Shown here: positions 1 to 64,000 of the stretch, piece after piece
How positions within the stretch are numbered: the stretch's first letter is position 1
How the letters are laid out: the number at the start of each line of letters is the position of its first letter
NCBI RefSeq assembly: GCF_003790525.1
Contig: NZ_CP033635.1
Length of the DNA stretch: 64,000 bases
Source: Escherichia coli
GTDB taxonomy: Bacteria; Pseudomonadota; Gammaproteobacteria; Enterobacterales; Enterobacteriaceae
Direction: 5' to 3' (one strand)
Translations under genes and position numbers: made by a program
The notes under the pieces: model-generated
Databases searched by the model: none
What the model saw: the letters and a program-made list of their open reading frames with translations, nothing else
Told to the model about the DNA's origin: nothing

Positions 1-12294: not shown

Positions 12295-12336
12295 TAAACC
12301 TGTGGCGATTCAGTCTATTAAACCTGTGGCGATTCA
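12295..12336 (+). repeat. tandem direct repeat (2 x 18 bp TAAACCTGTGGCGATTCA, 24-bp period) upstream of hsdM
   Basis: Read directly from sequence at 12295-12312 and 12319-12336; possible operator/regulatory site. Confidence 0.6.
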
Positions 12337-12497
12337 CTTTATGGTGTCATAAACTTAAATCTAGCGCCGGGTAGAACAAGTTAATCGAACGATGTAGCGG
12401 CCATTTAGGCGTTACAGAAAGAACAGAATTTTAAATTTATAGTGAAGCCGTTGCAGCAACTTTGTGGGGTGCAACCAACACTGAACAGGAAAAGAAA

Positions 12498-14921
12498 ATG
12501 GATCATAGTGTACATAACAAGCTCATCTCATTTATTTGGAACATTGCCGACGACTGTTTACGTGATGTGTACGTTCGCGGTAAGTACCGCGATGTGATTT
12601 TACCTATGGTGGTATTACGACGTTTAGATACGTTACTTGAACCCACCAAAGAAGCCGTGCTTGAAGAGGTCAAGTTCCAAAAAGAAGAGATGCAAGCCAC
12701 GGAGCTTGATGATGAACCATTGAAGGCGGCTAGTGGTTATGTTTTTTACAATACATCTAAATGGACCCTGAAATCCCTGTTCAACACCGCAACGAATAAC
12801 CAACAGATATTACTCGCCAACTTTGAAGAGTACCTGCTTGGCTTTAGCGATAATGTTAAAGAAATCATTGAATGCTTTAACCTCAAGTCGCAAATTCGTC
12901 ACATGGCCTCAAAGCAAGTCCTTCTTGATGTCGTCGAAAAGTTTGTTTCCCCTTACATCAACTTAACTCATGAAACGATCGAAGACCCAGATGGCAACAA
13001 GATGCCAGCCCTTACTAACCTGGGTATGGGGTACGTGTTCGAAGAGTTGATCCGTAAGTTCAACGAGGAGAATAACGAAGAAGCCGGTGAGCACTTTACA
13101 CCTAGGGAAGTGATTGAGCTGATGACACACTTGGTTTTTGACCCAGTGAAAGAGCAGCTACCATTGACCATGACCGTTTACGACCCTGCGTGTGGTAGCG
13201 GTGGTATGCTCACTGAATCTCAAAACTTCATTGAAGAGAAATACCCGAACGACAGCCGAGATATTTACCTTTACGGCAAAGAGATCAATGACGAGACCTA
13301 CGCGATTTGTAAATCGGACATGATGATCAAAGGTAACAACCCTGAGAACATCAAGGTAGGCTCAACCTTGTCTACCGACGAGTTTGCGGCTTCTCGCTTT
13401 GACTTTATGTTGTCTAACCCGCCATACGGTAAGAGTTGGGCGTCTGAACAGAAGCATATTAAAGACGGTAGTGACGTGATTGACCCACGTTTTAAGGTTA
13501 GCCTGAAAGACTATTGGGGAAATCTCGAAGTGGTGGATGCCACGCCACGTTCAAGTGATGGCCAGCTGCTCTTTTTAATGGAAATGGTCAACAAGATGAA
13601 AGATCCGAGCGTAAGCCCATTAGGCAGCCGGATTGCTTCTGTTCATAACGGCTCATCGCTCTTTACCGGTGATGCGGGCGGTGGCGAAAGTAACATTCGT
13701 CGCTTCATCATTGAAAACGACATGCTAGATGCCATCGTTCAGTTACCAAATAACCTGTTCTACAACACCGGCATTACCACTTACATTTGGGTGTTGAACA
13801 ACAATAAACCTGAGGCACGTAAAGGTAAGGTGCAACTGATTGATGCCAGCTTGCTATACCGTAAGTTGCGTAAGAACTTAGGTAACAAAAACTGCGAATT
13901 TGCGCCTGAGCACATCACGGAAATCACCGATACTTACCTCGCGTGTGTGGACGTTGAAAGAGCACTTGATGCAAACAATGATCCTATCGGTATCGCCAGT
14001 AAGGTCTTTAGTAATGACGACTTTGGCTACTACAAAGTCACTATCGAGCGCCCAGATCGCCGCAAAGCCAAGTTTACTCAAGATGCCATAGCCCCACTGC
14101 GTTTTGATAAGCAACTTAGTGAAGTGATGGAGTACGTGTACGCAGAGCACGGCGAACGTGTTTACGAAAAAACTGGCTACGGGTCAGATCAGAAAAAGAG
14201 CTTCTTAAAATCCATCGAGAAAGACATTCTTTCTTGGTGTGAAGATAACGACATCAGTCTCAATGCTAAGGCTAAGGCCAAACTGCTTGATGTGAAACAC
14301 TGGCTGGCGCTAAAAGCATTGCTTGAAACTGCACAAACGCTGATGGCTGACATCGGTAGCATTGAATTTGATGACTTCAATAGCTTTAAAACCCAAGTTG
14401 ATAAATCGCTAAAAGCCCATGCTATTAAGCTTTCAGCACCTGAGAAAAATGCCATTCTTCACGCGGTGAGCTGGTATGACGAAACCGCCAAGAAAGTGGT
14501 TAAAAAGGTAGTTAAATTAACGGGTGATAAATTAAACGACCTGCTGGAGCGCTATGAGTGTGAAGTCGCTGACTTGCCAGATTTTGGTTATTACCCCGTT
14601 CCTTCAGCAGAAGGCGGTAAAAAAGGCGAGTATATCACTTACGAGACCAATTCAGACCTGCGAGATACAGAATCTGTTCCATTAAAGCAAAGCATTTACC
14701 AGTACTTCCTAGATGAAGTGAAGCCTCATGTCGATGAAGCATGGATAAACCTAGATACGGTAAAAATTGGCTATGAAATCAGCTTCAATAAGTATTTCTA
14801 CCGTCATAAACCGCTGCGTAGTTTAGAAGAGGTCGCAACCGACATCATCAACCTAGAACAAAAAGCCGAAGGTTTGATTGCGCAGATTCTTGGTGCGGAA
14901 GTAAAAAAGGTTCAGGGGTAA
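12498..14921 (+). CDS. hsdM: Type I restriction-modification system, methyltransferase subunit HsdM (long form with C-terminal extension)
   Basis: N6-adenine MTase motifs DPACGSGGML (motif I) and NPPYG (motif IV); ATG 12498 with RBS AGGAAAAG preferred over TTG 12462. Confidence 0.85.
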   Translation: MDHSVHNKLISFIWNIADDCLRDVYVRGKYRDVILPMVVLRRLDTLLEPTKEAVLEEVKFQKEEMQATELDDEPLKAASGYVFYNTSKWTLKSLFNTATNNQQILLANFEEYLLGFSDNVKEIIECFNLKSQIRHMASKQVLLDVVEKFVSPYINLTHETIEDPDGNKMPALTNLGMGYVFEELIRKFNEENNEEAGEHFTPREVIELMTHLVFDPVKEQLPLTMTVYDPACGSGGMLTESQNFIEEKYPNDSRDIYLYGKEINDETYAICKSDMMIKGNNPENIKVGSTLSTDEFAASRFDFMLSNPPYGKSWASEQKHIKDGSDVIDPRFKVSLKDYWGNLEVVDATPRSSDGQLLFLMEMVNKMKDPSVSPLGSRIASVHNGSSLFTGDAGGGESNIRRFIIENDMLDAIVQLPNNLFYNTGITTYIWVLNNNKPEARKGKVQLIDASLLYRKLRKNLGNKNCEFAPEHITEITDTYLACVDVERALDANNDPIGIASKVFSNDDFGYYKVTIERPDRRKAKFTQDAIAPLRFDKQLSEVMEYVYAEHGERVYEKTGYGSDQKKSFLKSIEKDILSWCEDNDISLNAKAKAKLLDVKHWLALKALLETAQTLMADIGSIEFDDFNSFKTQVDKSLKAHAIKLSAPEKNAILHAVSWYDETAKKVVKKVVKLTGDKLNDLLERYECEVADLPDFGYYPVPSAEGGKKGEYITYETNSDLRDTESVPLKQSIYQYFLDEVKPHVDEAWINLDTVKIGYEISFNKYFYRHKPLRSLEEVATDIINLEQKAEGLIAQILGAEVKKVQG

Positions 14922-14927
14922 GTCGTT

Positions 14928-16238
14928 ATGATGAAGATTTCTGAAATGCCGAAATATGACGATTATGTAGATTCTGGGGTTGAATGGTTGGGACGAGTAC
15001 CTGCTTCTTGGGAATTAACACGATTAGGCACTCGCTTTAATGAGCGTAGATCTAAAGTTTCAGACATTGACTACCCCGCACTCTCCGTAACAAAAAAAGG
15101 CGTTCTACCTCAATTAGATAATGCGGCCAAAACAAAAGATGGCGATAACAGAAAGCTAGTAAAAGAGGGTGACTTTGTTATAAATAGCCGCTCTGATCGG
15201 AAAGGTTCTAGTGGAGTATCTGACAGAGATGGATCAGTATCGCTTATAAATATAGTGCTTAAACCAAAAGGGATTCATCCAAAGTTTTCTGAGCATCTTT
15301 TGAAAAGTCATGCATTTATTGAGGAATACTATCGTGTTGGACGTGGAATTGTCGCAGATTTGTGGACTACTCGATACGATGAAATGCGGACGATTACTAT
15401 ATCTGTTCCTTCACTAGAAGAGCAAACCCGTATCGCCAACTTCCTAGACAAGAAAACCGCTCTAATCGACGAAGCGATTTCGATCAAAGAAAAGCAAATT
15501 AATCTGTTAAAAGAACATAAGCAGATCATCATCCAACAGGCGGTGACCCAAGGGCTTGATCCCAATGTGCCAATGAAAGACTCCGGTGTGGATTGGATTG
15601 GAGATATTCCAGAGCATTGGGAAGTTGTGCCTCTAAAAAGGTTGGCGGTCTTGAGCCCTTCTGTGAAAGTTTCAAATAGAAAGTCCAAAGAATTAGTTAC
15701 TTTCTTAGCGATGGAAAAGGTTTCAACAGATGGATTTATTGATCAAGATACATTAATGCCTATATGTGATGTGAGCCAAGGTTTTACGGTTTTTAACCGG
15801 GGGGATGTGATTGTTGCAAAAATTACACCTTGCTTTGAAAATGGGAAATCTGCTTGGCTTAACAATCTTCAAACTGAGTTTGGATACGGCTCAACCGAGT
15901 TTCACGTTTTAAGATGTGGTCAGAGAATTATAGGAAGTTTTCTCTACTTAATCGTTAGTTCGCCCCTTTTTCTTAATGCCGGTGAGGCTATGATGACTGG
16001 TTCAGCTGGTCAGAAGCGCGTGCCTAGTTCATTTATCCAAAACTTTCCTACCGCAATTCCCGGAGTTGCAGAGCAAGAAAAAATAGTATCAAAGGTAAAA
16101 GAGCTGTTTTCACAGATTGATGTTGTTGTGGCTTCTACGGTAAATCAAATCGAAAAGCTCAAAGAATACAAAACCACCCTGATCAACAGCGCCGTGACAG
16201 GAAAAATAAAAATCACCCCAGAAATGGTTGAGCAATAG
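14928..16238 (+). CDS. hsdS: Type I restriction-modification system, specificity subunit HsdS
   Basis: 436 aa, two-TRD architecture with conserved central and C-terminal helical regions; 6-bp gap after hsdM. Confidence 0.8.
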   Translation: MMKISEMPKYDDYVDSGVEWLGRVPASWELTRLGTRFNERRSKVSDIDYPALSVTKKGVLPQLDNAAKTKDGDNRKLVKEGDFVINSRSDRKGSSGVSDRDGSVSLINIVLKPKGIHPKFSEHLLKSHAFIEEYYRVGRGIVADLWTTRYDEMRTITISVPSLEEQTRIANFLDKKTALIDEAISIKEKQINLLKEHKQIIIQQAVTQGLDPNVPMKDSGVDWIGDIPEHWEVVPLKRLAVLSPSVKVSNRKSKELVTFLAMEKVSTDGFIDQDTLMPICDVSQGFTVFNRGDVIVAKITPCFENGKSAWLNNLQTEFGYGSTEFHVLRCGQRIIGSFLYLIVSSPLFLNAGEAMMTGSAGQKRVPSSFIQNFPTAIPGVAEQEKIVSKVKELFSQIDVVVASTVNQIEKLKEYKTTLINSAVTGKIKITPEMVEQ

Positions 16239-16247
16239 GAAGCGAAT

Positions 16248-17411
16248 ATGTTCACGGTAAATTATCAGACCAACAGGATTAGTCCGGTTAAGACGAAGAG
16301 ATTCAGTGAGTTGGGCTTTACTGAGCGCAAAAATCTTCAGGAATGGTTGGCACACGAGCCTTCCGCACTGGGTGAAGAGCTGCTGATTATTCAAAAAGAG
16401 TTCGATGGCTTTGATGACACCCGTGAACGCTTAGATTTACTGGCACTGGATAAAGATGGCAACTTGGTCATTATTGAAAACAAGCTGGACGATAGTGGCC
16501 GCGATGTGGTGTGGCAGGCGCTTAAATATGCCTCCTACTGCGCAAGTTTAACCAAAGCGCAAATCGTTGAAATTTACCAGCAGTACTTAGACCGCTATGA
16601 GCCTGTAACAGGAGAGGTTGACTTGTTTAATACCCCTGCAAGTGCCTCTGCTAGAATATGTGAGTTTTTGGATGCGCCCGATCTCGATGAGTTAAAGCTC
16701 AACCTGGGTAACAGCCAGCGCATTATGTTAGTTGCGGCAAACTTTCGCAAAGAAGTGACCAGCACCGCGCTGTGGTTATTGGGTCAAGGCATTAGCATTG
16801 CCTGCTTCAAAATCACGCCTTATTCACTGGGTGAACAGCTACTGATTAATATTGACCAGATCATTCCAACGCCAGAAGCGAAAGAGTTGATGATCGGCAT
16901 TAATGCCAAGGAAGCGGAAGAAAAAACCACCGAAGTGGTACTAAAAAACCGCCATACCGTGCGTCGCGAGTACTGGGAGCGTGCCTTAGAGGCGTTTCAG
17001 AAAAGCTCTTGCCAACTCTATAACAACATTAGCCCAAGCAAAGATCATTGGTTATCAGCAGGCTCAGGGCTAAGTGGATGTCCGTATAACCTGATATTTC
17101 TGCAAAAAGAGCTTCGAGTAGAGCTTTGGATCAGCCGTGGGGTTACCGAAGAGAATAAATACCTTTTTGATTTGTTGAGTCAGTCCAAACAAGACATTGA
17201 GCATACTTTTGGTGCAGAACTTGAGTGGATGAGGCTGGATGAGAAGAAATCTTGCCGTATCCAGTTTTCGACCAAAGCTGACGGGTTTAACAAAGAGACT
17301 TGGCCCCAAGCGGTTGCGTGGCACTTAGAGCAGATGACAAAGTTAGAAAAAGCCTTAAAAGGACCGCTGCAAAAAGCGGCTGAGGCAATGAAACAGAAGA
17401 ATTTTGATTAA
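16248..17411 (+). CDS. uncharacterised protein embedded in the Type I R-M operon; N-terminal RecB-like PD-(D/E)xK nuclease signature, C-terminal region of unknown function
   Basis: 387 aa; motifs D63, E77-x-K79 (VIIENK), Q90-x3-Y94; no Walker A; RBS AGGAAG; 9 nt after hsdS stop, 14 nt before hsdR start. Confidence 0.55.
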   Translation: MFTVNYQTNRISPVKTKRFSELGFTERKNLQEWLAHEPSALGEELLIIQKEFDGFDDTRERLDLLALDKDGNLVIIENKLDDSGRDVVWQALKYASYCASLTKAQIVEIYQQYLDRYEPVTGEVDLFNTPASASARICEFLDAPDLDELKLNLGNSQRIMLVAANFRKEVTSTALWLLGQGISIACFKITPYSLGEQLLINIDQIIPTPEAKELMIGINAKEAEEKTTEVVLKNRHTVRREYWERALEAFQKSSCQLYNNISPSKDHWLSAGSGLSGCPYNLIFLQKELRVELWISRGVTEENKYLFDLLSQSKQDIEHTFGAELEWMRLDEKKSCRIQFSTKADGFNKETWPQAVAWHLEQMTKLEKALKGPLQKAAEAMKQKNFD

Positions 17412-17425
17412 GGGAATTTACAATT

Positions 17426-20400
17426 ATGGTCAGTCAAACCAATGAACAAGCATTAGAGTCGGCCATTGAGAAATGTCTGGCTGGGATCAGTACTGAAGAG
17501 CTTAAAGAGGGACTGAGTCAGCAGTCACTGGGTGCTGGATACTTCATTGGTGCTGCTAGTGACTTTAATATGCAATATGCCATTGATGAACGTTTTTTCT
17601 GGCAATTTCTGCAAAAGACACAAGAAGTAGAGTTGGCCAAACTGCAAAAGAACAACCCCTCAGATTGGCAACGTAAGTTACTCGAACGATTTGACCGACT
17701 GATTAAGAAGCATGGCATTCTTCATTTACTTAAGAAAGGGCTAAGCGTAGACGATGCTCATTTCAATTTGCTCTATCCAGCCCCTTTGGCAAGTAGTAGT
17801 GAGAAGGTAAAGCAAAACTTTGCAGATAACGTGTTTAGTTGTACTCGCCAAGTGCGCTATTCCATGGTAAATCCCCTACAAGAAATCGACATGGTATTGT
17901 TTATCAACGGAATACCCTTGATAACGCTGGAGTTGAAGAACGCATGGACCGGGCAAACAGCACGTTATCACGGCCAAAAGCAGTATCGAGATGATCGGGA
18001 TGCAACTCAGCCATTGCTGACCTTTGGCCGCTGCCTAGTGCATATGGCGGTCGATACCGACGAAGTGTATATGACCACCAAGTTATCAGGTAGCAGTACA
18101 TTCTTCTTGCCGTTCAATAAAGGTCACAATCTTGGACAAGGCAACCCGCCGAATCCATCTGGCCATAAAACGGCATACCTATGGCAAGAAGTATTCACTA
18201 AAGACAGCTTGGCGAATATTATTCAGCATTTTGTGCGTCTGGATGGGTCAAGCAAAGATCCATTACCAAAGCGAACCCTGTTCTTTCCTCGATACCATCA
18301 ATTGGATGTGGTGAGAAAATTAGTAGACCATGCCGCCCAGCACGGTGTCGGTCAGACTTACTTAATTCAACACTCAGCCGGTTCAGGTAAGTCTAACTCG
18401 ATTACCTGGGCAGCTTATCAGCTAATTGAAACCTATCCTGCTTCGTCTGATGTGGCAGGCGGAAAAAGCTTGGAGCAGCCGTTGTTTGACTCTGTGATTG
18501 TGGTCACCGATAGACGCCTATTGGACAAGCAGCTGCGGGATAACATTAAAGAGTTTTCTGAAGTAAAGAACATTATTGCCCCAGCGAATAAGTCTTCTGA
18601 GCTTAAGCAGGCGCTGGAGAATGGCAAAAAGATTATTATAACGACGATTCAGAAATTCCCGTTCATTATTGATGGTATCGCCGATCTTAGTGACAAGCGC
18701 TTTGCAGTGATCATCGATGAAGCACACAGCTCACAGTCTGGTTCGGCGCATGACAATATGAACCGAGCGATGGGCAAGTCTGAAGTCGAAGAGGCAGAAG
18801 ATGCTCAGGATAAAATCCTTCAGGCGATGAGATCGCGTAAGATGCGCGGGAATGCGTCGTACCTGGCATTTACAGCGACACCAAAAAACAGCACTTTGGA
18901 GAAATTTGGTCAACGCCAAGAAGATGGCTCTTACAAGCCGTTTCACTTGTATTCGATGAAACAAGCCATTGAAGAAGGCTTCATCTTGGATGTGCTGGCA
19001 AATTATACGACGTACAAAAGTTATTATGAGATTGAGAAATCAATTGCTGATAACCCTGAGTTTGATACCAAAAAGGCGCAGAAAAAACTCAGAGCTTATG
19101 TAGAACGAAGCCAGCAAACAATTGATATCAAGGCAGAGATTATGCTGGAGCATTTTGTTCCGCATGTCGTGAATACGAAAAAGCTCAAAGGTAAAGGTAA
19201 AGGAATGGTGGTCACTCAAAATATTGAGGCGGCCATTCGATACTACAAAGCGATAAGGCGAATACTTGAGGAGCAAGGAAACCCGTTTAAAGTTGCCATT
19301 GCTTTCTCAGGAACCAAAGAAGTTGATGGTATTGAATATACCGAAGCAGATATTAATGGTTTTGCCGAGTCAGATACCAAAGATATGTTTGATACCGATG
19401 AGTATCGACTTTTAGTGGTTGCTAACAAGTATCTGACTGGGTTTGACCAGCCTAAGCTTTGCGCCATGTATGTAGATAAGAAGCTCGCCAGTGTCTTGTG
19501 TGTTCAGGCGCTATCTAGGCTCAATCGCAGTGCACCTAAGCTAGGGAAGAAAACAGAAGACTTGTTTATCCTGGATTTTTTCAACTCGGTTGAAGATATT
19601 CAATCAGCATTCGATCCTTTCTATACAGCAACGTCATTGTCCCAAGCTACAGATATAAACGTACTGCACGAGTTGAAAGATGAAATGGACGATGTCGGTG
19701 TGTACGAGTGGTATGAAGTTGAAGACTTTGTGACGCGTTATTTCAAGAATGAAGACGCCCAAACACTCAGTCCAATCATTGATATTGCCGCAGCGCGGTT
19801 TGACCATGAACTAGATCTTGAAGCTGAAGCTAAAGTGGACTTTAAGATTAAAGCCAAACAGTTCGTTAAAATCTATGGGCAGATGGCTTCTATCATGCCT
19901 TATGAAATGGTCAGCTGGGAAAAACTGTTTTGGTTCCTGAAGTTTTTAATACCGAAATTGAAAGTGGAAGATCCCGATGCTGATGCTATTGATGAGCTTC
20001 TCGATTCTGTCGATCTGAGTTCATACGGTTTGCAACGTGTGAAGCTTAACCACAGCATTAAACTTAGTGACCAAGAAGCGGAGCTTGATCCTCAAAATCC
20101 GAACCCACGTGGGGTGCATGGCGGTGAAAAAGAAACTGACCCGCTGGATGAAATCATTCGCACATTTAATGAGCGATGGTTCCAGGGCTGGAGTGCCACA
20201 CCTGAAGAGCAAAAGGTTAAGTTCGTGAACATCGCTGAAAGTATCCGCAATCACCCTGACTTCGAATCGAAATACAAAAACAACCCAGATCCCCATAATC
20301 GAGATTTGGCCTTCGAAAAAATGCTCAAGGAAATCATGCTGCAACGCCGTAAAGATGAACTTGAGCTCTACAAGTTGTTCGCAGGAGATTCAGCATTTAA

Positions 20401-20443
20401 AGCCTCGTGGACGCAAAGTATGCAACGAATGGTAGGTAGGTAG
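17426..20443 (+). CDS. hsdR: Type I restriction enzyme, endonuclease/translocase subunit HsdR
   Basis: 1005 aa; N-terminal PD-(D/E)xK (DMVLFINGIPLITLELK), SF2 helicase motifs GSGKS and DEAH. Confidence 0.85.
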   Translation: MVSQTNEQALESAIEKCLAGISTEELKEGLSQQSLGAGYFIGAASDFNMQYAIDERFFWQFLQKTQEVELAKLQKNNPSDWQRKLLERFDRLIKKHGILHLLKKGLSVDDAHFNLLYPAPLASSSEKVKQNFADNVFSCTRQVRYSMVNPLQEIDMVLFINGIPLITLELKNAWTGQTARYHGQKQYRDDRDATQPLLTFGRCLVHMAVDTDEVYMTTKLSGSSTFFLPFNKGHNLGQGNPPNPSGHKTAYLWQEVFTKDSLANIIQHFVRLDGSSKDPLPKRTLFFPRYHQLDVVRKLVDHAAQHGVGQTYLIQHSAGSGKSNSITWAAYQLIETYPASSDVAGGKSLEQPLFDSVIVVTDRRLLDKQLRDNIKEFSEVKNIIAPANKSSELKQALENGKKIIITTIQKFPFIIDGIADLSDKRFAVIIDEAHSSQSGSAHDNMNRAMGKSEVEEAEDAQDKILQAMRSRKMRGNASYLAFTATPKNSTLEKFGQRQEDGSYKPFHLYSMKQAIEEGFILDVLANYTTYKSYYEIEKSIADNPEFDTKKAQKKLRAYVERSQQTIDIKAEIMLEHFVPHVVNTKKLKGKGKGMVVTQNIEAAIRYYKAIRRILEEQGNPFKVAIAFSGTKEVDGIEYTEADINGFAESDTKDMFDTDEYRLLVVANKYLTGFDQPKLCAMYVDKKLASVLCVQALSRLNRSAPKLGKKTEDLFILDFFNSVEDIQSAFDPFYTATSLSQATDINVLHELKDEMDDVGVYEWYEVEDFVTRYFKNEDAQTLSPIIDIAAARFDHELDLEAEAKVDFKIKAKQFVKIYGQMASIMPYEMVSWEKLFWFLKFLIPKLKVEDPDADAIDELLDSVDLSSYGLQRVKLNHSIKLSDQEAELDPQNPNPRGVHGGEKETDPLDEIIRTFNERWFQGWSATPEEQKVKFVNIAESIRNHPDFESKYKNNPDPHNRDLAFEKMLKEIMLQRRKDELELYKLFAGDSAFKASWTQSMQRMVGR

Positions 20444-20461
20444 GTAGAAAGGAGTGATGGT

Positions 20462-20590
20462 TTGCTGAAGGCAGTCTCAGAGTTATTAGGTGGGTCACCA
20501 GGCCTGAAAGGACGTCAAATTGCCAAGGAGCTGGGGCTGGATAAGTCACAAGTGAACTCGTTTCTTCACAAACACCAGGATACGTTTTGA
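20462..20590 (+). pseudogene. truncated small ORF (winged-HTH-like) downstream of hsdR, ended by the terminal TGA of the IS911 left end
   Basis: RBS AAAGGAG then TTG; encodes LLKAVSELLGGSPGLKGRQIAKELGLDKSQVNSFLHKHQDTF; stop supplied by IS terminus at 20588-20590. Confidence 0.35.
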
Positions 20591-20933
20591 AGTGGCACAC
20601 TGAATTTGGCCACCTGAACAGAGGTGATATGCTCACCTCAGAACAACACAGGTGCTCCAATGAAAAAAAGAAATTTCAGCGCAGAGTTTAAACGCGAATC
20701 CGCTCAACTGGTTGTTGACCAGAACTACACGGTGGCAGATGTCGCCAAAGCTATGGATGTTGGCCTTTCCACAATGACAAGATGGGTCAAACAACTGCGT
20801 GATGAGCGTCAGGGCAAAACACCAAAAGCCTCTCCGATAACACCAGAACAAATCGAAATACGTGAGCTGAGGAAAAAGCTACAACGCATTGAAATGGAGA
20901 ATGAAATATTAAAAAAGGCTACTGTAGATTCAA
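20588..20933 (+). mobile_element. IS911-like element, 5' part (left IR and orfA), truncated by IS30
   Basis: Terminus TGAAGTGGCACACTGAATTTGGCCACC; Orf[52 protein letters not shown]... from ATG 20660, diverges after ...ILKKAT. Confidence 0.75.
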
Positions 20934-21685
20934 TCTGTCAATGCAACACCCCTTTCAATTATCTCTTTCGGTGTTTTGAACTTCAGTGTCTTTCTCGGTC
21001 TGTTGTTTAGCTGAGCAGCAACCAGATCTAGTTCATGTTGAGTATATTGGGCAAGACATGTCTTTTTAGGAAAGTACTGCCGAATTAGCCCATTTGTGTT
21101 CTCATTTGTTCCCCGCTGCCAAGGACTCTGAGGATCGCAGAAGTAAACTTTAACGCCGGTGCTGACAGTAAATTCTAGATGTCTGGCCAGTTCCATTCCT
21201 CTGTCCCATGTCAGTGATTTTCTGAGTTCTGACGGTAAACTCAGGAATTTGTCGGTAAGAGCCTGATTTACTGAGACAGAATCTTTGCCCCTGAGTCTAA
21301 GGATGATCGTATAACGTGATTTTCGGTCTACAAGTGTGGCTATATGAGAGTTTTTTGTACCTGAGACTAAATCGCCCTCCCAATGCCCCAGAGAGCGTCT
21401 GTTATCGATATTTCGGGAACGTTCGTGAATTGGTGTTCCGTTCACTATGTTAATCGTACCTCTTTCGCCTTTGCGGGTATGACGCCTGCCATGGCGAAGG
21501 CTATGCGACCGTCGCAGATGCTGTATATTCAGGTGGTGTAGCGCTTCACGGCTACGAAAGTACAGCGTTTTATAAATTGTCTCAGGTGATATTCGCAGCG
21601 TTTTTTGACGTGGTTTTGTTCGCCTTAACCATCCTGATATTTGCTCTGGAGACCATTTCATCTCCAGCTTTTCCAGAACAAGGTA
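20926..21685 (-). mobile_element. IS30 fragment (3' about 60 percent, including right end), inserted into IS911 orfA
   Basis: Minus-strand product matches IS30 transposase from ...LVLEKLEMKWSPEQISGWL... to C-terminus; N-terminal HTH region absent. Confidence 0.8.
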
Positions 21686-22250
21686 AGCGTAAACCGACCG
21701 CCGTATGTAGCCATTAGACAAGAATTGGTAACTTAGACGCCCATCTGACACAGACGGACATCTAAGTATGGAATTACAGGACTGGCGAAAAGAACCTCTA
21801 AAAAGTATTCGAATGAATTCAAACTTCGTATGATTGACTGGCATCACAACCCGGTGCTTGTGTGGCCCAGATTGCTCGAGAAAATGGCGTCAATGATAAT
21901 GTTATTTTCAAATGGCTCAGACTTTGGCAAAACGAAGGGCGTATATCGCGGCGTCTTCCGGTAACAACCTCTTCTGACACTGGCGTTGAATTATTACCTG
22001 TGGAGATAACGCCGGATGAGCCGCAAGAACCGGTGGCTGCTCTTACTCCGTCTTTATCCACCCAGACTACTGTCAGTGCCAGCTCCTGCAAGGTGGAGTT
22101 CCGTCACGGTAACATGACGCTGGAAAATCCTTCACCAGATCTGCTCACAGTGTTGCTCCGTGAACTGAGCGGGAGGGGACAATGATCTCACTCCCGTCAG
22201 GTACCCGCATCTGGCTGGGTGCCGGCATTACCGATATGCGTAAATCCTTC
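21686..22250 (+). mobile_element. IS66-family remnant (frameshifted orfA, truncated orfB start)
   Basis: ...AQIARENGVNDNVIFKWLRLWQNEGR... and MISLPSGTRIWLGAGITDMRKSFNG then premature stop; boundaries approximate. Confidence 0.6.
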
Positions 22251-22997
22251 AACGGATACGACATATGCTGAAGGAGGAGCAGTAATGGATTAAGTGATAA
22301 CAAATGCCCAGAAATAGAGGTTTAAATCCTGCTTAGTTAGTACATAAATACTATTTTGATGAAAATTATTATATGTCACCTCGGATTTTAATCAGGCGCC
22401 CAGATTAAATCAAGTATTGAGCGCCTGATTATGTTTATTCATTAATATCTGTCATTGATTGTCTTATTATCAGTTACCCCCGTCTTAATCAGAGTTTTCA
22501 TTTATTTTTAATGCATAATCAGATGCCGCCTCATCATTATCCTCAGTATTATCATAGCCGAAAACTTCTCCCGGGCACGGGCGTTCACGATAATAGTCAT
22601 CGTTATAGTTTTCATCGTCAGATAATGATATGTCGTATTCTGAATATGATTCACCACAATTATACATAAAATCATCTCCTTTGGGATTGTTACAATAATT
22701 AGTGAGTTTATTCGAAAAAATAATGAGCGCCAGACCAATCCACCCGACTTTTGATTATAATCATGAAGATACCTGTCTCAGTACAAATAGAATCAAACTC
22801 AATACAGCATGATTCACCTTTATATTCTCTCAGGGAAACCAAATACCACTATTCAACTATTAAGAATAAAATTCTGGAGGTGCGATTATCTGAAGATACC
22901 TGCATCCTAAATAATTTCAGACAGATATTATCTCCGTGAATCCCCCGCCACCTTTCCGGTGCGCGGGGTTTTGTCTTTTTTCACCGGGAATACATGT

Positions 22998-23870
22998 ATG
23001 AATCCGTCTGATGCCATTGAGGCAATTGAAAAACCACTGGCCTCCCTGCCTAATTCGCTTTCCCGCCATATCCTCGAACATCTGCGCAAACTCACCAGCC
23101 ACGAACCCGTGATTGGCATTATGGGTAAAAGCGGGGCCGGTAAATCCTCACTCTGTAATGCACTGTTTCAGGGGGAGGTCACCCCGGTCAGTGATGTTCA
23201 CGCCGGCACCCGGGAAGTGCGGCGCTTCCGTCTGAGTGGCCACGGTCACAGCATGATTATCACTGACCTGCCCGGGGTGGGCGAGAGCCGGGACAGGGAT
23301 GCAGAGTATGAAGCCCTGTACCGTGACATTCTGCCTGAACTTGACCTGGTACTGTGGCTGATTAAAGCCGATGACCGTGCCCTGTCTGTGGATGAGTATT
23401 TCTGGCGACACATCCTGCACCGGGGACATCAGCAGGTGCTGTTTGTGGTGACGCAGGCCGACAAAACGGAGCCCTGCCATGAATGGGATATGGCCGGCAT
23501 TCAGCCTTCTCCCGCACAGGCACAGAACATTCGTGAGAAAACAGATGCGGTATTCCGGCTGTTCCGGCCCGTACATCCGGTTGTGGCCGTATCGGCCCGC
23601 ACCGGCTGGGAACTGGATACGCTGGTCAGTGCGCTCATGACAGCACTTCCCGACCATGCCGCCAGTCCCCTGATGACCCGCCTGCAGGACGAGCTGTGCA
23701 CGGAATCTGTCCGGGGGCAGGCCCGTGAACAGTTTACCGGTGCGGTGGACCGGATATTTGACACGGCGGAGAGCGTCTGTGTTGCCTCTGTGGCTCGTAC
23801 GGTTCTGCGTGCCGTCCGTGACACGGTGGTCTCTGTTGCCCGCGCTGTATGGAACTGGATTTTCTTCTGA
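22998..23870 (+). CDS. island-associated GTPase (YeeP/YkfA/YfjP family)
   Basis: MNPSDAIEAIEKPL... with P-loop GIMGKSGAGKSS. Confidence 0.75.
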   Translation: MNPSDAIEAIEKPLASLPNSLSRHILEHLRKLTSHEPVIGIMGKSGAGKSSLCNALFQGEVTPVSDVHAGTREVRRFRLSGHGHSMIITDLPGVGESRDRDAEYEALYRDILPELDLVLWLIKADDRALSVDEYFWRHILHRGHQQVLFVVTQADKTEPCHEWDMAGIQPSPAQAQNIREKTDAVFRLFRPVHPVVAVSARTGWELDTLVSALMTALPDHAASPLMTRLQDELCTESVRGQAREQFTGAVDRIFDTAESVCVASVARTVLRAVRDTVVSVARAVWNWIFF

Positions 23871-23984
23871 ACAGTCTGCCAGGGGAAATGCCTGATTACA
23901 TTGCGTTAACCAACTGAAAACATGACACAAACACCTCATCCCCCTCCTGTTTCTCTTGCGTGACTGCCTTGCTGTTAATAGAAC

Positions 23985-24030
23985 AAAACGATCAATAAGA
24001 CAGGTGTCGATCGTTGCCATCGATCGTTTG
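23985..24030 (+). promoter_or_regulatory. antigen 43 phase-variation switch: three clustered Dam GATC sites (OxyR operator region)
   Basis: GATC at 23990, 24009 and 24022, about 220 bp upstream of the flu start codon. Confidence 0.55.
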
Positions 24031-24242
24031 TAGTGGTTAATGGTCTGCGAAAAGGCAGCTGAATCTCTTCATCATGCATAACGGAATTGCACACAACGGA
24101 CTGATACTTCTCTGGCGGATGAGAGAGGGAAAGCATTTATGTCCGGGAAAAACCACTTTATCTGACCATGCTGTTTTGTACCTGCCGGTATCCACTTTTG
24201 TGGGTACCGGCTTTTTTATTCACCCTCTGTAAGGAAAAGCTG

Positions 24243-27089
24243 ATGAAACGACATCTGAACACCAGCTACAGGCTGGTATGGAATCACATTACGGGCACCC
24301 TGGTGGTGGCTTCCGAACTGGCGCGCTCACGGGGAAAACGCACCGGTGTGGCGGTTGCACTGTCTCTTGCTGCTGTCACATCAGTCCCGGCACTGGCTGC
24401 TGACACGGTTGTACAGGCGGGAGAAACCGTGAACGATGGAACACTGACAAATCATGACAACCAGATTGTCTTCGGTACGGCCAACGGAATGACCATCAGT
24501 ACCGGGCTGGAGTATGGGCCGGATAACGAGGCCAATACCGGCGGACAATGGATACAAAATGGCGGTATCGCCAACAACACTACTGTCACCGGTGGTGGTC
24601 TTCAGAGAGTGAATGCCGGAGGAAGCGTTTCAGACACGGTTATCAGTGCCGGAGGCGGACAGAGCCTTCAGGGGCAGGCAGTGAATACCACTCTGAACGG
24701 CGGTGAGCAGTGGGTACATGAAGGCGGGATTGCAACGGGTACCGTCATTAATGAGAAGGGCTGGCAGGCCGTCAAATCCGGCGCAATGGCAACCGACACG
24801 GTTGTGAATACCGGCGCGGAAGGGGGACCGGATGCAGAAAATGGTGATACCGGGCAGTTTGTTCGCGGAAATGCCGTACGCACCACCATCAATAAAAATG
24901 GTCGTCAGATTGTGGCTGCTGAAGGAACGGCAAATACCACTGTGGTTTATGCCGGCGGCGACCAGACTGTACATGGTCACGCACTGGATACCACGCTGAA
25001 TGGGGGGTACCAGTATGTGCACAACGGCGGTACGGCGTCTGGCACTGTTGTAAACAGTGACGGCTGGCAGATTATCAAGGAAGGTGGTCTGGCGGATTTC
25101 ACCATCGTTAACCAGAAAGGCAAACTGCAGGTGAACGCCGGTGGTACAGCCACGAATGTCACCCTGAAGCAGGGAGGCGCACTGGTCACCAGTACGGCGG
25201 CAACCGTCACCGGCAGCAACCGTCTGGGCAATTTCACTGTGGAAAACGGTAATGCTGACGGTGTTGTTCTGGAGTCCGGTGGTCGCCTGGATGTACTGGA
25301 GGGCCATTCAGCCTGGAAAACACTGGTGGATGACGGCGGAACCCTGGCAGTGTCTGCCGGTGGTAAGGCAACAGATGTCACCATGACATCCGGTAGTGCC
25401 CTGATTGCAGACAGTGGTGCCACTGTTGAGGGGACCAATGCCAGCGGTAAGTTCAGTATTGATGGCACATCCGGTCAGGCCAGCGGACTGCTGCTGGAAA
25501 ATGGCGGCAGCTTTACGGTTAATGCCGGAGGACTGGCCAGCAACACCACTGTCGGACATCGTGGAACACTGACGCTGGCTGCCGGGGGAAGTCTGAGTGG
25601 CAGAACACAGCTCAGTAAAGGCGCCAGTATGGTACTGAATGGTGATGTGGTCAGTACCGGCGATATTGTTAACGCAGGAGAGATTCACTTTGATAATCAG
25701 ACGACACAGGAAGCCGCGCTGAGCCGTGCTGTTGCAAAAGGCGACGCCCCGGTAACGTTCCATAAACTGACAACCAGTAACCTCACCGGCCAGGGCGGCA
25801 CCATCAATATGCGTGTTAGCCTTGATGGCAGCAATGCCTCTGACCAGCTGGTGATTAATGGTGGTCAGGCAACCGGCAAAACCTGGCTTGCGTTTACAAA
25901 TGTCGGGAACAGCAACCTCGGTGTGGCAACCACCGGACAGGGTATCCGGGTTGTGGATGCACAGAATGGCGCCACCACAGAAGAAGGTGCGTTTGCCCTG
26001 AGTCGCCCGCTTCAGGCCGGCGCCTTTAACTACACCCTGAACCGTGACAGCGATGAAGACTGGTACCTGCGCAGTGAAAATGCTTATCGTGCTGAAGTCC
26101 CCCTGTATACATCCATGTTGACACAGGCAATGGACTATGACCGGATTCTGGCAGGCTCCCGCAGCCATCAGATCGGTGTAAACGGTGAAAATAACAGCGT
26201 CCGTCTCAGCATTCAGGGCGGTCATCTCGGTCACGATAACAACGGCGGTATTGCCCGTGGAGCCACGCCGGAAAGCAGCGGCAGCTATGGCTTCGTCCGT
26301 CTGGAGGGTGACCTGCTCAGAACAGAGGTTGCCGGTATGTCTCTGACGACAGGGGTGTATGGTGCTGCAGGCCATTCTTCCGTTGATGTTAAGGATGATG
26401 ACGGTTCCCGCGCCGGCACGGTCCGGGATGATGCCGGCAGCCTGGGCGGATACCTGAATCTGACACACACGTCCTCCGGCCTGTGGGCTGACATTGTGGC
26501 ACAGGGAACCCGCCACAGCATGAAAGCGTCATCGGACAATAACGACTTCCGCGCCCGGGGCTGGGGCTGGCTGGGCTCACTGGAAACCGGTCTGCCCTTC
26601 AGTATCACTGACAACCTGATGCTGGAACCACAACTGCAGTATACCTGGCAGGGACTCTCCCTGGATGACGGCCAGGATAACGCCGGTTATGTGAAGTTCG
26701 GGCATGGCAGTGCACAACATGTGCGTGCCGGTTTCCGTCTGGGCAGCCACAACGATATGAGCTTTGGTGAAGGCACCTCATCCCGTGACACCCTGCGCGA
26801 CAGTGCAAAACACAGTGTGAGTGAACTGCCGGTGAACTGGTGGGTACAGCCTTCTGTTATCCGCACCTTCAGCTCCCGGGGTGACATGAGCATGGGTACA
26901 GCTGAAGCCGGCAGTAACATGACGTTCTCACCGTCACAGAATGGCACGTCACTGGACCTGCAGGCCGGACTGGAAGCCCGTGTCCGGGAAAATATCACTC
27001 TGGGCGTTCAGGCCGGTTATGCCCACAGCGTCAGCGGCAACAGCGCTGAAGGCTATAACGGTCAGGCCACGCTGAATGTGACTTTCTGA
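24243..27089 (+). CDS. flu: antigen 43 (Ag43) self-associating autotransporter adhesin
   Basis: Extended autotransporter signal peptide MKRHLNTSYRLVWNHITG..., repetitive beta-helix passenger, C-terminal beta-barrel ending ...ATLNVTF. Confidence 0.85.
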   Translation: MKRHLNTSYRLVWNHITGTLVVASELARSRGKRTGVAVALSLAAVTSVPALAADTVVQAGETVNDGTLTNHDNQIVFGTANGMTISTGLEYGPDNEANTGGQWIQNGGIANNTTVTGGGLQRVNAGGSVSDTVISAGGGQSLQGQAVNTTLNGGEQWVHEGGIATGTVINEKGWQAVKSGAMATDTVVNTGAEGGPDAENGDTGQFVRGNAVRTTINKNGRQIVAAEGTANTTVVYAGGDQTVHGHALDTTLNGGYQYVHNGGTASGTVVNSDGWQIIKEGGLADFTIVNQKGKLQVNAGGTATNVTLKQGGALVTSTAATVTGSNRLGNFTVENGNADGVVLESGGRLDVLEGHSAWKTLVDDGGTLAVSAGGKATDVTMTSGSALIADSGATVEGTNASGKFSIDGTSGQASGLLLENGGSFTVNAGGLASNTTVGHRGTLTLAAGGSLSGRTQLSKGASMVLNGDVVSTGDIVNAGEIHFDNQTTQEAALSRAVAKGDAPVTFHKLTTSNLTGQGGTINMRVSLDGSNASDQLVINGGQATGKTWLAFTNVGNSNLGVATTGQGIRVVDAQNGATTEEGAFALSRPLQAGAFNYTLNRDSDEDWYLRSENAYRAEVPLYTSMLTQAMDYDRILAGSRSHQIGVNGENNSVRLSIQGGHLGHDNNGGIARGATPESSGSYGFVRLEGDLLRTEVAGMSLTTGVYGAAGHSSVDVKDDDGSRAGTVRDDAGSLGGYLNLTHTSSGLWADIVAQGTRHSMKASSDNNDFRARGWGWLGSLETGLPFSITDNLMLEPQLQYTWQGLSLDDGQDNAGYVKFGHGSAQHVRAGFRLGSHNDMSFGEGTSSRDTLRDSAKHSVSELPVNWWVQPSVIRTFSSRGDMSMGTAEAGSNMTFSPSQNGTSLDLQAGLEARVRENITLGVQAGYAHSVSGNSAEGYNGQATLNVTF

Positions 27090-27111
27090 TAATCAGGTCA
27101 CTCCCCTTCAG

Positions 27112-27140
27112 GCCCCGGTCATCATGACCGGGGCTTTTTA
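27112..27140 (+). terminator. rho-independent terminator after flu
   Basis: GCCCCGGTCAT-c-ATGACCGGGGC hairpin followed by TTTTT. Confidence 0.6.
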
Positions 27141-27415
27141 CTTTCAGGGAGCAACAGATATGCCGGGTTGTACATCACGTTTATTGCCGAAGGCTCTTTT
27201 GCTGCCAAATGGCATCTGAATCGTTCACAATTTGGCCGGTTATTGCCCGATCCCGATGGGGTTATTGGGTGATCTCCTTCCATAAAAATACGCAGCTCGC
27301 CAGTGAAGGGCTTCTCAGACAATAAACGTCATTCATTTCGTCCATCAGGCCGCGTCTTCTCCGGGAGACGCGGCTTTTTCATTTATACCGCTAACTCATT
27401 CATAAGGAATAAATC

Positions 27416-28234
27416 ATGCGATTAGCCAGTCGTTTTGGTTATGCGAACCAGATACGCCGTGACCGCCCCTTAACCCGTGAAGAACTGATGCAGGTCGTCC
27501 CCAGCGTATTCGGGGAAGAGAAACACACATCCAGAAGCGAGAACTATACCTGGATCCCCACCATCACCGTGCTGGAAAGCCTGCAGCGGGAAGGCTTCCA
27601 ACCATTCTTCGCCTGCCAGACCCGCGTGCGCGACCCGGGCCGCCGGGGATACACCAAACACATGCTGCGTCTGCGCCGTGACGGGGAGATAAACGGACAA
27701 CATGTCCCTGAAATCATCCTGCTGAACTCCCATGACGGTACCTCCAGCTACCAGATGCTGCCGGGTTACTTCAGGTTCGTCTGCCAGAACGGATGCGTCT
27801 GTGGTCAGTCTCTGGGGGAAGTGCGTGTTCCACACCGGGGAGACGTAGTGGAGAAAGTTATCGAAGGGGCTTACGAGGTGGTGGGGGTTTTTGACCGGAT
27901 TGAGGAGAAGCGTGATGCCATGCAGTCGCTGGTCCTGCCGCCACCGGCACGCCAGGCGCTGGCACAGGCGGCACTGACTTACCGTTATGGTGACGAACAT
28001 CAGCCCGTCACCACTGCTGACATTCTGACACCGCGACGCCGGGAGGATTACGGTAAGGACCTGTGGAGCGCATATCAGACCATCCAGGAGAATATGCTGA
28101 AAGGCGGGATTTCCGGTCGCAGTGCCAGAGGAAAACGTATCCATACCCGTGCCATTCACAGCATCGACACGGACATTAAGCTCAATCGCGCATTGTGGGT
28201 GATGGCAGAAACACTGCTGAAGAGTATGCGCTGA
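27416..28234 (+). CDS. DUF932-family island protein (YfjQ/YafZ-like)
   Basis: 272 aa, recalled similarity to CP4-prophage YfjQ/YafZ proteins. Confidence 0.6.
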   Translation: MRLASRFGYANQIRRDRPLTREELMQVVPSVFGEEKHTSRSENYTWIPTITVLESLQREGFQPFFACQTRVRDPGRRGYTKHMLRLRRDGEINGQHVPEIILLNSHDGTSSYQMLPGYFRFVCQNGCVCGQSLGEVRVPHRGDVVEKVIEGAYEVVGVFDRIEEKRDAMQSLVLPPPARQALAQAALTYRYGDEHQPVTTADILTPRRREDYGKDLWSAYQTIQENMLKGGISGRSARGKRIHTRAIHSIDTDIKLNRALWVMAETLLKSMR

Positions 28235-28324
28235 TGCCTTTTCCCTGAAAGCGCAGTTCTGACTCATGTCCGTCCCTGCCCCGCGACTTCTTCCATTCAT
28301 TTACTTTTTATAAGGAATAATCTC

Positions 28325-28810
28325 ATGACAACCGTTTTGCATAATTCCACCACACCTTCTGTTTCCGTAACCGCTGTATCAGAGAATAACCCGCCTCAAC
28401 TGGTTGCCACCCTCGTCCCTGATGAACAGCGCATCAGCTTCTGGCCGCAGCATTTTGGCCTCATTCCACAGTGGGTGACCCTGGAGCCCCGTGTCTTCGG
28501 CTGGATGGACCGTCTGTGCGAAGACTACTGCGGTGGTATCTGGAATCTGTACACCCTGAACAACGGCGGGGCATTTATGGCACCCGAACCGGATGACGAT
28601 GATGACGAAACATGGGTACTGTTCAGTGCCATGAACGGTAACCGCGCTGAAATGAGCCCCGAAGCCGCCGGCATTGCTGCCTGTCTGATGACGTACAGCC
28701 ATCATGCCTGTCGTACGGAGTGTTATGCCATGACGGTCCATTATTACCGGCTGCGGGATTACGCCCTGCAGCATCCGGAATGCAACGCCATTATGCGCAT
28801 CATTGACTGA
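28325..28810 (+). CDS. antirestriction protein, KlcA/ArdB-like (YfjX/YafX family)
   Basis: 161 aa, characteristic ...WVTLEPRVFGWMDRLCEDYCGGIWNLYTLNNGGAFMAP... Confidence 0.7.
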   Translation: MTTVLHNSTTPSVSVTAVSENNPPQLVATLVPDEQRISFWPQHFGLIPQWVTLEPRVFGWMDRLCEDYCGGIWNLYTLNNGGAFMAPEPDDDDDETWVLFSAMNGNRAEMSPEAAGIAACLMTYSHHACRTECYAMTVHYYRLRDYALQHPECNAIMRIID

Positions 28811-28824
28811 AAGGGGCCGGAACA

Positions 28825-29301
28825 ATGCAACAGCTTTCCTTTCTGCCCGGAGAAATGACAACCAGAGAGCGCAGCCTCATTCAGCGGGCCCTGAAAACCC
28901 TGGACCGCCATCTTCATGAACCCGGCGTGGCCTTCACCTCCACGCATGCGGCACGGGAGTGGCTGATTCTGAACATGGCGGGACTGGAGCGGGAAGAGTT
29001 CCGGGTGCTGTATCTGAACAACCAGAATCAGCTGATTGCCGATGAAACCCTCTTCACCGGCACCATCAACCGCACGGAAGTCCATCCCCGTGAAGTGATT
29101 AAACGCGCCCTGTATCACAATGCCGCTGCTGTGGTGCTGGCACACAATCACCCGTCCGGTGAAGTCACACCCAGCAAGGCAGACCGCCTTATCACGGAAC
29201 GTCTGGTACAGGCACTGGCCCTGGTGGATATCCGGGTACCGGACCATCTGATAGTTGGTGGCAACCAGGTTTTCTCCTTTGCGGAACACGGTCTGCTTTA
29301 A
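28825..29301 (+). CDS. RadC-like JAB-domain protein (YeeS/YkfG family)
   Basis: JAMM motif HNHPSGEVTPSKADRLIT. Confidence 0.8.
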   Translation: MQQLSFLPGEMTTRERSLIQRALKTLDRHLHEPGVAFTSTHAAREWLILNMAGLEREEFRVLYLNNQNQLIADETLFTGTINRTEVHPREVIKRALYHNAAAVVLAHNHPSGEVTPSKADRLITERLVQALALVDIRVPDHLIVGGNQVFSFAEHGLL

Positions 29302-29369
29302 CCCGTCACCGTTACAACCACATCACACCTGTTTTCACTTTTATCTTCTGTCTTCAGAGGTATCCCACT

Positions 29370-29591
29370 ATGAAAATCATCACCCGTGGCGAAGCCATGC
29401 GTATTCATCAACAACATCCTGCATCCCGTCTTTTCCCGTTCTGTACCGGCAAATACCGCTGGCACGGCAGCACTGAAGCGTATACCGGTCGTGAAGTGCA
29501 GGATATTCCCGGTGTGCTGGCCGTGTTTGCTGAACGCCGTAAGGACAGTTTTGGCCCATATGTCCGGTTGATGAGCGTCACCCTGAACTGA
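29370..29591 (+). CDS. DUF987 protein (YeeT/YkfH-like)
   Basis: 73 aa MKIITRGEAMRIHQQHPASRLFPFCTGKYRWHGS... Confidence 0.65.
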   Translation: MKIITRGEAMRIHQQHPASRLFPFCTGKYRWHGSTEAYTGREVQDIPGVLAVFAERRKDSFGPYVRLMSVTLN

Positions 29592-29670
29592 GTCTGGAAG
29601 GGCATTCAGATGAGCAGAATTATCGCCACCACCGGACCATTCTTAACCGATTTTCTGTGAGGACTTTATC

Positions 29671-30039
29671 GTGTCAGACACACTGCCCGGGACAACGCAT
29701 CCCGACAACAACAACGACCGCCCCTGGTGGGGGCTGCCCTGCACCGTGACGCCCTGTTTCGGGGCACGTCTGGTGCAGGAGGGTAACCGGTTGCATTACC
29801 TTACAGACCGCGCCGGTATCAGAGGGCGGTTCAGCGATGCGGATGCGAACCATCTGGACCAGGCCTTTCCGCTGCTGATGAAACAACTGGAACTCATGCT
29901 CACCAGCAGTGAACTGAATCCCCACCGTCAGAATACCGTCACGCTGTATGTTAAAGGGCTGACCTGCCATGCGGACACCCTCGGCAGCTGTGGTTACGTT
30001 TATCTGGCTGTTTATCCGACGCCCGAAATGAAAAATTAA
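29671..30039 (+). CDS. cbeA: type IV TA system antitoxin CbeA (YeeU family)
   Basis: 122 aa [44 protein letters not shown]... Confidence 0.8.
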
Positions 30040-30128
30040 CTCTCCAGAATAGCCTTCTGCTACGGCCTGGTGCTTTCACCACGCCACTTTTCCATTTTTC
30101 ATCTCTGCATATCAGGAAAATCTTCAGT

Positions 30129-30512
30129 ATGAAAACATTACCTGTATTACCCGGGCAGGCGGCCAGTTCACGCCCGTCTCCGGTTGAAATCTGGCAGACA
30201 CTGCTCACCCGACTGCTGGACCAGCACTACGGCCTTACGCTGAATGACACACCGTTCGCCGATGAACGTGTGATTGAGCAGCATATTGAAGCTGGCATTT
30301 CACTGTGTGATGCGGTGAACTTTCTCGTTGAAAAATACGCACTGGTACGTACCGACCAGCCGGGATTCAGCGCCTGTACCCGCTCTCAGTTAATAAACAG
30401 TATTGATATTCTCCGGGCTCGCCGGGCAACCGGCCTGATGACCCGCGACAATTACAGAACGGTAAATAACATTACCCTGGGTAAGCATCAGGAGTCGAAA
30501 CGATGCAACTGA
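30129..30512 (+). CDS. cbtA: type IV TA system toxin CbtA (YeeV family)
   Basis: 127 aa [48 protein letters not shown]... Confidence 0.8.
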
Positions 30513-30991
30513 CCCTGACACTGGAAGCCGACAGCGTTAACGTACAGGCACTGAATATGGGGCGAATTGTCGTTGACATTGATGGTGTTAATCTCGCTGA
30601 ACTGATTAACATGATCTGCGATAACGGCTACTCCCTTCGTGTTGTTGATGAATCTGACCGGACCTCAGCAGACTGCACGCCACCATTTGCTGCCCTTACC
30701 GGCATACGCTGCAGTACCGCACATATCACGGAAACGGACAACACCTGGCTGTACTCGCTGTCGCATCAGACGAATGACACCGGCGAATCAGAATGGATTC
30801 ATTTTACAGGCAGAGGGTATCTGTTACGTACCGATGCTTTGTCGTATCCGGTGCTACACCTTAAACGTCTGGGCCTGTCAAAAACCTTCCGCCGTCTGGT
30901 TGTCACTCTCATCCGGCGTTATGGCGTCAGTCTTATTCATCTGGATGCCAGCGCCGGGTGTCTGCCGGATTTACCCACTTTCGACTGGTAA
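30503..30991 (+). CDS. YeeW-like island protein
   Basis: 162 aa; overlaps cbtA stop; follows cbeA-cbtA as in CP4 prophages. Confidence 0.6.
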
Positions 30992-31002
30992 CCAGAAACA
31001 AC

Positions 31003-31200
31003 ATGAAATCATTAACCACGGAAACAGCGCTGGATATTCTGATTGCGTGGCTGCAGGACAATATCGACTGTGAATCCGGAATTATCTTTGACAACGATGA
31101 GGATAAAACGGATTCGACAGCCCTGTTGTCCTGTATTGAACAGGCCAGGGAGGATATCCGTACCCTGCGCCAACTGCAGCTTCAGCCCCCGAACCGGTGA
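31003..31200 (+). CDS. small hypothetical island protein (65 aa)
   Basis: ORF MKSLTTETALDILIAWLQDN...; no family recognised. Confidence 0.35.
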   Translation: MKSLTTETALDILIAWLQDNIDCESGIIFDNDEDKTDSTALLSCIEQAREDIRTLRQLQLQPPNR

Positions 31201-31296
31201 GTTTCACTCATCATCTCACTCACCAGACTTCATTCCACTGACGCCAGCCTGAACAGGGCTGGCGTTTTCATTTATCTGCAAAAAGGAATATCGATT

Positions 31297-32142
31297 ATGT
31301 CTGATATCACAGCCTCCCGTCCGGAAGTAGTCAACGGGCATACGGACGTTATCTGCTCAACCAGTATCCGCCACATTCTGGCTGTACGAAAAAGTACACT
31401 GCTGCAAATCAACACACTTATCCGGCAACTGGCTGAAATCTCAGCAATGACAGAAAGTATTGGCGGTAAAACCGCACTGGACTGGGCGATGAAACAGGAT
31501 TTTCGCTGTGGCTGCTGGCTCATGGAGAAACCTGAAACGGCAATGAAAGCCATCACACACAATCTCGATCGTGAAATCTGGCGTGACTTGATGCAACGTT
31601 CCGGGATGCTTTCCTTAATGGATGCACAGGCCCGTGAGACATGGTACCGGTCACTGGAGTACGATAATTTTCCGGAAATCAGCGAAGCGAACATCCTGAG
31701 CACATTTGAACAACTGCACCAGAATAAGGATGAGGTGTTTGAGCGAGGGGTGATCAACGTCTTCAGAGGGCTGAACTGGAATTACAAAACCAATTGCCCC
31801 TGTAAATTTGGCAGTAAAATTATCGTCAACAATCTGGTGAGATGGGACCGGTGGGGATTTCATCTTATCACCGGACAACAGGCTGACCGACTCGCCGATC
31901 TGGAAAGAATGTTGCACCTGTTCAGCGGTAAACCAATCCCCGACAATCGGGAAAACATCACTATTCGTCTGGATGAGCACATTCAGTCTGTTCAGGGTAA
32001 AGAGAGCTATGAAGATGAGATGTTCAGCATCAGATACTTTAAGAAGGGCTCCGCGCATATCACATTCAGAAAACCAGAACTGGTTGATCGGCTAAATGAC
32101 ATCATTGCAAAGCGTTATCCGGGACAATTATCAGCCATCTGA
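31297..32142 (+). CDS. hypothetical island protein (281 aa), tRNA-proximal
   Basis: Long clean ORF; no family assignable with confidence. Confidence 0.45.
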   Translation: MSDITASRPEVVNGHTDVICSTSIRHILAVRKSTLLQINTLIRQLAEISAMTESIGGKTALDWAMKQDFRCGCWLMEKPETAMKAITHNLDREIWRDLMQRSGMLSLMDAQARETWYRSLEYDNFPEISEANILSTFEQLHQNKDEVFERGVINVFRGLNWNYKTNCPCKFGSKIIVNNLVRWDRWGFHLITGQQADRLADLERMLHLFSGKPIPDNRENITIRLDEHIQSVQGKESYEDEMFSIRYFKKGSAHITFRKPELVDRLNDIIAKRYPGQLSAI

Positions 32143-32240
32143 GTCAGATGGAAAAAAGCTTACCTGACCCATTACCTGACCCAATTCAAAGGAAAAAGAA
32201 AAAGGGTTAGCTGGTTTATTAGCTAACCCTTTGTTGTGTA

Positions 32241-32316
32241 TGGTGGCCCCTGTTGGGTTTGAACCAACGACCAAGCGATTATGAGTCGCCTGCTCTAACC
32301 ACTGAGCTAAGGGGCC
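32241..32316 (-). tRNA. ileX: tRNA-Ile (anticodon CAU, lysidine-type), island integration site
   Basis: Reverse complement GGCCCCTTAGCTCAGTGGTTAGAGCAGGCGACTCATAATCGC...GGGGCCACCA; adjacent to mug as in E. coli. Confidence 0.85.
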
Positions 32317-32440
32317 ATGGTAGCGGATTATAAAGTAACTCCGTGTCGCAATCCAGCCATTACCGCGCGCCTGCTGTTTTTATAAACAATGTATTTTCAA
32401 TCCGTTATACTTTTCCTGGTGATGTTAGAAAGGAGTAAAT

Positions 32441-32947
32441 ATGGTTGAGGATATTTTGGCTCCAGGGTTACGGGTCGTGTTTTGCGGTATCAACCCTGGG
32501 CTTTCATCCGCCGGGACTGGTTTTCCCTTTGCTCATCCGGCAAATCGCTTCTGGAAGGTGATATATCAGGCCGGGTTTACCGACCGTCAGTTGAAGCCGC
32601 AGGAGGCACAGCATCTGCTGGATTATCGTTGTGGCGTCACCAAACTGGTAGACCGTCCAACGGTGCAAGCCAATGAAGTTTCAAAGCAGGAGCTGCACGC
32701 AGGCGGGCGTAAGCTAATTGAAAAAATAGAAGATTATCAGCCGCAGGCGTTGGCGATTCTGGGCAAACAAGCATATGAACAGGGATTCAGCCAGCGCGGT
32801 GCACAGTGGGGGAAACAAACGCTCACCATTGGTTCGACGCAGATTTGGGTGCTGCCAAATCCCAGCGGTTTAAGTCGCGTTTCACTGGAGAAACTGGTTG
32901 AAGCGTATCGCGAGCTGGACCAGGCGCTGGTAGTGCGTGGCTTGTGA
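32441..32947 (+). CDS. mug: G/U mismatch-specific DNA glycosylase
   Basis: 168 aa [39 protein letters not shown]... Confidence 0.9.
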
Positions 32948-33003
32948 AGTACAGTGTAACGAAGTTATGAGCGGGCCAGGCACCGCTCCTCACCGCTACT
33001 GGC

Positions 33004-33567
33004 TTATTCTTCCGCCAAACGGTCTCTGACTACCATAAGCGCAAATCCCAGCAGATTTTTCCCCTTCCAGTGAGATGGCACACCGGCATGGGGATGATCT
33101 TTTGCAAGGCCAATCCCCCAGATTTTATCCACCGGGCTGGCTTCAACCAGAATGCGAGGCTGCGTATTCAGCAGGAATGTTTTTAATGCCGAATGTTGGC
33201 TAAATTTATGGTAGTTCCCTTCGCAGACCAGATCAAAGCAGCAAGCTTGCCAGCATTGCTCGTCAAAGTTTGTCACCTGTCGCCCCAGCTTTTTGGCTTC
33301 TGCCGGGGTCGCCGCCGCCAGAATTCTGGCAAGTGTTTTACTGTCATTAAACAGCCGCGCTTTTCCCGCCATCATCCAGTGTTCTGCGGTGGCATAGGTT
33401 ATACCATCATAGGTAAAAGGCGAACCCTGCCACCACTGGCTAAAGCAAGAGGCGGTAATTTCGTGATTCGCGGCAGGTTGATGGCCCCAGAACCACAGGT
33501 ATTTCACCTTTTTCCCGGCATCGAGAGCGGAAATAAGGGCGGGGAGAGAGTAGTATCCTTGCTGCAT
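33004..33567 (-). CDS. NADAR/YbiA-like (DUF1768) protein
   Basis: 187 aa with YbiA-like segments (AEHWMMAGKARLF; DKIWGIG...GKNLLGFALMVVRDRL); own RBS after rpoD terminator. Confidence 0.55.
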   Translation of the reverse strand: MQQGYYSLPALISALDAGKKVKYLWFWGHQPAANHEITASCFSQWWQGSPFTYDGITYATAEHWMMAGKARLFNDSKTLARILAAATPAEAKKLGRQVTNFDEQCWQACCFDLVCEGNYHKFSQHSALKTFLLNTQPRILVEASPVDKIWGIGLAKDHPHAGVPSHWKGKNLLGFALMVVRDRLAEE

Positions 33568-33579
33568 TGCCAGATTTCC

Positions 33580-33608
33580 TTAAAAAAAAGCCCTCACGAT
33601 GGAGGGCT
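33580..33608 (-). terminator. rho-independent terminator downstream of rpoD
   Basis: Minus strand GCCCTCcatcgtgaGGGC followed by TTTTTTTT. Confidence 0.6.
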
Positions 33609-33625
33609 TATGCACATCTTTACAA

Positions 33626-35467
33626 TTAATCGTCCAGGAAGCTACGCAGCACTTCAGAACGGCTCGGGTGACGCAGTTTGCGCAGCGCCTTCGCTTCGAT
33701 CTGACGGATACGTTCGCGGGTAACGTCGAACTGTTTACCCACTTCTTCCAGCGTGTGGTCGGTGTTCATATCGATACCGAAACGCATACGCAGAACTTTC
33801 GCTTCACGCGCGGTCAGGCCAGCCAGCACGTCGTGCGTTGCCGCACGCAGGCTTTCGGTGGTCGCAGAATCCAGCGGCAGCTCGAGGGTGGTATCCTCGA
33901 TGAAATCCCCCAGATGCGAATCTTCATCATCACCGATCGGCGTTTCCATGGAGATTGGCTCTTTGGCGATCTTCAGCACTTTGCGGATCTTGTCTTCCGG
34001 CATCAGCATACGTTCAGCCAGTTCTTCCGGCGTCGGTTCACGGCCCATCTCTTGCAGCATCTGGCGAGAAATACGGTTGAGTTTGTTGATAGTCTCAATC
34101 ATATGCACCGGAATACGGATGGTGCGCGCCTGATCCGCGATAGAACGGGTGATCGCCTGACGGATCCACCAGGTTGCGTAGGTGGAGAACTTGTAACCAC
34201 GGCGGTATTCGAATTTATCAACCGCTTTCATCAGGCCGATGTTACCTTCCTGAATCAGGTCAAGGAACTGCAAGCCACGGTTGGTGTATTTCTTGGCGAT
34301 AGAAATAACCAGACGTAAGTTCGCTTCAACCATCTCTTTCTTCGCACGGCGGGCTTTTGCTTCACCGATGGACATACGACGGTTGATATCTTTAACCTGC
34401 TCGATGGTCAGGCCGGTTTCTTCTTCAATCTGCTGCAGTTTCTGCAGGGCGCGATGCACTTCTTCAGAGACATCGTGCAGTTTTTCCGACCACGGCTTGT
34501 TCATCGCAATTGCCGCGTTGAACCAGGTATCGCTGGTTTCGTTGCCGGTAAACAGGGTAATGAAGTTTTTCTTCGGCATTTTGCACTGCTCAACGCAGAG
34601 CTTCATGATCAGACGTTCTTGCGTACGAACGCGGTCCATCATGACGCGCATGCTGTTGACCAGGTAGTCAAACTGCTTCGGCACCAGGCGGAACTGTTTA
34701 AATACTTCAGACAGTTTCAGGATCTCTTCCTGAGCAGCAGCGTGACTGCGACCTTTCGCTTTGATGGTGTCACGCGTTACAACGTACTGAGCGCGCAGTT
34801 CCGCAAATTTTTCGCGAGCCAGTTCCGGGTCGATGCTGTTGTCATCATCGGCGCTGTCGTCATCGCCATCTTCTTCGTCTTCATCTTCGTCATCGTCCAG
34901 ATCTTCCTGGGAAAGCTCAGAACCGACGTGAGTGGCGGTAGGTGCCAGATCTTCTTCTGCGTTCGGGTCAACAAAGCCGGTGATCAGATCGGACAGACGC
35001 GCTTCTTCTGCTTCAACACGATCGTACTGTTCCAGCAGATAGGTGATCGCTTCCGGATATTCAGCAACGGAGCATTGAACCTGGTTGATCCCGTCTTCAA
35101 TACGCTTAGCGATGTCAATTTCGCCTTCGCGGGTCAACAGTTCAACGGTGCCCATTTCACGCATGTACATGCGTACCGGGTCAGTCGTGCGCCCGATTTC
35201 AGATTCCACGCTGGAAAGCACCTGCGCGGCGGCTTCGGCAGCATCTTCGTCCGCGGTGTTTTCAGCCAGCATCAGATCATCGGCATCCGGTGCTTCTTCC
35301 ATCACCTGAATGCCCATGTCGTTGATCATTTGGATGATGTCTTCGATCTGATCTGAATCGACGATATCTTCCGGCAGATGGTCATTGACCTCGGCATAGG
35401 TCAGATAGCCTTGCTCCTTACCACGGGTGACAAGAAGTTTCAGCTGTGACTGCGGGTTTTGCTCCAT
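33626..35467 (-). CDS. rpoD: RNA polymerase sigma-70 factor
   Basis: 613 aa [55 protein letters not shown]... Confidence 0.95.
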
Positions 35468-35661
35468 AAGACGGTATCCACACTTATTTCATGAGGTTGG
35501 TGTTGGGCGATTGACCCGATGTCCTTCAGCTGTTAACGCTGAAATCCAACGGTTGTTTACCGCCAACGATAATTACGAGGGCGTACTTATATATTTGCCG
35601 CTGCCTCTCAGTGCGGCTGTCGGGGGCTTCCCGATCGCTCTTCGGCACTTAAGCCGTTAAA

Positions 35662-37407
35662 TCACTTTTTCGCCAGCTCCTGGTTTAATGTCCAGAGCTC
35701 CAGGCGTTCTTCGTTGCTTAAACCATGCGTGCGCTCACGAGCGATTAACTCTTCCTGGCGCAGTTCAAGCAGCGAATCAAACATATGGTTGAGTGAGTCG
35801 GTGAAGGTTTGCTCAGCAATATTCTTATCTGCTATATCGTCCCACATCGACAGTTTTTCAAGGGTGGCAGCATTATTTGTACCACGATAGTGCTCTAAAA
35901 GTTGCCCGGTGGTCAGACCTGGCTGGGAGAGACAAGTGTTGACCAGTTCTCTGAATAAGCCAAGTCCAGGGAGCTTATTTTCATCCAGATTCTCAAGCGG
36001 CGGGACCAACGTCGCTAATTCTGGATTTTGCACCAGCAACCCTATAAGTATACGCATGGTCGTGCGTTTTAGCTGCGGAACAGGGCGAGAAACGCCGCTC
36101 TCTGCCGCTTTTGGCATTAATCGTTCAAGCTGGCTGTCATCAAGTATGCCTAATTTGTTGCCTAATTCCTGACGAAGATATATTCGCAGCGTTTCGCCCG
36201 GCACTTGCGATATCAATGGCAGTGCCAGCGTACTCAAACGTGCGCGCCCGTCAGGGGTACTCAGATCAACTTGCGGCATCAGACTGTTAAACAGAAATGC
36301 GGAGAGTGGCATCGCCTGCTCCATCCGCGCTTCAAACGCTTCTTTACCTTCTTTTCGTACCAGCGTGTCAGGGTCTTCGCCATCAGGCAAAAACATAAAG
36401 CGTAGCTGACGACCGTCTGTCATGTAAGGCAGCGCCGTTTCCAGCGCTCGCCAGGCGGCATCGCGGCCTGCACGGTCGCCGTCATAACAGCAAATGACAT
36501 TGTTGGTCGCGCGGAACAACAGTTGTATGTGATCGGCAGTGGTTGACGTACCTAACGACGCAACGGCGTAATTAATGCCGTATTGCGCCAGCGCCACCAC
36601 GTCCATATAGCCTTCGACCACAAGCAGACGATTGGGTTCAGCGTTATCCTGCTGCGCTTCATAAAGACCGTAAAGCTGGCGGCCTTTATGGAAAATGTCC
36701 GTTTCCGGCGAGTTCAGGTATTTGGGGGTATCGTTGCCCAGCACGCGTCCGCCAAAACCAATCACCCGACCGCGTTTATCACGAATGGGGAACATCACCC
36801 GCTCGCGGAAACGGTCGTAACTGCGCCCCTGATCGTTAGTGACCAACATGCCCGCATCAATCAATGACTGGCGATTTTCTGGATTGCCGCCAAACCGCTT
36901 CAGGACGTTGTCCCAGCCAGGGGGGGCAAAACCAATCGCAAAGCGGGCGATAACCTCGTGGCTTAATCCGCGTTTTTCCAGATACTGGCGCGCAGACGTG
37001 GCAACAGGTTGCTGTAAAGATTGTTGGTAAAACGTATTCAGACCGTCCATCAACTGATAAAGCGTTTGTCGTTGATGGCGCTCGATCTGGCTGGGGCCGC
37101 TACCTGCTTCAAATGGCACTTCAAGATTGTGCATTGCTGCCAGCTCTTCGACCGTTTCGACGAACTCAAGCTTGTCGTAGTTCATCAGGAAGTCGATCGC
37201 GTTGCCGTGCGCGCCACATCCAAAGCAGTGGTAAAACTGTTTCTCACCGTTAACGGTGAATGATGGGGTTTTCTCGTTGTGGAATGGACAACACGCGTGG
37301 AAATTCTTGCCCTGCTTTTTCAGCTTCACACGGGCATCGATCAGATCGACGATGTCAGTGCGTGCCAGCAGATCATTAATGAATACGCGTGGGATTCGTC
37401 CAGCCAT
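35662..37407 (-). CDS. dnaG: DNA primase
   Basis: 581 aa, zinc-finger CPFHNEKTPSF, TOPRIM domain. Confidence 0.95.
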   Translation of the reverse strand: MAGRIPRVFINDLLARTDIVDLIDARVKLKKQGKNFHACCPFHNEKTPSFTVNGEKQFYHCFGCGAHGNAIDFLMNYDKLEFVETVEELAAMHNLEVPFEAGSGPSQIERHQRQTLYQLMDGLNTFYQQSLQQPVATSARQYLEKRGLSHEVIARFAIGFAPPGWDNVLKRFGGNPENRQSLIDAGMLVTNDQGRSYDRFRERVMFPIRDKRGRVIGFGGRVLGNDTPKYLNSPETDIFHKGRQLYGLYEAQQDNAEPNRLLVVEGYMDVVALAQYGINYAVASLGTSTTADHIQLLFRATNNVICCYDGDRAGRDAAWRALETALPYMTDGRQLRFMFLPDGEDPDTLVRKEGKEAFEARMEQAMPLSAFLFNSLMPQVDLSTPDGRARLSTLALPLISQVPGETLRIYLRQELGNKLGILDDSQLERLMPKAAESGVSRPVPQLKRTTMRILIGLLVQNPELATLVPPLENLDENKLPGLGLFRELVNTCLSQPGLTTGQLLEHYRGTNNAATLEKLSMWDDIADKNIAEQTFTDSLNHMFDSLLELRQEELIARERTHGLSNEERLELWTLNQELAKK

Positions 37408-37517
37408 AGGCCCCGATTTTTAGCAATTCATAAACGAAAATAAGCCGCGCATTCCTTTCGGAAGCACGGCCTTACAACTACAACTCGGTCTGATCGGAGA
37501 GCAACGCTCTCGGGGAA

Positions 37518-37772
<255 letters not shown>

Positions 37773-37970
37773 TCAACGCCAGCTTATTTCAAAATGGTGC
37801 GGAATTTTACTGCAATTGCTGCTGCTTTGTAAAGCACCGCGGCCTTTTTTGAAAGGGACTTTTATAAGGGTGAGGAGTATACACGAGGCTTTCTCCAGGG
37901 GCGAACAAAGTTTTACATCAACCCGCATTGGTCCTACACTGCGCGGTAATAAAGCGAGGTAAAACAAGTC

Positions 37971-38984
37971 ATGCGTGTACTGGGTATTGAAACTTCCTGC
38001 GATGAAACCGGCATCGCCATTTACGACGATGAAAAAGGTTTGTTAGCCAACCAATTGTATAGTCAGGTGAAATTGCACGCTGACTACGGCGGCGTCGTGC
38101 CTGAACTGGCCTCCCGCGATCACGTGCGTAAAACCGTACCGTTGATCCAGGAGGCGCTGAAAGAGTCTGGTTTAACGGCAAAAGACATTGATGCTGTGGC
38201 CTATACCGCAGGCCCAGGATTAGTCGGCGCACTGCTGGTTGGCGCGACCGTGGGGCGTTCTCTGGCGTTTGCCTGGGACGTTCCGGCAATCCCGGTACAC
38301 CATATGGAAGGGCATCTGTTAGCGCCGATGCTGGAAGATAACCCACCGGCATTTCCGTTTGTGGCGCTGCTGGTTTCCGGCGGTCATACGCAGTTAATCA
38401 GCGTGACTGGCATTGGTCAGTACGAGCTGCTTGGCGAGTCTATCGATGATGCTGCTGGTGAAGCGTTTGATAAAACCGCGAAGCTGCTGGGGCTGGATTA
38501 TCCTGGCGGGCCATTACTGTCGAAAATGGCGGCTCAGGGTACTGCCGGGCGCTTTGTCTTCCCGCGCCCGATGACCGACCGTCCGGGGCTGGATTTCAGC
38601 TTTTCTGGTCTGAAAACCTTCGCGGCGAACACGATTCGTGACAACGGCACCGACGACCAGACGCGTGCTGATATCGCCCGCGCCTTTGAAGATGCGGTGG
38701 TCGATACGTTGATGATTAAGTGTAAGCGAGCACTGGATCAGACGGGCTTTAAGCGACTGGTAATGGCAGGCGGCGTGAGTGCTAACCGCACGTTACGGGC
38801 GAAGCTGGCTGAAATGATGAAAAAACGCCGTGGCGAAGTGTTCTACGCGCGTCCGGAATTTTGTACTGATAACGGCGCGATGATCGCCTATGCCGGAATG
38901 GTGCGGTTTAAAGCAGGCGCGACGGCGGATCTCGGCGTTAGCGTGCGTCCGCGCTGGCCGCTGGCAGAGTTACCGGCCGCGTAA
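37971..38984 (+). CDS. tsaD: tRNA N6-adenosine threonylcarbamoyltransferase (TsaD/Gcp/YgjD)
   Basis: 337 aa [33 protein letters not shown]... Confidence 0.9.
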
Positions 38985-39026
38985 AACTATTAGGTGCCGG
39001 AGAGTCACTTCCGGCACCGTCCTCAC

Positions 39027-40490
39027 TTAAAGCAACACCACGGGCATCCACAGTAAGCCGGTAATCACCAGCAATACGAGGAATATCAGCCCAAAAATTG
39101 CCCCCAGTCGCCAGTAATCCACCGTTGGCAGATAACCACTACCGTAGTAAATCGGGCTGGGTCCGGTGGCGTATGGCGTAAGAATGCTCCCCAGACCAAT
39201 TGCCGCGCCAACCATCAGGCAGAATACCGGCAGCGGGATTTCCGGCATCGCCAGCGCGGCGGCAATCATCATCGGCGCGAGAGCGGAGGTATACGCCGTG
39301 GCGCTGGCGAAAAAGTAGCGCAGTAGATAAAACACCACAATCAACGCCACCATCACTATCGTTGGCGAATAACCGCTTAAGCTGCCTGCTAACAGTTTGC
39401 CAAACCAGCTAATAAAACCGGTGTTGTTGAGTCCGGTAGCGAGGGTGATAAGCGAGGCCAGCCAGAAGAAAACGTTCCACGCGGCTTTATTACTGACAAT
39501 GTCGTCCCAACTGATAATGCGCAGAAGCAGCATCAGCGCCACCACGCTGTAACCGACCATCGCGGCATCGATATAATCACCGCCGAAAATCCACAGCACC
39601 AGCGCGCCTACCATCAGCCCCAGCATCCGTTTTTCACGCGAACAGAGCGGGCCCATTGCCTGCAGTTCCGTCTCTGCCCAGCGCGGCACCTGATCACCAG
39701 ACTTCAGTACCGGCGGGTACAGCACGTAAGCCAGCCAGGGAACCAGCAGAACCAGTAAAATACTGAGCGGCAACATCCCGAGGAACCAGTCGCCCCAACT
39801 CAGTGTGGCGTGAGATGCGCTTTTCATCAGGCCAATTAACAGCAAGTTAGGTGCCATCGCCGTCAGGAAAATGGCGCTGGTCACGCAGTCGGCAACAATC
39901 CCCATCCACATGATGTACGAGCCAATGCTGCGCGAACTGCTGTCGTTTGGTTGTGATTGATAGAGCGGTGGCAGGTTACGGATGATGGGATAGATAATCC
40001 CCGCACCACGCGCCGAGTTGGACGGTGTTACAGGTGCCAGGATAAGCTCGGAGAACATCACCGCATAGCCGAGAAACAGCGTGCGATGCCCCATCTTTTT
40101 CACCAGAATCAGCGCGATACGTCGCCCCAGCCCGGTTTTTTCATAGCCTGTGCCAAACATAAAGGCGGCGAAAATCAGCCAGATAACCGAATTAGAAAAA
40201 CCAGAAACCGCCCAGGAGAGGGATTTGGCGGTGAACTTAAAACCTGGCTGGGCGAGCTGCTCCGGGCTGAACAGCAGCCAGGGAGAGAGAATGGCGATAA
40301 TGGAGATACCCACCATCGCCACCACGGCACCCGGCACGGGTTCGAGGATCAGTCCAACGATCACGCCAGTAAAAACAGCAAAGTAGAGCCAGGTATGACT
40401 CTCCAGCCCTGCGGGAACCGGAATTAGAGCAATAATGGCGATGACCGCCAGCGGCGCAAGGTATCGCCACCATTCAGTGGAAGGTTTCAT
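39027..40490 (-). CDS. ttdT: L-tartrate/succinate antiporter (DASS family)
   Basis: 487-aa polytopic membrane protein adjacent to ttdAB. Confidence 0.85.
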   Translation of the reverse strand: MKPSTEWWRYLAPLAVIAIIALIPVPAGLESHTWLYFAVFTGVIVGLILEPVPGAVVAMVGISIIAILSPWLLFSPEQLAQPGFKFTAKSLSWAVSGFSNSVIWLIFAAFMFGTGYEKTGLGRRIALILVKKMGHRTLFLGYAVMFSELILAPVTPSNSARGAGIIYPIIRNLPPLYQSQPNDSSSRSIGSYIMWMGIVADCVTSAIFLTAMAPNLLLIGLMKSASHATLSWGDWFLGMLPLSILLVLLVPWLAYVLYPPVLKSGDQVPRWAETELQAMGPLCSREKRMLGLMVGALVLWIFGGDYIDAAMVGYSVVALMLLLRIISWDDIVSNKAAWNVFFWLASLITLATGLNNTGFISWFGKLLAGSLSGYSPTIVMVALIVVFYLLRYFFASATAYTSALAPMMIAAALAMPEIPLPVFCLMVGAAIGLGSILTPYATGPSPIYYGSGYLPTVDYWRLGAIFGLIFLVLLVITGLLWMPVVLL

Positions 40491-40537
40491 CGTGTTATGC
40501 CTGCGAAAAAGGAGAGGGGCGAGCCTCTCCGGGAGGG

Positions 40538-41143
40538 TTATTTGATGTAATGGACGTGCTCGCAGATCTCTTCCACGATGGGATCGCGGCGTTCGGCGAA
40601 CAGCTTTTTGTTTTCGGCTATCAGGTTGTTGCCGTGGGTATCAATAGAGACAATCAGCGGGCCGAACTCTTTGACCCGGCAGACCCACAGTGACTCCGGC
40701 ATCCCGAGTTCTGTCCAGTGCACTTCTTCAATCTCTTCCACCTGGGTTGCCGCCAGTACTGCGCAGCCTGCCGGGAAAATCACATGTAGCGCCTTGAATT
40801 TCTGGCAGCCTTCTTCGGTCAGCGGCCCCATTCCGCCTTTGCCGACCACCAGTTTCACGCCGGTCTGTTCGATAAATTCACGTTCAAAACTTTCCATACG
40901 CATACTGGTTGTCGGGCCGACGGATACCATCTCCCATTTGTCGCCGTTTTTGCGCACGATGGGGCCAGCGTGGAAAATCGCTTTGCCGTTGAGATCGTAA
41001 GGGATCGGACGTTTGAGTTCGATCAAGCGACGGTGACAAACGTCACGGCAGGTCACCAGCGTACCGGTCAGGTAGATCACATCGCCGACGCGAATATCTT
41101 GCAGATCTTCAGCTTTGATCGGGGTTGTCAGGATCTTTTTCAT
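40538..41143 (-). CDS. ttdB: L(+)-tartrate dehydratase beta subunit
   Basis: 201 aa fumarase-C-terminal-like; 4-bp overlap with ttdA. Confidence 0.85.
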
Positions 41144-42051
41144 AACGCGCTCCGGGTGTGAGACAGATTTTCAAAGGTGAGATCGGCATGAACCAGCAGT
41201 GTGCCGCGACGATGCGCCCAGCAGCCTGTAGAAACAGCAACGCCGATGGTTGACGGATGGCGGGCGGCAGATTCGATATGTACGCCCATCACTGAACTGT
41301 TGCCAGTCAGCCCTTGTGGACCAATCCCCAGACGGTTGAGTCCTTCTTCCAGGCGTAGCTCCAGCTCTGCCGCTTTCGGATTGGGGTGGCGGCTGCCAAT
41401 CGGGCGCAAAATGGCTTTACGCGAGAGCACGGCGGCGGTTTCCACCGAGGTAGCGATGCCAACGCCCACAAGTACCGGCGGACAGGCGTTTACGGCGAGG
41501 GTGGAGATATTTTCGAAGACGAATTTCACTACGCCTTCGTAGCCTTCTGACGGCATTAACACTTTCGAGCGGCCTGGTAGCGTGCAGCCGCCGCCTGCCA
41601 TGTAAACTTCGATTTCCGCATCGTCATTGTCGGGGATGATGTCCCAGGTGACCCACGGTACACCGCTGCCGGTATTTTTGCCGGTGTTTACTTCGTCAAA
41701 AATTTCTACCGCATTGTGACGCAGTGGCGCTTTGACGGTTGCCTCTTCCACGGCTTGTTTGAGTATGCTTTGCAGCTCGCCAAGCAGTGGGAAACGGGAA
41801 CCGACCTTAACAAAAAACATGATTTCGCCGGTGTCCTGACAGGCAGGACGATTCAGGTCGATCGCTTTTTGCATGTTATCGAACATCGTGTGGTAGATGA
41901 TTTTCCCCATCGACGATGTTTCGGCATCCTTTAGCTGTTTTAGTTTGTCCACCACGTCATCGGGCATTCGGGTAGAAATCATGGCGGTAAAGTTAGCGAC
42001 AATCTCCGTCAACTTATTCACTGCCTGTTGCTTATTACTTTCGCTCATCAT
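41140..42051 (-). CDS. ttdA: L(+)-tartrate dehydratase alpha subunit
   Basis: 303 aa Fe-S hydrolyase family. Confidence 0.85.
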
Positions 42052-42257
42052 GGCAACTCCAGTTTATGTATTTGTCTGGAAAAATTCACCGCCACAAACT
42101 ACCACTAAAAATGTGGTTTTATATTTTTTGCTGCCGTGAATATGTAATTCACAGTTCGTGAATCAACGCGAAAATAAGAATGAATATTGCGCCAGAGCAG
42201 GGAATGGCAATGTTTTACGAAATACACTGCGCTTATCACAACTGCGGATAATTAACG

Positions 42258-43190
42258 ATGCTGAATAGCTGGCCTTTAGCCAAAGATTTGCAGGTACTGG
42301 TAGAAATCGTCCACAGCGGGAGTTTTAGCGCCGCAGCGGCGACGCTTGGGCAGACGCCTGCATTTGTCACCAAGCGGATCCAAATCCTTGAAAATACGCT
42401 GGCAACAACGCTGCTGAACCGCTCCGCTCGCGGCGTGGCGCTGACTGAAAGTGGCCAACGTTGTTACGAGCATGCGCTGGAAATCCTCACCCAATATCAG
42501 CGACTGGTCGATGACGTCACGCAAATCAAAACGCGCCCGGAGGGGATGATTCGTATTGGTTGCAGTTTTGGTTTTGGGCGCAGCCATATTGCGCCAGCCA
42601 TTACCGAACTGATGCGCAATTATCCTGAGTTACAGGTGCATTTTGAATTGTTCGATCGGCAAATTGATTTAGTGCAGGATAATATTGATCTGGATATTCG
42701 TATTAATGACGAAATTCCTGATTATTATATTGCGCATCTGTTAACGAAAAATAAAAGAATATTATGCGCAGCACCTGAGTATCTGCAAAAATATCCGCAG
42801 CCACAATCCTTACAGGAATTAAGTCGTCATGATTGTCTGGTGACCAAAGAGCGCGATATGACCCACGGAATATGGGAGTTGGGGAACGGTCAGGAGAAAA
42901 AATCGGTGAAGGTAAGCGGGCATCTTTCCTCCAATAGCGGCGAGATAGTGTTGCAATGGGCGCTGGAGGGCAAAGGGATTATGTTGCGTTCCGAGTGGGA
43001 TGTGTTGCCGTTTCTGGAGAGTGGCAAACTGGTGCGAGTATTGCCGGAGTATGCACAAAGCGCCAATATCTGGGCTGTTTACCGGGAGCCGCTCTATCGC
43101 AGCATGAAATTACGTGTCTGCGTGGAATTTCTGGCGGCATGGTGCCAGCAACGGCTGGGCAAGCCCGACGAAGGCTATCAGGTCATGTAA
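42258..43190 (+). CDS. ttdR: LysR-family transcriptional activator of ttd operon
   Basis: 310 aa with N-terminal LysR HTH; divergent from ttdA. Confidence 0.8.
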
Positions 43191-43202
43191 ATCCACCAGA
43201 AA

Positions 43203-43820
43203 TCACTCGGGATCCTTTTCGCGCTTTCTTTTGAATTTCGTCCAGATTTTTGTCTCCTGACGACGCCACAGACGCTGGATGTTGTCATGATGACGCAGCA
43301 GGATCAGGCAAGAGAGCATCGAAACCGGGAAGGTGAATTGTGGCTTAAACCACCAGACATAAAACGGAGCAATCAGTGCACTGACAATCGCTCCCAGCGA
43401 CGAATATCCGCTCAATAGCACGGTCAGTAACCAGGTTCCCGCCATTACTCCGGTGAGATCCCAGCCAATTGGTGCGATGGCACCAAAAGCGGTAGCAACG
43501 CCTTTTCCTCCTTTAAAACCGAAGAAAACGGGCCAGATGTGTCCAAGACAGGCGGCGATGGCAATTAAGCCTAGCCAGAAGGGGCTGACACCTAATTCAT
43601 ACGCGCCCCAGACAGGCAACATTCCTTTCAGAACGTCGAAAATCAGTACTGCTACGGCTGCTCCCTTGCCACCGATACGTAACACATTGGTTGCGCCTGG
43701 ATTGCCGGAGCCGCTGGTTCGCGGATCGGGCAACCCACACAAGCGGCAAACCAGAATGGCACTGGAAATGGAGCCGCAGAGGTACGCGATGAGGATCATT
43801 CCAGGCGCGATTGCACTCAT
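43203..43820 (-). CDS. plsY: glycerol-3-phosphate acyltransferase PlsY
   Basis: 205 aa ...[12 protein letters not shown]... membrane protein. Confidence 0.9.
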
Positions 43821-43924
43821 AAGCTGTTCCGTTTTGAAAATTCGTGTTCAACGATGAATCTGTGGATAATACGCACATTTCGCCGGAAGTGGTATCCGGT
43901 TAGCCAAAAAGCAGGCAGGACGTG

Positions 43925-44293
43925 ATGGATATTGTATTTATAGAGCAACTTTCGGTAATCACCACTATTGGTGTTTACGACTGGGAACAGACCATCGAAC
44001 AGAAGTTAGTGTTCGATATCGAAATGGCGTGGGATAACCGTAAAGCGGCGAAAAGTGATGATGTGGCGGATTGCCTCAGTTACGCTGACATTGCAGAAAC
44101 GGTGGTCAGCCACGTCGAGGGGGCGCGTTTTGCGCTGGTGGAACGCGTGGCTGAAGAGGTGGCGGAGCTGCTGTTAGCACGCTTCAACTCGCCGTGGGTG
44201 CGCATCAAACTTAGCAAGCCAGGTGCGGTGGCGCGAGCGGCGAATGTCGGCGTCATCATTGAGCGTGGCAATAATCTGAAAGAAAATAATTAA
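43925..44293 (+). CDS. folB: dihydroneopterin aldolase
   Basis: 122 aa MDIVFIEQLSVITTIGVYDWEQTIEQKLVFDIEMAWD... Confidence 0.85.
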   Translation: MDIVFIEQLSVITTIGVYDWEQTIEQKLVFDIEMAWDNRKAAKSDDVADCLSYADIAETVVSHVEGARFALVERVAEEVAELLLARFNSPWVRIKLSKPGAVARAANVGVIIERGNNLKENN

Positions 44294-44383
44294 TTTTACA
44301 GCTGTTAAACCAAACGGTTATAACCTGGTCATACTGCAGTAGTTCGGACAAGCGGTACATTTTAATAATTTAGGGGTTTATTG

Positions 44384-45205
44384 ATGAGCGATATGCACTC
44401 GCTGCTGATAGCGGCAATATTGGGTGTGGTCGAAGGATTGACAGAATTTCTGCCGGTATCCAGCACGGGCCATATGATTATTGTCGGTCACTTGTTGGGG
44501 TTTGAGGGCGACACGGCGAAAACCTTTGAAGTCGTGATCCAGTTAGGATCAATTCTGGCAGTGGTTGTCATGTTCTGGCGACGTCTGTTTGGCCTTATTG
44601 GTATTCACTTTGGTCGCCCGTTGCAGCACGAAGGAGAAAGCAAAGGCCGTTTAACGCTGATCCACATTTTGCTGGGGATGATTCCGGCGGTGGTACTGGG
44701 GCTGTTGTTCCACGACACGATTAAATCATTGTTTAACCCGATAAATGTGATGTATGCACTGGTCGTTGGCGGTCTGTTGCTGATTGCCGCTGAATGCCTG
44801 AAGCCGAAAGAGCCGCGTGCGCCGGGTCTTGATGATATGACCTATCGTCAGGCGTTTATGATTGGCTGTTTCCAGTGTCTGGCGCTGTGGCCGGGTTTCT
44901 CTCGCTCCGGGGCGACCATTTCAGGTGGGATGCTGATGGGCGTGAGCCGTTACGCTGCTTCCGAGTTCTCGTTCCTGCTGGCGGTGCCGATGATGATGGG
45001 CGCAACGGCGCTCGATCTCTACAAAAGCTGGGGCTTCCTGACTACCGGCGATATCCCGATGTTTGCCGTTGGGTTTATCACCGCTTTTGTGGTGGCGCTG
45101 ATAGCGATTAAAACCTTCCTGCAATTGATTAAGCGCATTTCGTTTATCCCTTTCGCCATTTATCGCTTTATTGTGGCGGCTGCGGTGTATGTCGTGTTCT
45201 TTTGA
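44384..45205 (+). CDS. uppP: undecaprenyl-diphosphatase (BacA/UppP)
   Basis: 273 aa [33 protein letters not shown]... Confidence 0.9.
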
Positions 45206-45285
45206 TTGAGGAATAGTGTCGGATATGACGCTTGTGCGTCTTATCCGACCTGGCCGGTGTTTGCAATAAATTGAAATTCAAGTGC

Positions 45286-46524
45286 TTAATCAGGCTTTGG
45301 ACAACGTTGTTCCTTCCAGCTGGCTACCGCCGCAATCCGCCGTCGGGTCAGCTCCTCGCGAATCTCCACACCTTTAAATCCCGCTTCAACGACGGCTTTT
45401 GTCGGCACTGACTGTGCCACTTCCCAGGCTTCGCGCAACCAGCGGCCTTGCGGGTAGTCGGCTGATTCAAAACCGGTTCTGCCGCGCACATCAGCCTCGC
45501 TGGTCAGCGCCAGTTGCTCGACACGCTGCGGTTTACGCCAGGCGTCGATGGAATCAAATAGTTTGACGATGGTTTTTGGGTTCAGCATTGGGAAGGTGTG
45601 GATGAGATCGTGAAACTCAGCCACCAGTCTGGCTAAATCGCGAATTTCATTTGGCACGCGCAGACGCTGGCATAGTTGTTCCACTAACTTCACACCCGCC
45701 GGGCCATGACCATGATGACGCGGCCAAAGTTCTGGTGGCGTCAGTCCTTTACCGAGATCGTGGCATAACGTTGCGAAACGGACATCGACCTGCGGACTCA
45801 GCATCGCCGCCATTGAGAGCGTCATTAAGGTATGAATACCCGTGTCGATTTCCGGATGCCACCTGGCAGGGGCCGGAACGCCAAACAGGGCGTCAATTTC
45901 CGGGAATAAAACGCGCAGTGCGCCGCAATCGCGCAGTACCTGGAAGAACACCTGGGGATTGCGGGTAGTGAGGGCGCTTTCCGTCTCTTTCCATACCCGT
46001 TCAGGCGTCAGGTGTTCCAGTTCACCCGCGTGGGTCATCTCGCGCATCAGCGCCAGAGTTTCATCGGCAATACGAAAACCGAGGTGGGCATAACGCGCAG
46101 CAAAACGCGCTACGCGCAACACGCGTAACGGATCTTCGCCAAAAGCGGGGGAAACATGGCGCAACAGACGATTTTGCAGATCGCCCAGACCGTTGTACGG
46201 GTCGATAATCTCGCCGTTATCGTCCTGGGCCAGCGCATTAATGGTCAGATCGCGACGCTTAAGATCATCTTCCAGCGTGACATCCGGTGCGGCATAGCAG
46301 GTAAAACCGGTGTAACCGGAACCGGATTTCCGTTCGGTACGTGCCAGTGCATACTCTTCATGCGTTTGCGGATGCAGAAACACAGGAAAATCGCGGCCTA
46401 CCTGCTGGTAGCCCGCGTCGAGCATCTCCTGTGGCGTACTGCCGACCACCACCCAATCTCTGTCTTTGACCGGTAGCCCTAACAATGCATCCCGAACAGC
46501 ACCACCGACCAGATAAATCTTCAC
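45286..46524 (-). CDS. cca: CCA tRNA nucleotidyltransferase with HD phosphohydrolase domain
   Basis: 412 aa [28 protein letters not shown]... Confidence 0.9.
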
Positions 46525-46587
46525 GCCATCATCCCTTCGTCAAATACACAATTCCTAATAATAAGACAGTGCAACGAAGAAGGCGAT

Positions 46588-47208
46588 TTAGTTCATCCAG
46601 CGATCTTTGCGTTTGCGGCTTGGGATCAGGTGCGGCAGTACCAGACCGAGCAGCAAGCCAAGCCCCAGCACGCCGCCGCCATACATAAACCATTGCATGA
46701 TGATGGTGCGCTGTTTGTCATCCAGCTGTACGCTGGCGGCATCGACCTTTTTCTGCGCGACAATCAGCTCGTTTTTCAGTTTCTGATTTTCTTCTTTTAA
46801 CCCGTTGATCACGCTGTCGCTCTGCGCCACTTTTTGCTGCATTTCTGCGGTGCGCTGATTCCAGGTGTTATCGATATTGGTGAGTTTATCGGTCAGGGTT
46901 TTGACCTGATTTTCCAGATCTGGCACACGGGAGCGCAGGCTTGGCTCAGTGCTAAGTTGTTTCAACGGGATCCAGGCGGTACGGCCAGAGCTGTCTTTCA
47001 CCTGGGCATAATTGGTGTTGGCGTCAGTTTGTAATAAGGTCACTTCCTCGCCGGCGTTAACCGTGCCTACGAGGCGATAATGATCTCCCGGACCGCTACG
47101 GACCCAGGTATTCAGTTCGTCAGAAACATAGCGCGTTTCTTCAGCGTGTGAGACGGCAGTCGCGCTAAGTGCGAGTAAAGTTAATCCGATCAGGCGTAAT
47201 TTTGGCAT
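46588..47208 (-). CDS. ygiM: SH3-domain membrane-anchored protein YgiM
   Basis: 206 aa with signal peptide, SH3-like region, C-terminal TM; position between cca and ygiF. Confidence 0.8.
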   Translation of the reverse strand: MPKLRLIGLTLLALSATAVSHAEETRYVSDELNTWVRSGPGDHYRLVGTVNAGEEVTLLQTDANTNYAQVKDSSGRTAWIPLKQLSTEPSLRSRVPDLENQVKTLTDKLTNIDNTWNQRTAEMQQKVAQSDSVINGLKEENQKLKNELIVAQKKVDAASVQLDDKQRTIIMQWFMYGGGVLGLGLLLGLVLPHLIPSRKRKDRWMN

Positions 47209-47449
47209 CAGGCTGTCGTTATTGTCATGGAAAGTGGAACGATAGTAGTGGCATCAGTGTCGCTACGCAAAGCATTCGACATCAATCGGAATCCTCTGTG
47301 TCAGGTCTTGCCACTGCTTCAAACTTTTACGCCCGTCAAATTGCCCGTTGCATGGCAATTTGGCGCAAAATACTATCTACTGACAAAAAAGATCGCATTA
47401 AGTTCGCCGTTCATCGTCACTTATGTGACATAACCGATAAGTAAAGGCT

Positions 47450-48751
47450 ATGGCTCAGGAAATCGAATTAAAGTTTATTGTTAATCACAGTGCCGTTGAG
47501 GCGTTGCGTGACCATCTCAATACGCTGGGCGGCGAGCACCATGACCCCGTGCAGTTGCTGAATATTTACTACGAAACGCCGGATAACTGGCTGCGTGGGC
47601 ACGACATGGGCTTGCGTATTCGTGGCGAAAACGGTCGCTATGAGATGACCATGAAAGTTGCAGGAAGAGTGACAGGCGGCTTACACCAGCGCCCGGAATA
47701 TAACGTGGCGTTGAGCGAACCGATGCTCGACCTGGCGCAGTTACCGACGGAAGTCTGGCCGAACGGCGAATTGCCTACCGATCTCGCTTCCCGCGTGCAG
47801 CCGCTGTTTAGCACCGATTTTTATCGCGAAAAGTGGCTGGTAGAGGTTGATGGTAGCCAAATTGAAATCGCCCTCGACCAAGGGGAAGTGAAAGCGGGTG
47901 AATTTGCTGAACCTATCTGCGAGCTGGAACTGGAACTGCTTAGCGGCGACACGCGCGCGGTGCTGAAACTGGCGAACCAACTGGTATCGCAAACCGGATT
48001 ACGCCAGGGCAGCCTGAGCAAAGCGGCGCGTGGCTATCATCTGGCGCAGGGCAATCCGGCGCGTGAAATCAAACCGACCACCATTTTACATGTTGCGGCA
48101 AAAGCGGATGTCGAGCAGGGGCTGGAAGCGGCGCTCGAGCTGGCGTTAGCGCAATGGCAGTATCATGAAGAGCTGTGGGTACGCGGCAACGATGCGGCGA
48201 AAGAGCAGGTGCTGGCAGCCATTGGCCTGGTCCGTCATACGCTGATGCTGTTCGGTGGCATTGTGCCGCGTAAAGCGAGCACTCACTTACGTGATTTGCT
48301 GACCCAATGCGAAGCGACCATCGCTTCAGTGGTTTCTGCCGTGACGGCGGTCTATTCTACCGAAACGGCAATGGCGAAGCTGGCGTTGACCGAATGGCTG
48401 GTAAGCAAAGCCTGGCAGCCGTTTTTAGATGCCAAAGCGCAGAGTAAAATGAGCGATTCCTTCAAACGCTTTGCCGATATCCATCTTTCCCGCCATGCCG
48501 CTGAACTGAAAAGCGTTTTCTGCCAGCCGTTAGGCGATCGCTACCGTGACCAGTTGCCACGTCTGACGCGTGATATTGACTCAATACTGTTGCTGGCGGG
48601 TTACTATGATCCTGTCGTGGCTCAAGCCTGGCTGGAGAACTGGCAGGGGCTGCGTCACGCTATTGTGACCGGGCAACGCATTGAAATTGAACATTTCCGT
48701 AATGAGGCAAACAATCAGGAACCGTTCTGGTTGCACAGCGGAAAACGTTAA
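47450..48751 (+). CDS. ygiF: inorganic triphosphatase (CYTH-CHAD) YgiF
   Basis: 433 aa, N-terminal EIELKF CYTH motif. Confidence 0.85.
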
Positions 48752-48773
48752 TCAGGCAAGGATAAAATCGCTT

Positions 48774-51614
48774 ATGAAGCCGCTCTCTTCACCGTTACAG
48801 CAGTACTGGCAGACCGTTGTTGAGCGGCTGCCAGAGCCTTTAGCCGACGAATCACTTAGCGCACAGGCGAAGTCGGTACTTACTTTCAGTGATTTTGTGC
48901 AGGACAGCGTGATTGCGCATCCAGAGTGGCTGACGGAACTGGAAAGCCAACCGCCGCAGGCCGACGAATGGCAGCATTACTCTGCATGGTGGCAGGAGGC
49001 GCTCAGTAATGTGAGTGACGAAGCCGGGTTAATGCGCGAGCTGCGGCTATTCCGGCGGCGCATTATGGTGCGCATCGCCTGGGCGCAAACGTTGGCACTG
49101 GTTACTGAAGAGAGCATATTGCTGCAGCTCAGCCATCTGGCGGAGACGCTGATTGTTGCGGCGCGTGACTGGCTGTATGACGCCTGCTGCCGCGAGTGGG
49201 GAACGCCGTGCAATGCGCAGGGCGAAGCGCAACCGCTGCTGATTTTAGGCATGGGTAAGCTGGGCGGAGGGGAACTGAATTTCTCCTCAGATATCGATCT
49301 GATTTTTGCCTGGCCGGAACATGGTTGTACGCAGGGCGGACGCCGGGAACTGGATAACGCCCAGTTTTTTACCCGCATGGGGCAGCGGCTGATTAAAGTG
49401 CTGGATCAACCAACGCAGGATGGCTTCGTCTATCGCGTGGATATGCGACTGCGTCCGTTTGGCGAAAGTGGCCCGCTGGTGCTGAGCTTTGCGGCACTGG
49501 AAGATTATTACCAGGAGCAGGGGCGCGACTGGGAGCGTTACGCGATGGTCAAGGCGCGGATTATGGGCGATAGCGAAGGCGTCTATGCTAACGAGTTGCG
49601 TGCGATGCTGCGCCCGTTTGTTTTCCGTCGTTACATCGATTTCAGCGTGATTCAGTCGCTGCGCAACATGAAAGGGATGATTGCCCGTGAAGTGCGTCGG
49701 CGCGGTTTGACCGACAACATCAAACTTGGCGCGGGTGGCATTCGTGAAATTGAATTTATCGTCCAGGTATTCCAGCTCATTCGCGGCGGGCGCGAACCGT
49801 CGCTGCAATCGCGCTCTTTACTGCCAACGCTCAGCGCCATTGCCGAGCTGCATCTGCTTTCTGAAAACGATGCTGAACAATTGCGAGTGGCGTATCTGTT
49901 CCTGCGGCGTCTGGAAAACCTGCTGCAAAGCATTAACGACGAACAAACCCAGACGCTTCCTTCTGATGAGCTTAACCGTGCGCGGCTGGCGTGGGCGATG
50001 GACTTTGCTGACTGGCAGCAACTGACTGGGGCGCTGATCGGACATATGACCAATGTGCGCCGGGTGTTTAATGAATTGATTGGCGACGACGAAAGTGAAA
50101 CTCAGGAAGAGTCGCTGTCGGAACAGTGGCGTGAGCTGTGGCAGGACGCGTTGCAGGAAGATGACACTACACCAGTGCTGGCGCATCTTAGCGAGGACGA
50201 TCGCAAACAGGTGCTGACGCTGATTGCCGATTTCCGCAAAGAGCTGGATAAGCGCACAATCGGGCCACGCGGACGTCAGGTGCTCGACCATCTGATGCCA
50301 CATCTGCTAAGAGATGTCTGTACACGTGAAGACGCTGCTGTAACGCTGTCGCGCATTACGGCCTTGCTGGTGGGGATTGTTACCCGCACCACCTATTTAG
50401 AATTGCTCAGTGAATTTCCTGCGGCGCTTAAGCATTTGATTTCTCTGTGTGCCGCATCGCCGATGATTGCCAGCCAGCTGGCGCGCTATCCGTTATTGCT
50501 GGATGAACTGCTCGATCCAAACACTCTCTACCAGCCGACGGCGACCGATGCCTACCGTGATGAACTGCGCCAGTATTTGCTGCGCGTGCCGGAAGATGAC
50601 GAAGAACAACAGCTTGAGGCGCTGCGTCAGTTCAAACAGGCGCAACTGTTACGCATTGCGGCAGCGGATATCGCCGGTACGCTACCGGTAATGAAAGTGA
50701 GCGATCACTTAACCTGGCTGGCGGAAGCTATGATAGATGCCGTCGTTCAGCAGGCGTGGGTTCAAATGGTTGCCCGCTACGGTAAACCGAATCACCTGAA
50801 CGAGCGCGAAGGGCGTGGTTTTGCGGTGGTCGGCTACGGCAAGCTGGGCGGCTGGGAGTTAGGCTACAGTTCCGATCTTGACCTGATCTTCCTCCATGAT
50901 TGCCCAATGGATGCGATGACTGACGGCGAGCGGGAAATCGACGGGCGACAGTTTTATCTGCGTCTGGCGCAACGCATTATGCATCTGTTCAGTACGCGAA
51001 CCTCTTCCGGCATTTTGTATGAAGTGGATGCTCGACTGCGTCCATCCGGGGCGGCGGGAATGCTGGTGACATCCGCAGAAGCATTTGCTGATTATCAGAA
51101 AAACGAGGCCTGGACGTGGGAACATCAGGCGCTGGTGCGTGCGCGTGTAGTGTACGGCGATCCGCAGCTCACCGCGCACTTTGACGCGGTGCGTCGCGAG
51201 ATTATGACGCTGCCGCGAGAAGGTAAAACTCTGCAAACGGAAGTGCGGGAAATGCGCGAGAAAATGCGCGCTCATCTCGGTAATAAACATCGCGATCGCT
51301 TTGATATCAAAGCCGATGAAGGCGGAATTACCGATATCGAATTTATTACCCAATATCTGGTGTTGCGCTACGCTCATGAAAAACCGAAGTTAACGCGCTG
51401 GTCAGACAACGTACGTATTCTGGAACTGCTGGCGCAAAACGACATTATGGAAGAGCAGGAAGCGATGGCGCTGACCCGTGCTTACACTACGCTGCGCGAT
51501 GAACTTCATCATCTGGCATTACAGGAATTGCCGGGCCATGTGCCGGAGGATTGCTTCACCGCAGAGCGTGAACAGGTGCGGGTAAGCTGGCAGAAGTGGC
51601 TGGTGGAAGAATGA
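48774..51614 (+). CDS. glnE: bifunctional glutamine synthetase adenylyltransferase/adenylyl-removing enzyme
   Basis: 946 aa from ATG 48774 ([13 protein letters not shown]...); upstream ORF-track start overlaps ygiF and is rejected. Confidence 0.9.
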
Positions 51615-51661
51615 AGTATGGTATTATCGCGCGCAAATTTTGAATCTCTCAGGAGACAGGA

Positions 51662-53095
51662 ATGAAAGTAACGCTGCCAGAGTTTGAACGTGCAGGAGTG
51701 ATGGTGGTTGGTGATGTGATGCTGGATCGTTACTGGTACGGTCCCACCAGCCGTATCTCGCCGGAAGCGCCGGTGCCCGTGGTTAAAGTGAATACCATCG
51801 AAGAACGTCCGGGCGGCGCGGCTAACGTGGCGATGAATATCGCTTCTCTCGGTGCTAATGCACGCCTGGTCGGGTTGACGGGCATTGACGATGCAGCGCG
51901 CGCGCTGAGTAAATCTCTGGCCGACGTCAACGTCAAATGCGACTTCGTTTCTGTACCGACGCATCCGACTATCACCAAATTACGGGTGCTTTCCCGCAAC
52001 CAACAGCTGATTCGTCTGGATTTTGAAGAAGGTTTCGAAGGTGTTGATCCGCAACCGCTGCACGAACGGATTAATCAGGCGCTGAGTTCGATTGGCGCGC
52101 TGGTGCTTTCTGACTACGCCAAAGGTGCGCTGGCAAGCGTACAGCAGATGATCCAACTGGCGCGTAAAGCGGGTGTTCCGGTGCTGATTGATCCAAAAGG
52201 TACCGATTTTGAGCGCTACCGCGGCGCTACGCTGTTAACGCCGAATCTCTCGGAATTTGAAGCTGTTGTCGGTAAATGTAAGACCGAAGAAGAGATTGTT
52301 GAGCGCGGCATGAAACTAATTGCCGATTACGAACTCTCGGCTCTGTTAGTGACCCGTTCCGAACAGGGTATGTCGCTGCTGCAACCGGGTAAAGCGCCGC
52401 TGCATATGCCAACCCAGGCGCAGGAAGTGTATGACGTTACCGGTGCGGGCGACACGGTGATTGGCGTCCTGGCGGCAACGCTGGCAGCGGGTAATTCGCT
52501 GGAAGAAGCCTGCTTCTTTGCCAATGCGGCGGCTGGTGTGGTGGTCGGCAAACTGGGGACATCCACGGTTTCGCCGATCGAGCTGGAAAACGCAGTACGT
52601 GGACGTGCAGATACCGGCTTTGGCGTGATGACCGAAGAGGAACTGAAGCTTGCTGTAGCGGCAGCGCGTAAACGCGGTGAAAAAGTGGTGATGACCAATG
52701 GCGTCTTTGACATCCTGCACGCCGGACACGTCTCTTATCTGGCAAATGCCCGCAAACTGGGTGACCGTTTGATTGTCGCCGTCAACAGCGATGCCTCCAC
52801 CAAACGGCTGAAAGGGGATTCCCGCCCCGTTAACCCGCTTGAACAGCGTATGATTGTGCTGGGCGCACTGGAAGCGGTCGACTGGGTGGTGTCGTTTGAA
52901 GAAGACACGCCGCAGCGCTTGATCGCCGGGATCCTGCCAGACCTGCTGGTGAAAGGCGGCGATTATAAACCAGAAGAGATTGCCGGGAGTAAAGAAGTCT
53001 GGGCCAATGGTGGCGAAGTGCTGGTGCTCAACTTTGAAGACGGTTGCTCGACCACTAACATTATCAAGAAGATCCAACAGGATAAAAAAGGCTAA
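51662..53095 (+). CDS. hldE: bifunctional D-beta-D-heptose 7-phosphate kinase / heptose 1-phosphate adenylyltransferase
   Basis: 477 aa [27 protein letters not shown]... Confidence 0.9.
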
Positions 53096-53174
53096 CCGGA
53101 AAGCGCTTCACAGTTCTCGCGTTGTGCCGGATAGACCTATTGACGCTGTTGTTTTTTCAACCTAAAGTAAAGGA

Positions 53175-53320
53175 ACAAGGGTAAGGGAGGATTTCTCCCC
53201 CCTCTGATGAGTTGTTAGTAAGTCGGGAAACTTAACAGTAACAACACAACCAGTATGATGACGAACTTCATCATAACCCTTTCCTTCTATAAGGCCCCTT
53301 CCTCGGGAGGGGCTTTCCCG
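53175..53320 (+). ncRNA. sibD: Sib-family antisense RNA (antitoxin), copy 1
   Basis: Sigma70-like promoter TTGACG-17bp-TAAAGT at 53140-53168; fully antisense to ibs ORF; hairpin plus U-rich tract about 53293-53322; ends approximate. Confidence 0.5.
53215..53274 (-). CDS. ibsD: Ibs-family 19-aa hydrophobic type I toxin, copy 1
   Basis: Manual minus-strand translation MMKFVIILVVLLLLSFPTY; below ORF-track cut-off. Confidence 0.75.
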   Translation of the reverse strand: MMKFVIILVVLLLLSFPTY

Positions 53321-53550
53321 TTTCAGCCCCTTGCTGACTCCCCGATTGTTGATGAGCGCCAGACCCCGCGCAATGCTTTCTCTTATGCAGTTTTCTCTTC
53401 CCCGAGTCGGCTCGCAAAACGCTGTAACAACCTGATCATTTGTACTTTTTAGCAGAACGCAGATATAAAAAATCCCCGGCTTTTTGGGCCAGGGATATGT
53501 GTTAATGAAACCTTCTTGACGCTGTTGTTTTTTCAACCTAAAGTAAAGGA

Positions 53551-53696
53551 ACAAGGGTGAGGGAGGATTTCTCCCCCCTCTGATTGGCTGTTAATAAGTG
53601 GCGAAACTTACAAGTAACAACACAATCAGTATGATGACGAGCTTCATCATAACCCTTTCCTTCTGTAAGGCCCCTTCCTCGGGAGGGGCTTTCCCG
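53551..53696 (+). ncRNA. sibE: Sib-family antisense RNA (antitoxin), copy 2
   Basis: Same promoter (TTGACG 53516-53521, TAAAGT 53539-53544) and terminator architecture as copy 1; ends approximate. Confidence 0.5.
53591..53650 (-). CDS. ibsE: Ibs-family 19-aa hydrophobic type I toxin, copy 2
   Basis: Manual minus-strand translation MMKLVIILIVLLLVSFATY. Confidence 0.75.
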   Translation of the reverse strand: MMKLVIILIVLLLVSFATY

Positions 53697-53888
53697 TTTC
53701 AGCCCTTTGCTGACTCCCCGATTGTTGATGAGCGCCGGACCCCGCGCAACGCTTTCCCTGAGGCAGTTTTGCCTTCCCCGAGCGGTCACGCAAAACGTTG
53801 CAACGACCTGATCATTTGCAGTTTTTAGCGGAACGCAGATATAAAAAATCCCCGGCTTTTTGTGCCAGGGATGTTCATAGCTGAAAAT

Positions 53889-55550
53889 TTATTCTACGTT
53901 TTCGGCGACGGGAGTTGTTGAGGTTAAGGGTGAAGTCAATGCAGCCAGTGAGCCGCCTGAAACGCCAATTTCATTGAGCAAGGAGTCAATCAGCGGTGCC
54001 TGTGTGCGGTAAGAAAGGGCGGCAGACAATGCCTGTTCTGCCAGGTTTCCGCCACTAACGCTGCCTGATGCCGCATCCCCCGCAGCACCACCTCGGTTTA
54101 ATCCATCGACCTGAATAATCTTAATGCCGTCAATGGACTTCATCGGCTCAACGGATTTCTCTATTACTGCAGGTAACGACTGTAATAGCGCCAGTTTGAA
54201 TTTAAGGCTGGTTTGCTCGTCAGAAAGTACGTTGATAGCGTCGTTCAGCGCACGTTGCGCTTCTGCTTCCGCCAGGCCTTTTTTGCGTGTTGCTTCGGCT
54301 AACTCAACGATCGCCGCCGCCTGCATCTCTGCGGCTTCTTTCTCTGCTTTCGCCCGCACGGTCAGTTCAACCGCTTTGGTTTCTGCATCCTGCGCGGCAG
54401 CGATTAGGGCAACTTGTTTAGCACGATCGGCTTCTGCGGTCTGGCGAGTGGTTTCTACGTTTTGCTGGGCGCTTACCGCTTCTGCAAGTGCAAGGTTGGC
54501 ACGCGCTTCCGCTTGTGACTGCTGTTCCGATTTGGCGGCAATAGCGATCGATTTCGTCTGGTTGGCGATTTCGGTGACCTGCTGTTGTTCGATCTCTTTA
54601 ATGCGAACTTCACGTTCAGCTTCAACTTTTCTTGAGCGGACGGCCTGTTCGCGGTCGATTTCTGTTTCCTGAATCTGTCGTTCAGCCAGAATTCGCGTCT
54701 GCTCTGCTTCACGACGACGTTCAGCTTCAAAAGCCGCAATTTTCGCATTCTGCTCAGCGGTACGGGTTTTAACCTGCTGCTCCTGCTCAAGCGTCATAAA
54801 CGCTTCTTGTTGTTCAATCTCCAACTTGCGCGAAAGTGCATCACGGTTTTTCTCACGCACCGCAACTTCTACATCCTGTTCAACTTCGTTACGTTCGCGA
54901 CGACGGCGCTCCGTCTCCTGCGTCAGCTTGGTTAAACCTTCGGCGTCAAAGGCGTTGTTAGGATTGAAATGTTCTTTCGACGTCTGGTTAAAGTTGGTAA
55001 GTGAAACGCTTTCCAGTTCCAGGCCGTTTTTCGACAGATCTTCAGCAACGGTATTTTGTACGCCCTGCACGAAGTTCTCGCGGGTATCCTGTAACTCATG
55101 CATGGTCATTTGCGCAGCTGTTGCACGGAGGGCATCGACAAATTTATCTTCAACCAACATACGTAAGTCTTCAGGCGACAGGGTGCGTTGCCCCAGCGTC
55201 TGGGCAGCGGTGGCGATCCCTTCTACTGAAGGTTTTACCCGCACAAAGAAAGCGACAACGACATCGACGCGCATACGATCTTTCGTAATCAGGCTATCAA
55301 TGGTTGAGCGGCTGACTTCCAGCTTCAGAGTATTCATATTGATGGGGATTATTTCATGGAAGATCGGCATCACGATTGCGCCACCGCTCATTACCACTTT
55401 TTGCCCACCTAAACCAGTACGAACAAAAGCTTGCTCTGCCGAAGCGCGACGATAGAGCCTGGCGAAAATAATTCCAATAATAAACAGAATGCATACGGCA
55501 ATAATCGCGGTAAACATCCAGGAGGGCACAGAATTAACAATATCATCCAT
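53889..55550 (-). CDS. yqiK: flotillin/band-7 (SPFH) family inner membrane protein YqiK
   Basis: 553 aa, N-terminal TM, SPFH domain, long coiled-coil. Confidence 0.85.
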   Translation of the reverse strand: MDDIVNSVPSWMFTAIIAVCILFIIGIIFARLYRRASAEQAFVRTGLGGQKVVMSGGAIVMPIFHEIIPINMNTLKLEVSRSTIDSLITKDRMRVDVVVAFFVRVKPSVEGIATAAQTLGQRTLSPEDLRMLVEDKFVDALRATAAQMTMHELQDTRENFVQGVQNTVAEDLSKNGLELESVSLTNFNQTSKEHFNPNNAFDAEGLTKLTQETERRRRERNEVEQDVEVAVREKNRDALSRKLEIEQQEAFMTLEQEQQVKTRTAEQNAKIAAFEAERRREAEQTRILAERQIQETEIDREQAVRSRKVEAEREVRIKEIEQQQVTEIANQTKSIAIAAKSEQQSQAEARANLALAEAVSAQQNVETTRQTAEADRAKQVALIAAAQDAETKAVELTVRAKAEKEAAEMQAAAIVELAEATRKKGLAEAEAQRALNDAINVLSDEQTSLKFKLALLQSLPAVIEKSVEPMKSIDGIKIIQVDGLNRGGAAGDAASGSVSGGNLAEQALSAALSYRTQAPLIDSLLNEIGVSGGSLAALTSPLTSTTPVAENVE

Positions 55551-55576
55551 TATTAAATTTCCTTTTGATTAATAAA

Positions 55577-56206
55577 TTACAATATTTGGGGCCAGGGATT
55601 GTTTTCCGCCAAATATCGAGTTGCAGAAAGTCGGCAAATAATTAACACTTTGTCTCCTTTAGTGAAAATTTTTCCTTCTTCAGGCTCCAGTAGTAAATAA
55701 TGTATTTGGCCAAATTGATCGGTGAGTTTTCCTTCGCAGGGATTACCTGAAGTGGCTTGATGACCGGTAATTAACGCCATGCTACCAATATATTCTTCTT
55801 CTGTAATAGCTGAGCTATGATCGCGTGGAATCCAGGGCGCAACTATTTTACCGGTATAATGCACCGCAATAATCGTAAACAGTAAACTGACAGGAACCAC
55901 AAACAGGTTCGAGAGTGGTGATTGCCAGACCATGATGCAGGTATGCTGCAACAGGATGCCAATAAGACCAAAAAAACCAGCCAGTAAGCAAAGAACGACG
56001 AGAGCTGGCAATCTTCCGATATTGAGATAATGAAGTGCCTGGCTAATATGACCTGTGGTTATGGAATCATAATGGTCAAGATGTGCATCAAGTGCACCGG
56101 AGAGCATGTGACCGCAGATAAGCGCAAAAATTTCTAAAAGGCCGATCAACAGTACAAAGGAAATAGCGAAAAGATAAGGGGTGTTATAGTCGGCGAATAA
56201 AATCAT
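55577..56206 (-). CDS. yqiJ: inner membrane protein YqiJ (NfeD-like partner of YqiK)
   Basis: 209 aa polytopic membrane protein immediately upstream of yqiK on the same strand. Confidence 0.8.
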
Positions 56207-56474
56207 ATGTCACTCCAATGTCCATTTAGTGACGCAATATTTACTTTGGGATAGTTTCCTTGCTTACATTTGTCTTTGCTAATAATAACACATGTTGGAG
56301 AAGTTCTGGAAGAGAAAGTCTTTTAATATGGTTTTTTATTTTTCACTAAAAAGTGTGATCGGGGACAATATATTTACGCACGTTATGTTTAAAGGCACTA
56401 CACTGATTGGGGAATACTGAAATCAGAAAAAGCATATGGCCTTAAAAGGTATGCGATAACCGGAGGATGTGCTT

Positions 56475-56675
56475 ATGGATCATAGTCTTAATTCTTTAAA
56501 TAATTTCGATTTCCTGGCGCGTAGTTTTGCCAGAATGCACGCAGAAGGTCGCCCGGTCGATATTCTGGCCGTTACTGGTAACATGGATGAAGAACATAGA
56601 ACCTGGTTTTGCGCACGTTATGCCTGGTATTGCCAACAAATGATGCAAACCAGAGAACTTGAATTAGAACACTGA
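56475..56675 (+). CDS. glgS: surface composition regulator GlgS
   Basis: 66 aa [58 protein letters not shown]... Confidence 0.85.
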
Positions 56676-56709
56676 TATTACGGGCCGTCTGGCCCGTTTT
56701 TGTGTTGCT

Positions 56710-57009
56710 TTATTCTGCTTTATCAATAGGCGGGATAGCCGGAGGAGATTGAAGATCTGCTACCGAATTATTGCGCGCTTCCAGTTCACTGATGCGCTGC
56801 TCCAGTAACGCCAGTTTTTCACGAGTCCGTAACAGGACTTGCGTCTGAACGTCGAATTCTTCGCGGCTTACCAGATCGAGACGTGTCAGCTGCGCTTGTA
56901 GGGTTTGGCGGATTTTTTTCTCCACATCTTCCCCGAACTCCCTGATTCCTTTAGGCATTGATTCGTGAACCTGGCGAGCGATTTGCTCAATTTTTTTCGG
57001 GTCAATCAT
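56710..57009 (-). CDS. ubiK: ubiquinone biosynthesis accessory factor UbiK (YqiC)
   Basis: Start at [35 protein letters not shown]... (internal Met of ORF-track call). Confidence 0.8.
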
Positions 57010-57124
57010 TGTAGTTTCCCTGTACTGATAGGTGTTGAGTGCCATTGTAGTGCGATAAGAGTAAGTCATAAACCAGAATTATGTGAAGCTATGCGTTGCT
57101 GCCGCTAATCATTAGCGTTATAGT

Positions 57125-57375
57125 GAATCCGCTTATTCTCAGGGCGGGGCGAAATTCCCCACCGGCGGTAAATCAACTCAGTTGAAAGCCCGCGAGCGCT
57201 TTGGGTGCGAACTCAAAGGACAGCAGATCCGGTGTAATTCCGGGGCCGACGGTTAGAGTCCGGATGGGAGAGAGTAACGATTCTGTCGGGCATGGACCCG
57301 CTCACGTTATTTTGGCTATATGCCGCCACTCCTAAGACTGCCCTGATTCTGGTAACCATAATTTTAGTAAGGTTT
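57125..57375 (+). ncRNA. FMN riboswitch (RFN element) in ribB leader
   Basis: Conserved aptamer core AGGGCGGGGCGAAATTCCCCACCGGCGGTAAATCAACTCAGTTGAAAGCCCGCGAGCGC...CCGGGGCCGACGGTTAGAGTCCGGATGGGAGAG upstream of ribB. Confidence 0.75.
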
Positions 57376-57382
57376 TTTTACC

Positions 57383-64000: not shown

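Follow-up and report, generated by a model that had tools for sequence, protein, structure and literature searches.

A putative MdgA-type nuclease gene between hsdS and hsdR of an Escherichia coli Type I restriction-modification operon

An additional gene within a Type I operon

The window analyzed here is a stretch of 64,000 nucleotides from an Escherichia coli contig (NZ_CP033635.1, assembly GCF_003790525.1), and it carries a Type I restriction-modification (R-M) operon in which a gene for a protein of 387 amino acids lies between hsdS and hsdR. The operon and its associated elements are as follows.

12294-12336, + strand: direct repeats, two exact 19-nt copies of TTAAACCTGTGGCGATTCA with a period of 24, about 160-200 nt upstream of hsdM
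12498-14921, + strand: hsdM, encoding the Type I methyltransferase subunit (807 aa when counted from the RefSeq start codon; NPPY motif; PADLOC MTase_I, E = 3e-268)
14928-16238, + strand: hsdS, specificity subunit (436 aa; stop codon TAG at 16236-16238)
16237-16242, + strand: ribosome-binding site AGGAAG, which shares bases with the hsdS stop codon and lies 5 nt before the ATG of the 387-aa ORF
16248-17411, + strand: MdgA-like / PDC-S11 gene (387 aa; ATG start, stop codon TAA at 17409-17411), predicted to encode a NucS-like nuclease domain and a DUF4268 domain
17426-20443, + strand: hsdR, Type I restriction subunit (1005 aa; its own PD-(D/E)xK motif and a DEAH helicase motif)

These coordinates bear out the initial annotation of a 387-aa ORF with its own ribosome-binding site, separated from the hsdS stop codon by 9 nt and from the hsdR ATG (17426), which AAGGGA precedes, by 14 nt. 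A consensus scan for promoter-like and terminator-like sites on the + strand found none at either the hsdS-ORF or the ORF-hsdR junction, and its few + strand matches all fall within hsdM and hsdR. Given these tight gaps and uninterrupted junctions, the gene is probably co-transcribed with the R-M genes, as had been proposed. GC content is uniform at 41-47% over all four operon genes versus about 53-55% in the upstream flank, and the hsdM reading frame is open further 5′, from a TTG at 12462. HsdM, HsdS, and HsdR appear intact as judged by NCBIfam and PADLOC matches. Because HsdR has nuclease and DEAH motifs of its own, the 387-aa gene is no substitute for a missing subunit.

The direct repeats upstream of hsdM, for which 0 matches are expected by chance, sit in a leader that is common to this chromosomal module and to the copy on a phage-plasmid, where one unit is present. 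The sequence shared by chromosome and plasmid starts at about 12267, just past an IS3 remnant. The repeats may represent an operator, a promoter, or another regulatory element of the operon.

Mobile elements flank the module on both sides. Directly upstream, at 8771-12239, is an IS3-family element that carries an ALIL frameshift pseudoknot (9052-9168) and is split by a group II intron, with a reverse-transcriptase ORF at 10333-11691 and an Rfam Intron_gpII match at 11695-11781. Fragments of IS3, IS30, and IS66 elements lie downstream at 20624-22185. The operon sequence is 100% identical to that of the E. coli LR-72 chromosome, in which RefSeq names the 387-aa product 'DUF4268 domain-containing protein'. 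The ISEc22 (IS66-family) insertion of strain LR-72 is absent from the window at that point, and thus beyond the operon the window has a different arrangement that resembles GZEC065. Other Rfam features in the window are an IS102 RNA (23988-24224), a tRNA on the - strand (32244-32316), two Sib antitoxin RNAs (53140-53665), and an FMN riboswitch (57131-57279).

A nuclease domain, DUF4268, and a proposed relationship to MdgA

The 387-aa protein is composed of two domains, and the coordinates of its parts in the window are the following.

16248-16865, + strand: N-terminal nuclease domain of the PD-(D/E)xK (NucS-like) type, aa 1-206; a helical insert occupies about aa 100-155
16434-16529, + strand: catalytic motif D63 ... 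E77-N-K79 ... Q90-x3-Y94, assigned by alignment to NucS, by conservation, and by its counterpart in the E77A mutation of MdgA
16959-17363, + strand: C-terminal DUF4268 domain, aa 238-372 (Pfam)

The five motif residues are located exactly where the initial annotation had placed them. In an alignment of 87 relatives (30-60% identity), E26, D63, K79, and Y94 are invariant, and E51, E77, and Q90 are conserved in at least 90% of the sequences. A profile built from this alignment matches NucS of P. abyssi, such that D63, E77, K79, Q90, and Y94 align with NucS D160, E174, K176, Q187, and Y191 at identical spacing. The D...(D/E)-x-K residues lie on an alpha-beta-beta-beta-alpha-beta core accompanied by the QxxxY helix motif, which places the domain in the NucS-like branch of the PD-(D/E)xK nucleases and supports the fold that had been suggested from the motif. 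Weak Pfam matches to NucS_C and PDDEXK_4 cover aa 29-97, whereas Pfam DUF4268 (PF14088) is matched at aa 238-372 over model positions 1-138 of 140 (E = 2e-39).

The AlphaFold model is confident (pLDDT 94.6), and a long helix joins the nuclease domain to DUF4268. The latter adopts an alpha+beta fold like that of T3SS chaperones and YbjN and has no catalytic motif; no known modified-base reader is found among the top 60 matches listed. Therefore, the earlier view that the remaining ~290 aa lack a recognizable catalytic motif holds for DUF4268, but this region is not featureless, since the nuclease domain runs to about residue 206 and DUF4268 occupies residues 238-372. We propose that DUF4268 probably helps to select the substrate or to assemble the enzyme, and it can be regarded as a candidate for a new modified-DNA reader or assembly domain. 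The Walker A pattern [AG]xxxxGK[ST] is absent from the protein, and neither PrrC nor RloC families are among its PADLOC or NCBIfam matches, in agreement with the earlier statement that it belongs to neither. Searching PDB sequences with this one protein as query gave no match, and a PHROGs search gave matches only to families of unknown function.

RefSeq, Pfam, and PADLOC all place the gene in a catalogued family, DUF4268 / PDC-S11. The PADLOC model PDC-S11 PDLC04913 is matched over aa 1-383 (model positions 1-373 of 375, E = 4.5e-182), and seven further PDC-S11 models are matched as well. PDC-S11 is a bioinformatic candidate label that is not known to have a mechanism attached. Neither PDC-S11 nor DUF4268 is mentioned in the supplements of Payne et al. 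2024. The family does have a tested member, so the description of the gene as uncharacterised can be set aside; the accompanying reservation that it might belong to a catalogued DUF family was correct.

That tested member is MdgA (modification defense gene A), which was recovered by functional metagenomic selections (Cell Host Microbe 2025, PMC12366544; bioRxiv 10.1101/2025.02.28.640651). Its source is an insert of human faecal metagenomic DNA, attributed to the genus Comamonas, where it lies beside a short-chain dehydrogenase gene, and it is a single ORF encoding an N-terminal NucS-like nuclease and DUF4268 whose homologues are spread over many phyla (PMC12366544). As a single gene, MdgA protects cells from T4 and Mu but gives no protection from T4-GT7, the purified protein degrades T4 DNA (glucosyl-hmC) far better than unmodified T4-GT7 DNA, and the E77A mutation abolishes activity (PMC12366544).

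In the E. coli protein, too, one polypeptide contains a NucS-like nuclease and, C-terminal to it, DUF4268, and Glu77 stands in the sequence context of MdgA. The mutagenic primer for E77A, GTTATTGTTGCAAACAAGCTAGATGAT, encodes V-I-V-A-N-K-L-D-D (PMC12366544), so that the wild-type MdgA sequence is VIV-E77-NKLDD; the corresponding stretch of the E. coli protein, aa 74-82, is VII-E77-NKLDD. Across the 87-member alignment the family signature is V[IV][IV]ENK[LR]DD, and this Glu is at the protein's own residue 77 in 57 of the 87 members. The proposed homology of MdgA to the E. coli protein rests on domain architecture, a nine-residue motif, and residue numbering. The exact 27-mer from the primer had no match in metagenome contigs. 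Metagenome matches to a 21-mer pattern derived from it were confined to one further member of the family (L086) and two genes unrelated to it, and the top 150 cluster representatives did not include MdgA. Unlike MdgA, which comes from an insert outside any hsd operon, the E. coli gene is part of one.

The family is large, with thousands of homologues (a library-wide search gave 5540 cluster representatives with E no higher than 0.001), and its domain arrangements vary. Three members (P0172, P0205, and P0229) consist only of 3-5 tandem DUF4268 repeats and the nuclease is absent, P0244 contains the complete two-domain unit twice in tandem, and seven (P0183, P0188, P0203, P0215, P0226, P0232, and P0239) join the same nuclease domain to unrelated C-terminal domains.

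Genomic settings and distribution of the family

The neighborhoods of 80 homologous loci (52-87% identity), taken from GTDB species representatives by a search with a 22-sequence alignment, were classified by labelling Type I genes on called ORFs with HMMs iterated from the HsdM, HsdS, and HsdR of the window. Since these HMMs stem from one Type I family, the counts of association with Type I genes are lower bounds.

Between Type I genes, same strand: at least 31 of 80 loci
Type I genes on one side only: at least 15 of 80 loci
Type I genes elsewhere in the locus: 4 of 80 loci
No Type I genes detected: 30 of 80 loci, 13 of them with short flanks

The homologue therefore has Type I genes on one or both sides at 46 or more of the 80 loci, an enrichment that could reflect more than a shared hotspot, and it has no adjacent Type I genes at 34. 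Obligate linkage to hsd genes, as expected of R-M-coupled guard systems such as PrrC and Ronin, does not describe a family with 31 embedded, 15 adjacent, and 34 non-adjacent members. The exact order hsdS-X-hsdR occurs in nine loci. In many loci the hsdS-hsdR gap also holds Fic/Doc, PtuAB (Septu), or DarTG genes (NCBIfam) and, as judged by eye, a pair of DUF262 proteins or an AlbA_2-like protein. This gap has been described as a recombination hotspot for defense cassettes, DarTG2 in EPEC being one instance. Because unrelated cassettes fill it, a position there implies no functional coupling.

Other settings recur. In three loci the gene is 3′ of BREX pglX-pglZ-brxL (BrxL, E = 1.5e-182), and one homologue follows a Type IIG enzyme. 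Copies with 74-81% identity are located next to gyrA and hisS; the two at 74% have gyrA on one side and an MFS transporter/hisS on the other, with neighbors judged by eye from the translations, and some homologues (L014, L015) lie among housekeeping genes. In Marinomonas foliarum (L004:11161-14546) and Celerinatantimonas (L010), the homologue and a DUF262-type pair share the hsdS-hsdR gap, and such Type I operons would each hold two putative modification-dependent systems, the pair being GmrSD/TgvAB-like by eye.

Of 5426 complete E. coli genomes, 58 (about 1%) have the gene and 59 have hsdR. The gene is found on chromosomes and plasmids, including phage-plasmids of ~96-114 kb that encode capsid, portal, terminase, and tail proteins. 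In L084 and L090 (NZ_CP022167.1, pM160133_p3), the hsdM-hsdS-X-hsdR module lies on E. coli plasmids in this size range that are typed 'non-mobilizable'; genes for major capsid, portal, terminase, and tail mark at least one of them as a phage-plasmid, and so a temperate phage-plasmid carries both Type I R-M and the nuclease gene. Copies that are >97% identical in Vibrio, Proteus, Providencia, Morganella, Alteromonas, and Marinomonas indicate that the module is horizontally mobile.

Whereas hsdR is at least 99% identical nearly everywhere, the 387-aa gene has a second allele class at 95.8%. Compared with GZEC065, hsdM is identical, both target-recognition domains of hsdS are replaced (14928-16238 versus L088:3178-4491), the 387-aa gene differs by 49 nucleotides and 12 amino acids (dN/dS of 0.08), and the 7 differences in hsdR all fall within its first 1 kb. 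The allele divergence of ~4% is a recombination tract that spans hsdS to the 5′ end of hsdR. This tract and the dN/dS of 0.08 led us to reject diversifying selection on the gene. A more distant copy, in E. coli WP4-S18-ESBL-08 (L089:6001-7182; 91% amino acid identity), is under strong purifying selection (dN/dS of 0.05), has no adjoining hsd genes, and lies directly upstream of mobH/traD in an ICE of the SXT/R391 type. Two large hypothetical genes precede this copy, and one of them has a weak DdmD-like match; this ICE site may be another defense hotspot. With thousands of homologues and purifying selection relative to two diverged E. coli alleles, the gene is real.

Possible functions of the 387-aa protein

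A role in defense, as had been supposed, is probable. Within that role, our preferred explanation, to which we assign a probability of roughly 0.6, is that the gene encodes an autonomous, Type IV-like restriction nuclease of the MdgA type that is co-expressed from the hsdS-hsdR hotspot. Its N-terminal NucS-like domain would cleave DNA by means of D63, E77, and K79, and the DUF4268 domain would probably aid in substrate choice or enzyme assembly. By analogy with MdgA, the nuclease would act alone on hypermodified phage DNA, such as that bearing the glucosyl-hydroxymethylcytosine of T-even phages or the Mom modification of Mu, and would spare ordinary host DNA, including that with Dam/Dcm and Type I methylation. 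The two activities of the operon could then be complementary, with the Type I enzyme cutting unmodified foreign DNA and the nuclease cutting DNA whose modification shields it from Type I restriction. Co-transcription with hsdM, hsdS, and hsdR would follow from the location of the gene in a known cassette hotspot. Autonomy is supported by the 34 of 80 loci without adjacent Type I genes, by the BREX copies, and by the ICE copy. Some caution is warranted because substrate specificity can differ between members of such families, and relatives pair the same nuclease domain with other C-terminal domains.

The initial annotation had instead favored an effector modeled on the prr locus that would cause abortive infection or counter anti-restriction. 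In such a model, the HsdMS/HsdR complex would keep the nuclease latent and free it once a phage anti-restriction protein (Ocr, ArdA, or Stp-like) has disabled the Type I enzyme. The tight packing and probable co-transcription of the gene between hsdS and hsdR, the embedding of 31 of 80 homologues among Type I genes and the adjacency of 15 more, the precedents of PrrC and Ronin, and a C-terminal fold that is used elsewhere for protein binding would all suit such an arrangement. Nevertheless, close homologues (74-91% amino acid identity) persist without hsd genes and under purifying selection, and the family is found after BREX and beside Type IIG systems, whereas PrrC has been reported almost exclusively as embedded in Type I R-M loci. 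The protein also has no ATPase domain and no PrrC match in PADLOC. E. coli DH10B lacks mrr-hsdRMS-mcrBC. The phage assays of MdgA were all performed in MegaX, a DH10B derivative, and MdgA thus needs no Type I partner; the purified protein also cuts modified DNA in vitro without partners (PMC12366544). Given the hsd-free homologues and the autonomy of MdgA, we consider a latent effector of this kind very unlikely. It seems similarly improbable that DUF4268 docks the nuclease onto the Type I complex in the embedded copies through physical or regulatory coupling, which could take the form of recruitment when HsdR stalls at hypermodified DNA or of release upon anti-restriction of HsdMS. If such docking were to occur, the operon would encode a composite Type I/Type IV machine rather than two independent enzymes.

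It is possible, though doubtful, that the protein is an autonomous antiphage PD-(D/E)xK nuclease triggered by something other than base hypermodification, such as free DNA ends (the case of Shedu), intermediates of replication, or a phage protein to which DUF4268 binds. The fold of DUF4268 gives no hint of modification reading and relatives carry other C-terminal domains, as such a trigger would allow. Yet the architecture and motif are those of MdgA, whose dependence on modification was demonstrated in vivo and in vitro (PMC12366544), and DUF4268 also accompanies GmrSD-type Type IV enzymes and MdgB. A role outside of defense, either in NucS/EndoMS-like repair or as a maintenance or exclusion factor of an island, ICE, or phage-plasmid, could draw on the weak NCBIfam NucS match, on the travel of the module on ICE-like elements and phage-plasmids, and on some homologues among housekeeping genes. 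We regard it as extremely unlikely, given the strong enrichment beside R-M, BREX, and other defense genes and the sporadic presence in 58 of 5426 E. coli genomes, which is unlike the pattern of a repair gene. Identity as a true NucS/EndoMS was rejected because the protein scores 23.7 bits with the NCBIfam NucS model, for which the cut-off is 216, only the catalytic core (aa 25-101) aligns, to the C-terminal half of the model, and Pfam NucS_N is not matched.

Comparisons with known systems help to place the putative MdgA-type nuclease. Relative to NucS/EndoMS (PDB 2vld, 5gke), its nuclease domain is N-terminal, the N-terminal DNA-binding domain of NucS is missing, DUF4268 is present instead, and the family context is defense rather than repair. 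With PrrC, RloC, and Ronin it shares a position inside a Type I R-M gene cluster. It differs from PrrC and RloC in having no ABC-ATPase, Walker A motif, or anticodon-nuclease domain, for which reason these identities were rejected, and it is not a small membrane toxin like Ronin, which was rejected because RonA is a 61-aa membrane peptide. Furthermore, unlike PrrC and Ronin, its family is not confined to R-M loci and includes, in MdgA, a characterized relative that needs no R-M partner. MspJI and AspBHI carry SRA-like accessory domains where the E. coli protein carries DUF4268 with its T3SS-chaperone/YbjN-like fold, and Shedu (SduA) has variable N-terminal domains rather than a C-terminal DUF4268. 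A direct precedent for the organization is TgvAB on VPI-2 of Vibrio cholerae, a Type IV system of the GmrSD-like kind whose genes lie inside a Type I R-M cluster (PMC11411939). In both cases a modification-dependent function would be nested among Type I genes to provide cover against modified and unmodified DNA, but TgvAB comprises two DUF262/DUF1524-type proteins of the His-Me/GmrSD kind that are unrelated in sequence and fold.

The DUF4268/PDC-S11 family, the activity of MdgA, and the Type IV-in-Type I arrangement are already known, and thus this is not a new kind of system. Rather, the E. coli gene appears to be a new member of the MdgA family, and the proposed relationship would tie the DUF4268/PDC-S11 annotation to a characterized modification-dependent nuclease. 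This link would explain the presence of the gene inside a Type I operon as a way of layering protection against phage DNA, whether unmodified or hypermodified, and it may be relevant for predicting the phage host range of carrier strains, for example with regard to T-even therapeutic phages.

Follow-up and report, generated by a model that had tools for sequence, protein, structure and literature searches.

A remnant of the regulator gene capK between a type I restriction-modification operon and an IS911 end in Escherichia coli

A reading frame of 42 native codons that lies immediately behind the type I restriction-modification (R-M) gene hsdR in Escherichia coli is very probably the dead 5′ remnant of capK, inert and truncated by the end of an IS911 element. 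The remnant occupies 20462..20587 on the plus strand of the 64-kb stretch of E. coli DNA analysed here (the window, in whose coordinates positions are given unless another sequence is named), and it encodes the three helices of an N-terminal HTH domain. The gene that was cut is capK of the CapK/CapS regulator pair, an assignment based on its CapS partner, its architecture, its context and the published description of the pair (PMC13373217). The capK family is already known and the stub is an ordinary pseudogene; the R-M module in front of it seems to have entered E. coli bracketed by IS911, as part of a larger defence block that Vibrio gigantis and Tolumonas carry as Tn7-like cargo.

The frame behind hsdR and its junction with IS911

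The hsdR gene (17426..20443, plus strand; stop codon TAG at 20441-20443) was located from the list of open reading frames and from the RefSeq annotation of identical E. coli loci. It is the last intact gene of a type I R-M operon with the order hsdM-hsdS-DUF4268-hsdR, and its product shares 97% amino acid identity with HsdR of V. gigantis. Direct reading of the sequence beyond the stop gives a ribosome-binding site, AAAGGAG (20448..20454, plus strand), which by alignment is also kept in V. gigantis and in the E. coli plasmid copy; 7 nt further on is the TTG (20462) with which the stub starts, 18 nt beyond the hsdR stop. The stub is in the same frame as hsdR, and one TAG stands between them in the window. 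Its final native codon, TTT (20585-20587), is followed directly by the stop codon TGA (20588..20590, plus strand), three bases that begin the IS911 left inverted repeat and open the IS911-end sequence TGAAGTGGCACACTGAATTTGGCCACC; the frame from 20462 to 20590 translates as LLKAVSELLGGSPGLKGRQIAKELGLDKSQVNSFLHKHQDTF, ending at that stop. A consensus scan for promoters and terminators showed no terminator-like site between hsdR and the stub, and the PGAP annotation of identical loci calls no gene at the stub frame.

The hsdR stop codon is contained in a (GGTA)4 run (20431-20446). Matches in E. coli to a 788-base query are 784, 788 and 792 bases long at this region, which suggests that the GGTA copy number varies among E. 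coli copies, and one aligned plasmid copy has a 4-bp gap in the run. Such variation leaves the HsdR C-terminus (MVGR, then the stop) intact and alters only the spacing to the capK ribosome-binding site.

The DNA beginning at the stop codon of the stub is a 5′ fragment of IS911 (nt 1-334; 20588..20922, plus strand) that comprises the left inverted repeat and most of orfA (ATG at 20660), and it is 98.5% identical to nt 1-334 of the RefSeq-annotated full-length IS911 of E. coli D3. The canonical left inverted repeat, TGAAGTGGCAC..., stands at the break and its terminal TGA provides the stop. A query spanning the junction gave 8,889 matches in 4,272 E. coli genomes, starting at query base 88/89, which corresponds to window 20587/20588. 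A preliminary description of this DNA had proposed a TTG-initiated frame with an AAAGGAG after the hsdR stop, closed by the terminal TGA of the IS911 left end at 20588-20590; the sequence reading and translation confirmed the former, and the alignment with IS911 the latter.

We searched plasmid records by tblastn with the 42-aa translation and found 40 of its 42 residues (95%; E = 4e-18) to be identical to residues 1-42 of WP_086714954.1, a 361-aa protein annotated as 'ATP-binding protein' and encoded on plasmid p1 of V. gigantis LMG 22741. This plasmid is the closest IS-free relative, and the frame there runs for 319 codons past codon 42. At the DNA level the stub is about 97% identical to V. 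gigantis, hsdM-hsdS-DUF4268-hsdR (window 12335-20591) is 92-95% identical to p1, and the homology with V. gigantis DNA (95% over 4.5 kb) ends at the IS boundary. The TTG in the window stands where the V. gigantis gene is annotated to start, and the N-termini of 35 aligned homologues fall there too; a database search returned 367 relatives of the full-length ∼360-aa protein at E ≤ 0.001. The gene lies right behind hsdR in V. gigantis (18 nt), Tolumonas, Budvicia, Acinetobacter and others; in these hsdR-adjacent loci it is always co-oriented, 14-153 nt downstream. The proposal in the preliminary description that the IS had cut a longer gene is thus borne out, since the fragment has a homologue on an IS-free plasmid in which the frame continues to 361 aa.

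With just 42 codons, a TTG start and no annotation in RefSeq, the frame at 20462-20587 could be taken for a chance ORF in the DNA between hsdR and the IS. The match of 40 of 42 residues to the N-terminus of a 361-aa protein, and a start position that is conserved across the family, leave that reading with practically no chance of being right, and on these sequence comparisons it may be regarded as already refuted.

The remainder of the gene was sought in several ways. Residues 43-361 of CapK have no match anywhere in the 64-kb window, and tblastn detected no capS, SAVED or CD-NTase homology in the same 64 kb. The missing capK DNA has no match in 5,426 complete E. coli genomes, even at blastn sensitivity, and these genomes likewise lack the capS and the presumed CBASS operon of this locus; tblastn of plasmids for the missing part returned solely V. 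gigantis and paralogues that are about 40% identical. No intact locus of this allele was found in E. coli or other enterobacteria.

Identity of the cut gene and its neighbours

The CapK/CapS pair ('controller of adjacent pathways') was described by Chambers, Rani, Min, Villa and Corbett (EMBO J 2026; PMC13373217). CapK is a DNA-damage-sensing serine kinase of roughly 360 aa with an HTH-STAS-GHKL architecture, and its activator is single-stranded DNA arising during DNA repair (PMC13373217). CapS is a STAS-wHTH repressor encoded directly 3′ of capK, whose conserved serine is phosphorylated by CapK; the phosphorylated CapS dimer dissociates and leaves TTAA-type palindromes, so that the immune operon 3′ of capS is de-repressed (PMC13373217).

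On V. gigantis p1 the cut gene is followed by genes for a 183-aa protein and a 57-aa protein and then by a CBASS operon. The 183-aa protein matches PDB entries 9Z72 and 9Z73, the crystal structures of V. cholerae CapS S58A, with E = 5e-115 and about 98% identity, the one notable difference being Ser58 in V. gigantis versus the engineered alanine of the crystal construct. This neighbour is CapS, and the cut gene is therefore capK. The identification was made through the partner protein and the literature, and no deposited CapK sequence was matched directly; PDB sequences searched with a profile of the CapK family gave no match. In every locus examined capS starts about 25-50 nt after capK, and its product has a C-terminal MarR-like wHTH, with MarR_2 as the only Pfam match.

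The full-length orthologue fits the HTH-STAS-GHKL architecture by Pfam, alignment motifs, AlphaFold and Foldseek; the window copy does not. Pfam gives only a weak HATPase_c match to the full-length orthologue (residues 205-312). The GHKL motifs are invariant in an alignment of 35 sequences: the N-box residues E210, N214 and H218, the G1 box D247-S-G-x-G251 and the G2 box G300-L-G302. W66 and N214, both invariant in the alignment, correspond to W68 and N218, the single-stranded DNA-binding tryptophan and the active-site asparagine of the kinase, whose function was tested in CapK of E. roggenkampii (PMC13373217). An AlphaFold model of the full-length orthologue, built on this alignment (mean pLDDT 88.3, pTM 0.85), has an N-terminal winged helix (helices 2-11, 17-24 and 28-37; strands 42-44 and 49-52), a middle alpha/beta domain and a C-terminal GHKL domain, and a Foldseek search of the PDB returned GHKL ATPase domains, with the best target-normalised TM-score, 0.62, for SpoIIAB (1til_E). 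The earlier characterization of the peptide as winged-HTH-like was right in substance: residues 1-52 of the modelled orthologue form three helices and a beta-hairpin wing. The window copy ends at residue 42, inside the HTH; it retains the three helices without the wing, the STAS domain or the GHKL kinase domain, and it also lacks W66, N214 and both the G1 and the G2 box.

We also considered the paraMORC-type 'two-component-like' R-M elements with HEF_HK and Response_reg_2 (PMC8011034), and rejected them, since Pfam gave neither HEF_HK nor HATPase_c_3 and the domains are arranged differently. When the full-length orthologue and its partner were scanned with NCBIfam and PADLOC, nothing above noise emerged; the PADLOC version used (v2, 2023) is older than the CapK/CapS description.

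The preliminary description had further suggested that the R-M operon may once have had the cut gene as its fifth member. To place capK in its genomic context we surveyed 60 loci, one genome per species, and used Hsd, CapS, CBASS, Bub and DUF4747 queries in tblastn to identify the genes around them. A capS gene follows capK in 54 of the 55 loci that have enough downstream sequence. Downstream sequence of at least 4.5 kb is available at 46 loci, of which 27 continue with a Bub-like operon (ubiquitin-like protein and ThiF E1), nine with CBASS, one with DUF4747 and nine with something else. Of the 42 loci whose upstream sequence is long enough, 17 have type I R-M genes (HsdR, HsdM) upstream on the capK strand, and 10 have them within 300 bp. 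Such genes are found within 1 kb upstream in six of the eight CBASS-downstream loci with enough upstream sequence, versus just two of 19 Bub-like loci, and all relatives with this R-M family carry CBASS behind capKS. On IncHI2 plasmids capK-capS heads a Bub-type operon and there is no R-M system upstream. The stub in the window is followed by IS911, IS30 and IS66 debris, with no immune operon and no capS.

Adjacency to hsdR is thus real and recurrent, and it is also in print, with 88 of 443 capKS loci (∼20%) reported to lie immediately 3′ of an R-M system (PMC13373217). Functionally, however, the suggestion of a fifth R-M gene is not supported: the association is with capS (54/55) rather than with R-M (17/42), and the known targets are downstream. 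Operon-like spacing and orientation are found in the closest relatives, although capK does not consistently co-occur with hsdR, hsdM and hsdS. The capK-capS pair, of which capK is the first gene, controls the operon 3′ of itself, as experiments have shown (PMC13373217), and not the R-M operon 5′ of it.

Could capK nevertheless be a genuine fifth component, or a dedicated controller-like HTH regulator of type I R-M expression or activity? It is on the same strand, 18 nt behind hsdR with no terminator-like site between, the arrangement is found behind three different type I R-M architectures, and R-M in 17 of 42 loci is far above chance; moreover, one database protein (P0009) joins an HsdR C-terminus in frame to CapK without its HTH, and the 88 of 443 published loci come with a suggested R-M coordination (PMC13373217). 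We nonetheless consider this unlikely. An R-M system is missing upstream at over half of the loci, the conserved copies on IncHI2 plasmids among them, the constant partners are capS and the downstream operon, the CapS targets that have been shown are promoters in the capK-capS and capS-downstream intergenic regions (PMC13373217), and 59 E. coli genomes hold an intact R-M operon without a full capK. A looser functional link between CapK/CapS and R-M may exist, along the lines of the speculation in PMC13373217 that CapK/CapS may coordinate an upstream front-line R-M system with a later, downstream abortive-infection system.

Two observations concern the neighbouring genes themselves. P0009 (616 aa, NCBI-derived, in 6 contigs) consists of an EcoR124_C HsdR C-terminal region fused to CapK from about residue 58; it may be a fusion of the two that arose naturally, or else an artefact of deletion. 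Between hsdS and hsdR, the DUF4268 gene (window 16248-17411) matches the PADLOC 'phage defence candidate' PDC-S11 with E = 4.5e-182; it is the conserved fourth gene of this R-M family, and an AAA_13 ATPase fills its slot in a second R-M family that precedes capK.

A further gene of the block is the one for a 57-aa basic protein (MATNPPSGDGHRNGAVKGRSQTQTPSGHWVKRD...FKGVRKEK), observed on V. gigantis p1 (L003, 13789-13962) and at 28 other loci. It follows capS in 29 of 55 loci, regardless of which immune operon comes next, and its product is mostly 80-100% identical where CapK is merely 40-50% identical. The ORF encodes a protein under strong purifying selection, because its first, second and third codon positions differ at rates of 0.17, 0.13 and 0.61; the same codon-position analysis ruled out an RNA element. 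The protein has no NCBIfam match, and a keyword search of the main text of PMC13373217 found no mention of it. In the gap between capS and this ORF on V. gigantis p1 (L003) are a TTAA-N10-TTAA motif (about 13681-13698) and TTAAATTAA (about 13765-13773). Short and AT-rich as they are, these resemble the published CapS operators and weakly suggest sites of that kind; if they are CapS operators, the 57-aa ORF would be the first CapS-regulated gene.

Insertion sequences, distribution and fate of the locus

The IS911 fragment behind the stub is interrupted at 20922/20923 by a minus-strand IS30 terminal repeat (TGTAGATTCAATCTGTCAATGC...). The IS30 copy is itself truncated and followed by IS66 fragments, giving nested IS debris, and RefSeq annotates identical loci as 'transposase, missing C-terminus' and then 'IS30 ... 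missing N-terminus'. At the other side of the R-M operon is an IS911-family 3′ fragment (nt 762-1248; 11782..12269, plus strand; 95.3% identity by blastn) that ends with the right inverted repeat, ...GACCACTTCA, and is called 'IS3 family transposase, missing N-terminus' in RefSeq. The 8.3-kb R-M segment (12270-20587) is thus bracketed by IS911-family fragments in direct orientation, and these look like the inner halves of a decayed composite transposon.

Just inside the left boundary are the last 16 codons of a WYL-domain gene (12334..12381, plus strand), which tblastn aligns to residues 292-307 of the V. gigantis protein with 87.5% identity; homology with V. gigantis DNA begins at window 12335, 65 bp past the IS911-family right end. 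The WYL gene (CapW/BrxR-like) is intact 5′ of hsdM in V. gigantis, Thalassotalea and Psychromonas loci, so that at its left edge, too, the segment has a cut gene. The R-M segment is accordingly flanked by a truncated regulator gene at each end, WYL and capK. The left boundary of the segment (TCTTAAATGACTC..., 12270) falls on an identical base whether IS911 flanks it, as in the chromosomal copies, or not, as in the plasmid copies; the plasmid boundary was read in L077 (pM160133_p3), at about 11700-11790. A 24-bp tandem duplication in the window (12294-12317 and 12318-12341) is absent from the plasmid.

Of 5,426 complete E. coli genomes 59 carry the stub, at 39 chromosomal and 20 plasmid places, and it is always truncated. 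The fragment is 100% conserved in 34 genomes. A shorter form with 27 native codons is found in 25 genomes, mostly on phage-plasmid-like replicons of ∼100-190 kb; it breaks at window 20540 and resumes in IS911 at nt 633 (plasmid pM160133_p3, L004 6086-6716). A 13-bp repeat, GAGCTGGGGCTGG, is common to the capK remnant (20528-20540) and IS911 (nt 620-632), and since the break falls inside this repeat the shorter form is a secondary microhomology deletion of the junction seen in the window. Two 'plasmid' records with the full 42-aa stub, CP101361.1 and NZ_MG591698.1, were considered as IS-free or circular forms and set aside, for they carry the same debris as the chromosomal island.

The 42-aa peptide could be transcribed and translated, given the ribosome-binding site and the lack of a terminator-like site after hsdR. 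The stub is most likely inert all the same, because every residue needed for CapK function is missing, and the shorter form shows it to be under no obvious constraint. We weighed whether an HTH-only peptide made from the hsd transcript might have a function of its own, such as DNA binding or interference with incoming CapK/CapS. The good ribosome-binding site, the conserved start, the uninterrupted path from hsdR and the 100% conservation in 34 genomes could all be cited for this, and deletion of the CapK HTH without effect in a reporter (PMC13373217) leaves room for a role of this kind. The conservation is explained, however, by recent common descent, as the flanking DNA is equally identical; a microhomology deletion has cost the second lineage 15 more codons with no apparent sign of constraint, the wHTH lacks its wing, and PGAP makes no call. 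Such a function is therefore very improbable. It is similarly hard to credit that the stub retains an HTH function such as docking on the R-M system or adjoining DNA, although if it did, a physical or regulatory tie of CapK to type I R-M would account for its survival by hsdR in 59 E. coli genomes; the P0009 fusion, which lacks the HTH, hints at a link of CapK with R-M. We retain the interpretation of the frame as a dead capK remnant.

Beside the anatomy, homology, context and fold described above, we infer an ancestral gene content and an order of events. The ancestral block would have consisted of a WYL regulator, hsdM-hsdS-DUF4268-hsdR, capK-capS, the 57-aa gene and CBASS, and a block of this composition is still present in V. 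gigantis, Budvicia and several other Proteobacteria. Judging from Vibrio, Tolumonas, Budvicia and metagenome-assembled genomes, the E. coli ancestor most probably carried capK-capS, the 57-aa gene and CBASS, the last being probable because this R-M arrangement goes with CBASS (6/8 versus 2/19) and all relatives with the same R-M system have it. An IS911 end would then have become joined to capK after codon 42, and a second IS911-family copy, in the same orientation, would have come to lie in the WYL gene tail, with the R-M operon and the two stubs surviving between them. The STAS and kinase domains of capK, capS and the presumed CBASS operon would have been lost, and the IS911 copy would later have been cut by IS30. 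The bracketing fits two insertions on either side of the R-M operon, which may have moved it as a composite unit.

The junction need not have arisen by simple insertion in situ. An adjacent deletion that started from an IS911 copy further downstream and reached codon 42, or capture of the R-M segment between two IS911 copies as a composite transposon in a donor, which then brought the already cut stub into E. coli, is a real if lesser possibility, one in keeping with the direct orientation of the IS911-family ends on both sides, the truncation of both the WYL gene and capK, the occurrence of the segment on E. coli chromosomes (39 places) as well as plasmids (20 places), and the absence of both the reciprocal junction and distal capK from all E. 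coli genomes searched. On the other hand, the two IS fragments come from parts of IS911 that do not overlap and are not equally close to the reference (95.3% versus 98.5% identity), so that their status as sisters is not demonstrable, and the plasmid copies share the boundary at ∼12270 without IS911 there, which a composite transposon does not predict. Simple insertion and adjacent deletion are not separable because the right end of the IS911 copy is gone. Metagenomes scanned for the reciprocal junction (IS911 right end, 0-8 nt, GTGAAAAA) gave at least 120 stretches; among the matches listed none has IS911 or capK homology, and the pattern is too permissive. A stricter pattern is TTGACCACTTCA followed by 3-4 nt and GTGAAAAACTCAAATCATGAATGG, with mismatches allowed.

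For annotation, the value of these results is that the unannotated frame after hsdR in 59 of 5,426 E. coli genomes can be recorded as a capK pseudogene. The stub marks the loss of capK-capS and, presumably, of a CBASS operon, with the type I R-M system kept. What is known of CapK, of R-M systems and of IS911 is unchanged by these results.

Comparison with known systems

Taken alone, the stub resembles the controller (C) proteins of R-M systems in being a small HTH protein beside R-M genes. C proteins, however, are complete Xre-type HTH dimers of ∼80 aa, usually of type II systems and encoded 5′ of the nuclease gene, whereas the stub comes from the N-terminal end of a 361-aa kinase and shows no homology to C proteins in NCBIfam and Pfam searches. 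Against a complete IS911, the window copy behind it is a 334-bp fragment whose right end and target duplication are gone.

CapW/BrxR (WYL) and CapH+CapP share the logic and niche of CapK/CapS, as DNA-damage or single-stranded DNA sensors located 5′ of CBASS, Bub and other immune operons, and a WYL gene of the CapW/BrxR type is the other truncated neighbour of the R-M segment. CapW/BrxR is a single-stranded DNA-binding repressor and CapH+CapP a protease-cleaved repressor; their folds and mechanisms are unrelated to the kinase-phosphorylated repressor of CapK. A structural parallel is given by the anti-sigma-factor kinase/STAS antagonist partner-switching modules SpoIIAB/SpoIIAA and RsbW/RsbV. 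The GHKL domain of the full-length orthologue is closest, by target-normalised TM-score, to SpoIIAB and has the N, G1 and G2 motifs, and the STAS domain of CapS bears a phospho-acceptor serine, as in SpoIIAA and RsbV. CapK differs from SpoIIAB and RsbW in having its own HTH and STAS domains and in acting with no sigma factor, its substrate being itself a DNA-binding repressor; no part corresponding to these modules remains in the window.

The closest likeness is to CapK itself, since the stub is identical at 40 of 42 residues to the HTH of a protein with CapK architecture and a CapS partner that shares ∼98% identity with the crystallised V. cholerae CapS, and the V. gigantis orthologue sits between type I R-M and CBASS, as reported for ∼20% of capKS loci (PMC13373217). 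The window stub differs in having no STAS or kinase domain, no capS and no downstream immune operon, and it cannot act as CapK. The locus is thus a natural case of the published arrangement of R-M, capKS and abortive infection that has been dismantled by IS elements.

Follow-up and report, generated by a model that had tools for sequence, protein, structure and literature searches.

A very probable Dam/OxyR phase-variation switch upstream of an Ag43/Cah family adhesin gene in an Escherichia coli genomic island

Three GATC sites lie close together upstream of an Ag43/Cah family adhesin gene in a 64,000-nucleotide stretch of DNA (the window), which was assigned to Escherichia coli by sequence matches. 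Do these sites belong to a Dam/OxyR switch as known from agn43 (flu) of strain K-12? In K-12, OxyR represses agn43 from a single repressor site, methylation of three GATCs abrogates OxyR binding, and bound OxyR blocks Dam; the gene is locked OFF in dam mutants, derepressed in oxyR mutants and locked ON by overproduction of Dam, and cells switch at a rate of about 1e-3 per generation (PMC2909390, PMC3764049, PMC4872104, PMC13337833). The comparisons reported here indicate that the triad region is very probably an Ag43/Cah phase-variation switch of the same kind. The system is already known, the K-12 mechanism having been established since about 2000, and the window adds no new biology to it.

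The adhesin gene occupies positions 24243-27089 of the plus strand. It is intact and encodes 948 aa, which match the NCBIfam equivalog NF033177 over 948/948 positions with 1986 bits, and a Shine-Dalgarno sequence, AAGGA, lies ahead of it on the same strand (24231-24235). Its product displays 71% identity to K-12 Flu, whose passenger domain is longer by about 90 aa. The initial annotation had placed the triad in the leader of flu; the leader stands, with an IS102 match from position 23988, but the gene itself is a Cah-like allele and not flu. Directly upstream is a YeeP-like GTPase family gene (22998-23870, plus strand), the same neighbor as in the CP4-44 element of K-12. Matches to the region 23870-24260 were found in about 50 complete genomes at 100% identity and in about 3,900 others at 90-99% identity, where it is annotated between genes for a 'GTPase family protein' and an 'Ag43/Cah family autotransporter adhesin'. 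The Ag43 island is located at tRNA-Ile and adjoins mug-rpoD-dnaG. Its upstream part (about 8400-22900) contains a group II intron (ltrA), remnants of IS3, IS256, IS30 and IS66, and a type I restriction-modification system that differs among otherwise near-identical strains, with a different hsd block in ET151. The downstream part (27400-32300) is a CP4-44-like block with DUF932, antirestriction and RadC genes and a YeeU/CbtA toxin-antitoxin pair.

The three Dam sites were found at exactly the positions given in the initial annotation, namely 23990-23993 (GATC-I), 24009-24012 (GATC-II) and 24022-24025 (GATC-III), and no further GATC is present within about 22184-26171. They precede the ATG at 24243 by 253, 234 and 221 nt, and the triad thus sits at the 5' end of the leader. 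The spacing of 19 and 13 bp is that of the K-12 flu/agn43 operator (1818/1837/1850 in the K-12 locus, L001), so GATC-II and GATC-III are in the same frame as in K-12. The frame GATC-N15-GATC-N9-GATC occurs once in the 64-kb window, with about 0.003 occurrences expected from the GATC density. The clustering of GATCs by itself is weak evidence and not diagnostic. It proves little alone because seven triads within 36 bp or less were observed in the window versus 1.1 expected from dinucleotide shuffles, and the other ones are in coding sequence, for example of rpoD and ttdA. The triad at 34132/34151/34163, with a spacing of 19 and 12 bp, is inside the rpoD coding sequence and unrelated to the switch. 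A further stretch at 40993-41135 holds seven GATCs in about 140 bp inside ttdA, a gene named by its offset from strain XD35. No OxyR half-sites were found in these two dense clusters (34132-34163 and 40993-41135).

OxyR recognition was evaluated with the half-site consensus ATAGnTnnnAnCTAT, which has 10 specified bases and is quoted from two studies (PMC2909390, PMC4856963). Half-site A, ATAGAACAAAACGAT, at 23978-23992 matches 8/10 of these bases, overlaps the -10 hexamer and has GATC-I at its end. Half-site C, ATCGTTGCCATCGAT, at 24010-24024 also matches 8/10, extends across GATC-II and GATC-III and begins 32 bp past half-site A. These two are the only half-sites of at least 7/10 within 23800-24250. 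A single match of 8/10 is not rare, with 15 in the 64-kb window. Scored together as one 47-bp pattern, half-sites A and C reach 16/20, which is the sole maximum of the window (the next best value is 13), is attained anywhere in 2% of shuffled windows, and equals the score of K-12 at the homologous position. The 32-bp offset is also that of the opvAB half-site pairs, where it was called canonical for reduced OxyR (PMC4856963), and it equals the half-site spacing that in gtr is consistent with reduced OxyR (PMC2909390).

The oxidised-type arrangement did not set the site apart from background. The best match in the window to the contiguous 37-bp consensus ATAGnTnnnAnCTAT-N7-ATAGnTnnnAnCTAT is 13/20, a value attained 12 times, and in the K-12 register the window scores 10/20 versus 14/20 for K-12. 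Nor does the locus resemble an activator site of oxidised OxyR, with four contiguous ATAG/CTAT elements upstream of the -35 hexamer, as the operator lies over -10/+1. Wallecha 2002 reportedly mapped the K-12 transcription start to the G of the upstream GATC and the protection by OxyR(C199S) to positions -16 to +42; the frame homologous to this reported footprint defines the whole operator at 23974-24031. In this frame 40/58 bases are identical to K-12, compared with 22/58 and 14/58 for the 58-bp blocks next to it. At the consensus level, the GATCs are contained in a single predicted OxyR site. The initial annotation had named a triad lying apart from any OxyR-binding consensus as grounds for giving up the switch; the two coincide, as both 8/10 half-sites hold the GATCs.

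A promoter scan recovered the K-12 promoter, TTGTCC-17-TAGAAT. By ungapped homology its counterpart in the window is TTGCGT-17-TAGAAC, consisting of the -35 hexamer TTGCGT at 23956-23961 (3/6 to TTGACA) and the -10 hexamer TAGAAC 17 bp past it at 23979-23984, both on the plus strand. We take it as a candidate promoter whose function is predicted from this homology. Among 121 natural copies of the operator, TTGCGT is the -35 hexamer in 104 and TAGAAT the -10 hexamer in 118. The promoter matches the consensus at 7/12 positions in the window, 8/12 in the majority class of natural operators described below and 9/12 in K-12. The scan was empty for the window. It was also empty for the control cah of O157:H7 despite its TAGAAT, because the -35 hexamer there is only 3/6, and this control refutes the -10 substitution from T to C as the explanation of the empty window scan. 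The scan carries no information on majority-class promoters, for which consensus counts predict poorly. By homology, the predicted operator would lie over the -10 hexamer and the putative transcription start, as for an OxyR repressor. The G of GATC-I corresponds to the base at which K-12 transcription reportedly starts, and the K-12 isrC annotation begins with it as well.

The leader RNA itself was identified as Rfam RF00124 (IS102 = IsrC) at 23988-24224 on the plus strand, starting 2 nt upstream of GATC-I, with 60 bits versus a gathering score of 46 (E=1.8e-9) and the full model 1-206 covered. An intrinsic-terminator-like element is found at its 3' end, directly before the Ag43 ribosome-binding site, at 24184-24217 on the plus strand. 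It is composed of a hairpin at 24184-24211, with a 12-bp stem including 8 G-C pairs, followed by a T-run, and the hairpin is almost identical in K-12 and all 120 metagenomic loci. This is the known IsrC/IS102 terminator, a second control layer that was missing from the initial annotation. Expression of flu is described as being under antitermination control at IsrC in a report that cites Wallecha 2014 for this point (PMC5389530).

The trans-acting factors of the switch are nearly universal in the species. Both dam and oxyR are present in 5425/5426 complete E. coli genomes, each outside the window. By analogy with K-12, we infer OxyR binding, its blocking by methylation, the start site and the switching at the window allele as follows. 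Transcription from a sigma-70 promoter, TTGCGT-17-TAGAAC, would begin on or close to the G of GATC-I (23990). Reduced OxyR would bind as a tetramer to two dyad half-sites (23978-23992 and 24010-24024) separated by one extra turn of the helix, and the three GATCs, +1 and the -10 hexamer would all be covered by the pair. In the OFF state, bound OxyR would block RNA polymerase and shield the GATCs from Dam, leaving the sites unmethylated. In the ON state, Dam would methylate the GATCs first, after replication, and the absence of OxyR binding would permit transcription. Each state would reproduce itself and give rise to heritable, reversible ON/OFF variation of the adhesin. Transcripts would then traverse the 253-nt IS102/IsrC leader, whose terminal hairpin may serve as a second, attenuation-type checkpoint. 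No experiments on the window allele or on the majority operator class were found in the literature searched, and on cah, the CFT073 alleles and wild-strain methylomes this literature gave general statements only.

Natural variation of the operator was examined in the 121 usable copies, 120 of them metagenomic loci recovered by an anchor on the leader hairpin, which lies outside the operator; conservation was counted over the 75 distinct operator sequences among them. The exact GATC triad is kept in 113/121 copies, and one GATC is lost by a single substitution in the other 8/121 (about 7%). GATC-II is lost in five loci (L007, L019, L083, L115 and L071; to AATC or TATC, for example, homologous to window position 24009) and GATC-I in three (L017, L060 and L098; to GATG or AATC, for example, homologous to 23990 and 23993). 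None of the eight losses affects a base that counts towards the OxyR consensus match, and in these natural variants the switch bias may be altered.

The variation avoids the bases that OxyR is expected to read. Over the 75 distinct sequences, only 1/16 of the consensus-matching OxyR positions varies, versus 6/10 of the N positions (Fisher p=0.005) and 80/93 flank positions (p about 1e-10). Every consensus-matching base of half-site A is invariant, and the variation of half-site C is concentrated at the N positions 24014 and 24016-24018. The pentamer 24014-24018 between GATC-II and GATC-III displays 17 versions in the 121 copies, and the next base, a consensus A, never varies. The spacer between the -35 and -10 hexamers (23962-23976) is similarly variable to this pentamer. 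Such focused conservation of the OxyR-specified bases is the pattern predicted by a protein-binding constraint, as read from the aligned copies.

The natural operators fall into two classes, a majority class of 105 copies with the spacer GATAAAACAGGTATC and a K-12-like class of 16 copies with the spacer GATATCTATTTTATC. The majority class is carried by O157:H7 cah, ETEC H10407 and EPEC E2348/69. With 105/121 copies in this class, the K-12 model sequence represents the less common form, and its central CTAT element is not general. Outside E. coli-derived DNA, the operator pattern was found nowhere among 100,044 species genomes, the one match being a misbinned E. coli fragment, and so there is no evidence for the module outside E. 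coli or before other genes. This fragment (L124; JAIJJM010000733.1, 1560 bp), binned in a 'Collinsella sp.' MAG, derives from the E. coli island, and in it the operator and leader (homologous to window 23597-24190) are joined directly to the homologue of window 30828-31809, with the Ag43 ORF and its neighbors deleted. It is probably a binning contaminant of that MAG.

The window operator belongs to the majority class and is without the central CTAT element of K-12. It differs from the class consensus at seven positions within -16 to +42 (23984, 23994, 23999, 24006, 24016, 24018 and 24030), where the median is one, and is the most divergent of the 105 majority-class copies. Six of the seven differences are AT to GC transitions. 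The change at 23984, T to C, yields the -10 hexamer TAGAAC, which is found in 3/121 copies (the window, ET151 and the metagenome locus L079), and falls on an N position of half-site A. It may lower transcription in the ON state with no effect on OxyR recognition. We tentatively consider that natural sequence variation tunes the Ag43 switch and that the window allele represents a low-output or bias-shifted setting, a possibility we hold at well below even confidence. The features behind it are TAGAAC, three changes in the GATC-I/II spacer, the GC-rich N positions of half-site C, the 17 pentamer variants, and the copies lacking one GATC with the OxyR consensus spared. If so, a graded series of settings would exist in the population, and allele-specific switching rates would be predictable from sequence.

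A somewhat less probable reading, and in our judgment an unlikely one, is that the switch architecture is intact while the allele is effectively silent or very weak through TAGAAC and the 3/6 -35 hexamer. The operator of this lineage would then be a relic, and phase variation would hardly show in the phenotype. Few promoter positions are conserved as strongly as the final T of the -10 hexamer. The rarity of TAGAAC points the same way, as do the restriction of the window-identical 131-bp operator to 47/3460 genomes carrying the element, the lower promoter match (7/12 versus 8/12 and 9/12) and the unusual divergence of the copy (seven differences versus a median of one). However, the Ag43 ORF is intact in 4/4 copies of the window operator lineage with a dN/dS of 0.23-0.33, which argues that the gene is still in use there. 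The lineage has also diversified, as represented by L079, and is present in many hosts. All seven changes spare the GATCs and the consensus-matching OxyR bases, which suggests that the operator is still under selection, and consensus counts that miss the majority-class promoter as well predict output poorly.

It is much more doubtful that the GATC-II/III palindrome is kept mainly as a hairpin of the IS102/IsrC RNA, with a CGAUCG/CGAUCG stem and a variable loop, and that the GATCs are a by-product. The Rfam IS102 model does pair exactly the GATC-II/III stretch, a terminator scan gives a hairpin at 24008-24026, and the natural variation sits in the loop at 24014-24018. Yet half-site A and GATC-I, which lie at or upstream of the start, are equally invariant, and so are the A and T at 24019-24020 in the loop, which is expected from the OxyR consensus A but not from a loop. 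The stem provides no covariation since it never varies, and the minimum-free-energy fold of the leader is without the GATC-II/III hairpin as such, with a z-score of only -2.0. The K-12 literature, moreover, has methylation and OxyR acting on DNA. The RNA-hairpin and DNA-operator readings are not mutually exclusive. Finally, a chance GATC cluster, or a SeqA/hemimethylation cluster that plays no regulatory part specific to the gene, could appeal to the abundance of GATC triads within 36 bp in the window (seven versus 1.1 expected), but is refuted by the unique N15/N9 frame (about 0.003 expected), its identity to the characterised K-12 operator, its embedding in OxyR half-sites and its retention in 113/121 independent copies.

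The Dam/OxyR switch matters through its output, as Ag43/Cah drives autoaggregation and biofilm formation. The ON/OFF state of Ag43 makes clonal E. coli populations heterogeneous and can confound phenotyping (PMC3764049). For annotators, expression of the adhesin copy in the window is likely bistable and methylation-dependent, as judged from its operator. The descriptive additions are modest: most natural E. coli Ag43 operators are in a class unlike the K-12 model, conservation marks exactly the OxyR-specified bases, and the window copy is unusually diverged with a rare -10 change.

Among known methylation-dependent switches, the pap type, governed by Dam and Lrp, combines a pair of GATC boxes at a distance of 102 bp with Lrp sites and a PapI-like gene (PMC2909390). 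The locus is not of this type, as no pair of GATCs 102 bp apart occurs in 22000-26500 and the three clustered GATCs are the only ones in 23000-25500. Salmonella gtr and opvAB are like the window in that ATAGnTnnnAnCTAT-type half-sites hold the GATCs with the spacing of reduced OxyR, and in both systems methylation and OxyR binding are mutually exclusive (PMC2909390, PMC4856963). They differ from it in having two pairs of GATCs (four in all) and, upstream of the promoter, overlapping OxyR sites that serve alternatively for activation or repression, whereas the window has one candidate repressor site with three GATCs over -10/+1. A switch of the gtr/opvAB type, with four GATCs and three or four half-sites, is thus not what the locus contains, with three GATCs and two half-sites of at least 7/10 in 23800-24250.

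The closest characterised system is agn43 of K-12 in CP4-44. The comparison was made by ungapped alignment anchored on GATC-I, as MAFFT inserted a 13-base gap that misaligned the triads. This alignment to the K-12 agn43 regulatory region, which the initial annotation had proposed as a check, confirms the same GATC frame of 19 and 13 bp. The bases around each GATC are the same as in the window (AAAACGATCAATA, TCGATCGTT and ATCGATCG), and 14/15 bases of half-site A and 12/15 of half-site C are identical. Both loci have the operator over -10/+1, an IS102/IsrC leader with the terminator hairpin, a yeeP-like GTPase gene upstream and an Ag43-family gene downstream. In contrast, the GATC-I/II spacers are unrelated (AATAAGACAGGTGTC in the window versus AATATCTATTTTATC in K-12), the sequence past GATC-III also differs, and the additional central CTAT-containing element of K-12, ATCTATTTTATCGAT (7/10), is absent from the window. 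The hexamers differ as well, with TTGCGT versus TTGTCC at -35 and TAGAAC versus TAGAAT at -10. The window leader is 33 nt longer than that of K-12, and its island lies at tRNA-Ile by rpoD while K-12 flu lies in CP4-44. The majority-class operators, such as those of O157:H7 cah and ETEC H10407 Ag43, are like the window in having TTGCGT at -35, the spacer type ...AAACAGGT..., both 8/10 half-sites, a leader hairpin at a distance of 191 bp and a Cah-type gene encoding 948 aa.

Follow-up and report, generated by a model that had tools for sequence, protein, structure and literature searches.

The closest described relatives of the gene considered here encode ArdB-type antirestriction proteins of Escherichia coli. 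The ArdB protein of uropathogenic strain CFT073 (ArdB_CFT) and the K-12 proteins YafX and YfjX allow unmodified phage lambda to plate 10- to 9250-fold better on hosts carrying EcoKI, EcoAI, EcoR124I, or StySBLI (PMC2836571, Table 2). These proteins act in vivo on systems of Types IA, IB, IC, and ID and show little or no anti-modification activity (PMC2836571). Their antirestriction is independent of ClpXP, and they neither bind the EcoKI methyltransferase, nor block its assembly, nor inhibit EcoKI in vitro (PMC2836571). The ArdB protein of plasmid R64 acts independently of recognition sequence and also hits Type I systems of Bacillus, and it is inactive against Type III systems and BREX (PMC10149784). 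In vitro, ArdB partially slows cleavage by EcoR124I and EcoAI (PMC10149784) and effectively prevents cleavage by BlihIA (PMC12429846). The C-terminal Asp of R64 ArdB is reported to be essential for antirestriction and for the non-specific DNA binding of this protein, as seen with the ΔD141 form (PMC13300388, citing Kudryavtseva 2017, 2020).

KlcA of the IncP-1 plasmid pBP136 (NMR structure 2KMG) and the ArdB proteins of pKM101 and R64 belong to the same Pfam family and fold class and likewise confer antirestriction without anti-modification, but they are encoded by plasmid leading-region or kor-regulated genes rather than by chromosomal island genes. Leading regions of plasmids are enriched in anti-defence genes, which are expressed early in the recipient (PMC11541004). 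ArdA and T7 Ocr are also small and acidic and also defeat Type I restriction; these proteins, however, are DNA mimics that bind to the core methyltransferase and inhibit modification as well as restriction in vitro, whereas ArdB/KlcA proteins are globular, do not mimic DNA, and spare modification (PMC2836571). In K-12, the yfjX gene is part of the yfjXY-ypjJ-yfjZ-ypjF operon, which is repressed by MqsA and is induced by oxidative stress in a subset of cells (PMC10846083).

The DNA analysed here (the window) is a 64,000-nucleotide stretch of E. coli chromosome (contig NZ_CP033635.1). It contains an intact antirestriction gene of this family, embedded in the following series of features:

22959-23870, + strand: YeeP/YfjP-like GTPase gene (Pfam)
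24168-27089, + strand: Ag43/Cah autotransporter gene (Pfam)
27347-27376, + strand: GC-rich hairpin followed by a T run, terminator-like, 40 nt before the start of the DUF932 gene and conserved across strains
27416-28234, + strand: DUF932 gene, YfjQ/YafZ homologue (PF06067, 174 bits), directly upstream of the ArdB gene
28312-28316, + strand: Shine-Dalgarno sequence AAGGA, 8 nt ahead of the ArdB start codon (ATG), read from the sequence and conserved in the strain alignment
28325-28810, + strand: ardB/klcA-family antirestriction gene, an intact ATG-initiated ORF of 161 aa
28825-29301, + strand: RadC-like JAB domain gene, YfjY/LfgB/YeeS homologue (PF04002, 155.6 bits), 14 nt downstream of the ArdB gene
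29370-29591, + strand: DUF987 gene, YeeT/YpjJ/YkfH homologue (PF06174, 133.7 bits)
29671-30039, + strand: CbeA/YeeU-family type IV antitoxin gene (PF06154, 175 bits)
30129-30512, + strand: CbtA-family type IV toxin gene (PF06755, 198 bits)
30503-30991, + strand: DUF5983 gene, YeeW-like (PF25638 and PF19419)
31003-31200, + strand: DUF957 gene (ORF; RefSeq annotation of the identical region)
31297-32142, + strand: DUF4942 gene (PF13708, 231.6 bits), the last gene of the island backbone
32241-32316, - strand: tRNA with anticodon CAT (ARAGORN, Rfam tRNA, and RefSeq; tRNA-Ile, ileX, in RefSeq)

The ORF at 28325-28810 matches the Pfam family PF03230 (‘Antirestrict’) over the whole profile (model positions 1-92 of 92) with E=5.6e-37 and 126.2 bits, the curated cut-off being 25 bits, and it scores 212.6 bits against PHROG 10132 (‘anti-restriction protein’). 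In the PDB, only two entries were matched, namely 2WJ9 (E=9e-98) and the KlcA structure 2KMG (E=5e-20, full-length alignment). All of these scores are far above chance, and the family assignment made in the sequence-only reading, which had called the gene KlcA/ArdB-like, is confirmed by them. An identical protein is present in RefSeq as WP_000214317.1 (‘antirestriction protein’). 2WJ9 was deposited as an ‘intergenic-region protein’; given the near-identical sequence, we take it to be the ArdB protein of CFT073 (PAI II, ORF14, NP_752219).

The protein consists of a variable N-terminal tail (residues 1-24) and a conserved domain (residues 25-161). In the pairwise alignment with 2WJ9, 133 of the 137 residues of this core (97%) are identical, and the identity over all 148 alignable residues is 91%, with most of the differences in the N-terminal tail. 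The four core differences (L30I, D66N, S101N, and N154S) are conservative, and none of them falls on an invariant column. The CFT073 protein also resembles ours in length class, acidity, and its ...MRIID end, and is likewise encoded on a tRNA-associated E. coli island, but it comprises 157 aa rather than 161 aa and differs in the N-terminal ∼24 residues. The identities to the K-12 paralogues are 75% (YfjX) and 69% (YafX), both of which have a shorter N-terminus (152 aa), whereas KlcA of pBP136 and the ArdB proteins of pKM101 and R64 are only about 30-38% identical to ours, with an alignment that nevertheless reaches the C-terminal Asp. This residue (Asp161 in ...MRIID) does not vary when the protein is aligned with YfjX, YafX, and the ArdB protein of an IncF plasmid. 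The protein is acidic (pI 4.65; 20 D+E versus 8 K+R). It has no sequence relationship to ArdA or Ocr, PF03230 being its sole Pfam match and 2WJ9 and 2KMG its only PDB matches, and this absence of profile or sequence similarity rules out an identity as a DNA mimic of the ArdA/Ocr type.

The core dN/dS values of the gene, calculated by the Nei-Gojobori method against seven other copies, range from 0.06 to 0.18, whereas the N-terminal tail varies more freely. These values point to a gene kept by purifying selection, and together with the intact ORF they rule out a decaying pseudogene. Three long antisense ORFs that overlie the ArdB, DUF932, and RadC genes have no Pfam match and were dismissed, and no RNA element was found by Rfam within or beside the ArdB gene. 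No model of NCBIfam or PADLOC matches the ArdB protein; the latter was expected, since PADLOC contains models for defence, not for anti-defence. In every feature that can be checked by sequence, the ORF is thus a bona fide antirestriction protein of the ArdB type (ArdB/KlcA, PF03230), and it is predicted to adopt the ArdB/KlcA globular fold. By analogy with ArdB_CFT and its 97%-identical core, this allele would most likely relieve Type I restriction while leaving modification largely intact.

The ArdB gene belongs to the conserved backbone of CP4-like tRNA-associated islands (CP4-6, CP4-57, and CP4-44 type), in which the gene order is GTPase, Ag43, (DUF905), DUF932, ArdB, RadC/JAB, DUF987, CbeA, CbtA, DUF5983, DUF957, and DUF4942. 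This order recurs in K-12 around yfjX (now lfgA; CP4-57) and yafX (CP4-6), and both K-12 paralogues share the operon neighbours RadC/JAB, DUF987, a YeeU-type antitoxin, and a CbtA-type toxin with the gene in the window; in K-12, however, several other genes lie between the DUF932 gene and the ArdB gene. All eight E. coli loci sampled keep the backbone order including the GTPase gene, with Ag43 absent from one of them, and they are located at selC-, serX-, pheV-, and asnT-like integration sites (near yicL, tRNA-Ser/ghrA, tRNA-Phe/yqgA, and the yeeN-sbmC region). In other strains, the hairpin at 27347-27376 follows a DUF905 gene, of which only a remnant is found here. A simple scan of the + strand from 26900 to 32400 detected no consensus sigma-70 promoter. 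The right-hand boundary of the island is formed by ileX, beyond which mug and rpoD are located, and the window does not reach the left boundary. To look for a tandem island or an internal att site, we searched for another occurrence of the tRNA 3' end and obtained only the tRNA itself.

Of 5426 complete E. coli genomes, 4939 (∼91%) carry the ArdB gene. It occupies 13795 places in all, nearly all of them chromosomal, and the number of copies per genome has a median of 3 and reaches 13 at most. The 3.3-kb block at 27300-30600 has a similar distribution (4995 of the 5426 genomes, 14560 places). Homologues of DUF905, DUF932, and ArdB all occur in leading regions of conjugative plasmids, and one IncF leading region holds ArdB and DUF905 together with ssb. 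ArdB homologues at about 30-38% identity were detected in 4649 PLSDB plasmids, 76% of which are conjugative, and DUF932 homologues at 60-64% identity in at least 5000 plasmids (89% conjugative). Nothing in the gene, its product, or its position in the island backbone is new.

The sole unusual item nearby is a divergent Type I restriction-modification (R-M) cassette with an embedded gene, here called ORFX, which is a separate matter. It comprises the following features:

12267-20540, + strand: Type I R-M cassette, delimited by blastn as the segment shared with a plasmid; outside the ArdB module
12462-14921, + strand: hsdM (Pfam, PADLOC)
14928-16238, + strand: hsdS (Pfam, PADLOC)
16248-17411, + strand: ORFX, a DUF4268/PDC-S11 gene between hsdS and hsdR (Pfam, PADLOC)
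17426-20443, + strand: hsdR (Pfam, PADLOC)

The HsdM protein of the cassette comprises 819 aa and has an unassigned extension of about 320 aa at its C-terminus. HsdR has only a distant relationship to characterised families, its best PDB match being EcoR124I (E=4e-12, residues 152-448).

The hsdM-hsdS-ORFX-hsdR operon (12462-20443) is intact and ends 7.9 kb upstream of the ArdB gene within the same ileX-adjoining insertion, so that a complete Type I operon is indeed present, as had been proposed, about 8 kb away on the same island. This operon was found in only 63 of the 5426 complete E. coli genomes, and 23 of its 65 places are on plasmids; the whole 24-kb arrangement is present in 28 genomes at ≥80% coverage. 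On one 113-kb plasmid, the operon is located among dnaE, recA, and cobT-like genes, from which we judge the plasmid to be phage-plasmid-like, and no ArdB gene was found there within 12 kb of the operon. Outside the variable hsdS, the cassette in the window and that on the plasmid are 98.5-99.6% identical, and an IS3/IS911 fragment precedes the cassette in the window but follows it on the plasmid. Such a permutation is the hallmark of independent, IS-mediated movement. The cassette copy in the window is flanked by remnants of IS3, IS30, and IS66 and by a group II intron, and its G+C content (41-47%) differs from that of the backbone from the GTPase gene to the CbtA gene (54-58%). No annotated Type I system was found in the flanks of ten other ArdB loci, a small sample biased to close relatives of the query that consisted of eight loci sampled down the identity ranking (20 kb on each side) and the two K-12 loci (less flank). 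Because the operon is rare, occurs on plasmids, differs in G+C content, and is flanked by IS elements, while ArdB is present in ∼91% of genomes, the operon looks like independently acquired, IS-associated cargo whose co-location with ArdB is incidental. The sequence-only reading had regarded offence and counter-offence side by side as informative; given the frequencies of the two loci (91% of genomes for ArdB and 63 of 5426 for the operon), this pairing carries no such information, since offence beside counter-offence is true of most E. coli genomes and is no special feature of this island.

Taken as a whole, the data are best explained by an ArdB-type protein encoded by an establishment gene of the island backbone, with an incidental co-location of the R-M operon (probability roughly 0.85). 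An interaction between ArdB and the cassette in this island, in which ArdB would serve as an alleviation factor for the establishment of the R-M system or ORFX would respond as a guard to the silencing of HsdR by inhibitors of the ArdB type, is very unlikely. In the former version, ArdB would alleviate restriction so that the Type I system transferred along with it could become established in a naive host without cutting the unmethylated chromosome. The phenotype of the homologues, in which restriction is blocked and modification spared, is what such a role would need, and at least 28 genomes have the ArdB and R-M loci in a co-linear arrangement. However, about 4900 genomes hold the ArdB module without the R-M operon found here, the cassette travels on plasmids without ArdB, IS remnants and a jump in G+C content lie between the ArdB module and the operon, and Type I systems possess restriction-alleviation routes of their own (PMC11109961), all of which makes functional coupling highly improbable.

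The latter version seems to us hardly credible; in it, ORFX would be a guard of the PrrC kind, detecting ArdB and other antirestriction proteins and setting off a nuclease response. PrrC/Stp is a precedent for a guard that resides in a Type I operon and is triggered by antirestriction. ORFX, which encodes 387 aa, lies inside the operon and always moves along with it, and it matches the catalogued defence candidate PDC-S11 of PADLOC from end to end (603 bits). One stretch of the ORFX sequence, ...ERLDLLALDKDGNLVIIENK..., also contains D63...E77-x-K79, a plausible D...ExK nuclease motif of the PD-(D/E)xK-like kind, and its N-terminus gave matches to PD-(D/E)xK and NucS, both sub-threshold. Yet the architecture of PrrC, an N-terminal NTPase (ATPase) joined to a C-terminal anticodon-nuclease domain, was not found in ORFX. 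The sole domain above threshold in Pfam is DUF4268 (residues 238-372), which has been reported fused to GmrSD Type IV enzymes (PMC4619093) and in the antiphage proteins MdgA and MdgB, where it was suggested to be a substrate-recognition motif (bioRxiv 10.1101/2025.02.28.640651); this association with GmrSD-type and other modification-dependent nucleases speaks for a Type IV-like backup. A sequence search of the PDB returned no relatives of ORFX, and a single-sequence AlphaFold2 model (mean pLDDT 42.9, pTM 0.32) was too poor for a fold search. Moreover, with ArdB in about 91% of E. coli genomes, most hosts of such a guard would also contain its trigger. That ArdB lies nearby had been taken to bear on ORFX as an antirestriction sensor, but this is uninformative and lends the guard no support, because the module is ubiquitous and ArdB would turn up close to nearly any insertion in a CP4-like island. 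By analogy with other DUF4268 proteins, ORFX is more probably a modification-dependent nuclease serving as a backup to the Type I system than an antirestriction sensor like PrrC.

Two further readings concern the ArdB protein itself, and both are compatible with an antirestriction role. Instead of serving in antirestriction, the resident protein might chiefly modulate transcription by binding DNA non-specifically, or it might belong with the RadC/JAB protease to a stress-response operon. ArdB opened the gcl promoter via DNA binding (PMC13300388), the K-12 yfjXY operon is under the MqsA- and stress-dependent control described above (PMC10846083), and chromosomal copies are under strong purifying selection. 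The promoter effect, however, came with over-expression, and complementation of the lfgA deletion phenotype failed, the phenotype being ascribed to a polar effect on lfgB (PMC10846083), so that a domesticated host role of this kind appears unlikely. Somewhat less likely is the reading that chromosomal ArdB is exported by a conjugative type IV secretion system (T4SS) and protects DNA in recipients. In its favour, a Cre-fusion screen identified YfjX of K-12 as a substrate of the F-plasmid T4SS, but this was a single hit of that screen, and deletion of yfjX left the SOS response of the recipient unchanged (PMC11288057).

If the gene is an establishment gene of the island backbone, as we prefer, ArdB would be made in a cell shortly after the arrival of mobile DNA. 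There it would block the HsdR-dependent step of Type I restriction and leave methylation untouched, so that the M2S1 methyltransferase would stay free, and the incoming DNA would be modified and would survive. The molecular step would most likely be an interference with translocation or cleavage, during which ArdB would probably be bound non-specifically to DNA via a surface that needs the C-terminal Asp. This role on entry is proposed because of the homology to plasmid genes; to our knowledge, CP4-like islands have no transfer machinery of their own. K-12 restricts unmodified phage normally despite its two ArdB genes, both of which are active when cloned, and this suggests that resident copies do not neutralize resident Type I systems. 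The published antirestriction assay used K-12 hosts, with ‘vector alone = 1’ (PMC2836571). Expression of the resident gene is probably weak or confined to a subset of cells, which would leave the Type I systems of the host armed.

The locus thus represents the correct annotation of a gene already named in RefSeq, a near-identical homologue of which has both a crystal structure and an in vivo phenotype, and it offers no easier access to the biochemical mechanism of ArdB/KlcA proteins. ArdB-assisted establishment of the R-M system, or a guard that senses ArdB, would, if true, be a new case of defence and anti-defence logic in one island. The useful outcome here is a negative one: since the ArdB gene is ubiquitous backbone, its presence beside a defence system in E. 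coli is no evidence of an arms-race pairing.

In the window, the space upstream of DUF932 and ArdB, the antirestriction gene of the ileX-associated island (28325-28810, + strand), contains two features:

within 27089-27416, DUF905 gene reduced by an internal deletion to a remnant
27347-27376, conserved hairpin with a T run, 3' of the DUF905 remnant

An intact DUF905 gene precedes DUF932 in most other strains. With just 40 nt between the conserved hairpin and the start of DUF932, the DUF932-ArdB genes are left without an obvious promoter. The RadC-like JAB domain gene at 28825-29301 (+ strand) is a homologue of YfjY (LfgB). YfjX, a K-12 homologue of ArdB, has been renamed LfgA, without a complemented phenotype (PMC10846083). 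Farther upstream, as in CP4-44 of K-12, an IS102 (IsrC-type) small RNA is located between the GTPase gene and Ag43 (23988-24224; Rfam).

In several closely related strains (e.g. NZ_CP063518.1 and NZ_CP053723.1), the colistin resistance gene mcr-1.1 has been inserted in the same ileX island, adding ~6 kb to it. The tRNA at 32241-32316 was called Met (anticodon CAT) by ARAGORN and tRNA-Ile by RefSeq; such ambiguity is usual for ileX-type tRNAs, in which the CAT anticodon is modified to lysidine. A tandem pair of Sib antitoxin RNAs and an FMN riboswitch 5' of ribB (53140-53665 and 57131-57279) belong to the ordinary core genome.

The Type I restriction-modification cassette includes the following genes:

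12462-14921, hsdM, encoding an unusually long product of 819 aa
16248-17411, + strand, ORFX, located between hsdS and hsdR and matching PDC-S11, which PADLOC lists as a defence candidate (603 bits)

In HsdM, both HsdM_N and N6_Mtase stop near residue 500, and the ~320 C-terminal residues could be assigned to no family, the one match, to DUF6650, being sub-threshold. The top PDB match of HsdR was EcoR124I (E=4e-12), and HsdR is only distantly related to the characterised Type I families. ORFX contains a D63...E77-x-K79 motif near its N-terminus, where PD-(D/E)xK and NucS matches, both sub-threshold, were also obtained, and its C-terminal part is DUF4268; a single-sequence structure model of ORFX was too poor in quality for use. 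Because DUF4268 has been reported in modification-dependent nucleases, namely Type IV GmrSD (PMC4619093) and MdgA/B (bioRxiv 10.1101/2025.02.28.640651), the Type I system may have a Type IV-like partner in ORFX.

An IS3-family element split by a group II intron was found at 9052-11781, with these components:

9052-9168, ALIL frameshift pseudoknot of the interrupted IS3-family element
10333-11691, group II intron reverse transcriptase/maturase ORF
11695-11781, Intron_gpII domain (Rfam)

In related strains, the ltrA copy has an internal stop and is annotated in RefSeq as a pseudogene.

When the cassette region (11782-20540) was compared with that of the plasmid locus L003 (11830-20711), the Type I cassettes were 98.5-99.6% identical. 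The plasmids carrying the near-identical cassette are ~113 kb in size and, given the neighbouring dnaE, recA, and cobT-like genes, phage-plasmid-like. An IS3/IS911 fragment is located upstream of the cassette on the chromosome, whereas it is located downstream on the plasmid; this permuted junction suggests IS-mediated transfer of the Type I cassette between replicons.

Follow-up and report, generated by a model that had tools for sequence, protein, structure and literature searches.

The gene that lies between rpoD and mug in this stretch of the Escherichia coli chromosome (64,000 nucleotides, called the window here) is, by its sequence and position, the sigma-70-linked NADAR that has already been published; the finding is correct but not new. 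We think it quite probable that the full explanation runs as follows. The product would be a stand-alone NADAR, a base-ADP-ribose N-glycosidase, expressed by read-through from rpoD, and the gene would be an old one that most E. coli have lost. The identity of the protein, its fold, its conserved catalytic residues, its distribution, its synteny and the selection acting on it are all taken from the present analysis. The features of the locus are these:

33004..33567, minus strand: coding sequence of the sigma-70-linked NADAR, 187 aa with an ATG start (ORF list and Pfam NADAR).
33576..33581, minus strand: Shine-Dalgarno-like AAGGAA with an 8-nt spacer to the NADAR ATG at 33567 (read from the sequence).
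33582..33609, minus strand: intrinsic terminator of rpoD, 8-bp stem, 6-nt loop and U8 tract (terminator scans and sequence).
33626..35467, minus strand: rpoD, encoding sigma-70, with its stop codon at 33628-33626 (translation and RefSeq annotation of identical or near-identical loci).
32441..32947, plus strand: mug, encoding the G/U mismatch-specific DNA glycosylase (Pfam UDG, E=1.6e-23, and RefSeq annotation).
32941..33624, no strand assigned: 684-bp segment that sets the window haplotype apart from the K-12 type (pairwise alignment with W3110-P).

The initial annotation described a 187-aa ORF between rpoD and mug, and the frame is indeed intact and gives a full Pfam NADAR match. Upstream of it, and on its own strand, lies rpoD, the last gene of the rpsU-dnaG-rpoD operon, and all three of those genes are annotated upstream on the NADAR strand in identical or near-identical loci in RefSeq. 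Its downstream neighbour, mug, is convergent, and the 684-bp variable segment takes in the last two codons of mug and its stop codon. Reading along the minus strand, the stop codon of rpoD is followed by the hairpin AAGCCCTC-CATCGT-GAGGGCTT and then a T8 run (33609-33582), by AAGGAA, by 8 nt and by the ATG. Since the elements come in that order, it is literally true that the gene has its own RBS immediately after the rpoD terminator.

The NADAR start lies 14 nt past the U-tract of that terminator, and consensus scans of the 840 bp upstream of the gene in the window found no promoter-like sigma-70 site. We reject a promoter of its own on the basis of those empty scans, and from the two observations together we infer that transcription reading through the terminator of the rpsU-dnaG-rpoD operon probably gives the gene a low level of expression. 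The scans behind this reading are all consensus scans; a non-consensus promoter may lie inside the 3' end of rpoD. The published description has the gene 'integrated into' the operon (PMC11125620), whereas in the window a conserved intrinsic terminator parts it from rpoD, and read-through would refine that description. After the gene there is no canonical terminator, and the folding of the NADAR-mug spacer is no stronger than that of shuffled sequence (z = -0.48).

This arrangement is not peculiar to the window. In seven of seven syntenic loci from six genera (E. coli GF43, Salmonella, Superficieibacter, Intestinirhabdus, Limnobaculum and Leminorella are among the loci) the rpoD-NADAR spacer of 57-90 nt contains a G+C-rich hairpin, a U-run and then a Shine-Dalgarno-like site, which is AAGGAA, GGAG or AGGAA ahead of the NADAR start. 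The hairpin keeps its position from genus to genus, with a stem of different sequence. The N-terminus of the protein, MQQG or MPQG, is conserved in all seven as well.

The product was first called NADAR/YbiA-like from the letters alone, and domain searches agree. Pfam NADAR (PF08719) matches with 182.2 bits (cutoff 35.1; E=1.2e-53) and covers profile positions 7-162 of 163. It is a single domain over residues 31-184, with no fused domain. NCBIfam TIGR02464, 'riboflavin biosynthesis intermediates N-glycosidase', matches with 162.5 bits against a cutoff of 73.7, but it is a domain-level model (equivalog_domain) that does not separate subfamilies. An AF2 model built on 60 homologues has a pLDDT of 95.5 and is predicted to contain the YbiA-like alpha-helical core fold, preceded by an N-terminal extension of about 25 residues in which the model places a helix at 8-16 and a strand at 23-26. 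The best PDB matches found by Foldseek are 8BAU (TM 0.75) and 2B3W (TM 0.70-0.77), at about 30% identity, and there was no further PDB match with E<1. By sequence the nearest structures are again 8BAU, with 62.7 bits, and E. coli YbiA 2B3W, with 51 bits.

The active site is conserved. In a HMMER alignment to 8BAU, residues E62, K69 and E142 fall on E43, K50 and E125 of the Phytophthora nicotianae NADAR, which coordinate the distal ribose and the phosphate and take part in catalysis (Schuller et al. 2023, PMC11543638). All three are invariant in the 60 homologues, as are W27, W46, K92, D147 and W150. The catalytic position that distinguishes between kinds of NADAR is Glu142, which is Asp in the DarT1-linked NADARs and His in phage NADARs. 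We rejected a phage gp30.3-type NADAR since the residue is Glu and not His, the context is one of chromosomal core genes and the match to PHROG 1017 is domain-level. Between diverged NADAR alleles dN/dS is 0.07-0.10, a sign of strong purifying selection on the gene.

The window protein is identical to WP_001183949.1 of strain SC516, where the DNA also matches at 100% and is annotated 'NADAR family protein'. Strain E2348/69 carries WP_001183948.1 at the same locus, and the two proteins share 185 of 187 residues (98.9%). In their supplement Cihlova et al. (2024, Toxins 16:208, PMC11125620) give WP_001183948.1 as the 'bacterial stand-alone' NADAR for E. coli, and their methods describe the construct as 'EPEC NADAR (residues 1-187)'. 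That work describes the sigma-70-linked subtype as tied to the genes for sigma-70, primase and S21 (rpoD, dnaG and rpsU). Window and EPEC proteins agree in locus (rpsU-dnaG-rpoD / mug), in length and in nearly every residue. On artificial ssDNA substrates the purified EPEC NADAR removed ADP-ribose from guanosine and not from thymidine, and in E. coli it gave partial rescue from DarT1, less well than the cognate antitoxin (PMC11125620). These two results, hydrolysis of G-ADPr in vitro and partial DarT1 rescue, are what our explanation takes from the literature, and the biochemical mechanism proposed below rests on the published assays because the protein assayed there is 98.9% identical to this one. 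For the same reason we are not describing a new kind of system. A literature search by guessed locus tags gave no match.

The two differences from the EPEC protein are T78 and C104 in the window, where E2348/69 has I78 and R104. Cys104 (codon at about 33256-33258) is unusual. The residue is Arg in other E. coli alleles, Salmonella and Intestinirhabdus, and Leu, Ile or Val in Superficieibacter, Limnobaculum and Leminorella.

The annotation of the gene in databases suggests a different function, that it is a second YbiA. In that case it would be a metabolite damage-control N-glycosidase acting on reactive early riboflavin intermediates, and nucleic-acid de-ADP-ribosylation in vitro would be a side activity. 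The name and score of TIGR02464 speak for this, PGAP has given the name 'ybiA' to the NADAR gene in several genomes, the catalytic glutamate E142 is of the YbiA type rather than Asp or His, and the fold matches YbiA. The TIGR02464 score is far enough above its cutoff that a small-molecule substrate has to be kept in mind. Nevertheless we consider the riboflavin reading improbable. K-12 YbiA belongs to the same superfamily and shares the core fold and the catalytic glutamate, but it is just ~29% identical, the window protein has the N-terminal extension of ~25 residues, and 8BAU scores better than 2B3W. Orthology with K-12 YbiA (b0798) was rejected given this low identity, the 51 bits and the different locus; as far as the sequences tell, the window NADAR is a paralogue of K-12 ybiA and not its orthologue. 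In K-12, ybiA sits in a LexA-controlled operon with dinG, and YbiA gave no DarT1 rescue (PMC11125620). The near-identical EPEC protein, by contrast, acts on G-ADPr DNA and protects partially in vivo, and we found no riboflavin-intermediate assay for the sigma-70-linked subfamily in the NADAR literature that was searched.

The neighbours of orthologous genes in other phyla bear on the same question. Conservation of the subfamily is striking; members that are 55-65% identical to the window protein occur in Bacteroidota, Streptomyces, Acinetobacter and others. We examined 74 orthologous loci by clustering the nearest ORFs and scanning one representative per cluster with Pfam. The recurrent neighbours were Tpt1/KptA (10 loci), ADP-ribosylglycohydrolase or Macro-ARH fusions (6), NAMPT (6), microbial PARG (5), a PRPP-synthetase-like protein (4) and NrtR (3). 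They are often on the same strand and overlapping or a few bases away, for example in Bacteroidota and in a Limnohabitans MAG. It is from such an association with ADP-ribose and NAD genes that NADAR takes its name. Every identified cluster was an ADP-ribose or NAD gene and no riboflavin gene was found among the recurrent neighbour clusters identified in the 74 loci. These neighbours support an ADP-ribose-related role over riboflavin damage control.

Some NADARs are known as DarT1 antitoxins (PMC11543638), so one can also ask whether this gene is an antitoxin or another part of a toxin-antitoxin or anti-phage system, such as DarT1-NADAR, PADLOC PDC-M42 or DS-32. We consider this very improbable. 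The protein does match PADLOC PDC-M42C (E=4.5e-40), but that match is domain-level, and its weak match to the NCBIfam DS32_2 anti-phage NADAR model scores 31.3 bits, far under the cutoff of 240. Membership in DS-32 or PDC-M42 was rejected on that score and on the lack of adjacent partner genes. The neighbours are rpoD and mug only, with no adjacent ADP-ribosyltransferase or other partner gene in E. coli or in 7 other genera. The DarT1-associated NADAR antitoxins DarG1 and BC4488 are of the same superfamily, and the EPEC protein is published as carrying out the same guanine-ADPr reaction in vitro. Unlike them, the sigma-70-linked NADAR has no adjacent DarT, its catalytic residue is Glu and not the Asp of DarT1-linked NADARs, and in its EPEC form it gives weaker protection from DarT1 than the cognate antitoxin does (PMC11125620).

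Two further relatives are NADARs of other organisms. The P. nicotianae protein (8BAU) is like the window protein in being stand-alone, in having an N-terminal extension and in its E/K/E active site, although it is eukaryotic and 30% identical. The other is SCO5665 (ScNADAR) of Streptomyces coelicolor; homologues from Streptomyces show 55-60% identity along almost the whole protein. The residues W71, E87, K117, E167, D172 and W175 named for SCO5665 (PMC12945103) correspond to W46, E62, K92, E142, D147 and W150 here, a mapping made with a constant offset of 25 and not by alignment to SCO5665 itself. In S. coelicolor SCO5665 pairs functionally with the ADP-ribosyltransferase (ART) ScARP, while in E. 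coli no ART partner is known and none is adjacent. A 2026 paper assigns SCO5665 and an 'E. coli NADAR', which it also tested, to the NADAR family proper, and reports that members of this family remove both G-ADPr and C-ADPr from DNA and RNA (PMC12945103).

We return to the stand-alone N-glycosidase as our preferred explanation. This small enzyme would bind ADP-ribose attached to a nucleobase and then hydrolyse the bond between ribose and base, so that unmodified guanine, and probably cytosine as well, would be restored in DNA or RNA. The conserved set Glu62 / Lys69 / Glu142 is the putative catalytic apparatus. As for the physiological substrate, the most likely role would be that of a housekeeping safeguard with no paired toxin, one that reverses the modification of bases by ADP-ribosyltransferases that are foreign or unlinked.

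How widespread the gene is limits what kind of safeguard it could be. By megablast it is present in 62 of 5426 complete E. coli genomes (1.1%). In all 62 it is single-copy, chromosomal and at the rpoD-mug site, and 57 of the 62 copies are at least 99% identical to the window gene. Carriers include SMS-3-5, E2348/69, SC516, GF43 and FDAARGOS_144; the first two we take to belong to phylogroups F and B2. A gene that is dispensable in ~99% of complete E. coli genomes is not likely to have an essential housekeeping role. STEC O157:H7 has been named among the carriers of the sigma-70-linked NADAR (PMC11125620). None of the 61 carrier records listed from complete RefSeq genomes has an O157:H7 label, and the two O157:H7-labelled records among the matches listed are both without the gene.

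In genomes without the gene, an 801-bp query matches at its rpoD and mug edges and nowhere else. In K-12 (W3110-P) an unrelated 84 bp, containing a REP-like element and a different rpoD terminator, stands in place of the 684 bp. The statement in the initial annotation that rpoD and mug are almost adjacent in K-12 was accurate; in W3110-P they are 78 bp apart with nothing between them. The comparison of the rpoD-mug interval across E. coli, suggested as the way to check the initial annotation, thus finds the gene absent from K-12 and from most strains, and the claim of a strain-variable gene in a conserved neighbourhood holds. What we cannot support as it was put is the word 'insertion', given that there are no mobile-element flanks and that the gene order is the same in other genera.

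Some observations on the surroundings belong here. In E2348/69 mug is a pseudogene with an internal stop (4448-4954 of the fetched locus) next to an intact NADAR gene, and no Mug homologue was detected in the fetched Limnobaculum and Leminorella loci (Budviciaceae). For these two reasons we reject a coupling of NADAR and mug; a functional pair is unlikely. On the other side of mug the window has a CP4-like genomic island at about 20000-32240, with genes for an Ag43/Cah adhesin, a GTPase, DUF4942 and DUF932 proteins, an IS30 and CbtA/YeeU-like proteins. It abuts a tRNA at 32241-32316 (minus strand) that ARAGORN calls tRNA-Met (anticodon CAT) and RefSeq, for an identical gene, calls tRNA-Ile. 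We take it to be ileX, with a lysidine-modified CAU anticodon. The carriers SC516, E2348/69, GF43 and FDAARGOS_144 lack the island and have nfeF directly after the tRNA, which makes the island independent of the NADAR gene. Among the matches listed, no complete RefSeq genome pairs a 100%-identical island with a 100%-identical NADAR allele.

The history of the gene is best read from other taxa. The order dnaG-rpoD-NADAR-mug recurs in several complete genomes of E. fergusonii (found through cluster membership, their proteins being in the same 90% cluster as the window protein), in some Salmonella enterica, as named by the source (96% protein identity), in Superficieibacter (80%) and in Intestinirhabdus alba (74%). 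Citrobacter sp. R56, in a locus that is cut short, has NADAR-mug (77%), and Limnobaculum and Leminorella of the Budviciaceae have rpoD-NADAR (67%). Among the matches listed, most species representatives of the Enterobacteriaceae are without the gene.

The rival history is that a few E. coli lineages gained the gene recently by horizontal insertion, and in its favour just 1.1% of complete genomes carry it. For the main E. coli allele dS is a low 0.02-0.03 between carriers with dnaG alleles up to dS 0.06 apart, and transfer into this exact site does happen, as we describe below. We still consider it unlikely, and this judgement is about the history only. The borders of the 684-bp segment show neither repeats nor an integrase or IS, and a mobile-element insertion was rejected for the lack of mobility features there and the absence of the nearby island from other carriers. 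The same position and terminator-RBS layout are found in E. fergusonii and six other genera from two families. NADAR dS against Superficieibacter and Intestinirhabdus is saturated just as it is in the flanks, and between E. coli and E. fergusonii the NADAR divergence (dS 0.26) is at the species level and not below that of dnaG and rpoD. The saturated dS and the conserved layout favour an old rpoD-linked gene, mostly lost in E. coli and occasionally exchanged as a cassette. 'Insertion' is probably wrong as the direction of change; loss of such an old gene from most E. coli is at least as likely as gain.

The exchange can be seen in the divergence of individual genes. Between E. coli and Salmonella dS is 0.25 for NADAR, 1.32 for dnaG, 0.48 for rpoD and 1.82 for mug, and between E. 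coli and E. fergusonii it is 0.26, 0.12-0.13, 0.16 and about 0.97 in the same order; these values come from single representatives and, for NADAR, from a gene of 187 codons, which makes the large contrasts alone reliable. In the Salmonella carriers NADAR is 94% identical to E. coli in nucleotides, compared with about 78-80% for dnaG and mug. Identity is ~90-96% from the end of rpoD through NADAR to ~170 bp inside the 3' end of mug, and beyond that block it falls to ~70%. The low NADAR dS and this block of high identity indicate that the Salmonella carriers hold an Escherichia-grade allele, which presumably reached them when the core genes on its flanks underwent homologous recombination.

A second case is found within E. 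coli. The GF43 allele is 93.6% identical to the window gene, with a dS of 0.11 to E. fergusonii versus 0.25 to other E. coli, while its flanks are 97-100% identical to E. coli. This is consistent with import of about 750 bp (locus about 4950-5700). At least one transfer of a NADAR allele across species is visible. In E. fergusonii the dS of mug, about 0.97 against 0.12-0.17 for dnaG and rpoD, points to a recombination breakpoint inside mug, the 5' two-thirds of which (window 32441-32780) has 75-82% nucleotide identity between E. coli and E. fergusonii. Past mug, E. fergusonii has different neighbours, either selB and glycine-reductase genes or a prophage.

Four NADAR types have been described in E. 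coli, and the sigma-70-linked NADAR is one of them. To what was published (PMC11125620) this analysis makes a modest addition: the carrier frequency of 1.1% among complete genomes, an rpoD-terminator-NADAR layout that is conserved in two families of enterobacteria, the strong purifying selection on the gene and clear evidence of homologous recombination carrying the cassette from one species to another. There is a bolder version of our explanation which we offer tentatively, as we think it somewhat more apt to fail than to hold. Rather than being a plain member of the macromolecular-synthesis operon, the gene would stay behind the rpoD terminator across the Enterobacterales, with read-through setting the dose of the enzyme, and it would be an ancient core-linked cassette, repeatedly lost and then re-supplied from one species to another (Escherichia to Salmonella, and an E. 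fergusonii-like allele into E. coli) when DNA recombines within rpoD and the 3' end of mug. If this is true, there would be a standing, low-level nucleic-acid de-ADP-ribosylation repair tied to sigma-70 expression, and the patchy retention of NADAR would track exposure to ART toxins that target guanine or cytosine.

What the first reader, a model, noticed from the sequence alone, without database searches (positions are those of the whole stretch)
53140..53890. Duplicated ibs/sib type I toxin-antitoxin modules in a 375-bp tandem repeat
Each repeat unit carries a 19-aa hydrophobic minus-strand ORF (MMKFVIILVVLLLLSFPTY and MMKLVIILIVLLLVSFATY) and, on the opposite strand, a strong promoter (TTGACG-17-TAAAGT) and terminator that would give a ~145-nt fully antisense RNA. 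This matches the Ibs/Sib family located between yqiK and hldE in E. coli. The long ORF-track calls across this region are spurious.
Basis: partly seen in the sequence, partly recalled or inferred. Interest (0 to 1): 0.4.

Follow-up and report, generated by a model that had tools for sequence, protein, structure and literature searches.

The report
Known E. coli ibsE/sibE–ibsD/sibD toxin–antitoxin pair
This is the well-known tandem pair of Ibs/Sib type I toxin-antitoxin modules (sibE/ibsE and sibD/ibsD) in the hldE–yqiK gap of Escherichia coli, each a 19-residue membrane toxin gene silenced by a 144-nt antisense RNA from the opposite strand; it is real but ordinary.

Summary
A 376-bp unit is repeated 1.9 times at 53140-53872, and the copies are about 92% identical. 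Each unit matches the Rfam SIB_RNA model on the + strand (142 and 144 bits; cut-off 56). Each also has a 19-codon ORF on the - strand that matches Pfam Ibs_toxin (44 and 40 bits; cut-off 27).

The window is E. coli. The locus is 100% identical to strain CREC-544 and is found in 5425 of 5426 complete E. coli genomes. It lies between hldE and yqiK, as in K-12. Alignment to the K-12 annotation gives unit 1 = SibE (53175-53318) with ibsE (53274..53215; L4F relative to K-12). Unit 2 = SibD (53551-53694) with ibsD (53650..53591; A18T).

The rest of each unit holds the ibs promoter (TTGCGC-17-AACAAT, - strand), placed here from published mapping in K-12, and a - strand terminator hairpin. The hairpin next to yqiK is positioned as its terminator, and the other is the duplicated copy.

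The longer ORFs across the region are spurious: they have no family match and are frameshifted in K-12.

The mechanism comes from published K-12 work. Sib pairs with its cognate ibs mRNA, blocks translation, and RNase III cleaves the duplex. Ibs overexpression depolarises the membrane.

Novelty: already known. Minor extras are a one-versus-two copy-number polymorphism and a mosaic history of the promoter segment.

The parts
53140..53515 (.). Repeat unit 1 (376 bp): the sibE/ibsE module, next to hldE
   Evidence: TRF; unit alignment; alignment to K-12
53516..53875 (.). Repeat unit 2: the sibD/ibsD module, next to yqiK. Similarity to unit 1 fades after about 53872
53140..53168 (+). sibE promoter-like site, TTGACG-17-TAAAGT
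   Evidence: 9 of 12; it lies 7 nt upstream of the mapped Sib 5' end
53175..53318 (+). SibE antitoxin RNA, 144 nt. The terminator hairpin is about 53291-53316
   Evidence: Rfam RF00113, 142.2 bits; ends transferred from K-12 sibE b4611; fold -51.8 kcal/mol, z = -3.8
53215..53274 (-). ibsE: 19 codons plus stop, MMKFVIILVVLLLLSFPTY (L4F relative to K-12 IbsE)
   Evidence: Pfam PF13956 44.1 bits; RefSeq CDS WP_001387082.1 in the identical CREC-544 locus
53277..53286 (-). ibsE Shine-Dalgarno region (AAGGAAAGGG). Its G-rich end lies a few nt upstream of the ATG
   Evidence: read from the sequence
53345..53373 (-). ibsE promoter, by homology to the ibsD promoter: TTGCGC (53373..53368), 17-nt spacer, AACAAT (53350..53345). 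Inferred start about 53338, giving a 164-nt mRNA down to about 53175
   Evidence: with the construct coordinates and primer sequences of Han et al. 2010 (PMC2943612). Inferred for ibsE
53465..53496 (-). Minus-strand intrinsic terminator hairpin plus T-run. This is the duplicated copy of the hairpin next to yqiK and lies between the two modules
   Evidence: 9-bp stem, 6 G-C pairs, TTTTTTAT tail
53516..53544 (+). sibD promoter-like site, TTGACG-17-TAAAGT
53551..53694 (+). SibD antitoxin RNA, 144 nt
   Evidence: Rfam RF00113, 144.4 bits; ends from K-12 sibD b4447; fold -57.4 kcal/mol, z = -4.9
53591..53650 (-). ibsD: 19 codons plus stop, MMKLVIILIVLLLVSFATY (A18T relative to K-12 IbsD)
   Evidence: Pfam PF13956 40.1 bits; RefSeq CDS WP_100249717.1
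53653..53662 (-). ibsD Shine-Dalgarno region
53721..53749 (-). ibsD promoter: TTGCGC (53749..53744), 17-nt spacer, AACAAT (53726..53721). Start about 53714
   Evidence: The -21 primer anchor and the +165 end of the pBAD-ibsD construct in PMC2943612 both place +1 at 53714
53841..53872 (-). Minus-strand intrinsic terminator directly downstream of the yqiK stop codon (53889-53891)

Best explanation
These are two adjacent, independently working type I toxin-antitoxin modules of the Ibs/Sib family. They are the E. coli sibE/ibsE and sibD/ibsD loci in the hldE-yqiK intergenic region.

In each 376-bp unit a weak minus-strand promoter (TTGCGC-17-AACAAT) gives an ibs mRNA of about 164 nt. That mRNA carries a Shine-Dalgarno site and a 19-codon ORF for a very hydrophobic single-helix peptide. 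On the plus strand, a promoter (TTGACG-17-TAAAGT) and a G+C-rich terminator hairpin give a structured 144-nt Sib RNA. Sib is perfectly complementary to all of the ibs mRNA except its first 20 nt, so it covers the ribosome-binding site and the whole ORF.

Sib pairs with its cognate ibs mRNA. Pairing starts at two recognition regions: TRD1, inside and just past the 3' part of the ORF, and TRD2, at the translation-initiation region. This blocks translation and yields a duplex that RNase III cleaves, so toxin is not made while Sib is present.

If Ibs is made in excess, it inserts in the inner membrane, dissipates membrane potential or ATP, and stops growth.

The two modules are kept apart by sequence. 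Nine of the 12 differences between SibE and SibD cluster in Sib nt 35-62 (the TRD1 region), and one lies in the TRD2 motif. Each Sib should therefore silence only its own ibs.

The terminator hairpin at the end of each unit is positioned to stop yqiK transcripts (hairpin next to yqiK) and ibsD transcripts (duplicated copy) from running into the next module.

Shown here: the sequences, family membership, synteny, complementarity and the location of the differences. Taken from the literature on K-12: transcript ends, repression, RNase III involvement and toxicity. Inferred: that these near-identical alleles behave the same way, and the insulating role of the duplicated terminator.
For: - Rfam SIB_RNA matches both units full-length, at 142.2 and 144.4 bits against a gathering score of 56.
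- Pfam Ibs_toxin scores 44.1 and 40.1 bits against a cut-off of 27, over profile positions 1-19 of 19.
- The peptides are 18/19 identical to K-12 IbsE and IbsD. The Sib cores are 140/144 and 140/145 identical to K-12 sibE and sibD.
- Synteny is glnE-hldE-[E unit]-[D unit]-yqiK-yqiJ. This is the same as K-12, where sibD, ibsD, sibE and ibsE are annotated.
- RefSeq annotates both ORFs as 'type I toxin-antitoxin system Ibs family toxin' in the 100% identical CREC-544 locus.
- The locus is present in 5425 of 5426 complete E. coli genomes.
- Both Sib RNAs fold much better than shuffled sequence (z = -3.8 and -4.9; 0 of 200 shuffles as stable) and have a 3' terminator hairpin.
- The promoter-like site lies 7 nt upstream of the mapped 5' end.
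- For the ibs promoter and start site, two independent anchors from Han et al. 2010 (-21 primer and +165 end) agree on 53714 for ibsD.
- The E/D differences cluster in the TRD1 region. Non-cognate duplex energy there is -28 to -35 kcal/mol, against -63 for cognate pairs.
- Literature. Two recognition domains, cognate-only repression and RNase III cleavage of the duplex: PMC2943612. ibsD-sibD dsRNA captured in vivo, and the toxin transcript stabilised in rnc mutants: PMC7373196. IbsC overexpression depolarises the membrane within minutes and kills: review PMC8309996, citing Fozo et al. 2008. Salmonella IbsA binds Fo subunits a and b and lowers ATP: bioRxiv 10.1101/2025.05.26.656083.
Against: - Nothing here tests expression in this strain.
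- The Sib promoter matches the consensus at only 9 of 12 positions, and the consensus terminator scan missed the Sib terminator.
- The minus-strand promoter scan did not report the ibs promoter (8 of 12 by my count). Its placement depends on my reading of primer sequences and construct coordinates in PMC2943612, because the paper's figure was not available.
- The ibs mRNA 3' end was only estimated from transcript length in that paper.
- Both peptides carry one substitution relative to K-12 (L4F and A18T) whose effect on toxicity is untested. In IbsC, N-terminal residues were reported dispensable apart from V5, while residues 6-19 were needed. Thr18 is the native residue of IbsE.
- The primary paper (Fozo et al. 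2008) could not be read here.
- The physiological role of chromosomal Ibs/Sib modules in E. coli is still unsettled.
Confidence: 0.95

Rival explanations
1. One of the two units is a decaying, non-functional duplicate, so only one toxin-antitoxin module works.
For: About 28% of complete E. coli genomes lack the unit1/unit2 junction. Strains such as Rb-50 and O18:H1 CFSAN067215 carry a single unit, so the second copy is dispensable. The promoter and upstream segment of unit 1 is unusually divergent, at 129/150 against K-12 E.
Against: - Both units keep an intact 19-codon ORF, start codon, Shine-Dalgarno site, both promoters' hexamers and the terminator hairpins.
- Both score alike against the Rfam and Pfam models.
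- Each core is 97% identical to its K-12 ortholog but only 90-92% identical to its neighbour. That is the pattern of two copies each conserved in its own right.
- The differences between the two ibs ORFs leave both peptides hydrophobic and full-length.
Confidence: 0.04
2. The region encodes longer proteins instead of, or in addition to, the TA modules. Candidates are the 65-aa + strand ORFs at 53255-53452 and 53631-53828, and the 130-aa and 83-aa - strand ORFs at 53162-53554 and 53538-53789.
For: The ORFs exist mechanically. The two 65-aa ORFs are paralogous and open in both units and in Rb-50.
Against: - No Pfam family reaches its cut-off. The best is 15 bits against a cut-off of 27, to a herpesvirus glycoprotein family.
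- K-12 has 1-nt indels in both units that shift these frames, so the K-12 translations diverge or are cut short.
- The + strand ORFs run straight through the Sib terminator hairpin.
- RefSeq annotates no CDS there in either K-12 or CREC-544.
- That the ORFs are open in both units is expected from the 92% DNA identity alone.
Confidence: 0.01

Closest known systems
E. coli K-12 sibE/ibsE (b4611/b4666) and sibD/ibsD (b4447/b4664)
   Same: - Same intergenic region (hldE-yqiK), same order and same relative strands.
- Sib cores 140/144 and 140/145 identical; peptides 18/19 identical.
- Same promoter hexamers, apart from TAAAGT here versus TAGAGT in the K-12 sibE -10 element.
- Same terminator hairpins.
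   Different: - Allelic differences only: IbsE L4F, IbsD A18T, and SibD 144 nt instead of 145 nt.
- The 150-bp ibs promoter/upstream segment of unit 1 is 86% identical to K-12 E and has a mosaic relationship to the other units.
- The whole intergenic region is 92% identical to K-12, against 97.3% for hldE.
sibC/ibsC of E. coli K-12, the experimentally dissected member (Han et al. 2010, PMC2943612)
   Same: Same family and architecture: a 19-aa toxin, a fully overlapping Sib of about 140 nt, and two target-recognition domains in the variable regions. The E/D differences here fall in the same two regions.
   Different: It is a different locus and a paralogous sequence. The TRD analysis was done on SibC and SibD, not on SibE.
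Other tandemly duplicated chromosomal type I TA loci (ldr/rdl long direct repeats; zorO-orzO/zorP-orzP)
   Same: Small hydrophobic toxin plus an antisense or partly antisense sRNA, duplicated in tandem within one intergenic region (PMC2887945).
   Different: The toxin and RNA families are unrelated. In zor/orz and ldr/rdl the sRNA overlaps only the 5' part of the mRNA, whereas Sib covers the entire ORF.

Membership tests
Sib RNA (Rfam RF00113) | Sequence and structure match to the family covariance model at or above the gathering score | tested here: met
   142.2 and 144.4 bits against 56, model positions 1-147 of 147, E = 2e-29 and 6e-30
Sib RNA (Rfam RF00113) | Encoded exactly opposite an ibs ORF, covering the ORF and its ribosome-binding site | tested here: met
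   The ibs ORF corresponds to Sib nt 41-100 and the SD complement to nt 103-112
Sib RNA (Rfam RF00113) | Own promoter and terminator giving a discrete RNA of about 140 nt | tested here: met
   A promoter-like site lies 7 nt upstream of the K-12-mapped 5' end. There is an 11-bp 3' hairpin. The consensus terminator scan did not report it
Sib RNA (Rfam RF00113) | The RNA is expressed and represses its cognate ibs | not testable with these tools
   Published for K-12 SibC and SibD (PMC2943612) and for the ibsD-sibD duplex in vivo (PMC7373196). Not measured for this strain
Ibs toxin (Pfam PF13956) | Match to the family HMM at or above the gathering score over the full 19 residues | tested here: met
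   44.1 and 40.1 bits against 27, profile positions 1-19 of 19. Three upstream in-frame codons were added to reach the tool's 20-residue minimum
Ibs toxin (Pfam PF13956) | 18-19-aa hydrophobic peptide with start codon and Shine-Dalgarno site | tested here: met
   MMKFVIILVVLLLLSFPTY and MMKLVIILIVLLLVSFATY, each preceded by AAGGAAAGGG
Ibs toxin (Pfam PF13956) | Toxic on overexpression (membrane depolarisation or ATP drop) | not testable with these tools
   Reported for IbsC (review PMC8309996) and Salmonella IbsA (bioRxiv 10.1101/2025.05.26.656083). These exact alleles were not tested
sibD/sibE locus of E. coli | Position between yqiK and hldE, as two tandem units | tested here: met
   Annotated regions of CREC-544 and K-12 MG1655; colinear alignment 746/812

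The most novel reading that the evidence does not exclude
The most novel reading not excluded concerns population variation at this locus. About 72% of complete E. coli genomes carry the two-unit junction and about 28% do not. The cores are conserved by position, while the ibs promoter/upstream segments are mosaic. One could read this as ongoing unequal crossing-over and gene conversion that re-assorts toxin/antitoxin cores with different regulatory regions, so that strains differ in when each Ibs toxin is made. This would be a population-genetic refinement of a known system, not a new system. Variable copy number of ibs/sib among enterobacteria has already been described in general terms (PMC2887945).
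Probability: 0.15. Interest if true: 0.2.

Novelty: already known. Interest (0 to 1): 0.07.

Why it matters
It matters little beyond correct annotation. These 19-codon genes and their antisense RNAs are easily missed or over-called by ORF finders, so it is useful that the region is read as two Ibs/Sib modules and not as long ORFs. The exact coordinates, the E/D assignment and the two allelic peptide variants can go straight into an annotation. The copy-number polymorphism and the local excess of divergence are small leads for anyone studying how chromosomal type I toxin-antitoxin repeats evolve.

Tried and rejected
- Reading Fozo et al. 2008 (DOI and PMC2597788) failed because the paper is not held. 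Its results are cited only through later papers.
- Pfam cannot scan a 19-aa peptide. I added three upstream in-frame codons to reach the minimum length, and the match still covers only the 19 real residues.
- The consensus scan did not report the Sib terminators or the ibs promoters. I placed them from folding, the K-12 annotation and the published construct coordinates.
- I considered that the long ORFs might be genes and rejected it.
- I considered that one unit might be a dead copy and rejected it as unlikely.
- I assumed the whole window would be colinear with CREC-544. It is not. That strain lacks the mobile-element-rich island found in the first ~32 kb of the window.
- I did not use the large protein, metagenome or structure searches, because the identification was already unambiguous.

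Full report
**Observation**

The sequence at 53140-53890 contains a tandem repeat. TRF reports it at 53140-53872, with period 376, 1.9 copies, 91% matches, no indels and score 1254. A direct alignment of 53140-53515 with 53516-53890 shows about 92% identity up to about 53872, after which similarity fades.

A scan for short ORFs finds the two quoted minus-strand ORFs exactly: 53274..53215 (MMKFVIILVVLLLLSFPTY) and 53650..53591 (MMKLVIILIVLLLVSFATY).

The + strand motif TTGACG-17-TAAAGT occurs at 53140-53168 and 53516-53544, matching the consensus at 9 of 12 positions. In total, 4 promoter-like sites were found, against 0.8 expected in shuffles.

**Identity**

A scan of the whole window against Rfam gives two full-length SIB_RNA (RF00113) matches on the + strand. 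They lie at 53140-53289 (142.2 bits) and 53516-53665 (144.4 bits), against a gathering score of 56.

The two peptides were padded with three upstream in-frame codons to reach the tool's minimum length. Both match Pfam PF13956 Ibs_toxin over profile positions 1-19 of 19, at 44.1 and 40.1 bits against a cut-off of 27.

The 805-bp intergenic region is 100% identical to E. coli CREC-544. It is found in 5425 of 5426 complete E. coli genomes. In CREC-544, RefSeq annotates both ORFs as Ibs family toxins between hldE and yqiK. In K-12 MG1655 the same gap carries sibD/ibsD and sibE/ibsE.

The window runs in the opposite direction to the K-12 record. The order is hldE (+, 51662-53095), unit 1, unit 2, then yqiK (-, 55550..53889).

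Aligning the gap with K-12 gives 746 of 812 identical positions. This transfers the annotated RNA ends as follows:
- SibE = 53175-53318
- SibD = 53551-53694

Unit 1 is therefore the E module, with IbsE 18/19 identical to K-12 (L4F). Unit 2 is the D module, with IbsD 18/19 identical (A18T).

**Anatomy of a unit**

Each 144-nt Sib RNA folds far better than shuffled controls: -51.8 and -57.4 kcal/mol, z = -3.8 and -4.9, with 0 of 200 shuffles as stable. Each ends in an 11-bp G+C-rich hairpin followed by UUUCC. The simple terminator scan missed this hairpin because the T-run is interrupted.

In Sib numbering, the ibs ORF with its stop codon is the complement of nt 41-100, and the Shine-Dalgarno sequence (AAGGAAAGGG) is the complement of nt 103-112. 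Sib therefore covers the ribosome-binding site, the whole ORF and 40 nt beyond the stop codon.

Han et al. 2010 (PMC2943612) mapped the ibsC and ibsD starts by primer extension and built pBAD-ibsD from -21 to +165. The two primer sequences fix -21 at window 53735 and +165 opposite SibD +1. Both anchors give +1 at about 53714 and an mRNA of 164 nt in this allele.

Upstream of that start lies TTGCGC-17-AACAAT, at 53749..53721. The same hexamers occur in unit 1 at 53373..53345, implying an ibsE start near 53338. This last step is inferred by homology.

The ibs mRNA thus has a 20-nt 5' overhang beyond the Sib complement, similar to the 18 nt reported for ibsC.

Near the end of each unit sits a minus-strand intrinsic terminator, at 53496..53465 and 53872..53841 (9-bp stem, T-run). 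The second lies directly downstream of the yqiK stop codon. The first is its duplicated copy between the two modules. I infer that it stops ibsD transcripts from reading into the ibsE module.

**Mechanism**

The mechanism is taken from published K-12 work.

- Sib RNAs repress only their cognate ibs mRNAs. They do so through two independent recognition domains: TRD1, whose target lies in the ORF, and TRD2, whose target lies in the translation-initiation region. Both sit in the variable parts of the family. The full duplex is an RNase III substrate (PMC2943612).
- ibsD-sibD double-stranded RNA was captured in vivo, and the toxin transcript is stabilised in rnc mutants (PMC7373196).
- IbsC overexpression depolarises the membrane within minutes and kills (review PMC8309996, citing Fozo et al. 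2008).
- A 2025 preprint reports that Salmonella IbsA binds Fo subunits a and b and lowers ATP.

In this window, SibE and SibD differ at 12 of 144 positions. Nine of these fall in nt 35-62 and one at nt 115, inside the UCCUUCUGU motif that Han et al. swapped. Predicted duplex energy for nt 30-66 drops from about -63 kcal/mol for cognate pairs to -28 to -35 for non-cognate pairs. This fits cognate-only silencing of two independent modules.

**Long ORFs**

The mechanical ORFs across the region are 65 aa on the + strand (53255-53452 and 53631-53828), and 130 and 83 aa on the - strand.

- None has a Pfam match near its cut-off.
- None is annotated in RefSeq.
- All are broken or shifted in K-12 by 1-nt indels in each unit.

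**Side observations**

A 40-nt probe across the unit1/unit2 junction is found in 3925 of 5426 genomes, and twice in 15 of them. Strains Rb-50 and O18:H1 CFSAN067215 have a single unit between hldE and yqiK. In Rb-50 that unit has an E-type core identical to window unit 1 and a D-type tail next to yqiK. This is what a deletion by unequal crossing-over would leave, although an ancestral single copy is not excluded.

The Sib/ibs cores group by position: E with E, and D with D, at 97%. The 150-bp promoter/upstream segment is mosaic instead.

Relative to K-12, hldE is 97.3% identical, the gap 92%, and yqiK 93.7%. The 400 nt at the 3' end of yqiK are only about 87% identical.

**Verdict**

This is a correct reading of a textbook locus. 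It is already known and of low interest. Its value is precise annotation.

Noticed in passing
window 53491-53530 (unit1/unit2 junction); loci L003 and L004: Copy-number polymorphism. The junction 40-mer is present in 3925 of 5426 complete E. coli genomes, and twice in 15 of them. Rb-50 and O18:H1 CFSAN067215 have a single ibs/sib unit between hldE and yqiK. In Rb-50 the unit has an E-type core and a D-type tail.
   Followed up: partly
window 53320-53470 and 53696-53846: The ibs promoter/upstream segments have a mosaic relationship. K-12 unit E is closer to window unit D (139/150) than to window unit E (129/150), whereas the Sib/ibs cores group strictly by position. This suggests gene conversion or recombination between units.
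   Followed up: partly
window 53889-54290 (3' end of yqiK) and 53096-53888: There is a local excess of divergence from K-12. The 400 nt at the 3' end of yqiK are about 87% identical and the intergenic region 92%, against 97.3% for hldE.
   Followed up: no
window 53232-53259 and 53607-53635, + strand: A second promoter-like site lies inside each sib gene (TTAACA-16-TATGAT, 10 of 12; CTTACA-17-TATGAT, 9 of 12). It overlaps the complement of the ibs start codons and could give a short 3' Sib fragment, or it could be coincidental.
   Followed up: no
window 1 to ~32240, with tRNA at 32241-32316 (-): A mobile-element-rich island abuts a tRNA with a CAU anticodon (annotated tRNA-Ile in CREC-544, the ileX position). 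Its contents:
- a group II intron with ltrA (domain V-VI hit at 11695-11781);
- an IS3-family element with an ALIL frameshift pseudoknot (9052-9168);
- IS1414;
- a type I R-M subunit M gene;
- an Ag43/Cah autotransporter gene;
- a GTPase gene;
- an Rfam IS102 RNA hit at 23988-24224.
CREC-544, which is identical at the ibs/sib locus, lacks this island.
   Followed up: partly
window 57131-57279 (+): An FMN riboswitch (120.9 bits) lies upstream of the 217-aa ORF at 57383-58036. From my own knowledge of the K-12 map, not checked here, this is the expected position of ribB.
   Followed up: no
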